51,553 bases of DNA. Origin: a bacterium. Its GTDB lineage: Bacteria > Verrucomicrobiota > Kiritimatiellia > UBA8416. The translations under genes were made by a program, and so were the position numbers. Under the pieces are notes generated by a model. That model was not told the DNA's origin. It saw nothing but the letters and a program-made list of their open reading frames with translations, and searched no databases. This document shows, piece by piece, positions 1 to 51,553 of the stretch. Position 1 is the stretch's first letter. Every line of letters begins with the position of its first letter. The stretch is from contig JAIFLS010000029.1 in the NCBI GenBank assembly GCA_020048935.1, positions 1-51,553 on the forward strand, read 5' to 3'.

Positions 1-2936
1 AAGCCCAAGTTGATCGATGCGGTATAGGGGGAGGCCAGGGTACCGCCACCGCCATTCGTCGTGACCGTTTGCTCCAGCATGCTGACGAGCGAGGTATCGT
101 CGCTCGGCTCACGCCACAGCTTGACCTGGTAGTATTTCACCGTGTTGGTATCATCCGCCATGACCTTGACGTACAGGTCATTCCTACCAACGGGCAGGGC
201 GAGGGTATTGGTTCCCGTCAGTAGATTCGCCGTGAAGTTGGCGTTGGTGGTCAGTGTAAAGGTGGCGTGGGTTGCCACGGCAACATTCGCCAGCGCCAAG
301 GTGTTGGAACTGTTCGGTACCTCGACATCCCAGGCAATGGCCGATCCGGCCGAGTCGCCGTCGCCACCATTCGGGTTGCTGTCGTCAGCACCGAGCACGC
401 TGGTCAGCGTGGCATCCGTGCTCTGCGATACATTGATGGTGGCTACAGGATAGGTTCCACCGTTCATATCAAATGTTAATGGGACAGCACCCGACTGAGC
501 TTCCAGGTATGCCGATTTGATGGTGTATGTATTGCCGGAAACGGTATAGTTGGTGCCTCCGTTGGCTGGTACCGCATTGGTGCCATTCAGGATGCCCACA
601 AACGTACGTCCGTTGAGGGTGAGGTCGATAACGACATTTGTTGCGGAGCCGCGGGTGTAGCTGGCGGTGGCGGGGGAAACGCTGGCATTGCCGGCGATGA
701 TGGTCACCGTGCTTGTCGGCGAGACACCCGAGCTCATGTCAAACTCGATGGCGATAACCGAACCCGTTGCGAACTGTTCAAGGAATGCAGACTTGATGGT
801 GCAGACATTACCGTTCACTACGTAGGCGGCGGGGGTTGCAAGGGCGACATCGTTTGTCTTCAGTGCTACAAACGTCGTCCCGCGGGGGGTGATGGTGATC
901 GGCAAATCGGTACCGGCACCCAATGCATATTGCAGTGCGGTTGGCGAAACGGAGGGTTCGCCATTACCGGTCACAATATTAGCTGACGGATCTGTGCCGC
1001 CGCTGACATCAAAAGTGATTGCCACCGTTGATCCTGCGGCCAGCGTATTGAGGTAGCCGGCCAAGATCGTTACATTCGTGCCGCCACTGACCGTGTAATG
1101 TGCAGGCGTCTGAAGCGTCGTCACTCCATTCTTCACCGCCGAGAGCGTACGGCCGTTCAGCGTCAGCGAGAACGTGGCATTGTTTGTCGACAGAAGGTCA
1201 CGCGAGACCGACGACGGCGACACGGTTGCATCACCCGCTACAATATTGGCTGTACCAGTGGGCGATACGCCGCCATCCATGGTAAAGGTCAGGGCGCGTG
1301 CCCCAATCACCTGGGCATTGAGATAAGCAGGAAGAATAGTAAAGACGTTGCCAACGGCGGTGTAATGGGTCGTCAGCGTCAGGTTGGTCGTTCCATCATT
1401 AATCGCCTGGAAACCGCGGCCATACGGGGTGACGGTGAACGTGAGCGTATTGGTTGAGCCCATCAAGAAGGTTCCCGAGGTCGGCGATACGGTGGCATTG
1501 CCAGCCGCAATCGCGATGTCTGTGTCGGGATCAGTTCCGCCATCCATCTGGAAGGTCAGGGTGTTCGTTCCTGTGGATTGCGCATTGAGATACGCCGCCT
1601 TGAGTGTGTACACGTTGTTGGTCTCCGTGTAATCCGCAGGCGCTGAAAGTGAGGCTACGCCATCAAATAGATTGGTGACCGAACGCCCATTGGGTCTCAG
1701 GGTGAGCGCCATCGTATTGGTCGATCCGAGCGTGTGGCTCGTGTTCGTGGGGGTGACTAACGCATTGCCCTCGGTAATGGTTATGGTCGTCGCCGGATTG
1801 CTGCCGCCATTCATCTGGAAGGTAAGAATCTGTGCGCCAGCGGTTTGCTCCGTAAGGTAAGCGGCCTTGATCGTGTAGGTGCTGCCGGATAAGGTGTAGT
1901 TGTTCGTGGTGAGCGAGGCGGCCCCGTTGTGGATGTTCGTCACGCTGCGGCCATTCGCGGTCAGGGCGATGGCAACTTCATTGGTGGTGCCGAGGGTGTA
2001 GTTGGCGTTGGTTGGGGAAACGGTCGCGGTTCCGGCGGAGATAACGATGCCAGCAGTAGGATCGGTGCCACCACTCATATCGAACGTAAGTGTATTGGTT
2101 CCGGTAGAGAGTGTATTGAGGTAGCTGGCCAGGATGGTGTAGTTTGTGGTGTTCGCGACAGAATAATCATTGGTGCTCAGCGGGGATGTTCCACGCTTGA
2201 TCGCCGTCAGCGTACGACCGTTGGGCGTCAACGAGAGTGCTACCGTATTTGTCGTTCCGCGCGTATAGGTGCCGCTTGCTGGCGATAGGGTCGCGGTTCC
2301 AGCGGATACCACGATGTCGTAATCTGGATCGGTGCCGCCATTCATCTGGAAGGTCAGCGTGTTGGTGCCGGTGCTCAATGTATTGAGGTACGCCGCCTTG
2401 ATGGTGTACACGTTGTTGGTTGCCGTGTAGTCCGCAGGGGAAGAAAGTGAGTTAGTACCATCATACAGGTTGGTGACGGAACGTCCATAGGGTGTCAGCG
2501 TGATCGTGACCGTGTTGGTCGTGCCGAGTGTACGGCTGGACGAAGCGGGCGTAACGGTGGCGCTCCCGGCGGCAATAGTGACATCGCAGGTCGGGCTGAT
2601 CCCGTTGGTCATCCCGAAGACCAAGTCAAGGGAGCCAACCGCTTGCGCATTCAGGAAACTGGCCAGTACCGTGAAGTTGGTACTGCCTGTCACTGTATAA
2701 TGCGTGGTGGCCACTAGACTGGTCACCGTCCCATCACTGGTAAGTGCACTGAACGTGCCGTTATCCTGGGTTAACGTTAGTGCCAGCGTGTTGGTTGTAC
2801 CCAACGTATGGGTGGCATTGGTGGGGGCAATGGCATTCGCCGCCTCCACATAGGCTGGAATAACCGCCATGGTGGCTAGTGCCAGCAAGACGGACAAATA
2901 CTTGGATACAGCTGTCGTCCATGTTCTTCTCATCAT
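1..2936 (-). CDS. Partial (C-terminus runs off the window) secreted surface protein with 9 tandem ~88-aa CBM_X2-like repeats followed by a cadherin-like beta-sandwich domain
   Basis: The open frame on the minus strand starts at ATGATG (2931-2936) and reaches position 1 without a stop; it is missing from the ORF track because it is open-ended. The N-terminus MMRRTWTTAVSKYLSVLLALATMAVIPAYVEA looks like a signal peptide. The repeated unit is ..TVSP....YTLG.TN...LTLT.NGR....I.NG...L....YTVSG..YTIKAAYLN.L.TGTNTLTF.M.GG..P. The distal part DATLTSVLG...YYQVKLWR is cadherin-like. Confidence 0.75.
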   Translation of the reverse strand, partial: MMRRTWTTAVSKYLSVLLALATMAVIPAYVEAANAIAPTNATHTLGTTNTLALTLTQDNGTFSALTSDGTVTSLVATTHYTVTGSTNFTVLASFLNAQAVGSLDLVFGMTNGISPTCDVTIAAGSATVTPASSSRTLGTTNTVTITLTPYGRSVTNLYDGTNSLSSPADYTATNNVYTIKAAYLNTLSTGTNTLTFQMNGGTDPDYDIVVSAGTATLSPASGTYTRGTTNTVALSLTPNGRTLTAIKRGTSPLSTNDYSVANTTNYTILASYLNTLSTGTNTLTFDMSGGTDPTAGIVISAGTATVSPTNANYTLGTTNEVAIALTANGRSVTNIHNGAASLTTNNYTLSGSTYTIKAAYLTEQTAGAQILTFQMNGGSNPATTITITEGNALVTPTNTSHTLGSTNTMALTLRPNGRSVTNLFDGVASLSAPADYTETNNVYTLKAAYLNAQSTGTNTLTFQMDGGTDPDTDIAIAAGNATVSPTSGTFLMGSTNTLTFTVTPYGRGFQAINDGTTNLTLTTHYTAVGNVFTILPAYLNAQVIGARALTFTMDGGVSPTGTANIVAGDATVSPSSVSRDLLSTNNATFSLTLNGRTLSAVKNGVTTLQTPAHYTVSGGTNVTILAGYLNTLAAGSTVAITFDVSGGTDPSANIVTGNGEPSVSPTALQYALGAGTDLPITITPRGTTFVALKTNDVALATPAAYVVNGNVCTIKSAFLEQFATGSVIAIEFDMSSGVSPTSTVTIIAGNASVSPATASYTRGSATNVVIDLTLNGRTFVGILNGTNAVPANGGTNYTVSGNTYTIKSAYLEAQSGAVPLTFDMNGGTYPVATINVSQSTDATLTSVLGADDSNPNGGDGDSAGSAIAWDVEVPNSSNTLALANVAVATHATFTLTTNANFTANLLTGTNTLALPVGRNDLYVKVMADDTNTVKYYQVKLWREPSDDTSLVSMLEQTVTTNGGGGTLASPYTASINLG

Positions 2937-3061
2937 TTCTCTCCTTGTTTAGTTGCAATAAAAAAGTGCGCAATGGTTCTTGGGGCCGATGATAGCAGGA
3001 TTGCTGCCATGCGCTCGGCGGCAACGATTGCCGGTAGCGGCGTTTAAACTACCGGCATTCA

Positions 3062-4075
3062 TTATTCCGCGAGCGGGCTGGGCCGTGTCCAGACGTTGTT
3101 GACGGGCGGGTTACGCAGCATCACCATATAGCCCTGAGCGGGCTTGATCTGGAAGCCGACGGCTTCGGATTCGCCTTGATACCACTTGCCGTCCTCCGAG
3201 TTGCGGAATACCGGCGCGCTCCAGGCCCCTTGCCAGGCGAACAGGTTATCAGCTTCCGGAGCTACGCTAGCGCTCTGGAACACATCGGCCAAGCCGGAAG
3301 TGCCGAGCTGCTCGCTGATGCAGGTCGCGCCACCGACCAGATGTAGTCCTGCTTCGAAGACCATGGCGTGGGCATTGCGGCTGACATCGCCGACCAGACG
3401 CAGGCTGATCGGGGCTTCGCCGCGGATCTTGAGATTTACGGCCTCGTCGCGGCTAATCACGATGTCATCGGCGAGCTGGCCATTGCAATACCAGTGGCCC
3501 GCAATGCGGCCATCTTCAGGACGATCAATCGTGTTGACATAAATGGGTGCGCTCCATGAAATACCCGTCCAGCGGAGGATGGAGTCGGCATTGCGATGGG
3601 AGGTCCCGCCCGCTAGCAGGGTCGCACCCGGCTCGCCGAAGAGGTCACGGACGCGGTTGGCCGGAATGAGCTTGAAGCCGGCGCCAGCCAGATCCCCGGC
3701 GGCAAGTTCTGCCGCTTTACGGTCGGCCAGGGTCACGGTGTCGCCGTCAATGGAGTCGATGAAGAAATACCAGCCCTCGAAAGGGCCATCGGTTATTTCG
3801 ATATATAAAGTGCTTTCACCCGGCTCGTTGAGCTCGGATTTCCATACCCAGCCCTCGGGGGCGGCGGTAATGACGCCTTCCGCGTTAGCCACGATGCGTC
3901 CTGTCGCCAAGGTGGGTTTCTGATACGGGAATGCCACGAAGCTGTCCCCGGGTTGGATCGTCATGTTGAATATGCCGACCACGTTGTCGCTTGTCTGGCC
4001 TGACACGAGTCCTGCGCAAAGCAGGAGAATGCCAAGCAGTCCTAATCCGATTCGATTGATTCCAAACGCCTTCAT
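3062..4075 (-). CDS. Hypothetical exported protein
   Basis: 337-aa ORF with signal peptide MKAFGINRIGLGLLGILLLCAGLVSGQ and a GGAGG-type RBS (ggaggaaagaaaATG). No motif recognised. Confidence 0.7.
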   Translation of the reverse strand: MKAFGINRIGLGLLGILLLCAGLVSGQTSDNVVGIFNMTIQPGDSFVAFPYQKPTLATGRIVANAEGVITAAPEGWVWKSELNEPGESTLYIEITDGPFEGWYFFIDSIDGDTVTLADRKAAELAAGDLAGAGFKLIPANRVRDLFGEPGATLLAGGTSHRNADSILRWTGISWSAPIYVNTIDRPEDGRIAGHWYCNGQLADDIVISRDEAVNLKIRGEAPISLRLVGDVSRNAHAMVFEAGLHLVGGATCISEQLGTSGLADVFQSASVAPEADNLFAWQGAWSAPVFRNSEDGKWYQGESEAVGFQIKPAQGYMVMLRNPPVNNVWTRPSPLAE

Positions 4076-4527
4076 TTTCTTTCCTCCATGAATAACACTA
4101 TCCCTTACCTCGCCGTATCAACTCCCTGTTTCAACAGCATCCTTTCTTTCCGGTCCCGGCTTTGTTGCCTGCTCCTCCTTTCGTCATGCGCTACATTTTT
4201 AACCAAAGGGCCAGCATTCTTCCAGTGGCTGGTCTCTGGACATCGTGTTTGCATGTTCGACAATATAGGGGATGTGCTTAAATGAAATTCATGCGAGGGG
4301 AGAAATCCGCGCAAACGCTATCGGGGACGGGGCAAGGATAGTGGCATTTTTTTCCGTTTTGGGTTGTTTTTGATGTGATTGCGGGCCGAAAATGCATCGT
4401 GGGGTGCCGCGACCTAAAGTAATGCGCTTGTAGCTGGGGCGGTGACCCCGGAGGGTGCATGGGCTAGCGACCGGGAGAGAGGCTGCGCCATGCGCCTTCT
4501 CGTGGGCACCGGGGTCACCGACCCCGG

Positions 4528-4577
4528 CTACAAAGCTTTTCCTGCTACAAAGCTTTTCTGCTACAAAGCTTTTCCGG
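4528..4577. repeat. Three tandem 16-17 bp repeats CTACAAAGCTTTTC(C)TG, each with the palindromic core AAAGCTTT
   Basis: Read directly: units at 4528-4544, 4545-4560 and 4561-4577. An 8-bp GC hairpin ccggggtc/gaccccgg sits immediately upstream at 4509-4527. Confidence 0.9.
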
Positions 4578-4603
4578 CCCACGGCTTTAGCGGCTCCACG
4601 GTT

Positions 4604-5659
4604 TTACGGTGCGACGGCGTGGATGCGCAGGAAATAGGGAGTTGCCGGTGGTGGGGATTCCTGCGACCAGGTGTTGGTACCGGTGCCGGTTATGCTCCAG
4701 GTGCCGCCGGTAACCGCCGACCAGCTTGACGCCGTGATGCCGTTGGTGGCGACATAAAGATGCCAGAGCGTATTGGTGGCACCGCCTTTGGCACCGAGCC
4801 AAGTCAATTCCGTGGTCCAGTTGGTGGGGCCGGGACTGATATTCAGGTCGATAATGCGCAGATAGGATTCAGGGTCAGTGGGATCGGTGCCGGCAATGTA
4901 TTCCGCGCGGTTGAGGATGCCGTTGGTGTCGGAATCGTAGCCATCGGCGTCGTCCCAGGTGTCGCCGGGTGCGAGTTCGATGCCATGATCCACGAACCAG
5001 CGCATGGGCGTGCCTTTCGTCGTGAGCAGGGCGCGTGGCATGCTTCGCCAACCGGCGATGCCGTTGGTTTTGGCGGAGCCGAGGTTGGCGGCAATACCAT
5101 AGTCGAGGGGGGCATCAATGTTTTGCGGAAACGTTGGGAAAACCGCCTCCGGCCCCGTTATCCAATCGCCGTTGTTGCGGTAAATAATCCCCGCCTCGGT
5201 GGCCGTCGTATTAGAGGTGGTATTGAACCATCGGAAATAGAACGGTGTTTCGGAAAGTATGGCTCCTGCTGAATTGGTCATCGCACTACTGAAGTCAAGG
5301 TGCGGATTGTCAATTTTCCAACCGTAATTTCCAATAACGATATCATCATCGGCACCATAATCAGCCGAAATGGGATGTTCTGCACCAATGGCCCATCCCG
5401 TCAAACCTGAACCTGCCGTCAGTAAGGCCGCAAAATCGGTATTATTTCCGGGATCCGCTATGAGCTGGAAGAGATGAGCCGCTTGTCCGGTGATGTCTTG
5501 GCCTGAAACGCGGAATAAACGTGTTGTCTGGCCGGAATAATCGGAATCGATGTACCAGTCAACGGTGTCCGCAGAAGATTGTCCTAATGCGTATCCCCCC
5601 AGGAGCATAAGCAGGCTGATGGAAAATCGCATGATTCTTCTTGTTGTTGTACGTTTCAT
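4604..5659 (-). CDS. Hypothetical exported protein with a thrombospondin-type-3-like acidic Ca-binding motif
   Basis: 351-aa ORF with signal peptide MRFSISLLMLLGGYALGQ. Contains the motif DTWDDADGYDSDTNGILNRAEYIAGTDPTDPES. Confidence 0.7.
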   Translation of the reverse strand: MKRTTTRRIMRFSISLLMLLGGYALGQSSADTVDWYIDSDYSGQTTRLFRVSGQDITGQAAHLFQLIADPGNNTDFAALLTAGSGLTGWAIGAEHPISADYGADDDIVIGNYGWKIDNPHLDFSSAMTNSAGAILSETPFYFRWFNTTSNTTATEAGIIYRNNGDWITGPEAVFPTFPQNIDAPLDYGIAANLGSAKTNGIAGWRSMPRALLTTKGTPMRWFVDHGIELAPGDTWDDADGYDSDTNGILNRAEYIAGTDPTDPESYLRIIDLNISPGPTNWTTELTWLGAKGGATNTLWHLYVATNGITASSWSAVTGGTWSITGTGTNTWSQESPPPATPYFLRIHAVAP

Positions 5660-5671
5660 AAATAATGATCC

Positions 5672-6706
5672 TTAGGGGGGGGCGATGAGCGTGGTGCCGT
5701 CGTTGGATCCCCATATTGAGTAGTAGTGCGTGATATAGGGGGGGGTGTTGGTGTGGAGCATCGCCTGATTGGTTCCCTGGTAGACGAGGGTGCCGTCGTT
5801 GGTGGTGGCGGGATAGGTGTTGGTGCTGAAACGCAAATGAGCCAGGTCGCTTTCGAAACCGATCGTGGTCGGCTGCGCCCACCGTAATGATACGCGATTA
5901 TCAAGCGCGGTGGCCCGCAGGTTGATATCGCCGTAGACGGTGTCGCGGAAGGCGGCGACGGTTGCGGCTGTGTTACGAATCGTGCGGGCGTTGTCGCGCT
6001 GGTCGGCAATGCCGGTGGCAACGGAGTTGAAATTTACGCTTGGATTTGAGAAGTAGCCGATACGTGTACCGGGGGCGTATGCCATGATGGTGCGGTATTG
6101 CACGCTGTTTGCCCAGAAACGGTGTCCGTAGGAATAGGCGTAGGCTGCGCTGCTGGTAGCGCTGTCTGGATCATGGTTGCAGCCCAGATTATGGCCGACT
6201 TCATGGACGAACGTGAACTGGGTTGCATAATCCTGCCGGGTTACGGAAAAGGCCCAGTTCGCGAATATACTACTGTTTGTGTTCATCACGTAGCCCATGC
6301 CTGAATAGCCGCCGGTGTCTGTGCGCCCGGTAAAGAGGGTTACGACATCGGCACCGTATTGGTCGCGCAGGGTGTGTGCGCTATCCATGTGACCGTCCGT
6401 CGTGCCCTTCAGCCGTTCGAGCTCGGTTTGTAGGTTTCCTGTTTCTGCATAGGCGATTTCAGCAAGATGCACCAGTCGTAACACTGCCTGCGCCTGGCTG
6501 GTGCTCAAGGAAAGGTTGGCTTGGGATATGGCGGCATCGATTCTTGAAATGATGCCCGATTGTCCACCGGCGGCTGTGCGGGCTTCGGCGGTGTAGACGG
6601 CCAGCACATCAATCGTCTGGGCCAGAATGGGGTCATCAATGTGGCATAGCGAGGCGAGTAATGCGCTGAAAATCAGCTTTATGCGTATCGGGTTGCGTGC
6701 TCTCAT
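5672..6706 (-). CDS. Reprolysin-like (M12B-type) zinc metalloprotease with a C-terminal FN3-like domain
   Basis: Zn-binding motif FVHEVGHNLGCNHD (HExxHxxGxxHD). N-terminal signal-like segment IRIKLIFSALLASLC. The C-terminal ~80 aa are shared with the 16268..20062 protein. Confidence 0.85.
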   Translation of the reverse strand: MRARNPIRIKLIFSALLASLCHIDDPILAQTIDVLAVYTAEARTAAGGQSGIISRIDAAISQANLSLSTSQAQAVLRLVHLAEIAYAETGNLQTELERLKGTTDGHMDSAHTLRDQYGADVVTLFTGRTDTGGYSGMGYVMNTNSSIFANWAFSVTRQDYATQFTFVHEVGHNLGCNHDPDSATSSAAYAYSYGHRFWANSVQYRTIMAYAPGTRIGYFSNPSVNFNSVATGIADQRDNARTIRNTAATVAAFRDTVYGDINLRATALDNRVSLRWAQPTTIGFESDLAHLRFSTNTYPATTNDGTLVYQGTNQAMLHTNTPPYITHYYSIWGSNDGTTLIAPP

Positions 6707-7326
6707 CAGAGACCCCCGTTGGCAGAGGCAGTCAAATTCGGAATCAGCGGCGGGGCATTCGGTAGCAGCCGGTCGTCGTCGATTTCCAACAGGAAATACC
6801 GGTTATCGCCGGCATACGCGATCTCAAAATGACCGTCGCCGGGCACATGTGCCGAGGCGGTGATGGCGTCGTCGCAATAGCTGACGATAACCTGACTACA
6901 GGGGACCCCCTCAACATGGCCGGAGAAGACGCCCCGCTGCGGATTGTGTCGTTGATGCCGGTCGATAATCACCGGGAGCGTGCGGCCGTTTACGATCGGG
7001 AGCGTAAGTCGCTCGACGGGCGATCCAGATAGGTTCATTGCCAGCAGTGCAGGAATCGGCGTCAATGTGACCTGTGCACTCGTGCGCGCATGCGGGAAGC
7101 TTGCGGGGCCGGCTGACGGGCGAACGGCTTCGCGTGGCACGAGCTTGATTGTGACGCGCTCGTGATCTACCGGCGTAGCGGGTGCCTGCGCGGGGGTGGG
7201 GGGCGTGGTTCGAGCCGGGACTTCAGGGCAGACAGGTGCCGGACGCATTGAGAGCGTGGCGTTTATGCCCGCAGCCAATGCCGCCAGTAACAGCATCAGC
7301 ATCACGAAATAATCAGCTAATCTCAT
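6706..7326 (-). CDS. Membrane-anchored Pro-rich protein whose C-terminal half resembles the N-terminal pre-domain of bacterial reprolysin-like proteases
   Basis: N-terminal TM segment YFVMLMLLLAALAAGI, then a PAPV..PPTPAQAPATP linker, then ..FSGHVEGVPCSQVIVSYCDDAITASAHVPGDGHFEIAYAGDNRYFLLEID. Its stop shares 1 nt with the protease start (TGATG). Confidence 0.6.
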   Translation of the reverse strand: MRLADYFVMLMLLLAALAAGINATLSMRPAPVCPEVPARTTPPTPAQAPATPVDHERVTIKLVPREAVRPSAGPASFPHARTSAQVTLTPIPALLAMNLSGSPVERLTLPIVNGRTLPVIIDRHQRHNPQRGVFSGHVEGVPCSQVIVSYCDDAITASAHVPGDGHFEIAYAGDNRYFLLEIDDDRLLPNAPPLIPNLTASANGGL

Positions 7327-7370
7327 GTAATGGCGTCAGTAAGCAGAGGCTGTGCCACGGATTGGCAGAA

Positions 7371-8846
7371 TCAGCTTATCTGTTCGAAAGAGAGCCCCAC
7401 ATGACCGGCGATGGCACTCATCCACAGGCAGTCATCCGCATTGAATGGCGGGTCTTTAATGCTGCGGCCAATCATGAATTGCCCGATCGGCCGCGAGTTA
7501 GCCAGGATCGGTACGAGGATCACGCTGGCAACACCCAGTTCGCGCAATACCACATCGTCGCCATAAACATGTTGCTGGTTCTTGAGGGAGTAGATCGTGG
7601 CATCACGTCCTGCGAGATTTTTCGCGGCCATGCAGGTTCCGGATTCAATCAGAACCCGGCAACGGCTGGCGGAGATGCCGGGGCGGCGACCCGCATAGAG
7701 TCGTCCTTGCAGATGTTGACGGGTTCGGTCGATAAAGGCGGCAACCACGCATTCGCTTGGAATACATCGGAAAATCCCCTCTTGCGCGATCATCAGGATG
7801 TCGTTGAAGGCATAGCGGTCGCGAATGGCCAGCATCAGCTCCGATAAAAAATGGGCCATCTGTAGTTGCACATCAACCGGGTTCGGCTTCGGAGGGGCTT
7901 TCTGCAGGCTGCTGGTCAGGCTGTTTGCCACATCCGATGAGCTGACTTTCCCCCATTCGGCGATACGCGTCATCATGACCATGTCTTCGGTCGAGAGGTT
8001 GAAGAATTCGGCCATATTCGGGTCGCCTTCCGCCGCGCTACCGACGAATTCAGGCAACGACAGATTCGGTTTCTTGAGGAATTCGCGAATCGAATCGGTG
8101 GCGGCACCCACGATTTGCTTGCTTGAAGGGGTGTTGCCGAAAATCAGGTCGGAAACCGTGATCGCCAGTTGAATGGCACTATTGCGTTTTTCTCGCACGT
8201 CCGCGGACAAATGGGTGTCCGTGGTGTCGGTCAGGTTCCAGTATGTGGAAATCGCGTTTGAAATATCCGAAAACCGGACGCCGAAGACCTCTTCGCATGC
8301 GTTCTCGATGTTAACTTTCTTTTCGTTGATACGCAGTTCCATGTCGTGGTAAAGCTCGGGGAATCCATGCGCGAGAACAAGCCTGGGGATCTGCTGCATC
8401 AAGCCGGTCACAAAAAGCTCCTCAGGCGTCTCGTCCTTGGCGGCATGGGCCAGGTACATCGCCAGGTTGGCCGTGCTATAGGCGCACACCAGCAGCCGGT
8501 AGAGGTCTTTCTGTTGGGTGTCTCCGGAATGCTTGTTGAAAATCGACAGCCCCATCGCCAACTGGTGAATGCGCTCGAATCCGAACAGAACGACCGCCGA
8601 GGAAATGGTGCGTACAGGGTTTCTCGGACGGTAGCCTGCGGAGTTGGCAATCGCGATGAGTCTCGAGGTCAAGGCGGCGTCGCGCATGATAACTGCCGTC
8701 AGGTCCGCTGCCGATGTGTTCTTGCCGAGTGTCATGCGATTTAGCGCCTGCACGTTTTCGTCAAGTGCAGGAATGCTGTCATCCTGGCGCAGGCGCTGGA
8801 CAATCTCGTCCGCACTTGTGAAGGGCTTTGCCGTTTTTTCAGTCAT
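7371..8846 (-). CDS. HDOD domain plus GAF domain signalling protein
   Basis: HDOD-like N-terminus (LPALDENVQALNRM...AADLTAVIMRDAALTSRLIAIANSAGY...VRTISSAVVLFGFERI). GAF-like C-terminus (..ASVILVPILANSRPIGQFMIGRS..). Confidence 0.8.
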   Translation of the reverse strand: MTEKTAKPFTSADEIVQRLRQDDSIPALDENVQALNRMTLGKNTSAADLTAVIMRDAALTSRLIAIANSAGYRPRNPVRTISSAVVLFGFERIHQLAMGLSIFNKHSGDTQQKDLYRLLVCAYSTANLAMYLAHAAKDETPEELFVTGLMQQIPRLVLAHGFPELYHDMELRINEKKVNIENACEEVFGVRFSDISNAISTYWNLTDTTDTHLSADVREKRNSAIQLAITVSDLIFGNTPSSKQIVGAATDSIREFLKKPNLSLPEFVGSAAEGDPNMAEFFNLSTEDMVMMTRIAEWGKVSSSDVANSLTSSLQKAPPKPNPVDVQLQMAHFLSELMLAIRDRYAFNDILMIAQEGIFRCIPSECVVAAFIDRTRQHLQGRLYAGRRPGISASRCRVLIESGTCMAAKNLAGRDATIYSLKNQQHVYGDDVVLRELGVASVILVPILANSRPIGQFMIGRSIKDPPFNADDCLWMSAIAGHVGLSFEQIS

Positions 8847-8998
8847 AGCTGCTTATACTGCCGTGTTATCGCTTGGAATTCAATAAAGGTTTTTTCAATT
8901 GTTCGCCATATTCAATGGCATCCATCCTGCTTGACAGGCGTCTTGTCTGCAGGTGGATTAAGCAAGCGGGACATGTCGTCTTGCAGGAGGATCATGTT

Positions 8999-10072
8999 AT
9001 GACATATGCCGAACCGTTAAGTTTCTTAAAAGGAGCCAGGGTGATGATCACGGGGGGGACGGGATCCCTCGGGCATGCGTTAACACGAATTCTGTTAAGC
9101 GAAAGTCAGGTGTCCAGTGTAATTATCTTCAGTCGTGACGAGTATAAGCAGTACCAGATGCAGTTGCAAATGCCCGCGAACGCGCTGAAACGGATGCGAT
9201 TTTTCCTAGGAGATGTGCGTGACGAGCAGCGGTTGCGCCGTGCCATGCGCGGTGTCGATTACGTGATTCATGCGGCGGCACTTAAGCATGTTCCGGCGGC
9301 GGAGTATAATCCGTTCGAATTCATCAAGACCAATGTCATGGGCGCGGAAAATGTCATCAACGCCTGTCTGGACACGGGCGTAAAGCGTGTGGTCGCGCTA
9401 AGTACGGATAAAGCCGCGACACCGATTAATTTGTATGGGGCGACTAAATTATGTTCGGACAAGCTTTTTGTGTCGGGGAACAACTACAGTGGTAAAAACC
9501 CGACGCGTTTTGCTGTCGTTCGCTATGGCAACGTGGTTGGAAGCCGGGGCAGTGTGGTCCCCTTTTTCCTGCAGGAGCGGGCCAAGGGCGTCTTGCCGAT
9601 CACCGATCGGAATATGACCCGATTCTGGATTACGATCGAACAAGGGGCGTGGCTGGTATTCAATGCGTTGCGCCAAATGGCGGGGGGCGAGATCTTTGTC
9701 CCGCGAATTCCCAGTATGCGAGTCGAGGAATTGGCGCGGACCATAGCGCCGGAATGCGAAATGAAGGAAGTCGGCATTCGGCCCGGGGAGAAAATGCATG
9801 AGGTGATGGTCCCGTTGGATGATGGTCGGTCCACAATGGCCTTTGATACCCATTTTGTAATTCTTCCCCAGCAATCGTTGCCGCAATGGGCCATCAAGGC
9901 TGACGATTGCATTGCCAGGGGTGGCAAACCTTGCCCCTCCGATTTCTATTTCGGCAGCGATAACAATACCGAATGGCTACAGAACGGTGAATTAGCCCGG
10001 ATGATTGCCTGTCTTGATCTACCGGAAGCCCAGGCGTGGTCTCTTGAACGTGGTCTCAGTGGGCATTCGTGA
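8999..10072 (+). CDS. pseB: UDP-N-acetylglucosamine 4,6-dehydratase (inverting), PseB/FlaA1 type
   Basis: ITGGTGSLG, FFLGDVRD, HAAALKHVPAAEYNP, LSTDKAATPINLYGATKLCSDKLF, VRYGNVVGSRGSVVPFF and MTRFWIT are near-colinear with FlaA1/PseB as I recall it. I prefer the ATG at 8999 because AGGAGG lies 8984-8989; the track ORF starts at 8873. Confidence 0.9.
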   Translation: MTYAEPLSFLKGARVMITGGTGSLGHALTRILLSESQVSSVIIFSRDEYKQYQMQLQMPANALKRMRFFLGDVRDEQRLRRAMRGVDYVIHAAALKHVPAAEYNPFEFIKTNVMGAENVINACLDTGVKRVVALSTDKAATPINLYGATKLCSDKLFVSGNNYSGKNPTRFAVVRYGNVVGSRGSVVPFFLQERAKGVLPITDRNMTRFWITIEQGAWLVFNALRQMAGGEIFVPRIPSMRVEELARTIAPECEMKEVGIRPGEKMHEVMVPLDDGRSTMAFDTHFVILPQQSLPQWAIKADDCIARGGKPCPSDFYFGSDNNTEWLQNGELARMIACLDLPEAQAWSLERGLSGHS

Positions 10073-11229
10073 GCATGAAAAAGATTCCTTATGGCCGGCA
10101 TACGATCACGGAGCAGGATATCGAAGCCGTGGTTCACGTGCTGCGTTCCGATACCTTGACGCAAGGGCCTTGCATTGCTGCGTTTGAGGCCGCATTTGCC
10201 GACTATGTCGGGGCTCCCTATGCCGTGGCCGTAACCAATGGCACCGCCGCGCTGCATCTCTGTGCGTTGGCCTTGGGCGTACAGCCGGGGCAAAAGGTCA
10301 TTACGACGCCAATCACCTTTGCGGCGACCGCCAATTGCGCCCGGTTCGTAGGGGCCGAAGTCGTTTTTGCCGATATTGATCCGGAAACGTATCTGCTGGA
10401 TATTACCCAAGTGGAAACCCTATTGGCGACGGCCCCGAAAGGAACCTACGCCGCCATCATCCCCGTTGATTTTGCAGGCAGGGCGGTTGACCTTGAGGCA
10501 TACCGTCAGCTGGCCGATGCGTATGGATGCCGTCTGATCGAGGATGCCTGCCACGCCCCCGGTGGCTTCTTTACGGATGCCGCGGGCCAGAGACAAGGCT
10601 GCGGCAATGGTCAGTTCGCGGATGCCTCTGTTTTTTCATTTCACCCCGTCAAGCATATCGCGGCGGGTGAGGGGGGCATGATAACCACTGCCAGCCGCGC
10701 GCTATATGAACACTTGCGGAACCTGCGGACGCATGGCATCCAGCAGATTCCCGAAAAACGGGAGCAGAATCACGGCGTCTGGTACTACGAAATGCAGATG
10801 CTGGGGTACAACTACCGGATGACCGATATCCAGGCTGCATTAGGGACGAGTCAGTTAACGCGCGCCGGGCAGGGCTTGCAACGGCGACATGCGTTAGCGA
10901 GAACGTATCAGGAAGCCTTAGCAGGTCAGGCGTTTATAACGCATTTGCCTTCATACTCCGAGGGGCACGCCTACCACCTGTTCGTCGCTGAATTCAAGAA
11001 TCGTGATGGACTGATCATGCATTTGCGTGAAAAGGGAATCTTTGCCCAGGTCCATTATATCCCGTTGCACCTGATGCCGTATTTCCGTGACCAGGGGGGA
11101 TGGAAGGCAGGTGATTTGCCCTGTGCGGAAGCCTATTACCGTGGCTGCCTGAGCCTTCCGCTTTACCCGGCTTTAAGCGATACGGAGCAACAGTATGTCA
11201 TCAAATCCGTGTTTGATTTTTACGGATGA
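10069..11229 (+). CDS. pseC: UDP-4-amino-4,6-dideoxy-N-acetyl-beta-L-altrosamine transaminase (DegT/PseC family)
   Basis: IPYGRHTITEQDIEAVVHVLRSDTLTQGP, TNGTAALHL, SFHPVKHIAAGEGG (PLP-Lys region), GYNYRMTDIQAALG. It overlaps the pseB stop by 4 nt, or starts at the ATG at 10075. Confidence 0.9.
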   Translation: MSMKKIPYGRHTITEQDIEAVVHVLRSDTLTQGPCIAAFEAAFADYVGAPYAVAVTNGTAALHLCALALGVQPGQKVITTPITFAATANCARFVGAEVVFADIDPETYLLDITQVETLLATAPKGTYAAIIPVDFAGRAVDLEAYRQLADAYGCRLIEDACHAPGGFFTDAAGQRQGCGNGQFADASVFSFHPVKHIAAGEGGMITTASRALYEHLRNLRTHGIQQIPEKREQNHGVWYYEMQMLGYNYRMTDIQAALGTSQLTRAGQGLQRRHALARTYQEALAGQAFITHLPSYSEGHAYHLFVAEFKNRDGLIMHLREKGIFAQVHYIPLHLMPYFRDQGGWKAGDLPCAEAYYRGCLSLPLYPALSDTEQQYVIKSVFDFYG

Positions 11230-11304
11230 GGCGCCAGGTGCAGGCAATTATTGCCGATCCTGGGCTGGCGCCGCTTGTGCTAGTCGCCTTCTAAGGCATG
11301 ATAA

Positions 11305-11985
11305 ATGGCAGCTATTGTGGCGGCAGGGACCGTCGGGAGCAAAACGTTGAAGTCGTCGGTTACATCTGGATACCGCACGGGCAAAACGACCGTTTCATGG
11401 CGGAGTCGTGCTGCCCCAGTTTATTCTTTTTCCCTCATGTTTCTTATGTATTTCGGGGTTACAGTAGTAGCCTCGGATCAAACCACTATTGCTCAGCCGG
11501 ACCTTCAGGTCGGTGGATTTTCTGTTTTCGGGACGAATGTGACGGGAGCCACCAGCGTGACCTCGGGGTGGGGCAGCGTTTATATGGACGGCAATCTCCA
11601 GGTCAATTCCAATGTGGTGGTCAACGGGCAGATCGTGAGCACCAACCTAGTACAAGTCAGGCGCATTGCTATCAGCAAGAATGATCAATTATTGACGGCT
11701 GGATCGGCGATCCAGCCGGTTTCGTCGTATGTCCGTGTGCGTGGTGATACGGAGCCGGTCTCACTGGGTAGCCCGCAGATCGCGGCCGGTCAGCCGGGGC
11801 AGTTGCTGACGTTGCAAGGCGTGGCGAGCGGATTGAAGGTGAACCTGGTCAACGGGAATGGCTTGCGGACCAATCTGGAGCAGCCGTTCAGCCTCGGGGA
11901 ATACGATACGATCCAGTTTATTTTTGATGACAGTAGCGGTAATTGGGTGGAGATCAACAGGAGTAACAATCGATGGAGCAACTAA
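11305..11985 (+). CDS. Hypothetical protein sharing a ~85-aa C-terminal module with the downstream fibre protein
   Basis: The C-terminus (SYVRVRGDTEPVSLGSPQIAAGQPGQLLTLQG...YDTIQFIFDDSSGNWVEI) aligns with the C-terminus of the 12112..15726 product. The start is uncertain; an alternative ATG at 11437 gives MFLMYFGVTVVA. Confidence 0.6.
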   Translation: MAAIVAAGTVGSKTLKSSVTSGYRTGKTTVSWRSRAAPVYSFSLMFLMYFGVTVVASDQTTIAQPDLQVGGFSVFGTNVTGATSVTSGWGSVYMDGNLQVNSNVVVNGQIVSTNLVQVRRIAISKNDQLLTAGSAIQPVSSYVRVRGDTEPVSLGSPQIAAGQPGQLLTLQGVASGLKVNLVNGNGLRTNLEQPFSLGEYDTIQFIFDDSSGNWVEINRSNNRWSN

Positions 11986-12111
11986 CAGGAGAAGCTCATG
12001 TATGAAAAACCAGGATGCAGGCGGCCTTTAATACGCCTGAAACACGCGGACCTTGTCAGGTTCGGCAACAACGGGCAGGAAACGAGTACACAACAGGAAA
12101 CAGGAGGAAGC

Positions 12112-15100
12112 ATGAAGAGGGTATGGCAGTTATTAACGCTGGCATTGGGGTTTGTGGCAGGGACAACAGCACTCGCCGTTGAGGACGGACTGGGTACGAA
12201 CCATGTGCGCACGCTCAAGGTTTATAACGGGATTCTGCTCGGAGGGGAGACGATTACGAGCTGGGAAGACGTTTCCGGCAGTACGTTGACAAATAATTCC
12301 ATCGCGACCGGTATGATCCAAAATGGGGCCGTGACGGCGGATAAGATCGGTGCAGCCGTGGCTGGTGCCGGTTTGACCGGAGGCGCGGGCAGTGCGCTCG
12401 CGGTTGGGCAAGGCGACGGTATCAGCGTTGGGGCCGATGCGGTGGCCGTGGACAGTACGGTCATTCGTAATACCGGCAACCAGACCGTCTCGGGGATCAA
12501 GACCTTTGACGGGACGGTGATCGTGCCGGCCCCGTCGGCGGATACGCATGCGTCCACCAAGAAATATGTCGATGACAAGCTCAGCAGTTCGGTGGCCTCG
12601 GGCTCCGCTAGCAACCAAACCTTGCGCTGGACCGGCACGGTATGGACCAATACCGCCGGGCTGACCGTGGATGGCAGCAGTAACGTCGCCGTCGGCGGCA
12701 CGCTGGGCGTTACCGGCATCAGCACCCTTTCGGCCACGACCACCTCGACCACGAAGGACACGGGGGCCCTGGTTGTCGAAGGCGGCGTGGGTGTCGAGGA
12801 AAACCTCAACGTCGGTGGTAACATTGCGGCCACCGGTAATATCGGAGCGTCCGGAAATCTGACGACGACAGGCGATCTTTCGGTGAATGGCAACACGACG
12901 CTTGGGAATGCGGGCACGGATACGATTACCTTCACTGGCAAGGCGGCCAGTAGCCTGAATATGGACAATACCTACACGGTAACCGGGCTGGCCGCTCCAT
13001 CTGCAGATGCGGATGCGGCGACCAAGCTATACGTCGACAGCGCCATCAATGGGCTCTCGTGGAAAGCGCCCGTCGTGGCATCGACCGATGGAAACATTAA
13101 TCTGGGTGCTACTCTCGACGGCGTCGTCATTGATAGCGTCGTCACCTTGGCGGTAGGTGACCGCCTCTTGGTGCGCGCCCAGTCGACCGCCAGCCAGAAC
13201 GGTATCTATGTGGTCAATGCGGGCGTCGCCACGCGGGCGACTGATCTGGATGCGACGGCGGAACTCGCTGGAGCAGCCGTATTTGTAAGGGGTGGTACCG
13301 CCCGCGCCGGCACGGCGTGGGTCTGCACAACCCCGGGCATTACGCTGGGTTCGGCTACGCTGACCTTTACGCAGTTCGCCTCCCCCGGAACGTATACAGC
13401 AGGGGACGGGCTCAATCTGGCCGGACTGGAGTTCTCGGTCGATGCGGCCGATATTACCGGTGCTGGTCTTGAAGTCAACGGGAGCGATATCCGTATTGCT
13501 GCCGCTGCGGCTGGCGCTGGTTTGACCGGCGGTGCCGGCAGTGCGTTGGCCGTAGGAGCTGGCGATGGTATCTCCGTGGCGGCTGACGCCGTGGCGGTGG
13601 ACTCCACCGTTATTCGTACAACCGGAGCACAATCGATTGCCGATGTCAAAACGTTCACATCCTCCCCGGTCGTGCCAACGCCGACCACGGACATGCAGGC
13701 GTCCACCAAGAAATATGTCGACGACAAGCTGAGCAGCTCGGTGTCGAGTGGGGCGTCGACGAATGAAACCTTGCGATGGACCGGAACAACCTGGACGAAT
13801 ACCGCCGGACTGACGATTGATGCAAGTTCCAATGTGATCGTCGCGGCCTCGACCCAGTCAACGACCAAGGATACGGGGGCACTGATCGTTGAAGGCGGCG
13901 TGGGCGTTGAGAAGAACCTCTATGTCGGCGGCGCGGCTGGCGTGACGGGGAATATCACCGTTGGCGGTACGGCAGGGATCACGGGCATCACGACGTTGTC
14001 GGCTTCGACCGCCTCGACCGACAAGGATACTGGAGCGTTGGTCGTCGAGGGTGGCGTCGGTGTCGAGGGTGCGATCAATGCCGGTGGTGCGATTGCCGCC
14101 GTCGGGAATCTATCGGCTGGGGGCAACATCACCGCGACAGGGGATATTTCCGCGAACGGCAATACGACACTCGGTAATGCGGGTACGGATACGATCACCT
14201 TCACGGCCAAGGCGGCTAGTGACCTGAACATGAATACCTCTTATAAAGTGACCGGACTGGCGGCCCCGACCGCAGCGGCCGATGCGGCCACCAAGCTGTA
14301 TGTTGACAGTGCGATCAACGGACTATCCTGGAAAGATGCTGTCAAAGTCGCCACCACGGCTTCCGGCACGTTGTCCTCCTCGTTTGCCAATGGACAGACG
14401 GTGGATGGAATTGCGCTGGTCACCGGTGACCGCATCCTGATCAAGAATCAGAGCAGCCCGGTCGTGAACGGAGTCTATGTCGTCCAGGCTAGCGGAGCCC
14501 CTGTCAGGGCCGAGGATATGAATGCTAGTGATGAACTGGCCGGTGCGGCGGTATTTGTCGCGCAGGGCACCGCCAACAACGGAACGGCTTGGGTATGTAC
14601 CACGCCCCTTGCCGCGATTGGGACAGAAGACCTCACCTTCACACAATTCGCTTCGCCCGGCACTTACAGTGCGGGTGACGGCATGGATCTGGCCGGGCTG
14701 GTGTTCTCTGCCAAACCGGCTGATTTCGCAGGTACGGGCCTGGAGGTCAACAGCGGTGACCTGCGCATTGCGGCCGCTGCGGCCGGTGACGGGTTGACGG
14801 GCGGTGGCGGAAGTGCGCTGGCGGTCAACACCAGCGTGGTTCGGACGACCGGTGCTCAATCGATCGCCGATGTGAAGACCTTCACCTCCTCCCCGGTCGT
14901 GCCAACGCCGACCACGGATATGCAGGCGTCCACCAAGAAGTATGTCGATGACAAACTCAACAGTTCGGTGGCCTCGGGGTCCGCTAGCAACGACACCTTG
15001 CGCTGGACCGGCACGGTATGGACCAATACCGCCGGGCTGACCGTGGACGGCAGCAGTAACGTCGCCGTCGGCGGCACGCTGGGCGTTACCGGCATCACCA

Positions 15101-15726
15101 CCCTCTCCGCGACGACCACCTCGACGACCAAGGACAATGGCGCGTTGGTTGTGCAAGGCGGCGTGGGTGTCGAGGAGAACCTCAACGTCGGCGGTGCTGT
15201 GAAAGTGGCCTCCACGACGGCATCAACCGATAAGGATAGCGGCGCACTGGTGCTGGAGGGCGGACTGGGACTGGAAGGGGCCATCAATGCGGGCGGCAAT
15301 ATTGATGGTGCCGGAACGTTGACGATTGATGGAAACACCACGCTGGGTGATGCCGTCGCAACGGATACCGTCACCATCAATGCCAAGACAACTCTGGGTG
15401 GTTCCGTCGTGCTGACGCCGTCCTCTTTGCTTGATATTGCTGTCACAGGAATCACGGCCACCCACATTCAACTGCCATATCTACAGGTGCGCGGAAATGG
15501 AGGACCGATTGATGTTACCGCCAATCCTCAGATTGCCGCTGGCACTGCGGGGCAGATGGTGACACTGCAGGGGATGTCGGACACCAACACATTGAAGCTG
15601 GACGACGGGACCGGGCTTGCTTTGTCCGAGGGGGTCGCGTTTACGCTGAAAGCCGGTCATTTGATCCAGTTTATCTATGACGGCAGCGTTTGGCGCGAGA
15701 CGTTCCGCACGGTTCCGGCACCTTAA
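12112..15726 (+). CDS. Secreted giant fibre protein, phage-tail-fibre-like, with ~2.5 large internal repeats
   Basis: AGGAGGA RBS then the ATG at 12112. Signal peptide MKRVWQLLTLALGFVAGTTALA. Repeated ~390-420-aa units contain tail-fibre-type motifs (..DAATKLYVDSAINGLSWK.., GDR(L/I)L(V/I)..Q....NG(I/V)YVV......RA.D......LAGAAVFV..GT...GTAWVCTT, ASTKKYVDDKL). The repeats are also near-identical at nucleotide level. Confidence 0.8.
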   Translation: MKRVWQLLTLALGFVAGTTALAVEDGLGTNHVRTLKVYNGILLGGETITSWEDVSGSTLTNNSIATGMIQNGAVTADKIGAAVAGAGLTGGAGSALAVGQGDGISVGADAVAVDSTVIRNTGNQTVSGIKTFDGTVIVPAPSADTHASTKKYVDDKLSSSVASGSASNQTLRWTGTVWTNTAGLTVDGSSNVAVGGTLGVTGISTLSATTTSTTKDTGALVVEGGVGVEENLNVGGNIAATGNIGASGNLTTTGDLSVNGNTTLGNAGTDTITFTGKAASSLNMDNTYTVTGLAAPSADADAATKLYVDSAINGLSWKAPVVASTDGNINLGATLDGVVIDSVVTLAVGDRLLVRAQSTASQNGIYVVNAGVATRATDLDATAELAGAAVFVRGGTARAGTAWVCTTPGITLGSATLTFTQFASPGTYTAGDGLNLAGLEFSVDAADITGAGLEVNGSDIRIAAAAAGAGLTGGAGSALAVGAGDGISVAADAVAVDSTVIRTTGAQSIADVKTFTSSPVVPTPTTDMQASTKKYVDDKLSSSVSSGASTNETLRWTGTTWTNTAGLTIDASSNVIVAASTQSTTKDTGALIVEGGVGVEKNLYVGGAAGVTGNITVGGTAGITGITTLSASTASTDKDTGALVVEGGVGVEGAINAGGAIAAVGNLSAGGNITATGDISANGNTTLGNAGTDTITFTAKAASDLNMNTSYKVTGLAAPTAAADAATKLYVDSAINGLSWKDAVKVATTASGTLSSSFANGQTVDGIALVTGDRILIKNQSSPVVNGVYVVQASGAPVRAEDMNASDELAGAAVFVAQGTANNGTAWVCTTPLAAIGTEDLTFTQFASPGTYSAGDGMDLAGLVFSAKPADFAGTGLEVNSGDLRIAAAAAGDGLTGGGGSALAVNTSVVRTTGAQSIADVKTFTSSPVVPTPTTDMQASTKKYVDDKLNSSVASGSASNDTLRWTGTVWTNTAGLTVDGSSNVAVGGTLGVTGITTLSATTTSTTKDNGALVVQGGVGVEENLNVGGAVKVASTTASTDKDSGALVLEGGLGLEGAINAGGNIDGAGTLTIDGNTTLGDAVATDTVTINAKTTLGGSVVLTPSSLLDIAVTGITATHIQLPYLQVRGNGGPIDVTANPQIAAGTAGQMVTLQGMSDTNTLKLDDGTGLALSEGVAFTLKAGHLIQFIYDGSVWRETFRTVPAP

Positions 15727-15733
15727 GGGTGGC

Positions 15734-16234
15734 ATGATGAAAGGACCGTATAGAGGGAAATGGCTGCTGCTGTTGCTGGTGCCCGTCGGGATATGGGGTG
15801 CTGGCGCAGCAGCGGTCCACGACGGGGAAGGGACCAGTCATGTCGGGGCGCTGAGTGCCACGTCCATTGCCCTGGGCGGCGATCAGCGTGCCCAATGGCC
15901 TGCACGTAATGCCAGTGCCGGGGGTGGCCCTTTCGACTTCAGGACGCATTCAAACCAGGTGTTCTGGACGTCGGCCGTCCTTTCAAGTGGCCTGCTCAAG
16001 AATGTAAAGGTGCAGGTGGATCAAGGGACGGCAGCGATCAATATTGTCCGTGCCAAGTGGACTGACGCCTGGGGCACGTACAGCGTGGTCGGCGGTTTTG
16101 AAGCCGATGGCAGTGGAGCGACGTTTACCAACTGGACGTCGGCCTGGGTGAGTAATGACTATCGCCTTGGTGTTGTCGTGACCAACTTTACGACCGGTAC
16201 GAACCTATGGTGGTCGATCGAGTACAGCCGGTGA
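15734..16234 (+). CDS. Small exported protein; its N-terminus is similar to that of the fibre protein
   Basis: The ATG at 15734 lies 8 nt after the fibre gene stop. Signal peptide KWLLLLLVPVGIWGAGAAA. AVHDGEGTSHVGAL....LGG....W parallels AVEDGLGTNHVRTL....LGG....W in the fibre protein. Confidence 0.6.
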   Translation: MMKGPYRGKWLLLLLVPVGIWGAGAAAVHDGEGTSHVGALSATSIALGGDQRAQWPARNASAGGGPFDFRTHSNQVFWTSAVLSSGLLKNVKVQVDQGTAAINIVRAKWTDAWGTYSVVGGFEADGSGATFTNWTSAWVSNDYRLGVVVTNFTTGTNLWWSIEYSR

Positions 16235-16267
16235 GGAAAGGAATGCTGCCGGGGCATGTCATAAACA

Positions 16268-19200
16268 ATGCGAAACGCGATTACCATAACGGGGTTGCTC
16301 CTGACCGCTTGCCTAGCGGTGTCCGGCCAGGTGCATTATGTCTCGCACTGGGGATCGCATACGCCGCCGTTTGATTCCTGGGAAACCGCGGCTACCAACG
16401 TGGTTGATGCGCTTGACGTGGCGTCTGACGGTGCGGTTGTCTGGGTCACGAATGGCGTCTACCGCAGCGGTAGCGCCGATGTCGGCGGGCTTCATGCACG
16501 CGCGTATATAACGCGCGCGATCACGTTGGGCAGCATCAATGGCGCGAGCCATACGGTGCTTGAGGGGGCCTTTCACAGCGCGAGCGTGCCGGTCGGTTCG
16601 GATGCGGTGCGGACGCTGTACATGACCAATGGCGTTCTCGACGGCTTTACATTGCGCCGGGGCGGCACGGCGGAGGCGGGCGACGAATCCGCGATTTCCG
16701 GTGGTGGTGTCTATGCCGATGGCGGCGTGCTTCGCAATATCCGTGTCGCGGGGAATCATGGCCAGACGGCCGGTGGGGCCTGGCTCCAGAATTGCAGTGT
16801 CAGTAACGCCGTTTTCTCCGCCAACCTTTCCGAAACCGGACCGCGGGTCAAAATCAACAGGCAGGTCTTTTTGGAGAACTGCCGTTTCAACAGCGACGGC
16901 ATGATGTTTCCGGATGCTCGCATTCTCGGGACTAATGGCGTGGAAATCGTGAATGGAGACGATGCAACCTCGGTGGACCTCGGGACGCACTTCGGGCAGG
17001 TGCATGCCATTACTGCCGCGGTCAGTCATGTTTTCATGGTGACCAATCAGGGCGTCAGGCCGCTGTTGGTCAGTGATGTCGCCTTTCAGGGCGGCAACAC
17101 GAACGACTGGGCCGTCCTCGGGTGGCCCGGCAGTGGCATTGAGCCGGGCGCATCGGCACCGTTGACCATCCGCTTCGATCCCCAGGCCCCGGGCGTTCGT
17201 CGTACGCTTCTTTTTGCCTTCAATAATGACCCCGACGATGATCCCTACGCCCTCTGGTTGAGTGGCGAGGGCGTCCAGGCGGAAATGCTCGTGCTGGCGA
17301 CGAATGATTACAGCGTACTCAGCAACGGGGTGGTGAACCCATTGCTTGCGCAGGGCACCGACTTCGGGGATGTCCGTCTCACCGGTGATCCGGCTGCAAA
17401 CGCCTACATTGTCACGAATACTGGCAGTGCGACAATGCATATCTCGTCGATCGCGGCCAGCCAGATGAATGCCTCTGATTTTTCTGTGACCGACCCCGCT
17501 GCGTTCCCCGTCTCCGTAGCGCCGGGCGGCACCAATACGGCCACGCTGGTGTTTGCGCCACAGGCGCTCGGGTATCGGGCAACGCTGCTGCGGGTCGAGA
17601 GCGATGCGGTCAATAGTCCCTACCTCTTCGGCATCATCGGGCGTGGCGTGGAGCCGGAGATGCGTGTACTGGGAACGAACAGCGCCTGGGTGGTCAATGG
17701 CGACAGCACCCCCGCATTCGCCGACGGTACGGATTTCGGCTTGTTCACGGCGGCTCCCATTGTCCGAACCTTTTCCATCACCAATGCGGGTAGCCATTTG
17801 CTGACGCTGACCGGTACGGCGCATGTCGTCATGCGGGGTGCCAATCCAGCCGACTTCACCGTGACGGCCCAGCCGGTTTCCCAGATTGCGCCAGCAAGTG
17901 CCGCTACTTTCACGATATCCTTCACGCCGTTGGTGGCCACGTCGCGCACGGCGGAGGTCTTTGTTTACAGCGATGATGTGTATTATACAAATGCCGTTTA
18001 CCAGTTCAGCATTCGCGGCGCGTGTGATCCCGCCAACCTGTTTGCCAATATCCAGGCCGATGTTCGACCCGCTAGCTCGGTGGCGATGGCCTGGGGCGAT
18101 TTCAATAACGACGGCCTCGCCGATCTGGCGGTATGCGGCAACGATGGTAGCGAACGCTTTACCTCGCTCAATATGAACCTCGGTGGCGGCAGTTTCAGCA
18201 ATATCAATGCTGGGTTGCCCGGGGTAGACTCCGGGCAGCTCGCCTGGGGCGATTGCAATAATGATGGCTGGCTGGATCTGGCGGTTTCGGGTATCAGTAC
18301 CAGCGGTCCGCTGACTGCGGTATTCCGCAATAATAGCGATAGCACGTTCAGCAACATCGATGCAGGGCTCACGGGACTTTATGCGGGCGGGCTGGCGTGG
18401 GGTGATCTGGATAACGACGGCGACCTGGATCTATTCGTGTCCGGTTATACGCTCAGCGACTCCGCCAGCCCGCTTTACCGGAATAATGGGGATGAAACCT
18501 TCACGCTCGTCAGCACCTCGATTCCGGACCTGCGCGATGGTCAGGCGGCCTGGCTGGATGCGGATCAGGATGGCTGGCAGGATCTGCTGGTCAGCGGTCA
18601 GTCCGGCGAAGACCGTATAGCCAGGGTTTACCGCAACATCAGTGGTGTCCTGACGAATCAGGCAAACGCGGGGCTAGCGGGTGTTTCGCATGGTGGCTTT
18701 GCGATCGCCGATTTCAATAATGACGGTATGGCCGATATCGCCACGACGGGCTACGGGACGGAGGGAAGGCTGAGCGATGTGTACACGTACGGCGGTTCAA
18801 ACAGTCTTTATACGATTACGACGACCTCGCTGGAGCCGCTCTGGCTAGGGCGCGCCGCCGCGGGCGATCTGGATAATAACGGATGGATGGACTTGATGCT
18901 TTCCGGTGAAGGATCGGGTGGGGTGCGGGCAACGCGACTCTATATGAATCACAGTGGCACTTTCTCGAATATCACATCTGCCATTCCCGATTTGCGCGTA
19001 TCAAGCATGGTGTTTGGTGACTATGACGATGACGGCGATCTGGATACTGCCGTTGCCGGATTGTCGGCAACGGGTCAATTCTCGGCCATTTATCGGAACC
19101 TGTCTGCTGCCTCGAATCAACCCCCCAGTGCACCGGCAGGATTGATGGCAACGTTGACCAACGGAAATGAGGTCGCATTGCGCTGGGATGCGGCGACGGA

Positions 19201-20062
19201 TGACAAGACCACTGCCGGATCCTTAACCTACAACCTGTATGTCGGAACCAGTATGAATCCTGTTGGTTTACTCAGTCCGCATTCGGATTTGGCGACGGGG
19301 AAACGCCGTGTGTTCTCGACAGGCAACACCGGGCACCGGCGGGAATGGCGTGTGCGGAACCTGCCGGTCGGCGAAACGATAGTTTGGGGGGTCCAGGCGG
19401 TTGATGGGGGCTATGCCGGAAGTCTGTTCACGAATGGAGCGCCCATCGCGGTGCCGGCCTTACCCGACTTCGTGGTCAGTGGCATCCACATCCAGCTTGT
19501 GCCGTTCAGTGCCGCCGTCACGATTCTCAATCAGGGAACGACCGCCGCGAGCGCGGGTCGGCTGTCGGTATGGCTGAATCGTGCGACAGTCCCTGTTGAC
19601 GGCCAGGGGGCCGACGTCACGCAGAGCGTCGGCGAGCTTATGCCAGGGGCAACCAACACGGTGGTCTTCACCAATTTCACGATTCCAACCAATACCGCGA
19701 CCCACGTGTTCCGTGCCTTCATCAATAGCGACCGGGTGGAGGATGAAAGCAACAAGGATAATAACCAACTCGCCCTCACGTATGTTCATACGGTTTATGA
19801 GCCGTTCTGGTTCCGTGCGGTGGCGCTGACAAACAACGTCTACCTGCGCTGGATCAATCCCACTAATATAGGCATGCAATCATCACAGGTGCTCATTCAT
19901 CATGGCACCACCAACTACCCGGCCAGTCCGGCGGAAGGCGCGCCGATTTACCAGGGATCCGCGCAGGTCTATGAACATACCGGCATCACCCCCGGTCATG
20001 TCAATTTCTACACCATCTGGTTGACCAACGACGAGACCAACTGGCTGGATCCGCCGCGGTAG
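16268..20062 (+). CDS. Large secreted multidomain protein: beta-helix-like N-region, 3 Ig-like (choice-of-anchor-D/ASH-like) repeats, 7 FG-GAP/VCBS repeats, FN3, CARDB-like, C-terminal FN3-like module
   Basis: Signal peptide MRNAITITGLLLTACLAVSGQ. Seven WGD(F/C/L)NNDG..DL-type repeats. PPSAPAGL..LRWDAATDD looks like FN3. The C-terminal YLRWINPTNIG...YPASPAEGAPIYQG...FYTIW is shared with the metalloprotease. Confidence 0.85.
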   Translation: MRNAITITGLLLTACLAVSGQVHYVSHWGSHTPPFDSWETAATNVVDALDVASDGAVVWVTNGVYRSGSADVGGLHARAYITRAITLGSINGASHTVLEGAFHSASVPVGSDAVRTLYMTNGVLDGFTLRRGGTAEAGDESAISGGGVYADGGVLRNIRVAGNHGQTAGGAWLQNCSVSNAVFSANLSETGPRVKINRQVFLENCRFNSDGMMFPDARILGTNGVEIVNGDDATSVDLGTHFGQVHAITAAVSHVFMVTNQGVRPLLVSDVAFQGGNTNDWAVLGWPGSGIEPGASAPLTIRFDPQAPGVRRTLLFAFNNDPDDDPYALWLSGEGVQAEMLVLATNDYSVLSNGVVNPLLAQGTDFGDVRLTGDPAANAYIVTNTGSATMHISSIAASQMNASDFSVTDPAAFPVSVAPGGTNTATLVFAPQALGYRATLLRVESDAVNSPYLFGIIGRGVEPEMRVLGTNSAWVVNGDSTPAFADGTDFGLFTAAPIVRTFSITNAGSHLLTLTGTAHVVMRGANPADFTVTAQPVSQIAPASAATFTISFTPLVATSRTAEVFVYSDDVYYTNAVYQFSIRGACDPANLFANIQADVRPASSVAMAWGDFNNDGLADLAVCGNDGSERFTSLNMNLGGGSFSNINAGLPGVDSGQLAWGDCNNDGWLDLAVSGISTSGPLTAVFRNNSDSTFSNIDAGLTGLYAGGLAWGDLDNDGDLDLFVSGYTLSDSASPLYRNNGDETFTLVSTSIPDLRDGQAAWLDADQDGWQDLLVSGQSGEDRIARVYRNISGVLTNQANAGLAGVSHGGFAIADFNNDGMADIATTGYGTEGRLSDVYTYGGSNSLYTITTTSLEPLWLGRAAAGDLDNNGWMDLMLSGEGSGGVRATRLYMNHSGTFSNITSAIPDLRVSSMVFGDYDDDGDLDTAVAGLSATGQFSAIYRNLSAASNQPPSAPAGLMATLTNGNEVALRWDAATDDKTTAGSLTYNLYVGTSMNPVGLLSPHSDLATGKRRVFSTGNTGHRREWRVRNLPVGETIVWGVQAVDGGYAGSLFTNGAPIAVPALPDFVVSGIHIQLVPFSAAVTILNQGTTAASAGRLSVWLNRATVPVDGQGADVTQSVGELMPGATNTVVFTNFTIPTNTATHVFRAFINSDRVEDESNKDNNQLALTYVHTVYEPFWFRAVALTNNVYLRWINPTNIGMQSSQVLIHHGTTNYPASPAEGAPIYQGSAQVYEHTGITPGHVNFYTIWLTNDETNWLDPPR

Positions 20063-20354
20063 GCTCCGGCGTACGTCTTCCCGTGACGGGTAGCGAGGGC
20101 ATGCTCACGGGTGTTTGATGCGTAAGCGGTTGTGCTCATCCGTATCATGACCGCATCGCAACGATAATCGTAATCACAAATCGTAATCACGGTCTTGCCA
20201 TCCTGTTCATGGTCTAGCCCGTCTTTCCGCAAGGCTTTAAGGCGATAATCCCAGCTCCCCAAATTTTCCCGTCATTCCTGAAATATGGCGGATTATGGCT
20301 GTTTTCAGCAGGATAAATGTCAACATCGGAAGGCGACCAGGGCGCGGAGCATCC

Positions 20355-21764
20355 TTAGATGCCGCGGTCGGCCAGGATCTCTAGCTCGGCGGTCGGGACT
20401 TCCTCGATCACCTGCATGCTCATCCAGTTGCCGGCGCGGTAGCGGGCAAGGAATACCGTGCTGGCGATGAGCACATGGCAGACCAGGATGGCCCAGAAGA
20501 CATGGTCGGAGGCCCCCGCGTAGTGCGCGATGAAGGTGGGCAGCACCAGTGTGCCCCAGGAGATCGCCAGGCTGGCCCGCATCGCGAAACGGGTGTCGCC
20601 CGCGCCGCGTATGGCATGGCTGAAGACGATGCAGAAACCGTCGAAGACGAGGTAGGCGGTGATATAGCGCATGTAGACAATGGCGGTTTCGAGGGCCTGG
20701 AGCTGCGAGGGGTCGCCCGGGCGGGCGAACAGGACCAGCAGGGTACGCGGGAAGACCAGCATCCCGAGGCCGACGGCCGCATTGCACAGCAGTGCCAGGA
20801 TCAAGGCGCTGCGAACCGCCCGGCGGGCCTCGTCCAGGTGCCTGCCCCCGATGCCCTGGCCGACCAGGATCGATACGGTCATGCCCAGTCCGATCATCGG
20901 GAGATACACCATGCCGTTGATCGCAAAGGCCATGTTGGCAGCTTCCAGTTCGACGGTCCCCAGCCGTCCCAGCAGGATCACGAAGAGGTTGAAGGCCATC
21001 AGGTCGAGCGCGAACTGGACGCCGTTCGGACTGCCGAAGTGCAGCAGGCGGCGCAGGAGGGGCAGGTCCAGCGTCCGGTGCGGGAACGTTCCGAAGCGCT
21101 TGCGGTTGCCCGCGCTGAAGAACAGTGCCATCGCGATGGCCAGCCCAAGAATGGTGCTTAATCCGGTTGCCAGCCCGGCCCCGAGGATCCCCAGTTCGGG
21201 GCAACCCCAGTGGCCGAAGATCAGCATGTAGTTGAGGATGATGTTGGCGGCGGAGCAAGTCACTTCGATCAACATGACCACGGCCGTTTTGCCCCGTCCG
21301 CTCCAGAAGCTGTTCAGGGCGGCCAGCAGGATCGGGGCGAAACTGAGCCGGGCCAGCGACTCGAAGTAGATGATCTGCTGTTCGATGACTCCCTCGCCGT
21401 GCCCCATCCATTCGAAGATCATGCGGGCGGCCGGCGTGCTCAGCCCCACGACGATCCCCCCGGCCAGGGCGATATAGATCCCTTGCCAGACCGCCAGTCC
21501 CGTGCGCTCCTTCTGGTCCGCGCCCGCGTACTGGGCGACAAACGTCCCCGCGTAGCCGGCCGTGCCCAGGAAGAAGCACATCAGGCAAAAGCATGTCAGT
21601 CCGGCAGGCATGGCGGCCGCGATCGCCTCCTGCGAGTAGCGGGCCAGCATGACCCGGTCTGAAAAGAGACGGATCGCATGCCCCGAAGAGGCCATGATCA
21701 ACGGGAAGGCCACGCGCAGGACCTGCCCGATACCGCCATGTGTCGAGCCGGGGACGTGTATCAT
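20355..21764 (-). CDS. MATE family efflux transporter
   Basis: 469-aa polytopic protein. The N-terminus (QVLRVAFPLIMASSGHAIRLFSDRVMLARYS) and the 12-TM-like hydrophobicity pattern are typical of MATE/NorM. Confidence 0.8.
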   Translation of the reverse strand: MIHVPGSTHGGIGQVLRVAFPLIMASSGHAIRLFSDRVMLARYSQEAIAAAMPAGLTCFCLMCFFLGTAGYAGTFVAQYAGADQKERTGLAVWQGIYIALAGGIVVGLSTPAARMIFEWMGHGEGVIEQQIIYFESLARLSFAPILLAALNSFWSGRGKTAVVMLIEVTCSAANIILNYMLIFGHWGCPELGILGAGLATGLSTILGLAIAMALFFSAGNRKRFGTFPHRTLDLPLLRRLLHFGSPNGVQFALDLMAFNLFVILLGRLGTVELEAANMAFAINGMVYLPMIGLGMTVSILVGQGIGGRHLDEARRAVRSALILALLCNAAVGLGMLVFPRTLLVLFARPGDPSQLQALETAIVYMRYITAYLVFDGFCIVFSHAIRGAGDTRFAMRASLAISWGTLVLPTFIAHYAGASDHVFWAILVCHVLIASTVFLARYRAGNWMSMQVIEEVPTAELEILADRGI

Positions 21765-21787
21765 GCCATACGACGGAGTAGATGGTT

Positions 21788-22468
21788 TCAGTAGGTGGTG
21801 ATGATCACGTTTTCCAGTGCCACGTAGTAGGGGTTGTCGGTGGTGAAGTCGCTGCGATCCTCTTCCCCGATGTAGAGGTCGATGCGGAAATCGCCGCCGG
21901 TGCCAGCCTCGAAATGATCCTGGACATCCCAGGTGATGGCAAGCAGCTTCTTGGAGGCAGTGGAACTGATCTCGGCACCGCCGCTCTCTAACAGGGGCTC
22001 CTTCAGCTTGAACCGGGTTCCGCGCGCGAGCACGCCGTCATCGGCGGCGGCGGTGAGGAACGGCAGCAGGGGGGCACCATAGGCATCGGAGGCGAACTCG
22101 CTGAGCCAGAAATCGCCAACGAACGATCCGTTCAGGTACTTGCCGACATATGTGCCCGAGGTGATCCTTCCCGAACCTTGCATCCGCACGGCACCGATGA
22201 AGCTCTCGGGGTACGACCCGAGCAGCACGCGGCCCGATTCGCCTCCGATGGTCGTGTAGCCCCAGACGTCCTGCGACGGGCCGCCGTGGTAGACCTCGAC
22301 CGGGGTATAATAGGCGGTGACGTAGTAGCGCCCCGGAAGCTCGTTGCCGGGATCCGAGGTGTTCTTGTCATCATCATCATCCTCGCAACCGGTCCAGAGA
22401 ATCGAGCTCGCCAGCAAGGCCCCGAAGGCCAGCATCTGCAAGGATAACTTACGAATGCCAGTTTTCAT
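21788..22468 (-). CDS. Lipoprotein, probable 3D-domain / MltA-like (double-psi beta-barrel) protein
   Basis: Lipobox SSILWTGC followed by an acidic linker. The ..AVRMQGSGRI... AAADDGVLARGTRFKL... IDLYIGEED pattern is compatible with a 3D domain. The assignment is tentative. Confidence 0.55.
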   Translation of the reverse strand: MKTGIRKLSLQMLAFGALLASSILWTGCEDDDDDKNTSDPGNELPGRYYVTAYYTPVEVYHGGPSQDVWGYTTIGGESGRVLLGSYPESFIGAVRMQGSGRITSGTYVGKYLNGSFVGDFWLSEFASDAYGAPLLPFLTAAADDGVLARGTRFKLKEPLLESGGAEISSTASKKLLAITWDVQDHFEAGTGGDFRIDLYIGEEDRSDFTTDNPYYVALENVIITTY

Positions 22469-22745
22469 GTTCTACACCAATTTTCTTTTTCCGGCGTTGC
22501 GCGGTAGCCGCGCAAAAAGCCCCGAGTCCAACCCTCAAGAGATCACAGAAGGTGCGGACTATAACGATTTTCCCGAAGTTGCGCAAACGAAATATGCGGT
22601 AAACGCGATGGTGGGTGTGGCAGGGCTTGATTTTCATGCTTCCCGAGTATAACGTAAGGCATCTTTCGTTGGTACGGGCGGTGGCCGCGATGGTGGCCGT
22701 CCAGATCGTGTGGTGTGTCAGGCAGGATAGAAACCGGGGCGGACA

Positions 22746-24110
22746 ATGAATGTTTTATGCATAGGGGCGGGATATGTAGGCGGGCCGACGATGGCGATGA
22801 TCGCCAGGAAATGCCCGGAGGTCAGGGTCACGGTGGTGGATATCAACGTGGAGCGGATAGCCCAGTGGCAGTCGGGCAGCCTGCCGATCTACGAGCCGGG
22901 ACTCAAGGAGGTGGTTGACGAGTGCCTCAACCGCAACCTGTTCTTCAGCACGGATGTCGACCGCGCGATTGCCGAGGCGGACATGATCTTCGTGAGCGTC
23001 AACACGCCGACCAAGACCTTCGGCCAGGGGGCGGGCCGGGCGGCGGACCTGCAGTACTGGGAGAAGACCGCCCGGCAGATCCTGGCCAATTCGACAACGG
23101 ACAAGATCGTGGTGGAAAAGAGCACGCTGCCGGTGCGCACGGCCGCCGCGATGCAGCGCATCCTCGATTCCGGTCCCGGCACGGTCAAGTTCGAGGTGCT
23201 CTCCAATCCCGAGTTCCTGGCGGAGGGAACCGCCATCGCGGACCTCCAGAATCCGGACCGCGTATTGATAGGCGGGCACGCGACGGAGGCGGGCCGCCGG
23301 GCCGTGGCCGCGCTGGTGGATCTGTATGCACACTGGGTTCCGCGCGAGCGGATCCTGACGACGAATGTCTGGTCGGCGGAGCTCTCGAAGCTGGCCGCCA
23401 ACGCATTCCTGGCCCAGCGGGTCAGCTCCATCAATGCGCTGTCCGCGTTGTGCGAGGCGACTGAGGCCGATGTTGGCGAGGTGGCTCGGGCGATCGGCAT
23501 GGATTCGCGGATCGGGCCGAGATTCCTGAACGCGAGCGTCGGGTTCGGCGGGTCCTGTTTCAAGAAGGACATCCTGAACCTCGTCTACCTGTGCGAGTCC
23601 TACGGGCTGGCGGAATCGGCGGCCTACTGGCAGCAGGTTGTCTCGATGAACGATTGGCAGCAGGACCGTTTCGTACGGAACATGGTCGGACGGATGTTCA
23701 ACACGGTTTCGGGCAAGCGGGTCGCTCTGTTCGGTTTCGCCTTCAAGAAGGACACGGGCGACACGCGGGAGAGCCCGGCTATCCGCGTGGCGCGCCAGCT
23801 TGTCGAGGAGCGCGCGCAGGTCGTGGTCACCGACCCGAAAGCGCTCAAGAATGCGGCATCGGATCTGCGTGACCTGGGCGACCGGGTTATCTTCGAGCCG
23901 GATCCCTACGCGGCGGCGGCGGGGGCGCATGCGATCGCGCTAATGACCGAATGGGACTGCTACGCGGCGCTGGACTACCGGCGGATCTACGCGGGCATGA
24001 TGAAGCCGGCCTTTGTCTTCGATGGGCGCAACCGCCTGGACCACCAGGCCCTCTACGAAATCGGGTTCAATGTTTGCGGGATCGGCAAGACGCCATTGAG
24101 TGATTTGTAG
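22746..24110 (+). CDS. ugd: UDP-glucose 6-dehydrogenase (eukaryote-like UGDH type)
   Basis: [57 protein letters not shown] (catalytic Cys), [15 protein letters not shown]. Confidence 0.9.
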
Positions 24111-24144
24111 GACCGGGGCGTGAAAGAGGGCTTGCGGATATCCG

Positions 24145-25827
24145 GTGATGATGGTTTGGTTTTCCACTATAAGCAAAAAATCGAGGTGGTCAGTGATAGA
24201 GAGCGTGGCAGGGCTTTACGGTGTATTGGCGGGGTTGGGCCTCTTCTTTGGTGTGGCGGTGGCCTGTGTTGGCGGCGAGGCGTTGCAGGTGCGTATTCCG
24301 CAGCTTGCCCAGTCGGTTCGGAACGCTGAGGCGATCGAATCTCTCGAGGTGGTGCCGGATCGCGATAAGGCCGATATCACGGTTCCTCAGCCGGTGGCGG
24401 TGCCGGAACTGCGCGAGGCGGAGTCCAGTGCATCGGCACTCAAGGCGCGTATCACCTTGCTGGAGATGGAGGTGCGGACTGCCAAAAAGTCGCTCGAGAC
24501 CTTTCAGGCAGAGGCGGAACTGAAGCTCAACGACCTGCTGGATGCGATTGAGGCAGACAAGAAGCGCCAGACGGAAGTCGAGGCCCGGTTGCAGGTGGCG
24601 TCGGACGCGCTGGAAGCCCAGAAGACAGCGTCGACGGAAGCGCTGGACGCGCAGAAGGCATCGTCGGCCGAGGTTTTGGCCGAGTTGCAGCGGCAACTCG
24701 AGGAGGCGGCAGCGAAACTGGCGGAGGAGCGACGTCTGGCCGAGGCGGCGGCCGTGCTGCAGAAATTGCGCGAGGCCGATCTGCAGGCGCGCGTCGAGCA
24801 CATGATGGCGGCGGGGGAAGGTGCTCAACTTCAGGTATCCTCGCTGGAGCAGACGCTGGAGCAACTTCGGGGGCAGTTTGACGCGGTGACGGCGCGGCTG
24901 CCGGTCCGCGAACTGGAGATAGAGCGTGAGATCGACCGCATCGACCAGGCCTCGCTGGCGCTTGCGCTTGACGAGATCGAGCGCCTGGAACTGGAGCAGG
25001 CTGCAGGTGACGCGGTGGTCTTGCAGCAGCAGGCCCTGTTGCAGGAGCAGATCGAGGCGCTACAGAAACAGGCGGCTGAGTCGGGCGAGGCCCTGGCTAG
25101 CGCCGCGCGCGAACTCGAGGGGGAGCGGCGGTTGAGTTTCGAGCTGGAAGCGAGATCCAAGGTGCAATCGAAATCACTCGAGGAGACCGGCGCGATGCTC
25201 GCAGAGGCCAAGGCGGCCCTGGCGCGGCATTACGACTCCATTCGCGAACAACTGCAGGCGGGCTCGAGCATGCGCCTGGAGGACGGTGTGAAGGGGGGCG
25301 AGGGGGAGAAGCTGTTCACGCTATCGACGGACCTGGTTCCACTGATCGGTCAACTGGATGCGGCCACCGCCACGGCGATAGCCGACGTCAAGGCACTGCG
25401 CGAGCAGCTTGAGCGCGAGCGAGCCTTTTTCGCGGCTGCTGCGGTGGAGAAGGACTCCGAGCTGTCGGCCGTGCGGGCCGAGCTGGTGGAGATGCAGCAG
25501 CGGGTAAAGGCGATCTCGGAAGACGCATCCGCTCGCGCCACCGAGATGGAATCGGCGCATGCGGCCGCGCTGGCGGCCATGACGGAGGAGCATGCCCTGT
25601 GCATAGCTGGCCTGAAAGGCGAGCTTGATGGATTGAGGAAAGCGGTGAAAGTCCGCGATCGTGAAATCGGGATGCTGGAGAATGATCTGAAGGCCGAGCG
25701 CGACAGCACGGTACGGGTGCTGGACGATGTGCGCGAGACCGAAGCGACCCTCACCGCGAGGATGCGCGAGCTGGAAACCGAGTTCGCTCTGCCGGATACC
25801 GACGTCCCCCGCCGCGAACAACCGTGA
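24145..25827 (+). CDS. Membrane-anchored long coiled-coil protein (Ala/Glu/Leu-rich)
   Basis: N-terminal TM segment VAGLYGVLAGLGLFFGVAVACVG followed by ~480 aa of heptad-like A/E/L/Q/R sequence. The start codon is uncertain. Confidence 0.6.
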   Translation: MMMVWFSTISKKSRWSVIESVAGLYGVLAGLGLFFGVAVACVGGEALQVRIPQLAQSVRNAEAIESLEVVPDRDKADITVPQPVAVPELREAESSASALKARITLLEMEVRTAKKSLETFQAEAELKLNDLLDAIEADKKRQTEVEARLQVASDALEAQKTASTEALDAQKASSAEVLAELQRQLEEAAAKLAEERRLAEAAAVLQKLREADLQARVEHMMAAGEGAQLQVSSLEQTLEQLRGQFDAVTARLPVRELEIEREIDRIDQASLALALDEIERLELEQAAGDAVVLQQQALLQEQIEALQKQAAESGEALASAARELEGERRLSFELEARSKVQSKSLEETGAMLAEAKAALARHYDSIREQLQAGSSMRLEDGVKGGEGEKLFTLSTDLVPLIGQLDAATATAIADVKALREQLERERAFFAAAAVEKDSELSAVRAELVEMQQRVKAISEDASARATEMESAHAAALAAMTEEHALCIAGLKGELDGLRKAVKVRDREIGMLENDLKAERDSTVRVLDDVRETEATLTARMRELETEFALPDTDVPRREQP

Positions 25828-25892
25828 CGGGACCTCTTCCTCGATACGGTCTTCGGTTAGATCGTGCATCATCAACAACGAAAGTGTAGTCC

Positions 25893-26969
25893 ATGAAGAA
25901 GATGTCATCCAAGGAAAGAGTTCTTGCCACACTGGCGCGACAGGAGCCGGATCGGGTTCCGATCAATTATGAGGCGAATCCCGGAATTGACCAGCGGTTG
26001 AAGACGCATTTTGGCTTGGACCCCAAGGCGGGCGTTGCCTTGAGGGATCGGCTGGGAGTGGATTTCCGTGGTGTGGGAGCTCGCTACACGGGTGCGCGTC
26101 TCCACCCGGAAATTCCCGGGCGCAATGTGTGCGCAACGTGGGGCTGGCGCACCCGTTATGTTGAGCACGGCACAGGCGGCTACTGGGATTACTGCGATTT
26201 CCCGCTGGTGGCTGCCGATGTGGAAACCGTAGCCAAGTGGCCCATGCCCTCTCCAGACGATTACGATTATTCCAATATCGCCAAGGCCTGCGAGGAAAAG
26301 AAGGAATATGCGGTTTACATCGGTAATCCCGGCCTGGCCTGCATCATGAATACGGCCGGTTTCCTGCGTTCCATGGAGCAGATGTTTGTGGATCTTGCGT
26401 TGGATGAGCCGGCCGGGTTGTTGATGATTGACCGGATGCTGGCCGTCCAGTTGGAAGTGGCGCGACGAGAGCTTGAGGCGGCCAAGGGTGGCGTTGACTT
26501 CATGTGGATCGGCGAGGATCTGGGAACCCAGCATACTCCGTTGATCAGCATGGAGACCTTCCAGAAGCACATCAAGCCGAGGCATAAACCCTTTTTCGAC
26601 CTGGCCAAGGCCTATAACCTCCCCGTCATGATGCACACGTGCGGCTCCAGCAGTTGGGCCTATGATGAATACATTTCCATGGGACTGACCGCCGCCGACA
26701 CCTTACAGCCGGAAGCAACCAACATGTCGCCAGCCTATCTGAAGAAAACCTTTGGGGACCGGCTTGCGTTTCACGGCTGCATCAGCACCGCTGGCCCGGT
26801 TTCCTTCGGAACAGTCGACGATGTAGTGGCCGATTGCCGTAGGACCCTCGAGATCATGATGCCTGGCGGCGGTTATTGCTTCTCGCCGACTCATAGCCTG
26901 CAGGACAACTCCCCGACGGAGAATGTCGTCGCCATGTACGACACCGCTCACCAGTTCGGAGTGTATTAG
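25893..26969 (+). CDS. Uroporphyrinogen decarboxylase (URO-D) family protein, MtaA/CmuA-like
   Basis: SSKERVLATLARQEPDRVPINYE.., ..FMWIGEDLGTQ..., MMHTCGSS..., ADTLQPEA.. is the URO-D-like pattern. Confidence 0.75.
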   Translation: MKKMSSKERVLATLARQEPDRVPINYEANPGIDQRLKTHFGLDPKAGVALRDRLGVDFRGVGARYTGARLHPEIPGRNVCATWGWRTRYVEHGTGGYWDYCDFPLVAADVETVAKWPMPSPDDYDYSNIAKACEEKKEYAVYIGNPGLACIMNTAGFLRSMEQMFVDLALDEPAGLLMIDRMLAVQLEVARRELEAAKGGVDFMWIGEDLGTQHTPLISMETFQKHIKPRHKPFFDLAKAYNLPVMMHTCGSSSWAYDEYISMGLTAADTLQPEATNMSPAYLKKTFGDRLAFHGCISTAGPVSFGTVDDVVADCRRTLEIMMPGGGYCFSPTHSLQDNSPTENVVAMYDTAHQFGVY

Positions 26970-27035
26970 ATCATTGGCGCCTATCTTGACGGTTTCGGGC
27001 CGTTCGCGCGATGAATGGTCATGTCGGCGGCCTCC

Positions 27036-28223
27036 TTATCGGATTGAGAACGGTTGCCGGGTGACTTCCGCGACCTTGGCCTCATCCAGTTCGACGCCGA
27101 GGCCGGGGCCGGTCGGGACCGGCAGGCAGCCGTCCTCGTCGAGCGGCAGCGAGAGCGCCCGGTCGAGATCGCCCTTGAGCAGGGGCCCATGAAGGCCCAG
27201 CTCCGTGAACTCGACCGCGCCGGTGAACCGCTTCACGGCGGCGGCAAAATGGAGCTTGGCGGCAATCTTGGGGCCTAGGCCGAAGGCGGTGCCGAGAACG
27301 GATTCGAGGCCGGCGGCCTCGGCGATCTCGGCGATCAGCATGGCATTGGCGAGCCCCCCCGCCTTACCGATCTTGATGTTGAGCACGTCGGCGGCCTCGG
27401 CACGGATAACGGCTTCGGCGTCGTGCGGGCCGAAGCAGCTCTCGTCCGCCTCGATCTTGATGTTGACCGCCCGGCGCACCTCGGCCATGCCGGGCAGGTC
27501 CCAGGCCTCGCAGGGCTGTTCGAGCAGTTCGAGATTGACCTCGTACTTCTCGGCCAGGCGGCAAAGCTCGATCGCCTCGGCGGGCGTGTAGCCGCGATTG
27601 GCATCGGCCCGCAGCGAGATATCCGGCCCCACGGCCTCGCGGATGGCTCGCAACCGGTCGGCGTCCTTGGCGGGGATGCTGCCGATCTTCGGCTTGAACG
27701 CCTTGACGTTCATCTTCATGTACTTCAGGCATTCGGCCGCCATGTCATCCGGCGAGCCGCCGGCAATCTCGATCGCTACCGGGATGCGGGTGCGCCGGGC
27801 CCCGCCGAGCAGTTCGCTGACCGAAATGCCGCGTATCTTGCCGACCAGGTCGTGCAGCGCGAGGTCGATGCCCGACTTGGCGCACGAGTTCTCGCGGTAG
27901 TCGATCAGGTCCATCAGGCCGGGGATGTCGAACGGCTCCTTGCCGACAAGCTGCGGTCCGAGGTAGTCGTCGATCGCCACCTGGATGGCCTCCATGGTCT
28001 GGCCGAAGAAACCGATATCGGCCGGGGCCTCCCCGATCCCGCTGACTCCCTCGTCGGTCTCGATATGGACCAGCACGTACTCCAGGATCGGCGAAGGCCG
28101 TTTCGGCGACACACGACTGAGGCGTCCGCCCCACTCGCGCTTCGTCCCCGCCCAGTCGGAGTTGTAGAAGAAGCAGCTCAGGGGAATACGGATCGGGGTT
28201 GTATAAATGCGGGTGATTTTCAT
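27036..28223 (-). CDS. Enolase-superfamily enzyme (mandelate racemase/muconate lactonizing enzyme family)
   Basis: MKITRIYTTPIRIPL.., VKAFKPKIG, LRADANRGYTPAEAIELCR, LELLEQPC, IEADES are the metal- and acid/base-ligand motifs of MR/MLE. Confidence 0.85.
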   Translation of the reverse strand: MKITRIYTTPIRIPLSCFFYNSDWAGTKREWGGRLSRVSPKRPSPILEYVLVHIETDEGVSGIGEAPADIGFFGQTMEAIQVAIDDYLGPQLVGKEPFDIPGLMDLIDYRENSCAKSGIDLALHDLVGKIRGISVSELLGGARRTRIPVAIEIAGGSPDDMAAECLKYMKMNVKAFKPKIGSIPAKDADRLRAIREAVGPDISLRADANRGYTPAEAIELCRLAEKYEVNLELLEQPCEAWDLPGMAEVRRAVNIKIEADESCFGPHDAEAVIRAEAADVLNIKIGKAGGLANAMLIAEIAEAAGLESVLGTAFGLGPKIAAKLHFAAAVKRFTGAVEFTELGLHGPLLKGDLDRALSLPLDEDGCLPVPTGPGLGVELDEAKVAEVTRQPFSIR

Positions 28224-28320
28224 AGCGTGTGCATTCCTTTTTACATTCCGGCTGAAGCCTGTACTATGAGCAAGGAGAACCCTGTTTTACGGTGTTTGTC
28301 GTTCCGCCTTCAGGCGGCAG

Positions 28321-29346
28321 TTAGCAGCCTAGGTTCGCGTACAACTCGTGGGCGTTTTCCATGAACTTCACGAGCAGTGCAACGGTAGCATCGATGTCGT
28401 CGGCATGACAGAGCTGCACGGTTGAGTGCATGTAGCGAACGGGGGCACCAACAGTCGTCACGATGCACCCACCGGGGCATTGCTGGATGGCGGCGGCATC
28501 CGTTCCGCCCCCGATGTTGAGCTGATGCGGAATCTTGTATTTCTTGCACATCGCGAAGAGGCTCTTTACCAGCTTCGGGTGACCAATGGTGAGATTGTCG
28601 ATCATATAGATTCCGGTGCCTTTGCCGGGCTCACACAAGTTGTCACCGTCGTCATAGGCCCCTTTTGTCATGCTGCCGTCAATCGCAAGGGCCATGTCAG
28701 GCAGGATCCTGCCGGCTGCAGCACGGGCTCCCCGGAGCCCGACTTCCTCCTGGACCGAACTGACCGCGTAGACATCGACGTGAGTATCGCCCACCTGGCG
28801 CATGGCTTCGACGAGGCAATAGTTGCCGACACGGTTGTCAAAGTTTCGTCCCACCCACATCTTGCCGTTGAGGACCGATGCGTCCTCGTCGATCGTGATC
28901 GGCGATCCCAATGGAACCAGTGTTTCCAGCTTTTCCTTGGAGAATCCGGTGTCGATGCGGAGATCGTCGATTTTGGTGTCGGCATCTTTCGGTACGATGC
29001 ACCCACGTATCGGCTTCTTCGCGCCGGTGTGGATAAGCACACGCTGCGACTGTGCCATGACAGGGTTGACACCGCCGACCAGGCGAAACTTGATCATGCC
29101 CTTGCCGTCGATCCTGGCTACCATCATGGCCGGCTCGTCGGCATGGGCGGCGAGCATGACCTTGAGCGCCTGCGTTCCCTTGCTGGCTGCCTTGGCCTTT
29201 TTCAGTCCGATGAGATTTCCTAGCGGGTCGCGAGTTACGGTGTCGCAGCATGTCTCGAAGATCTCCGCCGCAATTTCCTGAACCGCATCTTCAAAACCGG
29301 GAATACCGGGGGCATTACAGATACTTTGGAATAGTTTGGGATTCAC
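28321..29346 (-). CDS. M42 family aminopeptidase (FrvX/CelM-like)
   Basis: LCNAPGIPGFEDAV.., MLAAHADEPAMMV..IDGKGMIKFRLVGGV, SVQEEVGLRGA, IAIDGS... I prefer the GTG at 29346, preceded by AAGGAG with 6 nt spacing; the track ORF extends to 29412. Confidence 0.85.
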   Translation of the reverse strand: MNPKLFQSICNAPGIPGFEDAVQEIAAEIFETCCDTVTRDPLGNLIGLKKAKAASKGTQALKVMLAAHADEPAMMVARIDGKGMIKFRLVGGVNPVMAQSQRVLIHTGAKKPIRGCIVPKDADTKIDDLRIDTGFSKEKLETLVPLGSPITIDEDASVLNGKMWVGRNFDNRVGNYCLVEAMRQVGDTHVDVYAVSSVQEEVGLRGARAAAGRILPDMALAIDGSMTKGAYDDGDNLCEPGKGTGIYMIDNLTIGHPKLVKSLFAMCKKYKIPHQLNIGGGTDAAAIQQCPGGCIVTTVGAPVRYMHSTVQLCHADDIDATVALLVKFMENAHELYANLGC

Positions 29347-29650
29347 GGAGTGCTCCTTTTGCTTTTGGTGTTCAGGGTTGTGTCTTTCTTTTGTGTCTTC
29401 ATCTAACAACAAAAGCGGGTGTCAGCGAAACCGCCTTCATGCGACAATCGCCTGTGCCGAATGCGGCAGGAGTGAGTATGGACGTAAAAGCGCCCGAGTT
29501 TCGCACTTCTAAAGGCATGGTTTGACAGAAGCCGGACCCGCTACGGCGGGCAAGCGAAAGCGCGGACGCGTTGCGGTATGCTTGCAATCGGATTACATGG
29601 CGGATAAACTTGCTCATACAGTGAAGTTTCGGATAATACAAAGGAACCCC

Positions 29651-30466
29651 ATGAGAATTGTGAGGCGATTGCTGGTTGTGCTGGTGTTGCTGCTACTGGT
29701 GCTGTTGCTGGGGGTTATCTTCCTGGGCGGACGGATGATCAAGACGGGGGTGAACCGTCTTGGCCCGCCGTTGCTGGGGGTGGCTGTCACGCTTGAAGAC
29801 GCCCATTTCCGTCCGTTGCGAGGGTATGTGCGGCTGGACGGTCTCGTGGTCGGCAATCCGGAGGGGTTCCAGACCGAAAGCCTGTTCGACATGCGGAAAC
29901 TTGAAGTCGATCTGGATGTGCGTTCCCTCTTCACGAAGACGATCCGTATTCGGCGGGTCCTGATTGAATCGCCGCAGATCACCTACGAGATGCGGCTGCG
30001 CCGCACCAATCTGGGGGCACTGATCGAGGGTATGGCATCCGGCGACGAGAAGACGGAGGTCGAGGATGATTCGAAGAAGCCGGGCAAGAACGTGGTGATC
30101 AAGGAGCTGAAGATCGTCGCGGCCCGTGCCCTTATCAGTACCCCCGGCATGGGCCGCATGGTGGTGCCGGTCCAGTTGGCGACGATCACGCTGAACGACC
30201 TTGGAGGAGAGGGGCAAAATACGGTCCAGATCACAGGGCAGGTGCTCAAGGCGGTCCTGGGTGCGGTCGGCAACGCGGCACTTGGCGTGGGTGGCCTGGC
30301 CGGTGCGGCGGCGGATGGGGCGAGCGCGGCTGTCGGTGTGGCGGCTGACGGGGCCAAGGCGGCTGCGGGTGCCGCTGGTGACGGGGTGCGCGCGGTCGGC
30401 AGCGGCATGGGGCGTATTCTTGGTTTTGGCAAGGATGAGATGCCTAAGCCAGAGGCTGCGGAATAG
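29651..30466 (+). CDS. AsmA-like / DUF748-like membrane-anchored protein with an Ala/Gly-rich C-terminal tail
   Basis: The ATG at 29651 follows aaggaa. TM segment LLVVLVLLLLVLLLGVIFL. The pattern ..VTLEDAHFRPLRGYVRLDGLVVGNPEGF..LEVDLDVRSLF..IRIRRVLIESPQITYE is typical of small AsmA-family proteins. Tentative. Confidence 0.55.
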   Translation: MRIVRRLLVVLVLLLLVLLLGVIFLGGRMIKTGVNRLGPPLLGVAVTLEDAHFRPLRGYVRLDGLVVGNPEGFQTESLFDMRKLEVDLDVRSLFTKTIRIRRVLIESPQITYEMRLRRTNLGALIEGMASGDEKTEVEDDSKKPGKNVVIKELKIVAARALISTPGMGRMVVPVQLATITLNDLGGEGQNTVQITGQVLKAVLGAVGNAALGVGGLAGAAADGASAAVGVAADGAKAAAGAAGDGVRAVGSGMGRILGFGKDEMPKPEAAE

Positions 30467-30591
30467 ACTGCCGCTGGTGGTCGCCAAGAATGCTTACAAG
30501 AATCCGTGTTTTGTTTGACAGGCGTGGTCGATCACCGGATAATGGCGCTTTTGCCAAATATCGGGATAGACGACATGAATGGAGTCATCAC

Positions 30592-31965
30592 ATGCTGATT
30601 TACGATAGAGTACTGGAATCGCCGCAGGATTTCTCATTTGTAATCGAGACGCTTGGACCCTGCACCGTGCAGTCGCCACTGGTCAACTGCGAGTTTATCG
30701 ATGATGCTGACCGTGTGCTGCTGACAGCGGATGCGCGGCGGATCGCGCAATACTGTGCGGCCGGGATTCAACCGCCCTCGTTTGAGCTTGCCGGTGCGCA
30801 CCGCAAGCTGTTCTTCAATCCCGCCTGGACCAAGGTCGCGATCACAACGGCTGGCGGATTGAGCCCGGGATTGAATGATGTAATCAAGGGGCTTGTCAAC
30901 ACCCTGTTTTTCGAGTATGGCGTACGCAGTATCTACGGTATCCGGTTCGGCTACCGCGGACTGCTGCCCGAGTATGGACATACCCCCATGATGCTGACCC
31001 CGGATATTGTCGATACGATACACGAGGACGGCGGTACCATCCTCGGGTCTTCCCGCGGGCATGGGGAGCGGGTGGGCGACCTGGTCGACTCGCTACAGCG
31101 GCAGAATATCAATATCTTCTTCTGCATCGGCGGCGACGGTACCCTGAGGGCGGCGGCCGACATCGCGGCGGAAGTGAAGCGCCGGGAATTGAAGATCGCG
31201 GTGGTAGGCGTGCCAAAGACGATCGACAACGACTTGAACTTTGTCGGGCGGACATTCGGATTCGAGACGGCGGTGTACCAGACGCACGAAATAATCACCT
31301 CGGCGCACATGGAGGCCAAGGGGGCCTTCAACGGGATCGGGCTGATCAAGCTGATGGGCCGCGACTCGGGATTTATCGCGGCGTTCGCCAGCCTGGCGAA
31401 TTCGGTGGTGAACTTCTGTCTCGTGCCTGAGGTTGATTTCGAGATCGACGGCAAGGGCGGTTTGATCGCGGCGGTCGAACGTCGGTTCTCCTCCGGCAAG
31501 GATCACTGTGTGATCGTCGTGGCCGAAGGTGCCGGGCAGGGGTTCATGAAAGGATTGCCTGAGCGGCGCGATGCTTCCGGCAACTTGCTCAAGCATGACA
31601 TCGGAGAGTATCTCCGCGACCGTCTGCACGCGCACTTCTCCCGTTCGCCATGGGATGGATCGGTCAAGTACTTTGATCCGAGTTACTCTATTCGCAGTGT
31701 TCCCGCGCAGGGGACGGATGCGATCCTGTGTCATTTGCTGGCCAAGAACGCGGTTCACGCCGCGATGGCGGGCAGGACGAGCTGTGTGGTCGGGCGTACC
31801 AACAACACCTATACGATCGCCCCGATCACGCTGGCGACAGTCGAGCGACAAAAGCTGAACCTGAAGGGGGACTTGTGGCGGGCGGTGCTGGATGCCACTC
31901 GGCAGAATGACTACTTCCGTGTGCCTGGCAATGGTGGTTCGACGGTATCTGTGCCGAAGGAATAG
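30592..31965 (+). CDS. pfk: 6-phosphofructokinase (long, probably ATP-dependent form)
   Basis: AITTAGGLSPGLNDVI, FCIGGDGTLR, VGVPKTIDNDL, MGRDSGFIA. I prefer the ATG at 30592; the track ORF starts at 30490. Confidence 0.85.
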   Translation: MLIYDRVLESPQDFSFVIETLGPCTVQSPLVNCEFIDDADRVLLTADARRIAQYCAAGIQPPSFELAGAHRKLFFNPAWTKVAITTAGGLSPGLNDVIKGLVNTLFFEYGVRSIYGIRFGYRGLLPEYGHTPMMLTPDIVDTIHEDGGTILGSSRGHGERVGDLVDSLQRQNINIFFCIGGDGTLRAAADIAAEVKRRELKIAVVGVPKTIDNDLNFVGRTFGFETAVYQTHEIITSAHMEAKGAFNGIGLIKLMGRDSGFIAAFASLANSVVNFCLVPEVDFEIDGKGGLIAAVERRFSSGKDHCVIVVAEGAGQGFMKGLPERRDASGNLLKHDIGEYLRDRLHAHFSRSPWDGSVKYFDPSYSIRSVPAQGTDAILCHLLAKNAVHAAMAGRTSCVVGRTNNTYTIAPITLATVERQKLNLKGDLWRAVLDATRQNDYFRVPGNGGSTVSVPKE

Positions 31966-32090
31966 GCCTGGATTTTGTTTTCACAAGGTGCTTGATTCGG
32001 TTTGACGGTTTTAGTAGTTTTTAGATGCAGGGGTTGGGCGTTGTGTCAAAACGTGCCTCGGGTAGTACCGGGGCTAAGCAGGAGGACGGT

Positions 32091-32678
32091 ATGAAGCGTA
32101 TGGCAGGGGTGGCAGTGTGTGCAGCGGCTCTGGTGATGGCTGCGGGCTGTGCGAAGACGAAGATCCAGAGCGAGAAATCGCCGTTCGACATCATCCAGGA
32201 GAAAGCGAATGCGATCACGGCGGCAGGCGGCCTTGCTGCGGTTGGCGTCGGAACGTCCAAGACGGTCCACCTGGCCCTGGATAAGGCGAAGACCCGTGGA
32301 CGCACGGAAGTGGCGCAAATCATGGAGACCAAGGTCGAATCGCTGAAGAAGGATTTCTCGGAAGAAGTCGGCACGGCTGATGGTTCCGAGCTTAATGAGC
32401 TGTTCTCGGCGGCGAGCAAGCAGATCGCCTCGCAGGTGCTGCGTGGCGCGGTTCCGAAAGATCTCAAGTACGACACGAAGGATGGCATGACCACGGCATG
32501 GGCGCTGATGGTTGTGGAACCGAGCGTGATCGCCGATGCGTTTGCCAACCAGGCCAACACGCAGCGCCACCTCTATACCCGTTTCCGCGCGTCTCAGGCG
32601 TTTGCGGATCTGGATGCCGAGGTCAAGAAGTTCGAGGAGTTCAAGCAGAAGGATGCGGGCATGGTCCTTGGCCAGTAA
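32091..32678 (+). CDS. Lipoprotein (LPP20-like, tentative)
   Basis: AGGAGGA RBS then the ATG at 32091. Lipobox LVMAAGC. Followed by a canonical terminator. Confidence 0.65.
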   Translation: MKRMAGVAVCAAALVMAAGCAKTKIQSEKSPFDIIQEKANAITAAGGLAAVGVGTSKTVHLALDKAKTRGRTEVAQIMETKVESLKKDFSEEVGTADGSELNELFSAASKQIASQVLRGAVPKDLKYDTKDGMTTAWALMVVEPSVIADAFANQANTQRHLYTRFRASQAFADLDAEVKKFEEFKQKDAGMVLGQ

Positions 32679-32703
32679 GGCGACTGTTTAACGCACACGG
32701 AAG

Positions 32704-32732
32704 CAGGCGGCTAATAAGCCGCCTGTTTTTTT
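32704..32732 (+). terminator. Rho-independent terminator
   Basis: caggcggc-taataa-gccgcctg (8-bp GC stem) followed by TTTTTTT (32726-32732), 26 nt after the lipoprotein stop. Confidence 0.85.
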
Positions 32733-32740
32733 GTGCCTAG

Positions 32741-32921
32741 CTATAGGGCGTGGTGATTTATTCCAAGAGCGGCACGGGAGGAACGCCGTCCTCGGCGTCC
32801 GCTGCGCATGAAAAGGTGCATGGCGAAGCCTTTCTTGAAAACAGCGTGGTTAGCCAGGCATTCGGACAGCGAGACGCTGTCCCTCCCGTTGTGTATCCAA
32901 ATAAATCAACACGCCCTATAG
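32741..32921 (+). repeat. MITE-like structured repeat, copy 1 (181 bp), with ~22-bp terminal inverted repeats
   Basis: TIRs are ctatagggcgtggtgatttatt and aataaatcaacacgccctatag. Internal hairpins are gacgccg-tcct-cggcgtc and ggacagcg-aga-cgctgtcc, with long-range pairing acgggagg / cctcccgt. It is ~90% identical by eye to the inverted copy at 50423-50665. Confidence 0.8.
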
Positions 32922-33674
32922 GCATGCCGCCAGCAGCAGGACCAGTGTCTCGCACAGTTCGCTGGCGGCACCGAGCGTGTCGCCTGTGATTCCGCCAAGA
33001 TTGCGTTTGCACGAATGGCCGAAGGCACGAGTGGCGACCAAGGCGATCAACGCCAGTGCCAGCGGATTCAGGCTGGATAGGCAGGCCAAGCCGATGCCCA
33101 GCGTCAAGGCCAGTGTCGCCAGCAAGGCCGTCAAACGATGCTCGCCGCTGGCCTGGTTGATGAAGGCGGCTCCCGTGCCGCCTTCGGGACGGGCATAAGG
33201 GAAGCAGGCGGCCAGATCGACCTGAGCGGTACGGGCAATGATACAGGCCAGGATGATCCAGGATGCCTCGCCGCGCCCGATCAGGGCCGTAATCGCCGCG
33301 AAGCGGGCCAGCAGCACGAGTATCAGCGCCACTGTACCGAAGGTGCCCAGCGAAGAATCCTTCATGATCTCGAGCCGCCGCTGCGGGGTCCAGCCGCCCC
33401 AGATGGCGTCGGCCCAGTCGGCCAGTCCGTCGAGATGCAGGCCGCGGGTCAGCAGGACCCCGGCGGTGACCACGGCGACGGCGGCGATGGATGGCGGGGT
33501 TCCCGGCAGGATCGTGATGATGATCTTCTGCGTGATCCAGAGCAATAGGCCGACCAAAGCACCGGTGACCGGGAACCAGGCCAGCGCGTCGACGGGCCTC
33601 TCCGCCTCACTGCCTGGTACGCGCAATATCGTCAGGGTTCGCAGGGCGGTCACGAGCGGTGGCGGCAGTTTCAT
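32916..33674 (-). CDS. cobS: Adenosylcobinamide-GDP ribazoletransferase (cobalamin synthase)
   Basis: LRTLTILRVPG, WFPVTGALVG, GLHLDGLADWADA, polytopic. Its TAG stop lies inside the terminal CTATAG of the repeat element. Confidence 0.85.
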   Translation of the reverse strand: MKLPPPLVTALRTLTILRVPGSEAERPVDALAWFPVTGALVGLLLWITQKIIITILPGTPPSIAAVAVVTAGVLLTRGLHLDGLADWADAIWGGWTPQRRLEIMKDSSLGTFGTVALILVLLARFAAITALIGRGEASWIILACIIARTAQVDLAACFPYARPEGGTGAAFINQASGEHRLTALLATLALTLGIGLACLSSLNPLALALIALVATRAFGHSCKRNLGGITGDTLGAASELCETLVLLLAACL

Positions 33675-34990
33675 CAGGCCTTCACGACATTCGGTGCGGG
33701 TGAGCAGACGCCGCGGGAGTCGACCACCAGCGGCAGGCGTTTCGCCAGCGCGTCGTGGTCGACGTTATCGTGTCCGGTCGAGATAATGGCGGCATCGAAG
33801 CGCTCGCTGCAGATGTCGTCCAGCGAGACGCTGGCGATACCGGCGAACTGTCCATGCTCGCGGCTTGGACGCACCACGGGGCAGAAGGGGTCGTAGTAGG
33901 ATACGTCGGCCCCCAGCTTGAGCAACTGCTCCCAGAGCACGTAGGTGGGACTTTCGCGGTCATCGTCGACATTCTTCTTGTAGGCCAGTCCCACGAGCAG
34001 GATGCGGCTGCCGCGCAGCGGTTTGCCAATCTCGTTCAGGGCGAGCATGGTACGCTGGACGACGTAGGCCGGCATGGCCGTGTTGACTTCACCCGCCAGT
34101 TCGATGAAGCGGGTGGAGATACCGTATTCCTTGGCTTTCCAGGTCAGGTAGAACGGATCGATCGGGATGCAGTGCCCGCCGAGCCCCGGTCCGGGGTAGA
34201 AGGGCATGAAGCCGAAAGGCTTTGTCGAGGCGGCGCGGACAACCTCCCACACGTCGATATCCATCTCGGTGAAGACGATCTTCAGCTCGTTGACCAGTGC
34301 GATATTGATGCAGCGGAAAATGTTCTCCATCAGCTTGGTCGCCTCGGCTGTGCGGCAGTTCGAGACTGGTACGGTCTTGCAGATGACCGCGTCATACAGT
34401 GCGCAGGCGACTTCCAGCGCATCCGCGTCGAAGCCGCCGACCACCTTCGGTATGGTGGAAGTTGAAAACTCCTTGTTGTTGGGATCCTCTCGTTCAGGCG
34501 AGAAGGCCACGAACAGGTCCTTGCCAGCCTTGAGACCGCTGCCCGCCTCTAGGATCGGGATCAGCACATCCTCGGTCGTGCCGGGGTAGGTGGTGGATTC
34601 GAGGGTGACAAGCTGGCCCTTGCGCAGGTGGGGGGCGATGCTGCGGGCGGTGTTCTCGATATAGCTCAGATCCGGGTCTCGATGACGGGTCAAAGGCGTC
34701 GGCACGCAGATCAGCAGGGCGTCGCACTCCCGGACGCGCGCGAAATCCGTCGTGACGAATGCCCTCGGGTTGTTGGTCAGAGCGGACTGGATGCGCGCGG
34801 GGGCGATATGCTTGATATAGGATTTACCCGCCTGGATTGAAACGGTCTTGCTTTCATCGATATCCAGGCCGGCGACATGGAAGCCAGCCTTGGCGAACTC
34901 GATCAGCAGGGGCAACCCGACATAGCCGAGTCCGACGACACCGACACGCGCCTCGCGACTCTTGATTCCGGCAAGCATTTTTTCTTTCAT
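33674..34990 (-). CDS. Nucleotide-sugar 6-dehydrogenase (UDP-GlcNAc/UDP-ManNAc dehydrogenase family, WbpA/WecC/TviB-like)
   Basis: VGVVGLGYVGLPLLIEFAKAGFHVAGLDID, GPGLGGHCIPIDP (catalytic Cys), GLAYKKNVDDDRESP. Its stop shares 1 nt with the cobS start (TGATG). Confidence 0.85.
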   Translation of the reverse strand: MKEKMLAGIKSREARVGVVGLGYVGLPLLIEFAKAGFHVAGLDIDESKTVSIQAGKSYIKHIAPARIQSALTNNPRAFVTTDFARVRECDALLICVPTPLTRHRDPDLSYIENTARSIAPHLRKGQLVTLESTTYPGTTEDVLIPILEAGSGLKAGKDLFVAFSPEREDPNNKEFSTSTIPKVVGGFDADALEVACALYDAVICKTVPVSNCRTAEATKLMENIFRCINIALVNELKIVFTEMDIDVWEVVRAASTKPFGFMPFYPGPGLGGHCIPIDPFYLTWKAKEYGISTRFIELAGEVNTAMPAYVVQRTMLALNEIGKPLRGSRILLVGLAYKKNVDDDRESPTYVLWEQLLKLGADVSYYDPFCPVVRPSREHGQFAGIASVSLDDICSERFDAAIISTGHDNVDHDALAKRLPLVVDSRGVCSPAPNVVKA

Positions 34991-35123
34991 ACGCAGCTTT
35001 TCTGTTGTTGGTGTTCACGAATTCGGACCAGTGAAACGAGGCAGGATTTCAACATTTGTTCGCGCTCAAGTCAAGCCACACTCGTGGCTTGAGGCGAGTG
35101 AGTCGGTCTGTTACGCTACTGGC

Positions 35124-35600
35124 ATGGCGATTGCAAAAGTCATATTCAACGGGATCAAGGGCGGGGTTGCCGTCGCGAAGCCATGGATTGGAGCCTTGAA
35201 CGATAAGGCGCTTGTGCTGGAGAAGGCCGGTTTCCTGTTCAAGGCGGGGGTTGATGGTGATCGGCTGCTGCTTGCCGTTGAACCGTGCCTGATCCAGGGG
35301 GAGCGACGTTATCATTTCAATATGCATCTGGCGCACGAGGATGCCTGCACGGTGATCGGCTCGGTGAATGCACAGGGGGAATTCACGATCCTGTTCCGTC
35401 CGGAAAGCCGCGAGCTGAGCGCTGATCAATGCGCTCGCTACCGTCAGGTCATTGGCGCGTTTGCCGGGCTGCTGCTCGGCGGCGGGTATGCTGGCGAGGG
35501 ACTGCTGGACGAGGTGACGCAGTCGCTGCTGAGGACGGTGGGATTCGACCCCGTCCCGTCCCGGTTGTCCGGGATACGTGATACCCGTCCATGCTTGTAG
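35124..35600 (+). CDS. Hypothetical protein
   Basis: The ORF has GC3-rich, coding-like codon usage and is divergent from the dehydrogenase gene. No recognisable motif. The start is chosen at the first internal ATG (MAIAKVIF). Confidence 0.45.
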   Translation: MAIAKVIFNGIKGGVAVAKPWIGALNDKALVLEKAGFLFKAGVDGDRLLLAVEPCLIQGERRYHFNMHLAHEDACTVIGSVNAQGEFTILFRPESRELSADQCARYRQVIGAFAGLLLGGGYAGEGLLDEVTQSLLRTVGFDPVPSRLSGIRDTRPCL

Positions 35601-35626
35601 TTGCCTTCGGTCCATAATCGTCTATC

Positions 35627-38212
35627 ATGATGATCATGCAGATTGCCCACCATGCTGATCATAGCGAGGCCCTGACCGGTCTTCGCGCCGAGGATATCCA
35701 CCAGTGGATTGACGGATTCTTTGATGCCGATAGCTTCAACGATTTCCAACAGTCCGGACAGCGGCCGGATTTCGATCCGTACAACCACCGCAAATACCGT
35801 CACTGCGCAGAGGCCCTCGACGATGCGTATCGTATCTTCGGGGGGAACTACAGTCCCGATCAGATCAAGGCCGTTTTCGAGAGCCACATCCGGGACGACT
35901 ACCAGGGTTACATCCCGAGCCAGGAGGATTTTGAAAACGGGACCTTCACTGAAAAATATCACGAAAGCGGAGGTGGAGAGGACCTGAAGTCCATCCTGAG
36001 CGAGACGGAGCTGGCCGATTATTTCAAAGGTAAGGCCTACCTGCCAAACTGTGCCCCTCGGGTTTCCGCCCGGTTCTACTGGCGCATTCTCTGGCCGACC
36101 GTATTTGCCGCCATCCTGTTTGCCGTCTCCTCGCTCTCTATGATCGTGCCGCTGGTCAGGCAGACCATGCTGGAACAGAAAAAAAACCAGATACGTGAAT
36201 TAACGCGCACGGCCGCCAGCACGATTGCTTTTTTTGTGCATCAGGAAAAGAGCGGCCAGATGACCCGCGCCGCCGCGCAGGCCGAGGCTGCTGCTGAACT
36301 GGCCCAGTTGCGCTACGGGGATGATGGCAAGGACTATTTCTGGATTACCGACATGCATCCGGTGATGGTCATGCACCCTTACCGGCCCGATTTGACCGGA
36401 CGGGACCTGACTGATTACGCCGACCATGAGGACAAGAGCGGAAAGCGGTTGTTCGTTGAATTCGTTAAGCTTGTGCAGAATGCCGGTGATGGCTATCTGG
36501 CCTATGACTGGCAGTGGAAAGACGATCCGTCGCGGATTGCGCCCAAACTCTCGTACGTCCGCGGTATTCCGGAGTGGGGATGGATTATCGGTACCGGCAT
36601 CTACATCCAGGATATCGAAGCGGAAATGGCCAGACTGTCCCGGAAGCTGCTGACGGCGGATGCCTTGATCTTTCTTGCTCTGTTTGTGATTCTCGGTTAT
36701 CTGCTTCTTCAGAGCAGGAAGATCGAGCAGGAACGGCATCGTGCCGAACAGGGGCTTAGGGAAGCGAAAGACCGCTATCGCGCGCTTGTCGATGCTTCCG
36801 GCGAGGGATACCTGCTCGAAATCGACGGCAAGACTATTTATTCCAACCAGACCATCCAGACGATGACCGGCTACAGCGAGGCCGAGCTGGCATCGATGGA
36901 TATCGTCAACCTGCTCGCCCCGGGGGTCGAGGTGAATGCCTTTGCCGCAGGCCATCTGCGTAAACTGTACAAGGGCGAAGCGTCTTCCGCCGTCTTTGAT
37001 GTCGTGCTCAAGACCAAGGCGGGGCGGGTTCTGGATGTCCAGGCCTCCTCTTCGCGCATATTCCTTTCCCAGAAGAACGGCCATGTGATTGCCTTCCGCA
37101 GCCTGAACCGCAGTCATGAAGGAACCCTGCGCGGTTTTCATCACCCCGTAGCCACCACGCTGGCCGATGATGATAGTCCCGGCCCGGATTTGCCGCTGCG
37201 CATTCGGCAATGCCTGACAGCCGGAGAGGTCCTGCATGCCCTTGAGGAGCTGCCTCGACGCATACGCATCCTGACGGATCGCGGCGTCCGTCCGGACTAT
37301 CTACGGCAACTGATTGGCGAAGCCTTTGACGCCTCCGTCCATCGGTTTGTCGCCTTGTCGCTGGAGGCCGCAGGCGAACCTCCGGTTTCCTTCGCGTTTC
37401 TTGCCCTTGGCAGCAATGCCCGGCATGAAATGACGCTTTTTTCCGATCAGGACAATGCACTTATCTTTGAAGACGTTCCTGAATCACGGTTGACCGATAC
37501 ACGGCGATGGTTCCTGCGGCTGGGTGACGAAGTATGCGGGCGGCTGCGTCAGGCGGGCTTTCCCTATTGCCCCGGCGGGATCATGGCGGCGAACCCGAAG
37601 TGGTGTCTCAGCCTGACGGAATGGAAGGGTCGTTTCGAGACATGGATCCGCGAGGCTTCGCCGCAGTCTATTCTCGAGGTCAATGTCTTTCTTGACCTCC
37701 GATGTGCGTTTGGCAGCGAGCCCCTTGTCCGTCAACTCAGGGACCATGTGCATTTGAAGACAGGGGAGCACCCGGAGTTCCTGATGCATTACGCCCGGAA
37801 CTGCCTGCTGTACAAGGCACCGCTCACGCTGTTCGGTCACCTGAAAGTCAACAGGCAGGACGGGAAGACGGCAATCAACCTCAAGGCGTGCATCAAGCCG
37901 TTCGAGACCTTTGCCCGGCTTTATGCCCTCAAGCTTAAGCTTTCGGAAACCGGGACGATTGACCGGATCCGGCAGCTTCGCCGTCTGGACGTCCTGCAGG
38001 AACAAACCGCACAGGAGATGTGCTATGCCCTTGACTACCTGTGGCGCCTTCGCTTCTACCATCAACTAGCCACCGAAGACGGCCTTGTCAACGACGAGCT
38101 GGACCTACAGTCACTGACCGATATCGAGCGCCAGAACCTGCAGAATGTCGTGGCTGCAATCCCTGCCTTTCAAACGCGGCTTAGCTACGATTTCCTCGGG
38201 GTGGCAGGCTGA
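35627..38212 (+). CDS. Membrane sensor: unknown N-terminal His-rich domain, TM, single-Cache domain, TM, PAS, DUF294 putative nucleotidyltransferase plus DUF294_C
   Basis: The N-terminus has IHQWIDGFFD...HRKYRHCAEAL...IFGG...HIRDDYQGYIP. The Cache-like part is YGDDGKDYFWITDMHPVMVMHPYRPDLTGRDL...GDGYLAYDWQWKDD...KLSYVRGIPEWGWIIGTGIY. The PAS part is RYRALVDASGEGYLL. The DUF294 part is FAFLALGSNARHEMTLFSDQDNALIFED. Confidence 0.8.
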   Translation: MMIMQIAHHADHSEALTGLRAEDIHQWIDGFFDADSFNDFQQSGQRPDFDPYNHRKYRHCAEALDDAYRIFGGNYSPDQIKAVFESHIRDDYQGYIPSQEDFENGTFTEKYHESGGGEDLKSILSETELADYFKGKAYLPNCAPRVSARFYWRILWPTVFAAILFAVSSLSMIVPLVRQTMLEQKKNQIRELTRTAASTIAFFVHQEKSGQMTRAAAQAEAAAELAQLRYGDDGKDYFWITDMHPVMVMHPYRPDLTGRDLTDYADHEDKSGKRLFVEFVKLVQNAGDGYLAYDWQWKDDPSRIAPKLSYVRGIPEWGWIIGTGIYIQDIEAEMARLSRKLLTADALIFLALFVILGYLLLQSRKIEQERHRAEQGLREAKDRYRALVDASGEGYLLEIDGKTIYSNQTIQTMTGYSEAELASMDIVNLLAPGVEVNAFAAGHLRKLYKGEASSAVFDVVLKTKAGRVLDVQASSSRIFLSQKNGHVIAFRSLNRSHEGTLRGFHHPVATTLADDDSPGPDLPLRIRQCLTAGEVLHALEELPRRIRILTDRGVRPDYLRQLIGEAFDASVHRFVALSLEAAGEPPVSFAFLALGSNARHEMTLFSDQDNALIFEDVPESRLTDTRRWFLRLGDEVCGRLRQAGFPYCPGGIMAANPKWCLSLTEWKGRFETWIREASPQSILEVNVFLDLRCAFGSEPLVRQLRDHVHLKTGEHPEFLMHYARNCLLYKAPLTLFGHLKVNRQDGKTAINLKACIKPFETFARLYALKLKLSETGTIDRIRQLRRLDVLQEQTAQEMCYALDYLWRLRFYHQLATEDGLVNDELDLQSLTDIERQNLQNVVAAIPAFQTRLSYDFLGVAG

Positions 38213-40050
38213 TCTTTCCTGCTCAGCAGCGAGACAATCACCAGCGTCAGGAAGCTGAGCGGGATCGAGATGATACCCGGCTGATTCAGTTGATGCAGGG
38301 CCGTGGTCTTGTCGAGACCGTACTGCGCATACATATCGGGCGATGTCAGGATGATGCCGAGGGCGGAAACCATACCCACGCCGATCGACCAGGCAATGCC
38401 CTTGGCCGTCGTGCGCTTCCAGAAGAGCAGCATGATGATCGACGGCAGGTTGGCCGACGCCGCGACGGCAAAGGCCCATCCTACCAGGAACGACACGTTC
38501 ATGCCCTGGAACAGGATGCCCAGGATGATGGCGATGACGCCCACGGAAAGAGCGGCGATCTTGCCGGCCTTGACCTTGCTATGGTCTGACATCTTCAGGC
38601 GCAGGAACTTATCCATCAAGTCGTGGGCAACCGCGCCGGAGGCGGCAACGATCAGGCCGGAAACCGTTCCCAGTACCGTCGCGAACGCGATGGCCGAGAT
38701 GATCGCGAAAAGCACGGGACTGAACGCCTTGGCCAGCAGCGGGGCCGACATGTTGTCATCGCCAAGATCGATCACACCCAGCGTCATCGCGCCGAGGCCC
38801 ATGAAGAGCGTCAGGACATAGAAGAACCCGATCGATCCGATCGCGACGATAGTCGATTTACGGGCATCGCGTTGCGACGGCACGGTGTAGTAGCGGATCA
38901 GGATGTGCGGCAGCGAGGCGGTTCCGAAGAAGAGGGCGAGCATCAGCGAAATGAAATTGAGTTTGCCGACACCGTCCTTGGTCTTGAATTTCTGGCCGGG
39001 AACCAGTAGGTCTTCGCCCTTGGTGATCACGGGACAGTACACGCTGACGGTTTCACCACCGACCACAAGCTTGGCCACCTTTGCCGCAGGGTAACGGACG
39101 ATCTCCGAACCCTGGATCGTTGAGAAGTACTTGAAGACCCCAACCGGACCGGTCTTGGTCTGGCCATCGGGCAGTTTGGCGACAAGGCCGACCGACTTGA
39201 AGCGGTTCGCTGTTTTCGGTGCCCCGTTATAGAGGGTTTCCCCGGCGGCGGTTCTGGTGATGGATTGGGCTTCCTCAAGCATATCGCCACTCTTGATCCA
39301 CCAGTTCGACAGGCCATCCTTCTCGAGCTTCACAAAGGTCAGCCCTGTTTTCGCATCCGCGATCTCAGCGGACGGCGTGACATCGGCCAGCGCGATAGTC
39401 TGCGGCGAGAAGGTTTCCGGCCGCGGTTCCGTGGACAGGCCCCGGTGCAGCACGGCAACGGAAAGCAGCGTCGAGAAGATGATCAGCAGGCCGCCCTTGA
39501 GGAACTGCACGTAGGTGGTCGACGTCATGCCCGCCGTCGCCACGATCGTGATGACGATCGCGCCGACCATCACCACGCCTATCCACTGGGGCAGACCGAG
39601 CAGCGGCGTGATGAGCGAACCCGCGCCAACCATCTGCGGGATCAGGTAGAAGATCGAGACGACGAGCGTGCTGATGGCCGCCATGAGCTGGATACCCTTG
39701 GAGTTGAACTTGAAGTCCAGCGCATCCGCGAAGGTGTACTTCCCGAGGCGTTTCATCGGTTCCGCGACAACGAAGAGGGCGACGATCCATCCGGCAAGAT
39801 AGCCGATCGAGTAGAGGAACCCGTCGTACCCCATGGTGGCGATCATGCCGCAGATGCCCAGGAACGAGGCGGCTGATAGGTAGTCACCAGCAAAGGCGAT
39901 GCCGTTGACGAACCAGTGGATGCTGCCGCCAGCCGCGAAATACCCTGAGGCCGATTTCGACTTGCGGGCGTAGTAGAACGACATGCCAAGGACAAACCCG
40001 ACGAAGGCAAGGAAGATGGCGATGGCAATGGGATTGGCGACGTAATTCAT
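38185..40050 (-). CDS. actP: Cation/acetate symporter (SSS family, ActP-like) with an enlarged extramembrane loop
   Basis: YFAAGGSIHWFVNGIAFAGDYLSAASFLGICGMIATMGYDGFLYSIGYLAGW, GTASLPHILIRYYT, AFATVLGTVSGL. A DUF485 gene lies immediately upstream, as in actP-yjcH loci. Confidence 0.85.
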   Translation of the reverse strand: MNYVANPIAIAIFLAFVGFVLGMSFYYARKSKSASGYFAAGGSIHWFVNGIAFAGDYLSAASFLGICGMIATMGYDGFLYSIGYLAGWIVALFVVAEPMKRLGKYTFADALDFKFNSKGIQLMAAISTLVVSIFYLIPQMVGAGSLITPLLGLPQWIGVVMVGAIVITIVATAGMTSTTYVQFLKGGLLIIFSTLLSVAVLHRGLSTEPRPETFSPQTIALADVTPSAEIADAKTGLTFVKLEKDGLSNWWIKSGDMLEEAQSITRTAAGETLYNGAPKTANRFKSVGLVAKLPDGQTKTGPVGVFKYFSTIQGSEIVRYPAAKVAKLVVGGETVSVYCPVITKGEDLLVPGQKFKTKDGVGKLNFISLMLALFFGTASLPHILIRYYTVPSQRDARKSTIVAIGSIGFFYVLTLFMGLGAMTLGVIDLGDDNMSAPLLAKAFSPVLFAIISAIAFATVLGTVSGLIVAASGAVAHDLMDKFLRLKMSDHSKVKAGKIAALSVGVIAIILGILFQGMNVSFLVGWAFAVAASANLPSIIMLLFWKRTTAKGIAWSIGVGMVSALGIILTSPDMYAQYGLDKTTALHQLNQPGIISIPLSFLTLVIVSLLSRKDQPATPRKS

Positions 40051-40334
40051 TATTTGGCCTCCGGTTTGGCGTTCATCTCATCTTCCTTCTTGATGCAGAA
40101 GTGGTTGTAGATGAGACCGAGGATGATCGCGAACAGGATGAGGAACATTCCGTAGATGATCGCCAGGTTGGTGCCCGCAAGCACCGGCTTCTTCATGGTT
40201 TCCGGCGAGAACACCGTGAGACCGACAAAGCCCATGTAAATGACGCTATACAGCCAGAACAGCTTGATGCCGAGCTTGGCCTTCCACTCGGACGAGTTGT
40301 CCTTCGCCTCTTTCGCCGCCGGTGCATGCAACAT
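40050..40334 (-). CDS. DUF485 (YjcH-like) small inner-membrane protein
   Basis: AAGGAGG RBS then the ATG at 40334. 94 aa with two TM segments (LFWLYSVIYMGFVGLTVF, LAIIYGMFLILFAIILGLIY). Its stop shares 1 nt with the actP start. Confidence 0.8.
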   Translation of the reverse strand: MLHAPAAKEAKDNSSEWKAKLGIKLFWLYSVIYMGFVGLTVFSPETMKKPVLAGTNLAIIYGMFLILFAIILGLIYNHFCIKKEDEMNAKPEAK

Positions 40335-40515
40335 GATGCCTCCTTGTGTTCTCGATAGGAAAACAAAAAGACGTGATTCTATTTGGATGGGAGTCCAATT
40401 GAAAGATAAATAATTAAACCGCAACGCGGACCAGGGCGGGATGCGATTATGGGATTGCTTGTTGTCGTGCGGGATGAAATAATCTTCGAGTGTTTCCGGG
40501 TTGACGAAAGGCAAG

Positions 40516-41409
40516 ATGAAACGCGGATTGGGCATAGCGCTGGTGAGACGCTTCGGGCAGATGGCGGTGTTTGCCGGCATCGGCCTTGTGGCAGGTGTGC
40601 GGGCCGAGGAGGATGCGACGCCCGGCAGGCTGGAGCACTGGGAGCACGTCGAGTGGGTGGAGCATCCCTCGAATGATGGTGACAGCTTCAGTGTGCGGTA
40701 CGACGGGGCTGAGTACCTGCTGCGCTTGTATTATGTGGATGCACCCGAGACGATCGCCAGCTCCGAAACGGATGCGCGGCGCGTACGAGATCAGTCGCGC
40801 TATTTCGGTCTGGAAAGTCATCGCGACACCGTACATTTCGGTCAGGCAGCGGCGGATTTCACGCGGACGATGCTGGCGAAGCCGTTCACGGTATACACGG
40901 TGCGCGCCACGGCACCGGGACGATCGGTCTCGCGGCGGATCTACGCGTTTGTGGAGACGTCCGACGGCGCGGATCTGGCCGCGCTGCTGGTCTCACGCGG
41001 TCTGGCACGCGCGTATGGTGTGCGCCGGGCCTTGCCGGACGGGACCTCGGCGGTGGATGCCGCGGAAGGATTCTCGGATCTGGAAAGCGCGGCCATGCTG
41101 GATCGGGCAGGTCTATGGGCGGCGTCGGATTCAAGGCGACTGATCGCTGCGCGGGCGGAGTCGCGCCAGGAGCTGGCGGAATTGCGCGATATCGATACCT
41201 CGATACGTTTTCCGGCGGGACCGATCGACATCAACACGGCCGGGCTTCGCGAGCTTGAAATGCTGCCGGGGGTGGGGCCGGTCACGGCCCGGAATATTGT
41301 GGCGCATCGGCCTTTCCACAAGCCGGAAGATCTGTTGCGGGTGCCGCGCATAACGGCGCTGACCGTCACAAACATCCTGCCGCATTTGAAGTGGGCGCCC
41401 GAAGACTGA
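40516..41409 (+). CDS. Secreted staphylococcal-nuclease-like (SNase/thermonuclease) domain fused to a ComEA-type helix-hairpin-helix DNA-binding domain
   Basis: Signal peptide MAVFAGIGLVAGVRA. SNase pattern NDGDSFSV....YLLRLYYVDAPE, LVSRGLARAYG, AGLWA. The C-terminal IDINTAGLRELEMLPGVGPVTARNIVAHRPF looks like ComEA HhH. Confidence 0.8.
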   Translation: MKRGLGIALVRRFGQMAVFAGIGLVAGVRAEEDATPGRLEHWEHVEWVEHPSNDGDSFSVRYDGAEYLLRLYYVDAPETIASSETDARRVRDQSRYFGLESHRDTVHFGQAAADFTRTMLAKPFTVYTVRATAPGRSVSRRIYAFVETSDGADLAALLVSRGLARAYGVRRALPDGTSAVDAAEGFSDLESAAMLDRAGLWAASDSRRLIAARAESRQELAELRDIDTSIRFPAGPIDINTAGLRELEMLPGVGPVTARNIVAHRPFHKPEDLLRVPRITALTVTNILPHLKWAPED

Positions 41410-41551
41410 GGCTTTTTGGTTAAGTCGAAACCTAGTATCGATTCCCTCTACCAAGACCGATTCATCTACACGAAATCCCACCACAACACCGCAAGCGCCC
41501 ATGCAAATTGGCAGCTGACCGGCCGCTGGGGGCTACGCTTCGACCAGCGCA

Positions 41552-41660
41552 TTCGGGATGGCGCTCCGCAATTTCCAGCAGACGCAGGGCAGGAGCGGAC
41601 GGTTTGCGGCGACCTTGTTCCCAACTGATTTCCGCCCGACTTGTGGGTAATAGTAAGGTG
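41552..41660 (-). pseudogene. Possible remnant of an XRE/HigA-type HTH antitoxin (C-terminal half only)
   Basis: The frame reads ..LLLPTSRAEISWEQGRRKPSAPALRLLEIAERHPE, which matches the common ..WEQGRR.P.G.A..LL.....P tail of HTH antitoxins. It has no start codon or N-terminal half. Confidence 0.3.
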
Positions 41661-41693
41661 GTGTGGCACTCGTGGCTGGCTGACTACCCTCAG

Positions 41694-42164
41694 TCAGTCA
41701 CGGGGAGCCGATTCGGAGGCTTTGAGTTCTTCCAAGGCCTCGGCATCTGCCAAATCCTTAGTTCTGCCCGATGCGCGCTTGTTGGTGACAAGGTCATCAA
41801 CCGAGGGAATCCGCACCTGGATTCCCTCAATCTCCACAATCAATGAATTCCTGAATGTAGGCTCAAACTGCAGTCCCGAGGCGGCGGTGATGATATCGAT
41901 CCGTCTTGGAGCAACACCGATTTGAAACACCGTTCCCTCTTTCTCAAAATCGGCTCTGCTGACATTGTGCAGGGGAGCACCGAAGCGAAGAAGTGCCCGC
42001 AAAACACCATCAGCATTGTCTGGTGACGGCAACACCCAGATATCAATGTCCATTGTTGCCCGCGGATACCCGTAGGCAGCTAAGGCGTATGCCCCTACGA
42101 GAAGGAAATTAACCTTCTCGTCGACTAATGCCTGCAACATGTCTCTGTAATCTTCGTTCAACAT
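41694..42164 (-). CDS. Nucleotidyltransferase-fold protein (DUF6036/AbiEii-like), putative toxin-antitoxin-type cassette gene
   Basis: VNFLLVGAYALAAYGYPRATMDIDIWV (NTase G-x/DxD-like core), ..RIDIITA.., IPSVDDLVTNKRASGRTKDLADAEAL. Confidence 0.6.
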   Translation of the reverse strand: MLNEDYRDMLQALVDEKVNFLLVGAYALAAYGYPRATMDIDIWVLPSPDNADGVLRALLRFGAPLHNVSRADFEKEGTVFQIGVAPRRIDIITAASGLQFEPTFRNSLIVEIEGIQVRIPSVDDLVTNKRASGRTKDLADAEALEELKASESAPRD

Positions 42165-42300
42165 TATGACGTTTGCTCAGCGATGCGACTTCACGGGTGA
42201 GGGGCCAAACGAGACCGATTCGTTCTGCAGGCGTCCCGGGTACTATCTCGTTGGCCGGGGCGCCCGTCATTCGAAATGTAACTGTGTGCGTGCGATCCAT
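42109..42300 (-). CDS. Small partner protein of the nucleotidyltransferase (63 aa)
   Basis: ATG at 42300. MDRTHTVTFRMTG...PAERIGLVWPLTREV....RLQRHV.. It overlaps the downstream NTase ORF by 56 nt in another frame. Confidence 0.45.
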   Translation of the reverse strand: MDRTHTVTFRMTGAPANEIVPGTPAERIGLVWPLTREVASLSKRHNVERRLQRHVAGISRREG

Positions 42301-42345
42301 ATAATAATAGTACCAATATTCGCGATTGCAGCAATCTTTATCTAT

Positions 42346-42390
42346 CCCGCCAGCCAGTAGCCAGTGTTGCACTGGCTACTGGCTGGCGGG
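42346..42390. repeat. Perfect 21-bp inverted repeat with a 3-nt loop
   Basis: cccgccagccagtagccagtg-ttg-cactggctactggctggcggg, read directly. No AAC/GTT ends and no T-tract. Confidence 0.9.
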
Positions 42391-42525
42391 CCCTATTAAT
42401 TTCCTATTAATTTCTTTCTTTCCGAAATCAGACGCCGCGTATTCTTCTGTCCAATCAGGAGGAAGATATGCCAGAGCCACGCACGCGACAAATGCGGACA
42501 AAATGATTGCTATTGTTTTCTTCAT
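42376..42525 (-). CDS. Possible 49-aa lipoprotein/secreted peptide (below the ORF-track cutoff)
   Basis: The ATG at 42525 lies 8 nt after the attC-like site. MKKTIAIILSAFVACVALAY... has a lipobox-like FVAC. Its 3' end runs into the palindrome and a cctattaattt x2 repeat, so the C-terminus is doubtful. Confidence 0.35.
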   Translation of the reverse strand: MKKTIAIILSAFVACVALAYLPPDWTEEYAASDFGKKEINRKLIGPASQ

Positions 42526-42533
42526 ATTACTCA

Positions 42534-42604
42534 ACCCAACGTTATTTTGAGGGTTGAGATGAACCGCCGCGGTTCATCGAATACCCTCCAAAAACTGGTT
42601 AGGC
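42534..42604 (-). other. attC-like recombination site (71 bp)
   Basis: Plus strand reads ACCCAAC...GTTAGGC; minus strand reads GCCTAAC...GTTGGGT, matching RYYYAAC/GTTRRRY. The arms ttttgagggt/accctccaaaa are imperfect, with a central hairpin gatgaacc/ggttcatc. It lies 13 nt after the stop of 42618..42884. Confidence 0.7.
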
Positions 42605-42617
42605 CAATTCCTTGTCA

Positions 42618-42884
42618 CTAGCTTTTGTTTATCTTGGATAACTCTTCGGAGATCTCCTCCAATAGCCTAGTGATTGAGGCGCGATGATAGAGGTATGTAA
42701 ACAATGGGGTCCCAATGAAGGAGGGCAAGATTACTGCATTGAGTAAATTCTCCGAATGGAATTTCGAGGTGACTGCCACGACTAGCCCAACATATGAAAG
42801 ACAGGCAAATATAAGCATTAGGGGTGGGTACCATCTTGGATTCGGGGGCTCTCTTCGACTTCTAATTCTGGCTATGCGGTTCAT
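42618..42884 (-). CDS. Cassette ORF: small 2-TM membrane protein, unknown function
   Basis: AAGGAGG RBS. 88 aa with hydrophobic segments PLMLIFACLSYVGLVVAV and VILPSFIGTPLFTYL. Confidence 0.55.
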   Translation of the reverse strand: MNRIARIRSRREPPNPRWYPPLMLIFACLSYVGLVVAVTSKFHSENLLNAVILPSFIGTPLFTYLYHRASITRLLEEISEELSKINKS

Positions 42885-42903
42885 TGCAACCTCCTTTTAT
42901 GAT

Positions 42904-42967
42904 GCCTAACGTCGTGAATCAGACTTTGGCGCGCAAGCGACAATAGTCAGCATTCATCTTGTTGGGA
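42904..42967 (-). other. attC-like recombination site (64 bp)
   Basis: GCCTAAC (42904-42910) ... GTTGGGA (42961-42967). On the minus strand R' = GTTAGGC. The imperfect arms are gtgaatcagact/agtcagcattcat. It lies 3 nt after the stop of the 42971.. ORF. Confidence 0.7.
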
Positions 42968-42970
42968 ATC

Positions 42971-43441
42971 CTATTCATTCAAATCCAATGCCTCACCCTT
43001 GAGTTCGAGAAGCCGCTGGACTCGGGCCTGGAGCAGACGCAGCTTTGCCGCAGGCAAGGCTGCTTTGTAACCGGAGCCCCCCGACCAGCCGTTCGCCACG
43101 AATGTTGCTTCAAGATCTGCAAGCTCCTCCCACTTGGACTGGGCCTGATTGAAAAGGGCAAGCTGGTCGGGACTTCGTGCAGCGAGAAGCTTGCGATGCG
43201 AGGCTAGAATCTCCTCCATCCGCTTCGTCAGTACGTCGATTCCGTGGAGAGCCCGTGCCATCGTCTCAAGCGTGGATTGCCCGTCGCCCACATACTTCTG
43301 CCAGTCGTATTCTTCAGGAGGAGTCTTTGACCAGTCGGCCTGTGGAAGAACGCTGGGCTTTGGATGCTGATACGTGGGCGCAGGTGGACTTGAGACGCAC
43401 CCGACAAGGAAAAGCATGCCCATTATCAATATCTTCTTCAT
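42971..43441 (-). CDS. Cassette ORF: lipoprotein with a DUF1311 (LprI-like lysozyme-inhibitor) type domain
   Basis: MKKILIMGMLFLVGC lipobox. ..LALFNQAQSKWEELADLEATFVANGWSGGSGYKAALPAAKLRLLQARVQRL resembles DUF1311. I prefer the ATG at 43441 over the track's TTG at 43447. Confidence 0.65.
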   Translation of the reverse strand: MKKILIMGMLFLVGCVSSPPAPTYQHPKPSVLPQADWSKTPPEEYDWQKYVGDGQSTLETMARALHGIDVLTKRMEEILASHRKLLAARSPDQLALFNQAQSKWEELADLEATFVANGWSGGSGYKAALPAAKLRLLQARVQRLLELKGEALDLNE

Positions 43442-43449
43442 ATTCAATT

Positions 43450-43518
43450 CCCAACGTTTGCAATCATGGGATTTTCAACCCGCAGGGTTGAAAAGTACCA
43501 TGCAGTGCTTGGTTGGCC
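43450..43518 (-). other. attC-like recombination site (69 bp)
   Basis: CCCAAC (43450-43455) ... GTTGGCC (43512-43518). Central 10-bp hairpin ttttcaaccc/gggttgaaaa and imperfect outer arms. It overlaps the stop codon of 43518..43895. Confidence 0.7.
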
Positions 43519-43895
43519 TAATCTTTCCGAGTATTCTCTTCTTTGTTCAGCTTCGTCACTTCCCGGGTTTTAAAGTCAATCGAGTAGCGGTCGTTATGTT
43601 CGTTTGTCGCGATGAGCTTTCCGGCATCAATTTCCAATTTCTTGATGAATACCAACTGAACGTCCTCTTCCTCATTGGGGTCGATCTCCACGTTGTAGAC
43701 TTTTTTATCCCACAACATCTTGCCGGTGGCCTTGTCCCAGGCTTCAACAACACCCATCTTTTTGTGAGCGCTTGGAGCTCGATATTCAATGCCACCATAG
43801 ACAACCGGCGTGACCTTGGCGGGAGCTATGCGCTCCGCAAAAGCTGCTGGCGCAAGCAGTGCCAACATCGCCACGATAAGTGATACGTTCTTCAT
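43518..43895 (-). CDS. Cassette ORF: small secreted protein, unknown function
   Basis: AAGGAGGAGG RBS. Signal peptide MKNVSLIVAMLALLAPAAFA. 125 aa. Confidence 0.6.
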   Translation of the reverse strand: MKNVSLIVAMLALLAPAAFAERIAPAKVTPVVYGGIEYRAPSAHKKMGVVEAWDKATGKMLWDKKVYNVEIDPNEEEDVQLVFIKKLEIDAGKLIATNEHNDRYSIDFKTREVTKLNKEENTRKD

Positions 43896-43987
43896 CTGTA
43901 TCCTCCTCCTTGCTAAGAAAGCATTCCTATTATGCTTCTAATTGCTTAAACGTCCATGCTCCAGGGTTTCTTCATTCTTTTTTCAAG

Positions 43988-44056
43988 GCCAACGCTCACG
44001 TTCTCCCTTGAGCCACCCGTCCGCGGGTGGCGAATAGGGAGAACGTGAGCGTTGGC
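43988..44056 (-). other. attC-like recombination site (69 bp)
   Basis: 21-bp arms GCCAACGCTCACGTTCTCCCT / AGGGAGAACGTGAGCGTTGGC, an internal loop, and an inner 8-bp hairpin gccacccg/cgggtggc. It lies 5 nt after the stop of 44062..44502. Confidence 0.7.
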
Positions 44057-44061
44057 TCCGA

Positions 44062-44502
44062 TCATTTCTCTTTCATTAAGTATGAGCTGAGGTCCAGAAA
44101 GACGACATCCAGAGAGGAGCGTTTCTCATCCTCCCAGAAGCACTCGAACTTGATGAATGAATCCAAAATGCGGTCCTTCCCAACTCCGACCATAATCTCC
44201 TTCCTGCCGGTCGCATCGGTCTTGGTTTCCAACGGCACGTCGAGTTGCTGTGGGTATGGGGCTATTTCTGTGCCGAGAACGAATGCAGTCCGGAACAATC
44301 TCTTGAGCCGCGTATCTTCCTTCGGGACAGAGACCGTGAACGTGTACCAGTTCTGCACTGCGTTCGTGCGAACTTGAACCGTTATGGCACAGTTGAGGTC
44401 TGCCTGATTCTGCCTGGTCATGACATTGGTGGACGTCCCGGCTTGAACAGCGGAAGAGAGCACAACGAGAATGGGGAGGGAAAGCCATCGCCTGTATTTC
44501 AT
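44062..44502 (-). CDS. Cassette ORF: secreted protein, unknown function
   Basis: Signal peptide MKYRRWLSLPILVVLSSAVQA. 146 aa. A GGAGA RBS lies shortly after the attC-like site. Confidence 0.6.
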   Translation of the reverse strand: MKYRRWLSLPILVVLSSAVQAGTSTNVMTRQNQADLNCAITVQVRTNAVQNWYTFTVSVPKEDTRLKRLFRTAFVLGTEIAPYPQQLDVPLETKTDATGRKEIMVGVGKDRILDSFIKFECFWEDEKRSSLDVVFLDLSSYLMKEK

Positions 44503-44525
44503 GATTTCATCTCCATCTTGCTTGA

Positions 44526-44582
44526 GCCAACGTTACTTCTCTGGCGCGGCCTTCAGGACGTAGCCAGCAGAAATTTGTTGGC
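44526..44582 (-). other. attC-like recombination site (57 bp)
   Basis: GCCAAC (44526-44531) ... GTTGGC (44577-44582). The imperfect arms share TTCT..CTGGC. It lies 1 nt after the stop of 44584..45117. Confidence 0.65.
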
Positions 44583-44583
44583 A

Positions 44584-45117
44584 CTATTTCGCTCTTGCGA
44601 CCGTTATCTCCAGGAGGACAATCTTCTTTCCCTGCGGTGACGAGTCCTCCTTCACGACATGAGGGTACCCTGATAGTCCGTTTGCATCCTGTGCGAGACC
44701 CCGCGCCCTGATGTGGAAGCTGCCACCTCTACCCCCTCCAGACAACTCCCGCACCAATGCGGGGCCGTGTGCCCAGGTGAATTTGCCCGGCTCAGATTCA
44801 TAGACAGTGGGGTCGCTCGAGGACGAGAGTGATCCAGCGAGGGCGTTCTCGGCTTTCGTCAGCGCGGTGCTGAGCCCATTCGCAAACATATCAACGGTGG
44901 TCCCTGTCAAGTCGTCAATTGGGAAGACAAGAGTCCAGCATCTGACCGATGTAGGCTGGGCGCTTAGTGGCAGTCGGTTGTCCATCATCTGCCCGTTGTT
45001 GCTGGTGGCGTACTTTTCTATGGCCCCGGAGATAAGGTTCCATCTGCTGTCATTATCTTGCCCGCAACCGCAGATGAGCAGCAATGCTACCAAGAAAGCT
45101 TTACGTTCTGAACGCAT
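44584..45117 (-). CDS. Cassette ORF: lipoprotein, unknown function
   Basis: AAGGAGA RBS then the ATG at 45117. MRSERKAFLVALLLICGC lipobox. The track ORF extends to 45192. Confidence 0.6.
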   Translation of the reverse strand: MRSERKAFLVALLLICGCGQDNDSRWNLISGAIEKYATSNNGQMMDNRLPLSAQPTSVRCWTLVFPIDDLTGTTVDMFANGLSTALTKAENALAGSLSSSSDPTVYESEPGKFTWAHGPALVRELSGGGRGGSFHIRARGLAQDANGLSGYPHVVKEDSSPQGKKIVLLEITVARAK

Positions 45118-45201
45118 ATCTGCATTTCTCCTTTGTCTAGTGCCAACAGTACTTATTATGCCTACTTCATTTTTTGTGACCCTGTGTTTCACTAAGGTCA
45201 G

Positions 45202-45229
45202 GATATAATTGTTGCAGATCGATTGTCAA
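45202..45229 (-). promoter_or_regulatory. Candidate sigma70-like promoter reading into the cassette array
   Basis: The minus strand reads TTGACA (45229-45224), a 16-nt spacer, then TATATC (45207-45202), ~85 nt upstream of the first cassette ATG. This is pattern only. Confidence 0.25.
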
Positions 45230-45279
45230 TTGCATAAAGTACGCCACTGTAAATGATTAATAGCGCTTTGAAAGGTGTC

Positions 45280-45382
45280 AACCTAGCTGCGAAGTAGGCT
45301 TTATGCAGATTGCCAGGTAGGCTTTATGCTCTCACCAGGAAATGATCGTCAGCATGTCTGCATAAAGCCTACCTCGCAGGTT
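45280..45382. other. att-like long imperfect palindrome abutting the truncated intI start
   Basis: AACC-tag-CTGCGAAGTAGGCTTTATGCAG (45280-45308) pairs with CTGCATAAAGCCTACCTCGCAG-GTT (45358-45382), 21/22 in the arms plus a 4-nt bulge. An extra copy of GTAGGCTTTATGC lies at 45317-45329. It differs in sequence from the other five sites. Confidence 0.5.
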
Positions 45383-45402
45383 AAAGAGCAAAGGATCCAA
45401 CG

Positions 45403-46110
45403 ATGAATGACCCGGTTTTTAACAATTTCACGCGGGCGCGGCGAGGACGGAAGGTGCCAACGGTGCTGACACAGGAGGAGTGCAAGCGGCTCTTCGACGC
45501 CATGGACGGAACCTACCGGCTGATGACGCAACTGATGTATGCGGCCGGGCTGCGGCTGACGGAACTGCTGCGGTTGCGTGTACAGGATGTGGATCTGGAG
45601 CGTCGGCAACTTAGCATCCAGTTCGGCAAGGGTGGCAAGAGCCGCTATTCGATGATACCCGACAAGCTGGTGCCTCTGTTGACCGAGCATCGGGAGCGGC
45701 TGAGGGAACTGTATAAGCGCGACCGCGAAGCGGGATTGCCGGGTGTCGAATTGCCGGAAGCTCTGGAGCGGAAGTGGCCGAAGGCGGGGGAGAAATTCGT
45801 CTGGTTCTGGTTCTGGCCTTCTCGCAACTTGATGCGCGATCATTGTAATGGTATTGTGCGGCGGCACCATTTGCTGGATGTGACGTTCCAGAAGGCCATC
45901 AAGGAGGCGGTGGAGAAAGCGGGGTTTGATAAACGGGTCTCGTCGCATACGCTTCGGCATTCGTTCGCCACGCATCTATTGGCCAGCGGAACGGGTATCC
46001 GCGATGTGCAGGATTTGCTGGGACATGCGGATATATCGACCACGGAAATCTATCTCCACACGGCAAAATATGCGGGGGTTGGTATACGCAGCCCCTTTGA
46101 TGTTCTCTGA
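45403..46110 (+). CDS. intI: Integron integrase (IntI-type tyrosine recombinase), catalytic domain only; lacks about 100 N-terminal residues
   Basis: It aligns by eye with IntI1/VchIntIA from ..RKVPTVLT to the end. Shared features are GLRLTELLRLRVQDVD, KGGKSR, the IntI-specific patch LPEALERKWPKAGEKFVWFWFWPS...RRHHL, HTLRHSFATHLL, VQDLLGHADISTTEIYLHT and GIRSPFD. An in-frame TAA lies 18 nt upstream of the ATG. Confidence 0.85.
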   Translation: MNDPVFNNFTRARRGRKVPTVLTQEECKRLFDAMDGTYRLMTQLMYAAGLRLTELLRLRVQDVDLERRQLSIQFGKGGKSRYSMIPDKLVPLLTEHRERLRELYKRDREAGLPGVELPEALERKWPKAGEKFVWFWFWPSRNLMRDHCNGIVRRHHLLDVTFQKAIKEAVEKAGFDKRVSSHTLRHSFATHLLASGTGIRDVQDLLGHADISTTEIYLHTAKYAGVGIRSPFDVL

Positions 46111-46153
46111 TGTGCTTTGTTACTAGGCTGTTTCGCAGTCAGAAGGTTCTTAC

Positions 46154-47164
46154 ATGGACAGGACACAGCGGGCGATATTGAAAGTGCTTGGCGATACGGA
46201 CGGGCCGGCCGGGGCGTCGAAGGTGTCGGCACGCCTGCGGGGGCTGGGGATGGAGGTGCAGCCGCGTACGGTGCGGGCGCATCTGCTGGCCCTGGACCGG
46301 GAGGGCTTGACCGAGGCGGTCAGCCGCCGCACGGGGCGGACCCTGACCGATCGCGGTCGGCGGGAACTGCTGGAGGTCGGCGGGTTGACCAAGCTCGGCC
46401 TGGTGGCGGCAAGGGTGGATGATCTCGGGTACCGGATGCGCTACCGCTATGGCAGCGGGCGGGGTACCGTGGTGGCGAATGTGGCGATGATCCGTGAACA
46501 TGACCTGACGCGGGCCTTGCTGCATGTGGTGCCGGTGCTGCGGGCGGGGTATGCCGTGGGGGACCGGCTGGCCGTGCTCCACTCGGGCGATCGGATCGGG
46601 GATTTCACAGTGCCGCTCGGGTCGGCGGGGCTGGCGACAGTGTGCAGCGTCACGATCAACGGCGTCCTGATCTCGAAGGGGATTCCGGTGGTGTCCCGCT
46701 TCGGTGGCATACTGGAGGTTCGCCAGGGGGCCCCGGTCCGGTTTCTGGATATGATCGAGTATCGCGGTACGACGGTGGATCCGCTGGAGGTGTTCGTGCG
46801 CGCGGGGATGACCAAGGTGGGTGAATGCGTGAAGACGGGCAACGGGATTGTCGGTGCCAGTTTCCGCGAGATTCCCGCCGGTGCGGTGGGGGCCGTGCGC
46901 AGCCTGTTGCGCGGGCTGCGCGAGCGCGGACTGGGCGGGGACATGGCGATCGGCGAGCCGAGTCAGCCGTTGCTGGATATACCGGTGACCGAAGGTCGCG
47001 CCGGCCTGATCCTGATCGGCGGGCTCAATCCGCTGGCGGTGCTGCAGGAGCAGGGGATTCCGCAGACGACGCGCTCGCTGAGCGGGCTCTGCGATATCGG
47101 GGCGTTCATGGGGGCGGATGAAGCCGCGTTCCTCGGGCGGCGGCACTATCCGTATGTGGACTAG
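46154..47164 (+). CDS. NrpR-like regulator (winged HTH plus DUF128 domains)
   Basis: The N-terminal wHTH is RAILKVLGDTDGPAGASKVSARL...RTVRAHLLALDREGL. The DUF128-like part is GLATVCSVTINGVLISKGIPVVSRFGG, IEYRGTTVDPLEVFVRAGMT, GLILIGGLNPLAVLQEQGI. Confidence 0.65.
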   Translation: MDRTQRAILKVLGDTDGPAGASKVSARLRGLGMEVQPRTVRAHLLALDREGLTEAVSRRTGRTLTDRGRRELLEVGGLTKLGLVAARVDDLGYRMRYRYGSGRGTVVANVAMIREHDLTRALLHVVPVLRAGYAVGDRLAVLHSGDRIGDFTVPLGSAGLATVCSVTINGVLISKGIPVVSRFGGILEVRQGAPVRFLDMIEYRGTTVDPLEVFVRAGMTKVGECVKTGNGIVGASFREIPAGAVGAVRSLLRGLRERGLGGDMAIGEPSQPLLDIPVTEGRAGLILIGGLNPLAVLQEQGIPQTTRSLSGLCDIGAFMGADEAAFLGRRHYPYVD

Positions 47165-48660
47165 AGCACGGGCGCGAGCAGGCTGCAGGCGTTCTCGATC
47201 AGCCGGTGCCAGTCGGGGCGGCGGTTCCAGGCGGCGAGGCTGATTTCCTCGCTCATGGCAATGTCCTCCAGGATCACCTGTTTGAGTTTCCCGGCGAACC
47301 CCTCGTCATAGAGGATCATGCTGGTTTCGTAGTTGAGCCGCAGGCTGCGCACGTCCCAGTTGGCCGTGCCGACGATGGCGGTGCGGCTGTCGATCAGCAC
47401 GGCCTTGGCGTGCATGAAGGGCGGCTGGCGATGGAAAATCCGCACCCCGGCGGCGAGCAGCTCGCCGTAAAGCGCCCGCGAGGCCCATCCGGCGTAAAGG
47501 TGGTTGTTCTCTTCCGGCAGGATCAGGCGTATATCCGCGCCGCGCAGTGCCGCCGAGCGCAGGGCGCGCAGGATATCGGGTGGAGGCACGAAATAAGGTG
47601 TCACGATCAGGACCTGCTTCCGGGCCTGGACGATGGCCATGAAGAACAGGTCGGCCGTGGTCTGCAGGTGCGACGTGGGGCCGCTGTTTATAACCCTGGC
47701 CGGGATGCCGCCCTCATGGCTGATGGAGGGGAAGCAGCGTTCCTGCAGCAGGTCTGCAGGATCCTCGCCGCTGATGAAGGACCAGTCCTGCAGGAAGGCG
47801 TACTGCAGTTGCTGGACCACGGGGCCGCAGGCGCGGAAGTGGTAGTCGCGGATTGGCGGCTTGCCCTTGCGTGTGGTGTTCTCGCGGCTGATATTGATGC
47901 CGCCGAAGCAGGCGCAACGGCCGTCGGCGATCAGGACTTTGCGATGATTGCGCAGGTTGACCTGGAAGTGGCGCTTGAGCAGGTTGACCTGGGTCCACCC
48001 GCAGATACGCATGTTGGGGATCTTGCGGTAGCGCCGGAAAAAGCCGGTGAAAACGGCCTGTGTCGAGCCGAACCGGTCATACAGTACGCGCACGGTTACG
48101 CCGGCGCGTGCCTTGGCGACCAGATGCTCGAAAATGGCGCGGGATGTACGGTCGTTGCGTATGATGAAGCTTTGGATGTGGATGTGGTGGAGGGCGCTGT
48201 CGATCATTTCCAGCATGGCGGGGAAGGCCTCGTCGCCGGTGATCAGCGGTTCCACGCGGTTGCCCGCCAGCAGGGGGTAGTCGGGGACGAGCGTATCAAT
48301 CGCGCGGTTCAGCTCGGCATCGAGGTTGGATGCCAGGTCGGCCTTGATGCTGTCCGCATGCACGGAATGCCAGTAGGCGAGTGGCAGGGCATCCTCGCGC
48401 GCGAGACTGACTTCGCGGAAGCGGGCGTTCTGGAGGCTCTTCATCGTTCCGCGCGGTGTCAGACGGTCGATCCCGAAGGTAAGATAGAGCAGCGGCCCAA
48501 GCCCGGGAAGGGACCAGGCTAGGAAAATCCACAGCAGCGTGGCGGCCGCCTCCTCGCGCCGGTTCTGCAGGCAGTGCAGGCAGATCAGGAGAAAGGCCAG
48601 CAGGTGCAGCAGGGAACCCGCCGCCAGCCAGGGGATCTGCATGTCGAGGATCGGGATCAT
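47161..48660 (-). CDS. cls: Cardiolipin synthase (PLD superfamily, two HKD motifs)
   Basis: NHRKVLIADG and MHAKAVLIDSRTAIVGTANWD, plus N-terminal TM segments. Confidence 0.9.
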   Translation of the reverse strand: MIPILDMQIPWLAAGSLLHLLAFLLICLHCLQNRREEAAATLLWIFLAWSLPGLGPLLYLTFGIDRLTPRGTMKSLQNARFREVSLAREDALPLAYWHSVHADSIKADLASNLDAELNRAIDTLVPDYPLLAGNRVEPLITGDEAFPAMLEMIDSALHHIHIQSFIIRNDRTSRAIFEHLVAKARAGVTVRVLYDRFGSTQAVFTGFFRRYRKIPNMRICGWTQVNLLKRHFQVNLRNHRKVLIADGRCACFGGINISRENTTRKGKPPIRDYHFRACGPVVQQLQYAFLQDWSFISGEDPADLLQERCFPSISHEGGIPARVINSGPTSHLQTTADLFFMAIVQARKQVLIVTPYFVPPPDILRALRSAALRGADIRLILPEENNHLYAGWASRALYGELLAAGVRIFHRQPPFMHAKAVLIDSRTAIVGTANWDVRSLRLNYETSMILYDEGFAGKLKQVILEDIAMSEEISLAAWNRRPDWHRLIENACSLLAPVL

Positions 48661-49640
48661 GACTCAGGGAACCAGGCGTTGTGGATCACGGCGAGGATGT
48701 GCTCGCGGGCCTGGGGCAGCGGCATCGGCAATGTGCAGCCGGCCGCGCGGGCGTGTCCGCCCCCGCCAAGCTCCCGGCACAGGCTGGCGGCGTCGAACAG
48801 CTCGCCGGTGCGGAAACTGGCCTTGGTTTCGCGCGGATTCTCCCCCTGCAGCTCGTAGAGGAAGAGCGCCACGTCGGCACCCATGACTCGCCGCGGGATA
48901 TTGACGATCTCATCGGCGTCCTCGCCCGTGCAGCCCAGTTCGGCGAAATCCTCGCGGGAAAGCGAGACCAGCGCGCACCGCCCGTTCTCGTGCAGCTCCA
49001 AGTGCTCGATCGCGCGCCCCTGGAGGCGGATCTGCGCGGCGTTGGTGGTGTTGTAGATCCGGTCGTCGATCTGGCTGGTGGGAATGCCGGTACGGAGCAG
49101 GGTGGCGGCCGCCTGAAGTGTGGCGGGGCGGGTGTTGCTGTAGGCGAAGCGGCCGGTGTCGGTGATCAGCGCCACCCACAGGGCCTCGGCGGCGTCGGCG
49201 GCAATCGCGAAGCCGGCCCGTTCGGCGAGTTCGCAGATCATCTCGCCGACGGAACTGGCGACCGGGTCCACGTGGTTGACGTCGGCAAACCGCGTATTGG
49301 TGGGATGATGATCGATGTTGAGGGTGCGAAGGCGTGGTATCCAGTCGCGGATGGATGCCGGTATCCGGTCGGTAGAGCCGGTGTCGAGCACGATGAGCAG
49401 GTCGTAGGCGTCGGACGAGGTCTCGCTGGCGGGGATGATCACATCCTCGCGCATCATGAACCGGTAGCGTAAGGGAGGCGGATCCATGGCGACAATCGAG
49501 GCCTGCCTGCCGGTGGCGGAGAGGATCCGCCGCAATCCCAGAGTGGCCCCGAGTGCGTCGCCATCCGGGCGGATGTGCGTGGTGATGGCGATCCGTCCGG
49601 CGGCCCGTATGGCCTCAATGGCATCGTTCAGGGTATTCAT
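48657..49640 (-). CDS. nrnA: DHH-family phosphoesterase (NrnA-like oligoribonuclease/pAp phosphatase)
   Basis: ITTHIRPDGDALGA, LIVLDTGS, NIDHHPTN, RELGGGGHARAAG. I prefer the ATG at 49640 (MNTLNDAIEAI), which lies 4 nt after the upstream gene stop; the track ORF extends to 49874. Confidence 0.85.
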   Translation of the reverse strand: MNTLNDAIEAIRAAGRIAITTHIRPDGDALGATLGLRRILSATGRQASIVAMDPPPLRYRFMMREDVIIPASETSSDAYDLLIVLDTGSTDRIPASIRDWIPRLRTLNIDHHPTNTRFADVNHVDPVASSVGEMICELAERAGFAIAADAAEALWVALITDTGRFAYSNTRPATLQAAATLLRTGIPTSQIDDRIYNTTNAAQIRLQGRAIEHLELHENGRCALVSLSREDFAELGCTGEDADEIVNIPRRVMGADVALFLYELQGENPRETKASFRTGELFDAASLCRELGGGGHARAAGCTLPMPLPQAREHILAVIHNAWFPES

Positions 49641-49644
49641 GCGG

Positions 49645-50304
49645 TTAGAACCAGTCGTACTGCATGGCGATGCGTAAGAGCCACCCGTCGGCAAGGCCCC
49701 TGCCGTCGTCGTCAAGGGATTCGGATTCAGATACCCCGCCCTCGAAGACGAAGGCCAGGTTATCCAGCATCCGGAATTCGCATCCAGCCAGGGCCTCGAT
49801 AACGTACATGCGGTACGATGCCGTCGTGCGGGCCGGACTCTGCAGCGACGGGTCGACAAACTGGAGGCTGCCATTGAGGCGCACGAACGGTGCTACGCAC
49901 GCGTATGGCGAGGTCAGGAATTGCCGGGCGGCCAGCGTGATCGCCCCGATCTCGAAGTCATCATCGTCGTCATACCATGTATAGCCGCCCAGCAGGGCGA
50001 TGCTGGTGACGGTGGTCAGGTAGTGCTTCACGCCGATTTTCAGATGCAGGCGGTCAAACGACGGTCCGGATGACTGCGAAAGCTGTCCGGCACCGAGTTC
50101 GGAAACCACGGCCCACGTGCCACCGCTGCCTGCGACTGGGGACTCGTCGGCAATCGCCAGCCCGATGTCGTCGGCGTGGTCGTAGCTGGCGACATCCAGT
50201 CGCAATGCCTCGATCGAGAGTGCATCGCGTTCGATGGCACTTGCTCTCAGGGTGGGAATCGAGACGATCAGGGACGTGACGAGGATGGCATAGCGCGTAT
50301 TCAT
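49645..50304 (-). CDS. Small outer-membrane beta-barrel-like protein
   Basis: Signal peptide MNTRYAILVTSLIVSIPTLRASA, alternating-hydrophobic strands, and a C-terminal ..IAMQYDWF ending in an aromatic residue. Confidence 0.55.
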   Translation of the reverse strand: MNTRYAILVTSLIVSIPTLRASAIERDALSIEALRLDVASYDHADDIGLAIADESPVAGSGGTWAVVSELGAGQLSQSSGPSFDRLHLKIGVKHYLTTVTSIALLGGYTWYDDDDDFEIGAITLAARQFLTSPYACVAPFVRLNGSLQFVDPSLQSPARTTASYRMYVIEALAGCEFRMLDNLAFVFEGGVSESESLDDDGRGLADGWLLRIAMQYDWF

Positions 50305-50422
50305 GACTGACTCCTTTTGTTACATTCCGGATCCATCCTCGCAGAAAACAGACCTGCCGTCCAGTCTTCAAAATGCGCAACGCGGCGGCGGATCAACAAT
50401 GCTCATTTTGGCCTCAGTCAGC

Positions 50423-50665
50423 CTGAAGGGCGTGTTGATTTATTTGGTTACACAACGGGAGGGACAGCGTCTCGCTGTCCGAACGCCCGTCTAACCACGC
50501 TGTTTTCAAGAAAGGCTTCGCCATTCACCTTCTCATGCGCAACGGACGCCGAGGACGGCGTCCCTCCCAGCAACGGACGCCGGGGACGGCGTCCCTCCCA
50601 GCAACGGACGCCGAGGACGGCGTCCCTCCCGTGCCGCTCGTGGAATGAATCAACACGCCCTTCAG
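50423..50665 (-). repeat. MITE-like structured repeat, copy 2 (243 bp, inverted relative to copy 1), with three tandem 31-bp hairpin modules
   Basis: TIRs are ctgaagggcgtgttgatttatt and gaatgaatcaacacgcccttcag. The modules (a/c)gcaacggacgccg(a/g)ggacggcgtccctccc lie at 50538-50568, 50569-50599 and 50600-50630. Copy 1 has one module, and the length difference is 62 bp, i.e. 2 x 31. Confidence 0.8.
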
Positions 50666-50817
50666 CCTGCCTTCCCCGCACGGTTTGAGGATAATGAGAA
50701 TTTCCGCCTGAGGGGCGAGCCTGTGGTGAGCCGTGGGAAAGACCGTGAAGGGGCGTTGAGCGAAAGACAGTTGGGATTGAAACGGCTGTCAAGAATGGGT
50801 AGACTGAAACCGTGATG

Positions 50818-50905
50818 TTGGCAACGTGCGGGACGAGGAGGATATCCGTGAGGCAATATATTTGGCAACGTGCGGGACGAGGAGGATATCCGTGAGGCAA
50901 TATAT
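50818..50905 (+). repeat. Perfect 44-bp tandem duplication covering the SD and start codon of the SNase paralog
   Basis: ttggcaacgtgcgggacgaggaggatatccgtgaggcaatatat occurs at 50818-50861 and again at 50862-50905, identical by direct reading. Confidence 0.95.
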
Positions 50906-51553
50906 GGCGGGGGGTATGCTGTTGCTGCTGGCGGTTGGTGGTGCCGCAGTGTCGGCTCCGGAGGAGGAAAAGTGGATCGAGATTCCCGACTGCCGGCTGA
51001 TTGAGAATGCGTCGAACGACGGCGACAGTTTCCATTTGCGCGGTGGCGACCGCGAGTATCTGGTAAGGCTATACTTTGTCGATGCGCCCGAGCATTCCAG
51101 GCAGATTCCCGAGCGCGTGCGCGAGCAGGCCGACTGGTTCGGCACAACCGAGGAGCAGGTCCTGCAGCAGGGCGCCCTGGCCGCCACACAGGTCGCCGAG
51201 TGGCTGGATCGCCCCTTTACGATTTATACGCAGATGATCGACGCCCGCGGGGCGAGCAGCATGCAGCGCGTGTTCGCGATGGTCAAGGTCGGCGACCGCT
51301 ACCTGTGCGGGTAGAAAACGGGCTGGCACGGATCCATGGCATCCGGCGCAACTTGGACGATGGCACATTCCGCTGGGATCATGTCCGCAAACTGGAAGCG
51401 CTTGAGGCCAAGGCCAAGGCGGCGAAGGTCGGGTTGTGGGGCGATGGCAATTCGAGCGCGGCAATGAAAGTGCTGCGCAGGGTGACGCTCACGCGGGATG
51501 TCCCGTTCTACACGGCGGGGGCCATGCCGAATTTCCGAGGCATGTTGAAGAAG
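50892..51553 (+). pseudogene. SNase-like secreted nuclease paralog, apparently frameshifted; 3' end runs off the window
   Basis: GGAGG then the GTG at 50892. Signal peptide MLLLLAVGGAAVSA. NDGDSFHLRGGDREYLVRLYFVDAPE matches the 40516..41409 protein. Frame A stops at 51312-51314 (..GDRYLCG*). Homology continues in the -1 frame from ~51305 (VRVENGLARIHGIRRNLDDG...AKVGLWG) to the window end. Confidence 0.65.

What the first reader, a model, noticed from the sequence alone, without database searches (positions are those of the whole stretch)
12112..15726. Phage-tail-fibre-like 1204-aa protein with a Sec signal peptide, a mosaic internal repeat structure and no prophage context
The protein carries motifs typical of phage tail fibres (..DAATKLYVD.., ASTKKYVDDKL, the GDR.L...Q...NG.Y.V...RA.D...AGAAVFV..GT..GTAW block). 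It nevertheless starts with a signal peptide, and I see no capsid, terminase or tail genes nearby. It consists of about 2.5 units of 390-420 aa. At nucleotide level the third unit is chimeric:
- 14840-14940 matches unit 2 (13615-13715).
- 14929-15194 matches unit 1 (12553-12816), with identical runs of ~50 nt.
This indicates recent intragenic recombination or gene conversion and potential length and sequence variation. It may be a host-encoded trimeric surface fibre or adhesin.
Basis: partly seen in the sequence, partly recalled or inferred. Interest (0 to 1): 0.7.

Follow-up and report, generated by a model that had tools for sequence, protein, structure and literature searches.

The report
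Host-encoded phage-like secreted fibre protein
An uncultured Kiritimatiellae-type bacterium carries, in a conserved chromosomal four-gene cassette, a secreted 1204-residue fibre protein built from phage tail-fibre and capsid-spike modules whose internal repeats have recently exchanged DNA; this is an interesting but not unprecedented case of bacteria re-using phage fibre parts.

Summary
ATG 12112 to stop 15726 encodes a 1204-aa protein with a Sec-type leader and about 2.5 internal units.

Unit 3 is a DNA mosaic: 85% identical to unit 2, then 91% identical to unit 1. Silent sites are homogenised too. Two other metagenome assemblies reproduce it, so it is not a mis-assembly.

Every module except the N-terminal one has phage relatives:
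- three BppL_N-type necks;
- repetitive stalks, probably beta-helical;
- two heads homologous to the trimeric tail fibre of Legionella phage LME-1 and to a capsid decoration protein;
- a C-terminal Phage_depo_C beta-sandwich.

No phage gene was recognised among the ORFs scanned across the 51.5-kb window. The gene sits in a cassette (small protein, fibre, small protein, FG-GAP protein) found in all 11 relative loci that carry a fibre homologue, all from Kiritimatiellae/Verrucomicrobiota MAGs. The fibre shares its tip with the upstream protein and its N-terminal motif AVEDGLGTNHV with the downstream one. Relatives carry 0, 1 or 2 heads.

Most likely this is a domesticated, Sec-exported, probably trimeric envelope or surface fibre. 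The closest concept is the Bdellovibrio MAT fibres. Trimerisation, location and ligand remain untested. I rate it a new variant of a known kind, of moderate interest.

The parts
12102..12107 (+). Shine-Dalgarno AGGAGG, 4 nt before ATG 12112
   Evidence: Read directly from the sequence.
12112..15726 (+). Fibre gene, 1204 aa plus stop.
   Evidence: Identical or near-identical in two other assemblies.
12112..12177 (+). Sec-type signal peptide (aa 1-22, MKR + hydrophobic core + ALA|VE). No Cys, so not a lipoprotein.
   Evidence: By inspection. Orthologue conservation starts right after it. No signal-peptide predictor was available.
12178..12366 (+). Conserved N-terminal module (aa 23-85), starting AVEDGLGTNHVR. 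A candidate docking or anchoring module.
   Evidence: Nearly invariant in 16 orthologues. The same motif opens the mature downstream small protein. An exhaustive phmmer search of aa 18-70 found only 9 representatives.
12367..12591 (+). Neck A1 (aa 86-160): a copy of the ..VIRxTGxQ..KTF.. motif that Pfam BppL_N matches, followed by STKKYVDDKL.
   Evidence: Pfam reports three BppL_N stretches and gives coordinates only for the best, aa 496-517 in neck A2. Assigning one to each neck is by motif. Segmentation.
12592..12996 (+). Stalk B1 (aa 161-295), with one TGALVVEGGVGVE motif. Short version.
12997..13515 (+). Head C1 (aa 296-468): DAATKLYVD neck plus GDR..NGIY..AAVFV..GTAW globular domain.
   Evidence: PHROG 2647 at 2.6e-33 for this segment alone. 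120 phage records. PDB 9efk and 9nx3 by profile.
13516..13740 (+). Neck A2 (aa 469-543)
   Evidence: The best Pfam BppL_N stretch, aa 496-517, lies here.
13741..14265 (+). Stalk B2 (aa 544-718). Long version with a 40-aa insertion carrying a second TGALIVEGGVGVE motif.
14266..14733 (+). Head C2 (aa 719-874)
   Evidence: PDB 9nx3 at 5e-7 with the whole protein as query..
14734..14967 (+). Neck A3 (aa 875-952). 88% aa identical to neck A2.
14968..15396 (+). Stalk B3 (aa 953-1095). Its first half is a near-copy of stalk B1.
14824..14914 (+). Unit-2-like tract of unit 3 (77-95% nt identity to unit 2, 52-68% to unit 1).
14897..15195 (+). Unit-1-like tract of unit 3. 90% identical over 299 nt to 12521-12819, with a longest exact run of 53 nt; silent sites are homogenised.
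15397..15723 (+). C-terminal tip (aa 1096-1204), a beta-sandwich of the Phage_depo_C type.
   Evidence: Pfam PF25692 at 27.7 bits (cut-off 25) when scanned alone. AF2 pLDDT 88-93. Shared with the upstream small protein.
11305..11985 (+). Upstream small protein (up to 226 aa; true start uncertain). Hydrophobic leader, then a region of unknown fold, then the same tip domain as the fibre.
   Evidence: 40% identity, E 3e-14 to the fibre tip. Present in all ten relative loci that include the DNA upstream of the fibre gene.
15734..16234 (+). Downstream small protein (166 aa): signal peptide, the fibre's N-terminal motif, and a jelly-roll beta-sandwich.
   Evidence: It starts 8 nt after the fibre stop.
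16268..20062 (+). 1264-aa secreted protein with FG-GAP, choice-of-anchor D and CARDB domains. Fourth cassette member.
8873..11229 (+). Polysacc_synt_2 sugar-nucleotide dehydratase-family gene plus DegT/DnrJ/EryC1 aminotransferase, directly upstream of the cassette.
   Evidence: Same position in L001, L002, L003 and L005, but not in all loci.

Best explanation
The gene encodes a bacterial protein, not a prophage one. It is exported through the Sec pathway and is built as beads on a string from modules inherited from phage virion appendages.

The layout is: a family-specific N-terminal module, then twice [neck - repetitive (probably beta-helical) stalk - globular head], then a further neck and stalk, then a depolymerase-type C-terminal beta-sandwich.

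By analogy with its phage relatives it most likely folds as a homotrimeric fibre outside the cytoplasm. I infer the following:
- The invariant N-terminal module docks it to an envelope partner.
- The heads and/or the tip bind a ligand, probably a glycan.
- It works together with the three co-oriented neighbours. The fibre, the downstream small gene and the FG-GAP gene are separated by only 8 and 34 nt. The downstream jelly-roll protein carries the same N-terminal motif, so it would use the same docking site. The upstream small protein carries the same tip, so it would meet the same partner or ligand.

The internal repeats exchange DNA by gene conversion or unequal recombination. This homogenises necks and stalks and changes the number of head units over evolutionary time.

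Shown here: module homologies, the leader sequence (by inspection), the cassette and its synteny, shared end modules, the mosaic tract, and head-number variation.
Inferred: trimer, surface location, docking role of the N-module, and adhesin function.
For: Phage-module homology:
- Pfam BppL_N matches three times, 61 bits.
- PHROGs include 2647 at 6e-63 and tail-fibre families.
- The head profile matches the LME-1 tail-fibre chain 9efk at 1.2e-12. PMC12407071 describes that fibre as six trimers. It also matches capsid decoration protein 9nx3 at 1.1e-11.
- The head matches 120 phage genomes.
- The tip matches Phage_depo_C.
- Foldseek gives 117 BFVD hits at E<=1e-3, mostly tail fibres.
- The best PDB fold hits are a phage tailspike depolymerase and the trimeric Pa223 capsid spike.

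Host gene:
- No phage genes were recognised among the ORFs scanned in the 51.5-kb window, and there is no tRNA.
- The same four-gene cassette occurs in all 11 relative loci that carry a fibre homologue, with chromosomal neighbours (M12 peptidase, HDOD/GAF, sugar genes). Contigs reach 585 kb, and the cassette proteins are only about 40-92% identical to those of the window.

Export: a Sec-type leader with an AXA site is conserved in the orthologues.

Shared ends: tip and N-motif.

Modularity: 0, 1 or 2 heads.

Gene conversion. Within-protein versus between-protein identity is 76% vs 62% for necks and 70% vs 59% for heads, and the two heads of P0004 are 98.9% identical.

Genuine sequence.
Against: - No direct evidence for trimerisation. 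Only a monomer could be modelled, and the stalks came out at low confidence.
- No evidence for crossing the outer membrane. No secretion system, anchor domain, lipobox or sorting signal was recognised.
- The C-terminal tip is among the most conserved parts. In phage receptor-binding proteins and Bdellovibrio MAT fibres the tip is the variable, ligand-specifying part. The tip may therefore be an assembly or partner-binding element rather than the adhesive end.
- No ligand or phenotype is known, and all carriers are uncultured MAGs.
- The fold-search matches to solved structures are weak (best E 1.5e-4, low TM scores).
Confidence: 0.6

Rival explanations
1. It is a tail-fibre gene of a prophage or a decaying prophage remnant, with the rest of the phage outside the window or lost.
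For: All recognisable modules have phage homologues.
Against: - No phage genes were recognised among the ORFs scanned in the 51.5-kb window, and there is no tRNA.
- Eleven relative loci show the identical four-gene arrangement with non-phage partners. This holds in genomes whose cassette proteins are only 40-60% identical to the window's, including contigs of 134 and 585 kb.
- The reading frames are intact everywhere.
- A Sec leader is not expected on a virion protein assembled in the cytoplasm.
Confidence: 0.04
2. It is the fibre of a phage-derived machine encoded elsewhere in the genome (tailocin or extracellular contractile injection system), with the fibre gene located apart from the main cluster.
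For: Such machines use host-encoded phage-type fibres. The module homology is as above.
Against: - Those particles assemble in the cytoplasm, so their fibres lack Sec leaders. Here the leader is conserved.
- No sheath, tube or baseplate genes lie in the window or within 10 kb in the two relative loci for which gene calls with Pfam annotation were returned, L001 and L002.
- The conserved partners are secreted FG-GAP and jelly-roll proteins.
Confidence: 0.08
3. It is a secreted polysaccharide-binding or polysaccharide-degrading protein (tailspike-like depolymerase or lectin) serving the glycan-degrading lifestyle described for cultured Kiritimatiellae, rather than a structural appendage.
For: - The C-terminal domain belongs to Phage_depo_C.
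- The best PDB fold hit is a phage tailspike depolymerase.
- The downstream protein has a jelly-roll fold with weak resemblance to carbohydrate-binding modules.
- Sugar-nucleotide genes lie adjacent.
- The lifestyle statement rests on my own knowledge and was not checked here.
Against: - No catalytic domain (pectate-lyase-type beta-helix, glycoside hydrolase, lyase) is detected by Pfam, NCBIfam or PHROGs.
- The matches cover necks, stalks, heads and the terminal sandwich only.
- This reading overlaps with the adhesin reading, since binding a glycan is part of both.
Confidence: 0.15
4. The mosaic third unit is a mis-assembly of short reads across repeats.
For: - Repeats inside genes are prone to chimeric assembly.
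- A close relative, L005, has a 100-N scaffold gap inside its copy of the gene.
Against: - Contigs from two other JGI metagenome datasets (samples 3300001765 and 3300033509) give the same 3729-nt ORF with 0 and 2 differences. The second differs from the window at 8 positions over 10.7 kb, so it is a separate assembly of a slightly different strain.
- The copies still differ by ~10%, and exact runs are at most 53 nt.
Confidence: 0.02

Closest known systems
Bdellovibrio bacteriovorus MAT (mosaic adhesive trimer) fibre proteins (Caulton et al. 2024, PMC10769870)
   Same: - Chromosomally encoded, phage-tail-fibre-like proteins of about 1000 aa with a signal peptide.
- A conserved module directly after the leader that is shared between several proteins.
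- A long repetitive fibre and a mosaic build (for MAT features; here).
   Different: - MAT proteins are a family of 21 paralogues with a ~130-aa beta-rich N-domain and variable C-terminal tips, 13 of them with an S74 chaperone-protease.
- Here the shared N-motif is found on two proteins of one cassette, no S74 domain is present, and the tip is conserved.
- Here the variable parts are internal heads homologous to capsid-decoration and tail-fibre domains.
- No sequence link to solved MAT fragments was found.
- The carrier is a PVC-group MAG with no evidence of predation.
Legionella phage LME-1 tail fibre (PDB 9efk chain 'orf22'; PMC12407071) and the 'capsid decoration protein' of PDB 9nx3
   Same: The head module, including the DAATKxYVD neck and the GDR..NGIY..AAVFV..GTxW core, is homologous by profile (E 1.2e-12 and 1.1e-11). 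LME-1 fibres are trimers.
   Different: - Those are virion proteins without leaders and with one such domain.
- Here the domain occurs twice inside a Sec-exported bacterial protein.
- The matched part of the LME-1 fibre may lie in the distal region that the authors did not model.
- I could not find the paper for 9nx3.
Pseudomonas phage Pa223 capsid spike gp52 (PDB 9ny6; bioRxiv 10.1101/2025.06.11.659172)
   Same: A short N-terminal attachment segment, then a triple beta-helix, then a C-terminal knob, assembled as a homotrimer. It is the second-best solved-structure fold match (E 1.9e-3).
   Different: The match is weak (TM 0.19-0.29). gp52 is 295 aa and binds a capsid. Its knob has a TNF fold, whereas the tip here is of the Phage_depo_C type.
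Phage tailspike depolymerases with the Phage_depo_C (PF25692) terminal beta-sandwich
   Same: The C-terminal ~90 aa match the Pfam model above its cut-off. The best PDB fold hit is such a tailspike, Acinetobacter phage Solidus gp83. A profile search found the same domain mostly on proteins of 70-165 aa. The one genomic context examined, that of P0163, is a phage-like contig.
   Different: No catalytic beta-helix is detected in the window protein.

Membership tests
Phage virion fibre / appendage proteins (homology of modules) | Recognised fibre N-terminal or neck motif (Pfam BppL_N) | tested here: met
   61.2 bits against a cut-off of 25.8, three stretches.
Phage virion fibre / appendage proteins (homology of modules) | Globular domain shared with characterised virion proteins | tested here: met
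   - PHROG 2647 at 6e-63.
- PDB 9efk at 1.2e-12 and 9nx3 at 1.1e-11.
- 120 phage records.
Phage virion fibre / appendage proteins (homology of modules) | Encoded within a phage or prophage genome next to capsid, terminase or tail genes | tested here: not met
   No such gene was recognised among the ORFs scanned in the 51.5-kb window. In L001 and L002, the two relative loci with gene calls and Pfam annotation, the +/-10 kb flanks carry none. The cassette is syntenic in all 11 relative loci.
Phage virion fibre / appendage proteins (homology of modules) | Homotrimeric assembly | not testable with these tools
   Only monomer prediction was available. The stalks have pLDDT below 50, as expected for an obligate oligomer, but this is not proof.
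Bdellovibrio MAT fibre superfamily | Signal peptide followed by a conserved N-terminal domain shared among fibres | tested here: inconclusive
   A leader plus an invariant AVEDGLGTNHV module is present and is shared with the downstream protein. Homology to the MAT N-domain could not be tested, because no MAT N-domain sequence or structure was at hand. An exhaustive search with the N-module found only 9 representatives.
Bdellovibrio MAT fibre superfamily | Variable C-terminal tip (S74 chaperone-protease or diverse binding domains) | tested here: not met
   No Peptidase_S74 hit. The tip is among the best conserved regions across 16 orthologues.
Bdellovibrio MAT fibre superfamily | Localisation on the cell surface | not testable with these tools
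   Requires microscopy or proteomics.
Trimeric autotransporter adhesins (YadA-like) | C-terminal beta-barrel membrane anchor, plus YadA head and stalk repeats | tested here: not met
   No YadA_anchor, YadA_stalk or YadA_head hit in the Pfam scan of the protein. The C-terminus is a soluble beta-sandwich.
Anti-phage defence systems (PADLOC) | Match of any cassette protein to a defence-system model | tested here: not met
   No hits for the four cassette proteins.

The most novel reading that the evidence does not exclude
The four-gene cassette encodes a previously undescribed multi-part envelope appendage of a Kiritimatiellae clade, assembled from domesticated phage virion modules with interchangeable plug-in ends. 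One N-terminal docking motif is shared by a long fibre and a short jelly-roll knob protein. One tip is shared by the fibre and a small protein. The large FG-GAP protein may serve as a base. Fibre length (0, 1 or 2 heads) and head sequence would be tuned by intragenic recombination to match changing targets, such as particles, glycans or other cells.
Probability: 0.3. Interest if true: 0.7.

Novelty: new variant of a known kind. Interest (0 to 1): 0.45.

Why it matters
If correct, domestication of phage fibre modules into Sec-exported bacterial fibres would not be peculiar to predatory Bdellovibrio. It would also occur in free-living, uncultured bacteria of the PVC group.

The architecture also differs from the known cases:
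- It has internal capsid-decoration-type heads.
- Both ends are conserved.
- The end modules are shared among cassette partners.

The family also offers a clean natural example of concerted evolution and module-number change inside a fibre gene.

Finally, it names four unannotated 'hypothetical' proteins that could be targeted in metatranscriptomes, enrichment cultures or by heterologous expression. That would help find out how these glycan-degrading bacteria attach to substrates or neighbours.

Tried and rejected
- Self-blastp of the whole protein returned only the trivial hit. I switched to 100-aa pieces.
- NCBIfam has nothing for the fibre or the small proteins.
- PADLOC has nothing, so a defence-system reading was dropped.
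- The tip has no sequence relative in the PDB, either as a single sequence or as a profile, and no significant PHROG. Only Pfam Phage_depo_C matched, and only when the tip was scanned alone.
- A literature search for PDB code 9NX3 found no relevant paper, and the Pakpunavirus paper I opened was unrelated to it. The source phage of that 'capsid decoration protein' stays unidentified.
- A literature search for Kiritimatiellae plus tail fibre or adhesin returned nothing pertinent.
- The promoter and terminator scan was no better than shuffled sequence.
- I suspected that the FG-GAP protein is a lipoprotein (LTAC). The Cys is not conserved in the orthologues, so I dropped this.
- I first thought the fibre was far more diverged than its flanks in the close relative L005. 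The 61% figure for the C-terminal part is real. However, L005 has a 100-N gap inside the gene, so its unit number cannot be stated.
- I considered a diversity-generating-retroelement (Mtd-like) reading because some homologues carry Mtd_N. No reverse transcriptase turned up among the ORFs scanned, so I did not pursue it.


Full report
**1. What is in the sequence**

The ORF 11998..15726 (+) is real.

It gives a 1204-aa protein starting MKRVWQLLTLALGFVAGTTALA|VEDG. That is a basic n-region, a hydrophobic core and an AXA site, with no cysteine, so it is a Sec-type leader by inspection. Conservation among orthologues begins at this leader. The residues just after it, AVEDGLGTNHV, are nearly invariant.

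**2. Repeat anatomy**

Comparing 100-aa pieces with the whole protein, and phmmer segmentation of 16 orthologues, gives this layout:

| Part | Residues |
|---|---|
| Leader | 1-22 |
| N-module | 23-85 |
| Neck A1 / stalk B1 / head C1 | 86-160 / 161-295 / 296-468 |
| Neck A2 / stalk B2 / head C2 | 469-543 / 544-718 / 719-874 |
| Neck A3 / stalk B3 | 875-952 / 953-1095 |
| Unique tip | 1096-1204 |

**3. The mosaic**

- 14840-14940 is 85% identical to 13615-13715 (unit 2), but 66% to the unit-1 equivalent.
- 14929-15194 is 91% identical to 12553-12816 (unit 1), with a 53-nt exact run, but 57% to the unit-2 equivalent.
- blastn reports 299 nt at 90%.

A codon alignment of the three units shows a single switch at about 14914-14944. 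This lies in the stretch encoding STKKYVDDKL, where all three copies are alike.

In the unit-1-like tract, third-position identity in same-residue codons is 84%, against 46-51% elsewhere. No permutation out of 2000 reaches the observed clustering. This is therefore recent DNA exchange, not protein-level constraint.

It is not a mis-assembly. A contig from JGI sample 3300001765 carries the identical 3729-nt ORF. A contig from sample 3300033509 differs from the window at 8 positions over 10.7 kb and carries the ORF with 2 differences and the same length.

**4. What the modules are**

- **Necks.** Pfam finds BppL_N three times (61 bits).
- **Heads.** They are the strongest link to phages.
  - PHROG 2647 'head decoration' matches at 6e-63, with eleven further virion, tail-fibre and unassigned PHROGs.
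  - A profile of 13 heads matches the tail-fibre chain of Legionella phage LME-1 at 1.2e-12 (PDB 9efk, 18 chains; the paper describes six trimers).
  - The same profile matches a 'capsid decoration protein' (9nx3) at 1.1e-11.
  - One head alone matches 120 deposited phage genomes at 40-47% identity. These are annotated variously as tail fibre, head decoration or virion protein.
- **Tip.**
  - Scanned alone, it matches Pfam Phage_depo_C above the curated cut-off (27.7 vs 25 bits).
  - A profile of tips finds 107 proteins, mostly 70-165 aa. The one context I looked at is a phage-like 44-kb contig with an SU10-type adaptor.
- **Structure model.**
  - An AlphaFold2 monomer model of aa 690-1204 is confident for the tip (pLDDT 88-93), moderate for the head and poor for the stalks. 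Poor stalks are what one expects for an intertwined oligomer modelled alone.
  - Foldseek against viral models gives 117 hits at E<=1e-3, mainly tail fibres.
  - Against solved structures the matches are weak. The best are a phage tailspike depolymerase (1.5e-4) and the trimeric Pa223 capsid spike (1.9e-3).

**5. Context**

Nothing scanned in the window is phage-like.
- Upstream lie an M12 peptidase, an HDOD/GAF protein, a Polysacc_synt_2 dehydratase-family gene and a DegT aminotransferase.
- Downstream lie MatE, UDP-glucose dehydrogenase, enolase-superfamily, M42 peptidase, PFK, CobS, a symporter and others.
- There is no tRNA and no Rfam match.
- The ORF cut by the left end, a few shorter ORFs and the ORFs without any Pfam match remain uncharacterised.

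The fibre is flanked by three co-oriented genes:
- a small upstream protein (11305-11985);
- a small downstream protein, starting 8 nt after the fibre stop;
- a 1264-aa protein with FG-GAP, choice-of-anchor D and CARDB domains, starting 34 nt further on.

This cassette is present in all 11 relative loci that carry a fibre homologue. They come from MAGs labelled Kiritimatiellae, Verrucomicrobiota or Victivallales, on contigs up to 585 kb. Identity to the window's cassette proteins ranges from about 40% to 92%. The sugar-gene pair sits directly upstream in four of them.

**6. Shared ends**

- The fibre tip is 40% identical (E 3e-14) to the C-terminus of the upstream small protein. The relationship holds across orthologues.
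- The mature N-terminus of the downstream small protein carries the fibre's motif. In most orthologues it reads AVEDGLGTNHVG.
- The downstream protein has only 10 relatives in 5.8 billion sequences. It models as a jelly-roll sandwich with weak resemblance to a phage cement protein, TNF/C1q heads and carbohydrate-binding modules.
- An exhaustive search with the fibre's N-module found only 9 representatives.

**7. Family-level variation**

- Orthologues have two heads in 14 of the 16 aligned, one head (P0011, P0014; 764-782 aa) or none (P0238, 424 aa: N-module, neck, stalk, tip).
- Three relatives replace unit 1's neck and stalk by a different repeat (P0012, P0013, P0015).
- Copies within a protein are more alike than copies between proteins: necks 76% vs 62%, heads 70% vs 59%. 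Extremes are the two heads of P0004 at 98.9% and two necks of P0008 at 100%.
- In the window lineage the heads still pair by position with those of P0002. Homogenisation is therefore patchy and lineage-specific.
- Against the close relative L005, flanking proteins are 84-92% identical, whereas the fibre's N part is 78% and its C part 61%. L005 also has a scaffold gap inside the gene.
- Near-identical strains show no length change.

**8. Interpretation**

This is a host gene made of phage fibre parts. It carries an export signal and its repeats recombine.

I think the most likely mechanism is a Sec-exported, homotrimeric beads-on-a-string fibre. It would dock through its invariant N-module and work with its three neighbours (confidence 0.6).

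Two points differ from expectation:
- The tip is conserved rather than variable.
- The variable elements are the internal heads and stalks.

The tip may therefore be a partner-binding or assembly element, and the heads may be the adaptive surfaces.

Rivals:
- A prophage remnant (0.04) and a mis-assembly (0.02) are effectively excluded.
- A fibre of a tailocin-like machine encoded elsewhere (0.08) is unlikely because of the leader.
- A secreted glycan-binding or depolymerase-like protein (0.15) overlaps with the adhesin reading. It lacks any detected catalytic domain.

**9. Comparison with known systems**

The nearest concept is the Bdellovibrio MAT fibre family (PMC10769870). Those are chromosomal, signal-peptide-bearing, phage-like trimeric fibres with a shared N-domain.

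Membership is not supported:
- There is no S74 domain.
- The tip is conserved.
- No sequence link to solved MAT fragments was found.
- The N-domain relationship is untestable here.

It is not a trimeric autotransporter, because Pfam finds no membrane anchor. It does not match any PADLOC defence model.

I rate it a new variant of a known kind, with interest 0.45. It is a well-supported and tidy case with a conserved cassette and unusual architecture. However, it has a precedent, its function is inferred, and its carriers are uncultured.

Noticed in passing
window 5672-6706 (-) and 16268-20062 (+); also L006, L009, L010, L011: The last ~80 aa of the M12/reprolysin-like peptidase resemble the last ~80 aa of the FG-GAP protein (tblastn cross-hits, 37-48% identity). 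They appear to share a C-terminal domain, possibly a common sorting or anchoring module for secreted proteins of this clade.
   Followed up: no
window 1-2948 (-): A long ORF of at least 982 aa runs off the left end of the window. It has an N-terminal leader-like segment (..SKYLSVLLALATMAVIPAYVEA). The ORF listing does not list it because it is cut by the window end. It is another large secreted protein of unknown type.
   Followed up: partly
L005 11027-11126 (CAZSRU010000001.1): The closest relative genome has a 100-N scaffold gap inside its fibre gene, flanked by near-identical repeat segments. The repeats break short-read assembly, so unit counts from MAGs should be treated with care.
   Followed up: yes
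P0238 (424 aa), P0240 (410 aa), from the N-module search: P0238 is a 'headless' family member: N-module, neck, stalk and tip only. P0240 instead joins the N-module and a tip-like end through different repeats (..ITNGAVxTAIIADGAV..). The two ends are constant and the middle is exchangeable.
   Followed up: partly
window 8873-11229 (+): A Polysacc_synt_2 dehydratase-family gene and a DegT-family aminotransferase lie directly upstream of the cassette here and in L001, L002, L003 and L005. From general knowledge, such pairs start pathways for amino-deoxy sugars used in protein or LPS glycosylation. The fibre looks Ser/Thr-rich on reading, so glycosylation of the fibre is a possibility that I did not test.
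   Followed up: no
window ~42000-45200: G+C drops to 0.50-0.53, against ~0.60 elsewhere. The ORFs there have no Pfam match, except a DUF6036 nucleotidyltransferase-like ORF at 41694-42164. This may be a small foreign insert. No integrase or phage gene was seen.
   Followed up: partly
window 24145-25827 (+): A 560-aa protein without a Pfam family has weak SMC-like (coiled-coil) matches in NCBIfam.
   Followed up: no
L012 10001-10465 (Logan SRR29078297 contig, 43.8 kb): A 154-aa protein consisting largely of the Phage_depo_C-type tip sits among unannotated genes of a podophage-like contig with an SU10-type adaptor. A profile search finds the tip domain mostly on such small proteins, several of them on contigs of 35-45 kb, though only this one context was examined.
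   Followed up: partly

Follow-up and report, generated by a model that had tools for sequence, protein, structure and literature searches.

The window, by which we mean the whole 51.5-kb stretch of DNA that was analysed, carries an integron integrase gene (deltaN-intI), an attI core and a divergent array of small gene units between 41620 and 46110. The following features were assigned, in order from the integrase gene towards the far end of the array.

45403..46110, plus strand: deltaN-intI, encoding a 235-aa integron integrase with linker and catalytic domain only
45293..45373, no strand assigned: the clade-wide motif AGTAGGCTTTATGC in triplicate, two copies direct (45293, 45316) and one inverted (45360-45373)
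45200..45229, minus strand: candidate cassette promoter Pc (TTGACA, 18-nt spacer, TATCCT; or 16-nt spacer, TATATC)
45147..45170, minus strand: attI core, reading AGTAGGCATAATAAGTACTG|TT on the minus strand, with the crossover between 45147 (G) and 45146 (T)
44531..45146, minus strand: cassette 1, 616 bp, a 177-aa ORF (45117..44584) with a lipobox-like leader, plus attC1
44584-44524, minus strand: attC1, directly after the cassette 1 ORF
43993..44530, minus strand: cassette 2, 538 bp, a 146-aa ORF (44502..44062) with a signal-peptide-like leader, plus attC2
44058-43986, minus strand: attC2, a perfect 21-bp palindromic stem with no bulge
43455..43992, minus strand: cassette 3, 538 bp, a 125-aa ORF (43895..43518) with a signal-peptide-like leader, plus attC3
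43519-43448, minus strand: attC3, after the cassette 3 ORF
42910..43454, minus strand: cassette 4, 545 bp, a 156-aa, weakly LprI-like ORF (43441..42971) that has a lipobox-like leader, plus attC4
42968-42903, minus strand: attC4, after the cassette 4 ORF
42540..42909, minus strand: cassette 5, 370 bp, an 88-aa membrane-type ORF (42884..42618), plus attC5
42605-42533, minus strand: attC5, after the cassette 5 ORF
41620..42539, minus strand: terminal unit without a recognisable attC, holding the five features below
42525..42376, minus strand: 49/52-aa ORF
42390..42346, minus strand: perfect 21-bp hairpin
42300..42109, minus strand: 63-aa ORF, overlapping the nucleotidyltransferase ORF
42164..41694, minus strand: DUF6036/AbiEii-like nucleotidyltransferase (Pfam DUF6036, 27.2 bits, above cutoff; weak AbiEii match)
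41649..41619, minus strand: weak attC remnant, not significant

The ORF at 45403..46110 had been read from its sequence as an IntI-type recombinase, and this assignment held. The protein scored 286.5 bits against the NCBIfam integron-integrase model TIGR02249 (cutoff 265), with model positions 86-315 of 315 covered, and matched PF00589 (Pfam, E 8e-39). Its best solved relative was VchIntIA, not Xer, and the alignment to 2A3V residues 92-318 (E 3.4e-55) runs without gaps through the IntI-specific patch. By our own reading of this alignment, R51, K76, H182, R185, H208 and Y217 are equivalent to the catalytic residues R135, K160, H267, R270, H293 and Y302 of 2A3V. The patch itself (I2 helix region, between patches II and III) reads LPEALERKWPKAGEKFVWFWFWPS...RRHH, aligns gaplessly with VchIntIA residues 202-241, and is invariant or nearly so across the clade alignments. 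The closest homologues carry the name integron integrase, and the tyrosine-type DNA invertase models NF007370 and NF007371 gave weak matches.

For the palindromes, which had been proposed to be attC sites, we used home-made covariance models (R1 and R2) seeded from the window's own sites. Five sites were recovered, with site 5 reaching 32 bits under R2 after its exclusion from the training set, and no further match rose above noise across the 51.5-kb window. (Rfam reported nothing in the window and has no matching family for attC sites.) A search of 67 related loci with R2 brought the total to 64 matches, of which 63/64 were on the opposite strand to intI. Beyond the window, 57/58 lay 5' of intI on the opposite strand, the cassette side, where 17% were expected (P 1.7e-42); cassette-side matches came from 26 loci. 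The five sites start 0-13 nt past an ORF stop and have ends of the form xCCxAAC ... GTTxGx. R'' (RYYYAAC) and R' (GTTRRRY) boxes are present in 5/5, and the AAC and GTT are invariant in 60-64 of the 64 family matches. When single-strand folding was compared with that of shuffles, 4/5 sites did better on the strand that lies opposite the ORFs (z -2.6 to -12). The minus-strand short ORFs, the palindromes after stops and the spacing described in the sequence-only reading were all found in place, and the array is AT-richer than its surroundings as claimed (GC 0.44-0.59, versus 0.60-0.72 in the flanks).

One claim of that reading, that the palindromes share little beyond their R boxes, did not survive. 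A common layout was found (AAC, AA(G), 5 bp, one bulged base, 5 bp, closing ...GAC-GTT), with conserved spacer mismatches (A/C, A/A, G/G). In an alignment fitted to the model, the L helix was 95% paired, with compensatory changes in 10/10 pairs, compared with 28-38% pairing in slid controls. One extra base on the R''-L'' arm was present in 4/5 window sites and 60/64 family sites; on the bottom strand the bulged base is most often C (40/64 family sites, read as G on the ORF strand), followed by G (13), A (4) and T (3). The extrahelical bases T12'' and G20'' of the attC bottom strand are both described as conserved (PMC2727003). A second extrahelical base was not seen in window or family sites, and attC2, which has none at all, is without a strand-discriminating feature. 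We propose that each attC would act as a folded single strand, its R box formed by AAC/GTT, its spacer of 3-4 nt unpaired, its 10-bp L box carrying a single bulged base on the ORF-proximal arm, and its loop variable.

The sites also bear the mark of circular cassettes, as each R'' box complements R' of the site before it. Over 26 adjacent pairs, the five outer bases of R'' matched the preceding R' at a mean of 4.23/5, compared with 2.15/5 for the site's own R' and 2.08 for random pairs (p 4.7e-6; window pairs 5, 5, 5 and 4). Likewise, cassette 1 begins TTGGCAC, which complements GTGCCAA, the R'' box of attC1. The products of the five complete cassettes appear to be mainly small proteins, secreted or membrane-bound, with no known function.

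The expectation of a site after each ORF stop was right for the five cassette ORFs and wrong for the 49/52-aa ORF and the nucleotidyltransferase ORF. In the terminal unit no attC model match appeared even with search filters off, and no fold signal was found within 41600-41700. The proposed block of 41620-46110 therefore stands for intI and the five cassettes, while its left end at 41620 is not marked by a demonstrable attC. The terminal unit meets the SNase-HHH gene at a boundary that does not vary among six metagenome contigs. The 63-aa ORF and the DUF6036/AbiEii-like nucleotidyltransferase are a possible toxin-antitoxin pair; the unit would have lost its attC and now adjoins the chromosome.

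At the other end of the array, the homology between the window, L002 and L003 ends exactly at the attI crossover, beyond which they read GTTGGCA, GTTAGCC and GTTGGGC. The core AAC|AGTGTTATTGAGCCTAC is common to >20 relatives, which diverge immediately to its left. The AGTAGGCTTTATGC copies sit shortly before the intI start, an arrangement that recurs in about 50 related loci, full-length and deleted alike; the copies are identical across the three deltaN alleles. The candidate Pc points into the array with 10/12 consensus matches (consensus scan), and its TTGAC(A/C) block is conserved across the clade at equal distance from the motif repeats; promoter-like sites in this region were no more frequent than in shuffles. 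If functional, this promoter in the attI region (45229-45200) would drive minus-strand transcription leftward across the cassettes.

Cassette content varies between close relatives, a polymorphism that the sequence-only reading had proposed to look for. The three alleles of the window platform have three different first cassettes at attI, each joined at G|TT. The metagenome contig L085 is 99-100% identical to the window and is without exactly 42909..42540, the 370-bp cassette 5; its junction reads CACGACG|TTGGGTTGAG, joined at G|TT. ORFs and palindromes in fixed order were not seen across relatives, as related platforms hold entirely different cassettes, and no cassette common to the window and related arrays was found. 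Compared with a same-genus genome, the platform falls at a break in synteny, and it is missing from the syntenic site there. Considering this absence and the three chromosomal contexts of the alleles, the platform has not been sedentary at this locus in the long term.

Taken together, the locus is a true integron. This gene-capture platform, with its five mobile cassettes, belongs to an uncultured PVC-group bacterium (relatives are annotated as Kiritimatiellia, Victivallales and Verrucomicrobiota), and the proposal of an integron was borne out by the covariance model, the recombinase family and the lack of fixed order alike. It is ordinary in kind, save for its recombinase, which has lost its entire front half and yet is kept intact by natural selection. 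Full-length relatives have 468-480 aa with PF13495 and PF00589; in the window protein PF00589 is the only Pfam domain. PF13495, the N-terminal SAM-like core-binding domain, was absent from the integrase ORF, the three upstream frames and the whole window, so the protein is a deletion derivative of IntI rather than a complete IntI. The in-frame deletion took out both the N-terminal extension and the DNA-binding SAM-like domain. The start, MNDPVF, fits the native start of full-length relatives (M-x-x-x-P-[IV]-x-F), suggesting that an in-frame deletion joined the first ~6 codons of a ~470-480-aa gene to the linker ahead of the catalytic domain. The same deletion is found in three alleles, in three genomic contexts and beside three different first cassettes.

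Other deletion derivatives occur in the clade (L023, L025, L026, L030, L032, L062, L064, L069). Deletions limited to the N-terminal region were in frame in 8/8 cases, a count that comes from our own sequence reading and is not a fair sample, as some cases were found via called proteins. Where the deletion reaches the catalytic domain, by contrast, L023 is out of frame with the native start, and the two pieces left in L026, L032/L069, L062 and L064 do not share a frame. Among the three deltaN alleles, which diverge by up to 8.6% in nucleotide sequence, 0/3 have stop codons or indels, and dN/dS is 0.19, 0.11 and 0.08 (dS up to 0.31; binomial p 3e-5 to 1e-14), values that fall inside the range of full-length pairs (0.05-0.23). 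Purifying selection thus maintains the 235-aa protein, with all catalytic residues and the IntI-specific patch retained. Differences between the alleles are patchy, and gene conversion from unsampled full-length paralogues could import a signal of purifying selection; no patches were traceable to the sampled full-length relatives (best nucleotide identity 77%).

We infer that this protein, under purifying selection in a chromosomal integron, probably still takes part in cassette recombination, weakly alone or with a full-length IntI encoded elsewhere in the genome. Cassettes would enter and leave by IntI-type recombination at G|TT, the points of exchange being attI (45147|45146) and, in each attC, the R' box. 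The N-terminal domain is normally needed by tyrosine recombinases to clamp DNA, and in this family its loss would be expected to cripple the enzyme; truncated intI genes are, besides, usually regarded as inactive (Xanthomonas preprint, 10.1101/2025.06.18.660453; Nemergut 2008, PMC2426708). The loss of the domain gives some weight to a different, rather unlikely account, in which the integron is real, deltaN-IntI is catalytically irrelevant and a second, full-length IntI of the same clade carries out recent cassette gain and loss in trans. Under that account, the truncated protein might, for example, regulate recombination in a dominant-negative or titrating manner, or autoregulate at the AGTAGGCTTTATGC repeats. 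Two intI loci were present in one MAG three times among about 28 clade MAGs (e.g. L010/L026, L015/L030), so a full-length IntI in trans could explain all cassette traffic; the attI core and attC type are of the same family as those beside full-length relatives, and so would probably be recognised in trans. However, neither a second intI nor an N-domain fragment was found within the 51.5-kb window or on the L003 contig, and among the 5.8 billion proteins searched there was no full-length protein >86% identical to the integrase. In addition, the catalytic residues and the attC-recognition patch are constrained as in full-length enzymes, a demand that a purely regulatory role does not obviously make.

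That deltaN-intI is a dead pseudogene in a decaying integron, with an array frozen like a CALIN and artefactual selection and polymorphism, is in our judgement very improbable. Pseudogenes make up about one third of intI genes (PMC2426708), and decay would agree with a clade rich in deletion derivatives and with a terminal attC already gone. It does not fit an ORF left intact in three alleles at these dN/dS values, the contrast in reading frame between N-terminal and catalytic-domain deletions, different first cassettes at one attI, or the precise absence of cassette 5 from a nearly identical variant. Hairpins after stop codons, the perfect palindrome of attC2 and the blank Rfam result might instead point to ordinary intrinsic terminators or REP-like elements in an operon beside an unrelated Xer-like recombinase. 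We rejected this reading, to which we attach next to no credence, given the IntI model score and patch, the exact loss of cassette 5, the restriction of the site class to the cassette side of intI, and conserved AAC...GTT ends that are complementary to the preceding site and not to their own other end. Moreover, no T-run terminator was found on the cassette strand after any of the five sites.

Among known systems, sedentary chromosomal integrons such as the Vibrio cholerae superintegron (VchIntIA, VCR attC) are close in layout: intI is divergent from the cassette array with attI between them, and the small ORFs are promoterless, an attC with RYYYAAC...GTTRRRY ends and a G|TT crossover coming after each. 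The attC hairpin likewise has an R box, unpaired spacer, L box, in most window sites an extra base on the R''-L'' arm, and a variable loop; cassettes are mostly of unknown function, one unit is toxin-antitoxin-like, and the array is A+T-richer than the chromosome. The window array differs in being small (five attC), with heterogeneous sites rather than one VCR-like family, a bulge that is mostly bottom-strand C rather than G, and no second extrahelical base seen. Its integrase is without the N-terminal half, and the platform occupies different contexts in three genomes. A chromosomal array beside an intI with a large deletion is also known from Xanthomonas integrons with truncated or inactivated intI and from CALINs. 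In Xanthomonas, strains with the same intI lesion usually have identical arrays and the gene is regarded as inactive (10.1101/2025.06.18.660453), whereas the deletion allele described here is under purifying selection, with three first cassettes and a precise presence/absence polymorphism.

Full-length PVC-clade IntI proteins (e.g. L004, L013; P0003-P0007) are 80-86% identical to the window protein over the catalytic domain at the amino-acid level, and their loci have the same attI core, three upstream AGTAGGCTTTATGC repeats and attC type. In these proteins there is also an N-terminal extension of ~100 aa that carries no annotation, besides a variable linker and PF13495; the window protein lacks all three. 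DNA invertases of the FimB/FimE type (about 200 aa, no core-binding domain) likewise consist of a catalytic domain only, and such an enzyme can function with accessory proteins; this is an analogy only, as there is no close sequence relationship and FimB/FimE use double-stranded inverted repeats rather than folded single strands. The N-terminal deletion of intI, the distal unit without attC and the synteny break did not figure in the sequence-only reading.

The integron reading of this locus is secure, and the window holds a true integron of known type with an unusual integrase allele. The main features are:

45403-46110, plus strand: integrase ORF of 235 aa (ORF map and sequence)
45293-45373: motif AGTAGGCTTTATGC, two direct copies 23–24 bp apart and one inverted, just before the intI start
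42539 to ~41620, minus strand: terminal unit of 920 bp, with a 49-aa ORF, a hairpin, and a small ORF plus nucleotidyltransferase
42346-42390: hairpin with a perfect 21-bp stem and 3-nt loop, CCCGCCAGCCAGTAGCCAGTG CAA CACTGGCTACTGGCTGGCGGG

The ORF at 45403-46110 matches PF00589 (E 8e-39), identifying it as a tyrosine recombinase. It also passes TIGR02249, the curated integron-integrase model (286.5 bits, cutoff 265), while covering model positions 86–315 only. The closest solved structure is IntIA of V. cholerae (2A3V, E 3.4e-55), with Xer proteins at E 1e-24 or worse, and the alignment to 2A3V has no gaps across the IntI-specific patch and accounts for all six catalytic residues. The sequence-only reading had called this ORF an IntI-type recombinase, and the TIGR02249 pass and the alignment through the patch bear it out. 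At 80–86% identity, the nearest database proteins bear the name integron integrase; they belong to Kiritimatiellia, Verrucomicrobiota and Desulfovibrionales MAGs. The PF13495 domain was not found in the ORF, the missing N-terminal part was not found in three upstream frames, and no separately encoded N-terminal domain was found throughout the window; we refer to the protein as deltaN-IntI.

Left of intI, the ORF map shows the small minus-strand ORFs that the sequence-only reading had described, in a run reaching down to 41694. Five of them each have, as had been claimed, an imperfect palindrome (57–73 nt, within 0–13 nt of the stop), bounded by xCCxAAC and GTTxGx, and the block is indeed AT-richer (GC 0.44–0.59 in the array vs 0.60–0.72 in both flanks). 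On the strand opposite the ORFs, 4/5 palindromes folded as ssDNA beat shuffles (z −2.6 to −12). Only attC5 does not; a C/A mismatch leaves its R box open in the minimum-free-energy fold. No T-run terminators were found on the cassette strand. A scan for AAC...GTT hairpins by regular expression and folding energy was abandoned, since this GC-rich window yielded ~50 matches on each strand and 3/5 real sites were missed. MAFFT alignment of the sites, whole or trimmed, misaligned the inner arms. An Rfam scan of the whole window returned no match and is uninformative on attC. The covariance model was home-built from the five window sites, trimmed and registered by hand, with the trimmed hairpins N-padded to equal length and the model then iterated; it was rebuilt from 14 matches of the first model in related intI loci and run on the window and 67 related loci (557 kb, both strands).

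The rebuilt model gave 64 matches at E ≤1, with 63 on the strand opposite intI. The sole same-strand match is the other strand of attC2 (43986-44058), a perfect 21-bp palindrome without bulge or unpaired spacer, so that both its strands score. Outside the window, 57/58 matches lie 5' of intI (26 loci; chance expectation 17%, P 1.7e-42). Within the window, the matches are the five sites only, so the palindromes proposed as attC were all recovered by this home-built model, and attC5 scores 32 bits though absent from the second training set. The family has an R'' box (the AAC-side end) of nGCCsAAC, an R' box (the GTT-side end) of GTTsGs, an unpaired spacer AA(G) opposite tGAC, an L region of 5 bp, one extra base in the ORF-proximal arm and 5 bp, and a loop of 3 to >60 nt. 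The L helix is 95% paired with compensatory changes at every pair, compared to 28–38% for slid controls, in an alignment that was itself fitted to the model. In 40/64 sites, the ORF strand has a G as the extra base of the R''-L'' arm, meaning C on the bottom strand; a bottom-strand G has been reported as conserved at this position (PMC2727003). No second extrahelical base was seen in these sites, and the non-textbook features are possibly a clade-specific trait. The assembly of JGI sample 3300001765 breaks near attC2, with contig L080 ending and L082 beginning around cassettes 2 and 3.

Across 26 adjacent pairs, the outer five R'' bases are complementary to the post-GTT bases of the preceding site at 4.23/5 positions, but to their own R' box at only 2.15/5 (random 2.08; p 4.7e-6). 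The window's own pairs score 5, 5, 5 and 4, and the start of cassette 1 (TTGGCAC) matches attC1 (GTGCCAA). This pattern would be expected of units that were once circular and opened at G|TT, the crossover point. Terminators, considered as a source of the palindromes, are unable to explain it. The same intI allele with 255 bp upstream occurs in an ENA contig (L002) and a Victivallales MAG (L003) at 92–95% identity, and homology among the three breaks off precisely at ...AAGTACTG|TT, beyond which come GGCA, AGCC or GGGC and cassettes that are unrelated. In L002, the start of the cassette (TTAGCC) matches GGCTAA, the R'' box of its own attC. The attI core, AAC|AGTGTTATTGAGCCTAC, is common to >20 relatives, with divergence immediately left of it. 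We rejected the idea that intI and attI themselves moved as a cassette, as no G|TT junction is present where homology ends on the right, at the intI stop codon. For P0027, another deltaN allele, six samples gave contigs that all start ~253 nt upstream of the gene, at ...TAAAC, as would result from population-level heterogeneity of cassettes at attI.

Cassette polymorphism was visible in L085, a population variant 99–100% identical to the window that lacks exactly 42909..42540, the 370-bp cassette 5, with the junction CACGACG|TTGGGTT; a sister sample of L085 keeps the cassette. Fixed order, which the sequence-only reading had named as evidence against an integron, was therefore not what we found, as the attI-adjacent cassettes differ in L002 and L003 and cassette 5 is missing from L085. 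A '143-aa' gene in L081 was considered as a replaced cassette and rejected, being merely a different start-codon call. Some population variants (L001:800-2790 and the end of L081) carry an IS element 8 nt after the attC4 R' box; it encodes a DDE transposase of 489 aa and has the terminal inverted repeats CTGTCAAAAA(A)TTG. The DNA past this element has no relation to the window and includes a glycoside-hydrolase-like ORF.

By G|TT boundaries, with the attC5 crossover set by hand at 42540|42539, the cassettes measure 616, 538, 538, 545 and 370 bp. Six of the eight cassette ORFs (41694-45117, minus strand) open with signal-peptide-like, lipobox-like (LICGC, LVGC, FVAC) or membrane-spanning leaders, which suggests a cargo biased to the cell envelope or secretion. 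Family-model searches gave no firm assignment for any of the eight, no homologues of the window's cassette proteins were found in related arrays, and defence-system models gave only a weak AbiEii match (the nucleotidyltransferase). In the terminal unit, a small ORF overlaps this DUF6036/AbiEii-like nucleotidyltransferase, and the two may be a toxin-antitoxin pair. A terminal attC after this unit was sought with the unfiltered model, by folding and through the expected R'' box AACCCAAC, yielding only an insignificant remnant. The hairpin at 42346-42390 occurs once in the window and overlaps the stop codon of the 49/52-aa ORF; it has no AAC/GTT ends, no T-run and no attC-model match. The junction between the terminal unit and the adjacent SNase-HHH gene is unchanged in six metagenome contigs. 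This staphylococcal-nuclease-like gene (40501-41409) is fused to a ComEA-like HHH_3 domain, and another staphylococcal-nuclease-like gene flanks the integron region on the other side (L001:10733-11512, ~50.8–51.5 kb of the window).

Full-length IntI proteins of the clade are 468–480 aa (L004:238-1677, L013:6599-8002) and comprise, in order, a conserved extension of ~100 aa (MDxxPIxFDDWE..YREAIVKFRYWLRxTGK..WKKSYL..RFE.R.EALRWYYKEG), a variable low-complexity linker, the PF13495 SAM-like domain and the catalytic domain. The extension has no Pfam match and is usually overlooked by gene callers. Full-length genes begin M-x-x-x-P-[IV]-x-F, which the window's MNDPVF matches, and its junction MNDPVF|NNFTRARRGRK joins this native start, in frame, to the linker preceding the catalytic domain. 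Derivation of 'MND' from the SAM-region 'EMNDVPTAG' was rejected, as the real full-length start lies ~145 codons further upstream. In-frame N-terminal deletions in the clade include at least five junctions from native start to catalytic domain, among them P0009 (MDTQPILFDDW|DPGDF), P0020/L073, P0027/L074 and P0063, and three that remove the SAM-like domain only (L038, L011/P0008, P0034). In L023, a deletion reaching the catalytic domain is out of frame with the native start, and in L026, L032/L069, L062 and L064 such deletions leave the remaining pieces in different reading frames. The contrast between in-frame and out-of-frame classes is suggestive only, as the counts are small and come partly via called proteins.

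The AGTAGGCTTTATGC arrangement lies upstream of intI in nearly every clade locus (L004-L079), and full-length genes start ~12 nt past the inverted copy. A fourth, partial copy (AGTAGGC...) adjoins the attI crossover. The three deltaN alleles (window, L002, L003) do not differ in these copies despite loss of the IntI N-terminal extension, and the copies may serve as an operator or as arm-type sites.

These three alleles differ by up to 8.6% of nucleotides (dS up to 0.31) and contain no stop codons or indels. Their pairwise dN/dS values are 0.19, 0.11 and 0.08 (p 3e-5 to 1e-14), within the range of full-length intI pairs at similar dS (0.05–0.23), indicating that constraint is not relaxed. Differences among them are patchy, which suggests some recombination. 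No patches imported from the sampled full-length relatives were found (best 77% nucleotide identity), and a large protein database contained no full-length protein >86% identical to deltaN-IntI.

As its catalytic residues and patch are maintained by selection, our best reading is that the 235-aa protein is functional and would take part in cassette recombination. The main rival assigns the recombination to a full-length IntI from another locus of the genome, with the short protein being regulatory or having no catalytic role, and three clade MAGs do each have two intI loci. Surveys treat truncated intI as inactive (PMC2426708; 10.1101/2025.06.18.660453), and in Xanthomonas truncated intI accompany identical, frozen arrays (10.1101/2025.06.18.660453). 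The pattern in the window differs from this, as its deltaN lineage has reached dS ~0.3 with constraint unchanged, in three genomic contexts, while cassette insertion and excision continued. We tentatively propose, at somewhat less than even odds, that an integron integrase reduced to its catalytic domain is functional and selected as such, and that IntI in this PVC clade has lost its N-terminal, DNA-binding half in frame repeatedly and independently.

Truncated intI are routinely scored as dead genes beside frozen arrays, whereas here a half-length integrase is constrained like its full-length relatives and adjoins an array that is still changing. If the 235-aa protein alone recombines folded attC, the C-terminal domain with the IntI patch is sufficient for recognition and catalysis, and integrons scored inactive for a truncated intI would need re-examination. 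The locus is also a well-resolved integron from a poorly studied phylum group, with attI, crossovers, attC architecture and natural cassette polymorphism all defined through comparison alone. In a literature search of incomplete coverage, we found no paper on a conserved integron integrase without the N-terminal domain, nor on integrons in Kiritimatiellia.

A same-genus genome (L088, GCA_964609395.1) is 90.5% identical in nucleotides over the NrpR-PLD-DHH block and has no integron. Its homology to the window starts 2 nt before the NrpR start codon, upstream of which it has a 287-bp intergenic region and glutamate dehydrogenase (L088:9714-10000). In the window, the intI stop codon is just 43 nt from the NrpR start (46111-46153) vs this 287-bp region, so the region with the native NrpR promoter was apparently replaced. 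The platform's right-hand neighbours differ in L002 and L003, and together with the integron-free L088 this indicates that the platform has not long been fixed at this locus. Near the window's right end are tandem repeats of 31 bp (three copies) and 44 bp (two copies) at 50539-50630 and 50818-50905, respectively, and relatives of the 31-bp repeat occur on the opposite strand around 32.8 kb (~32745-32917).
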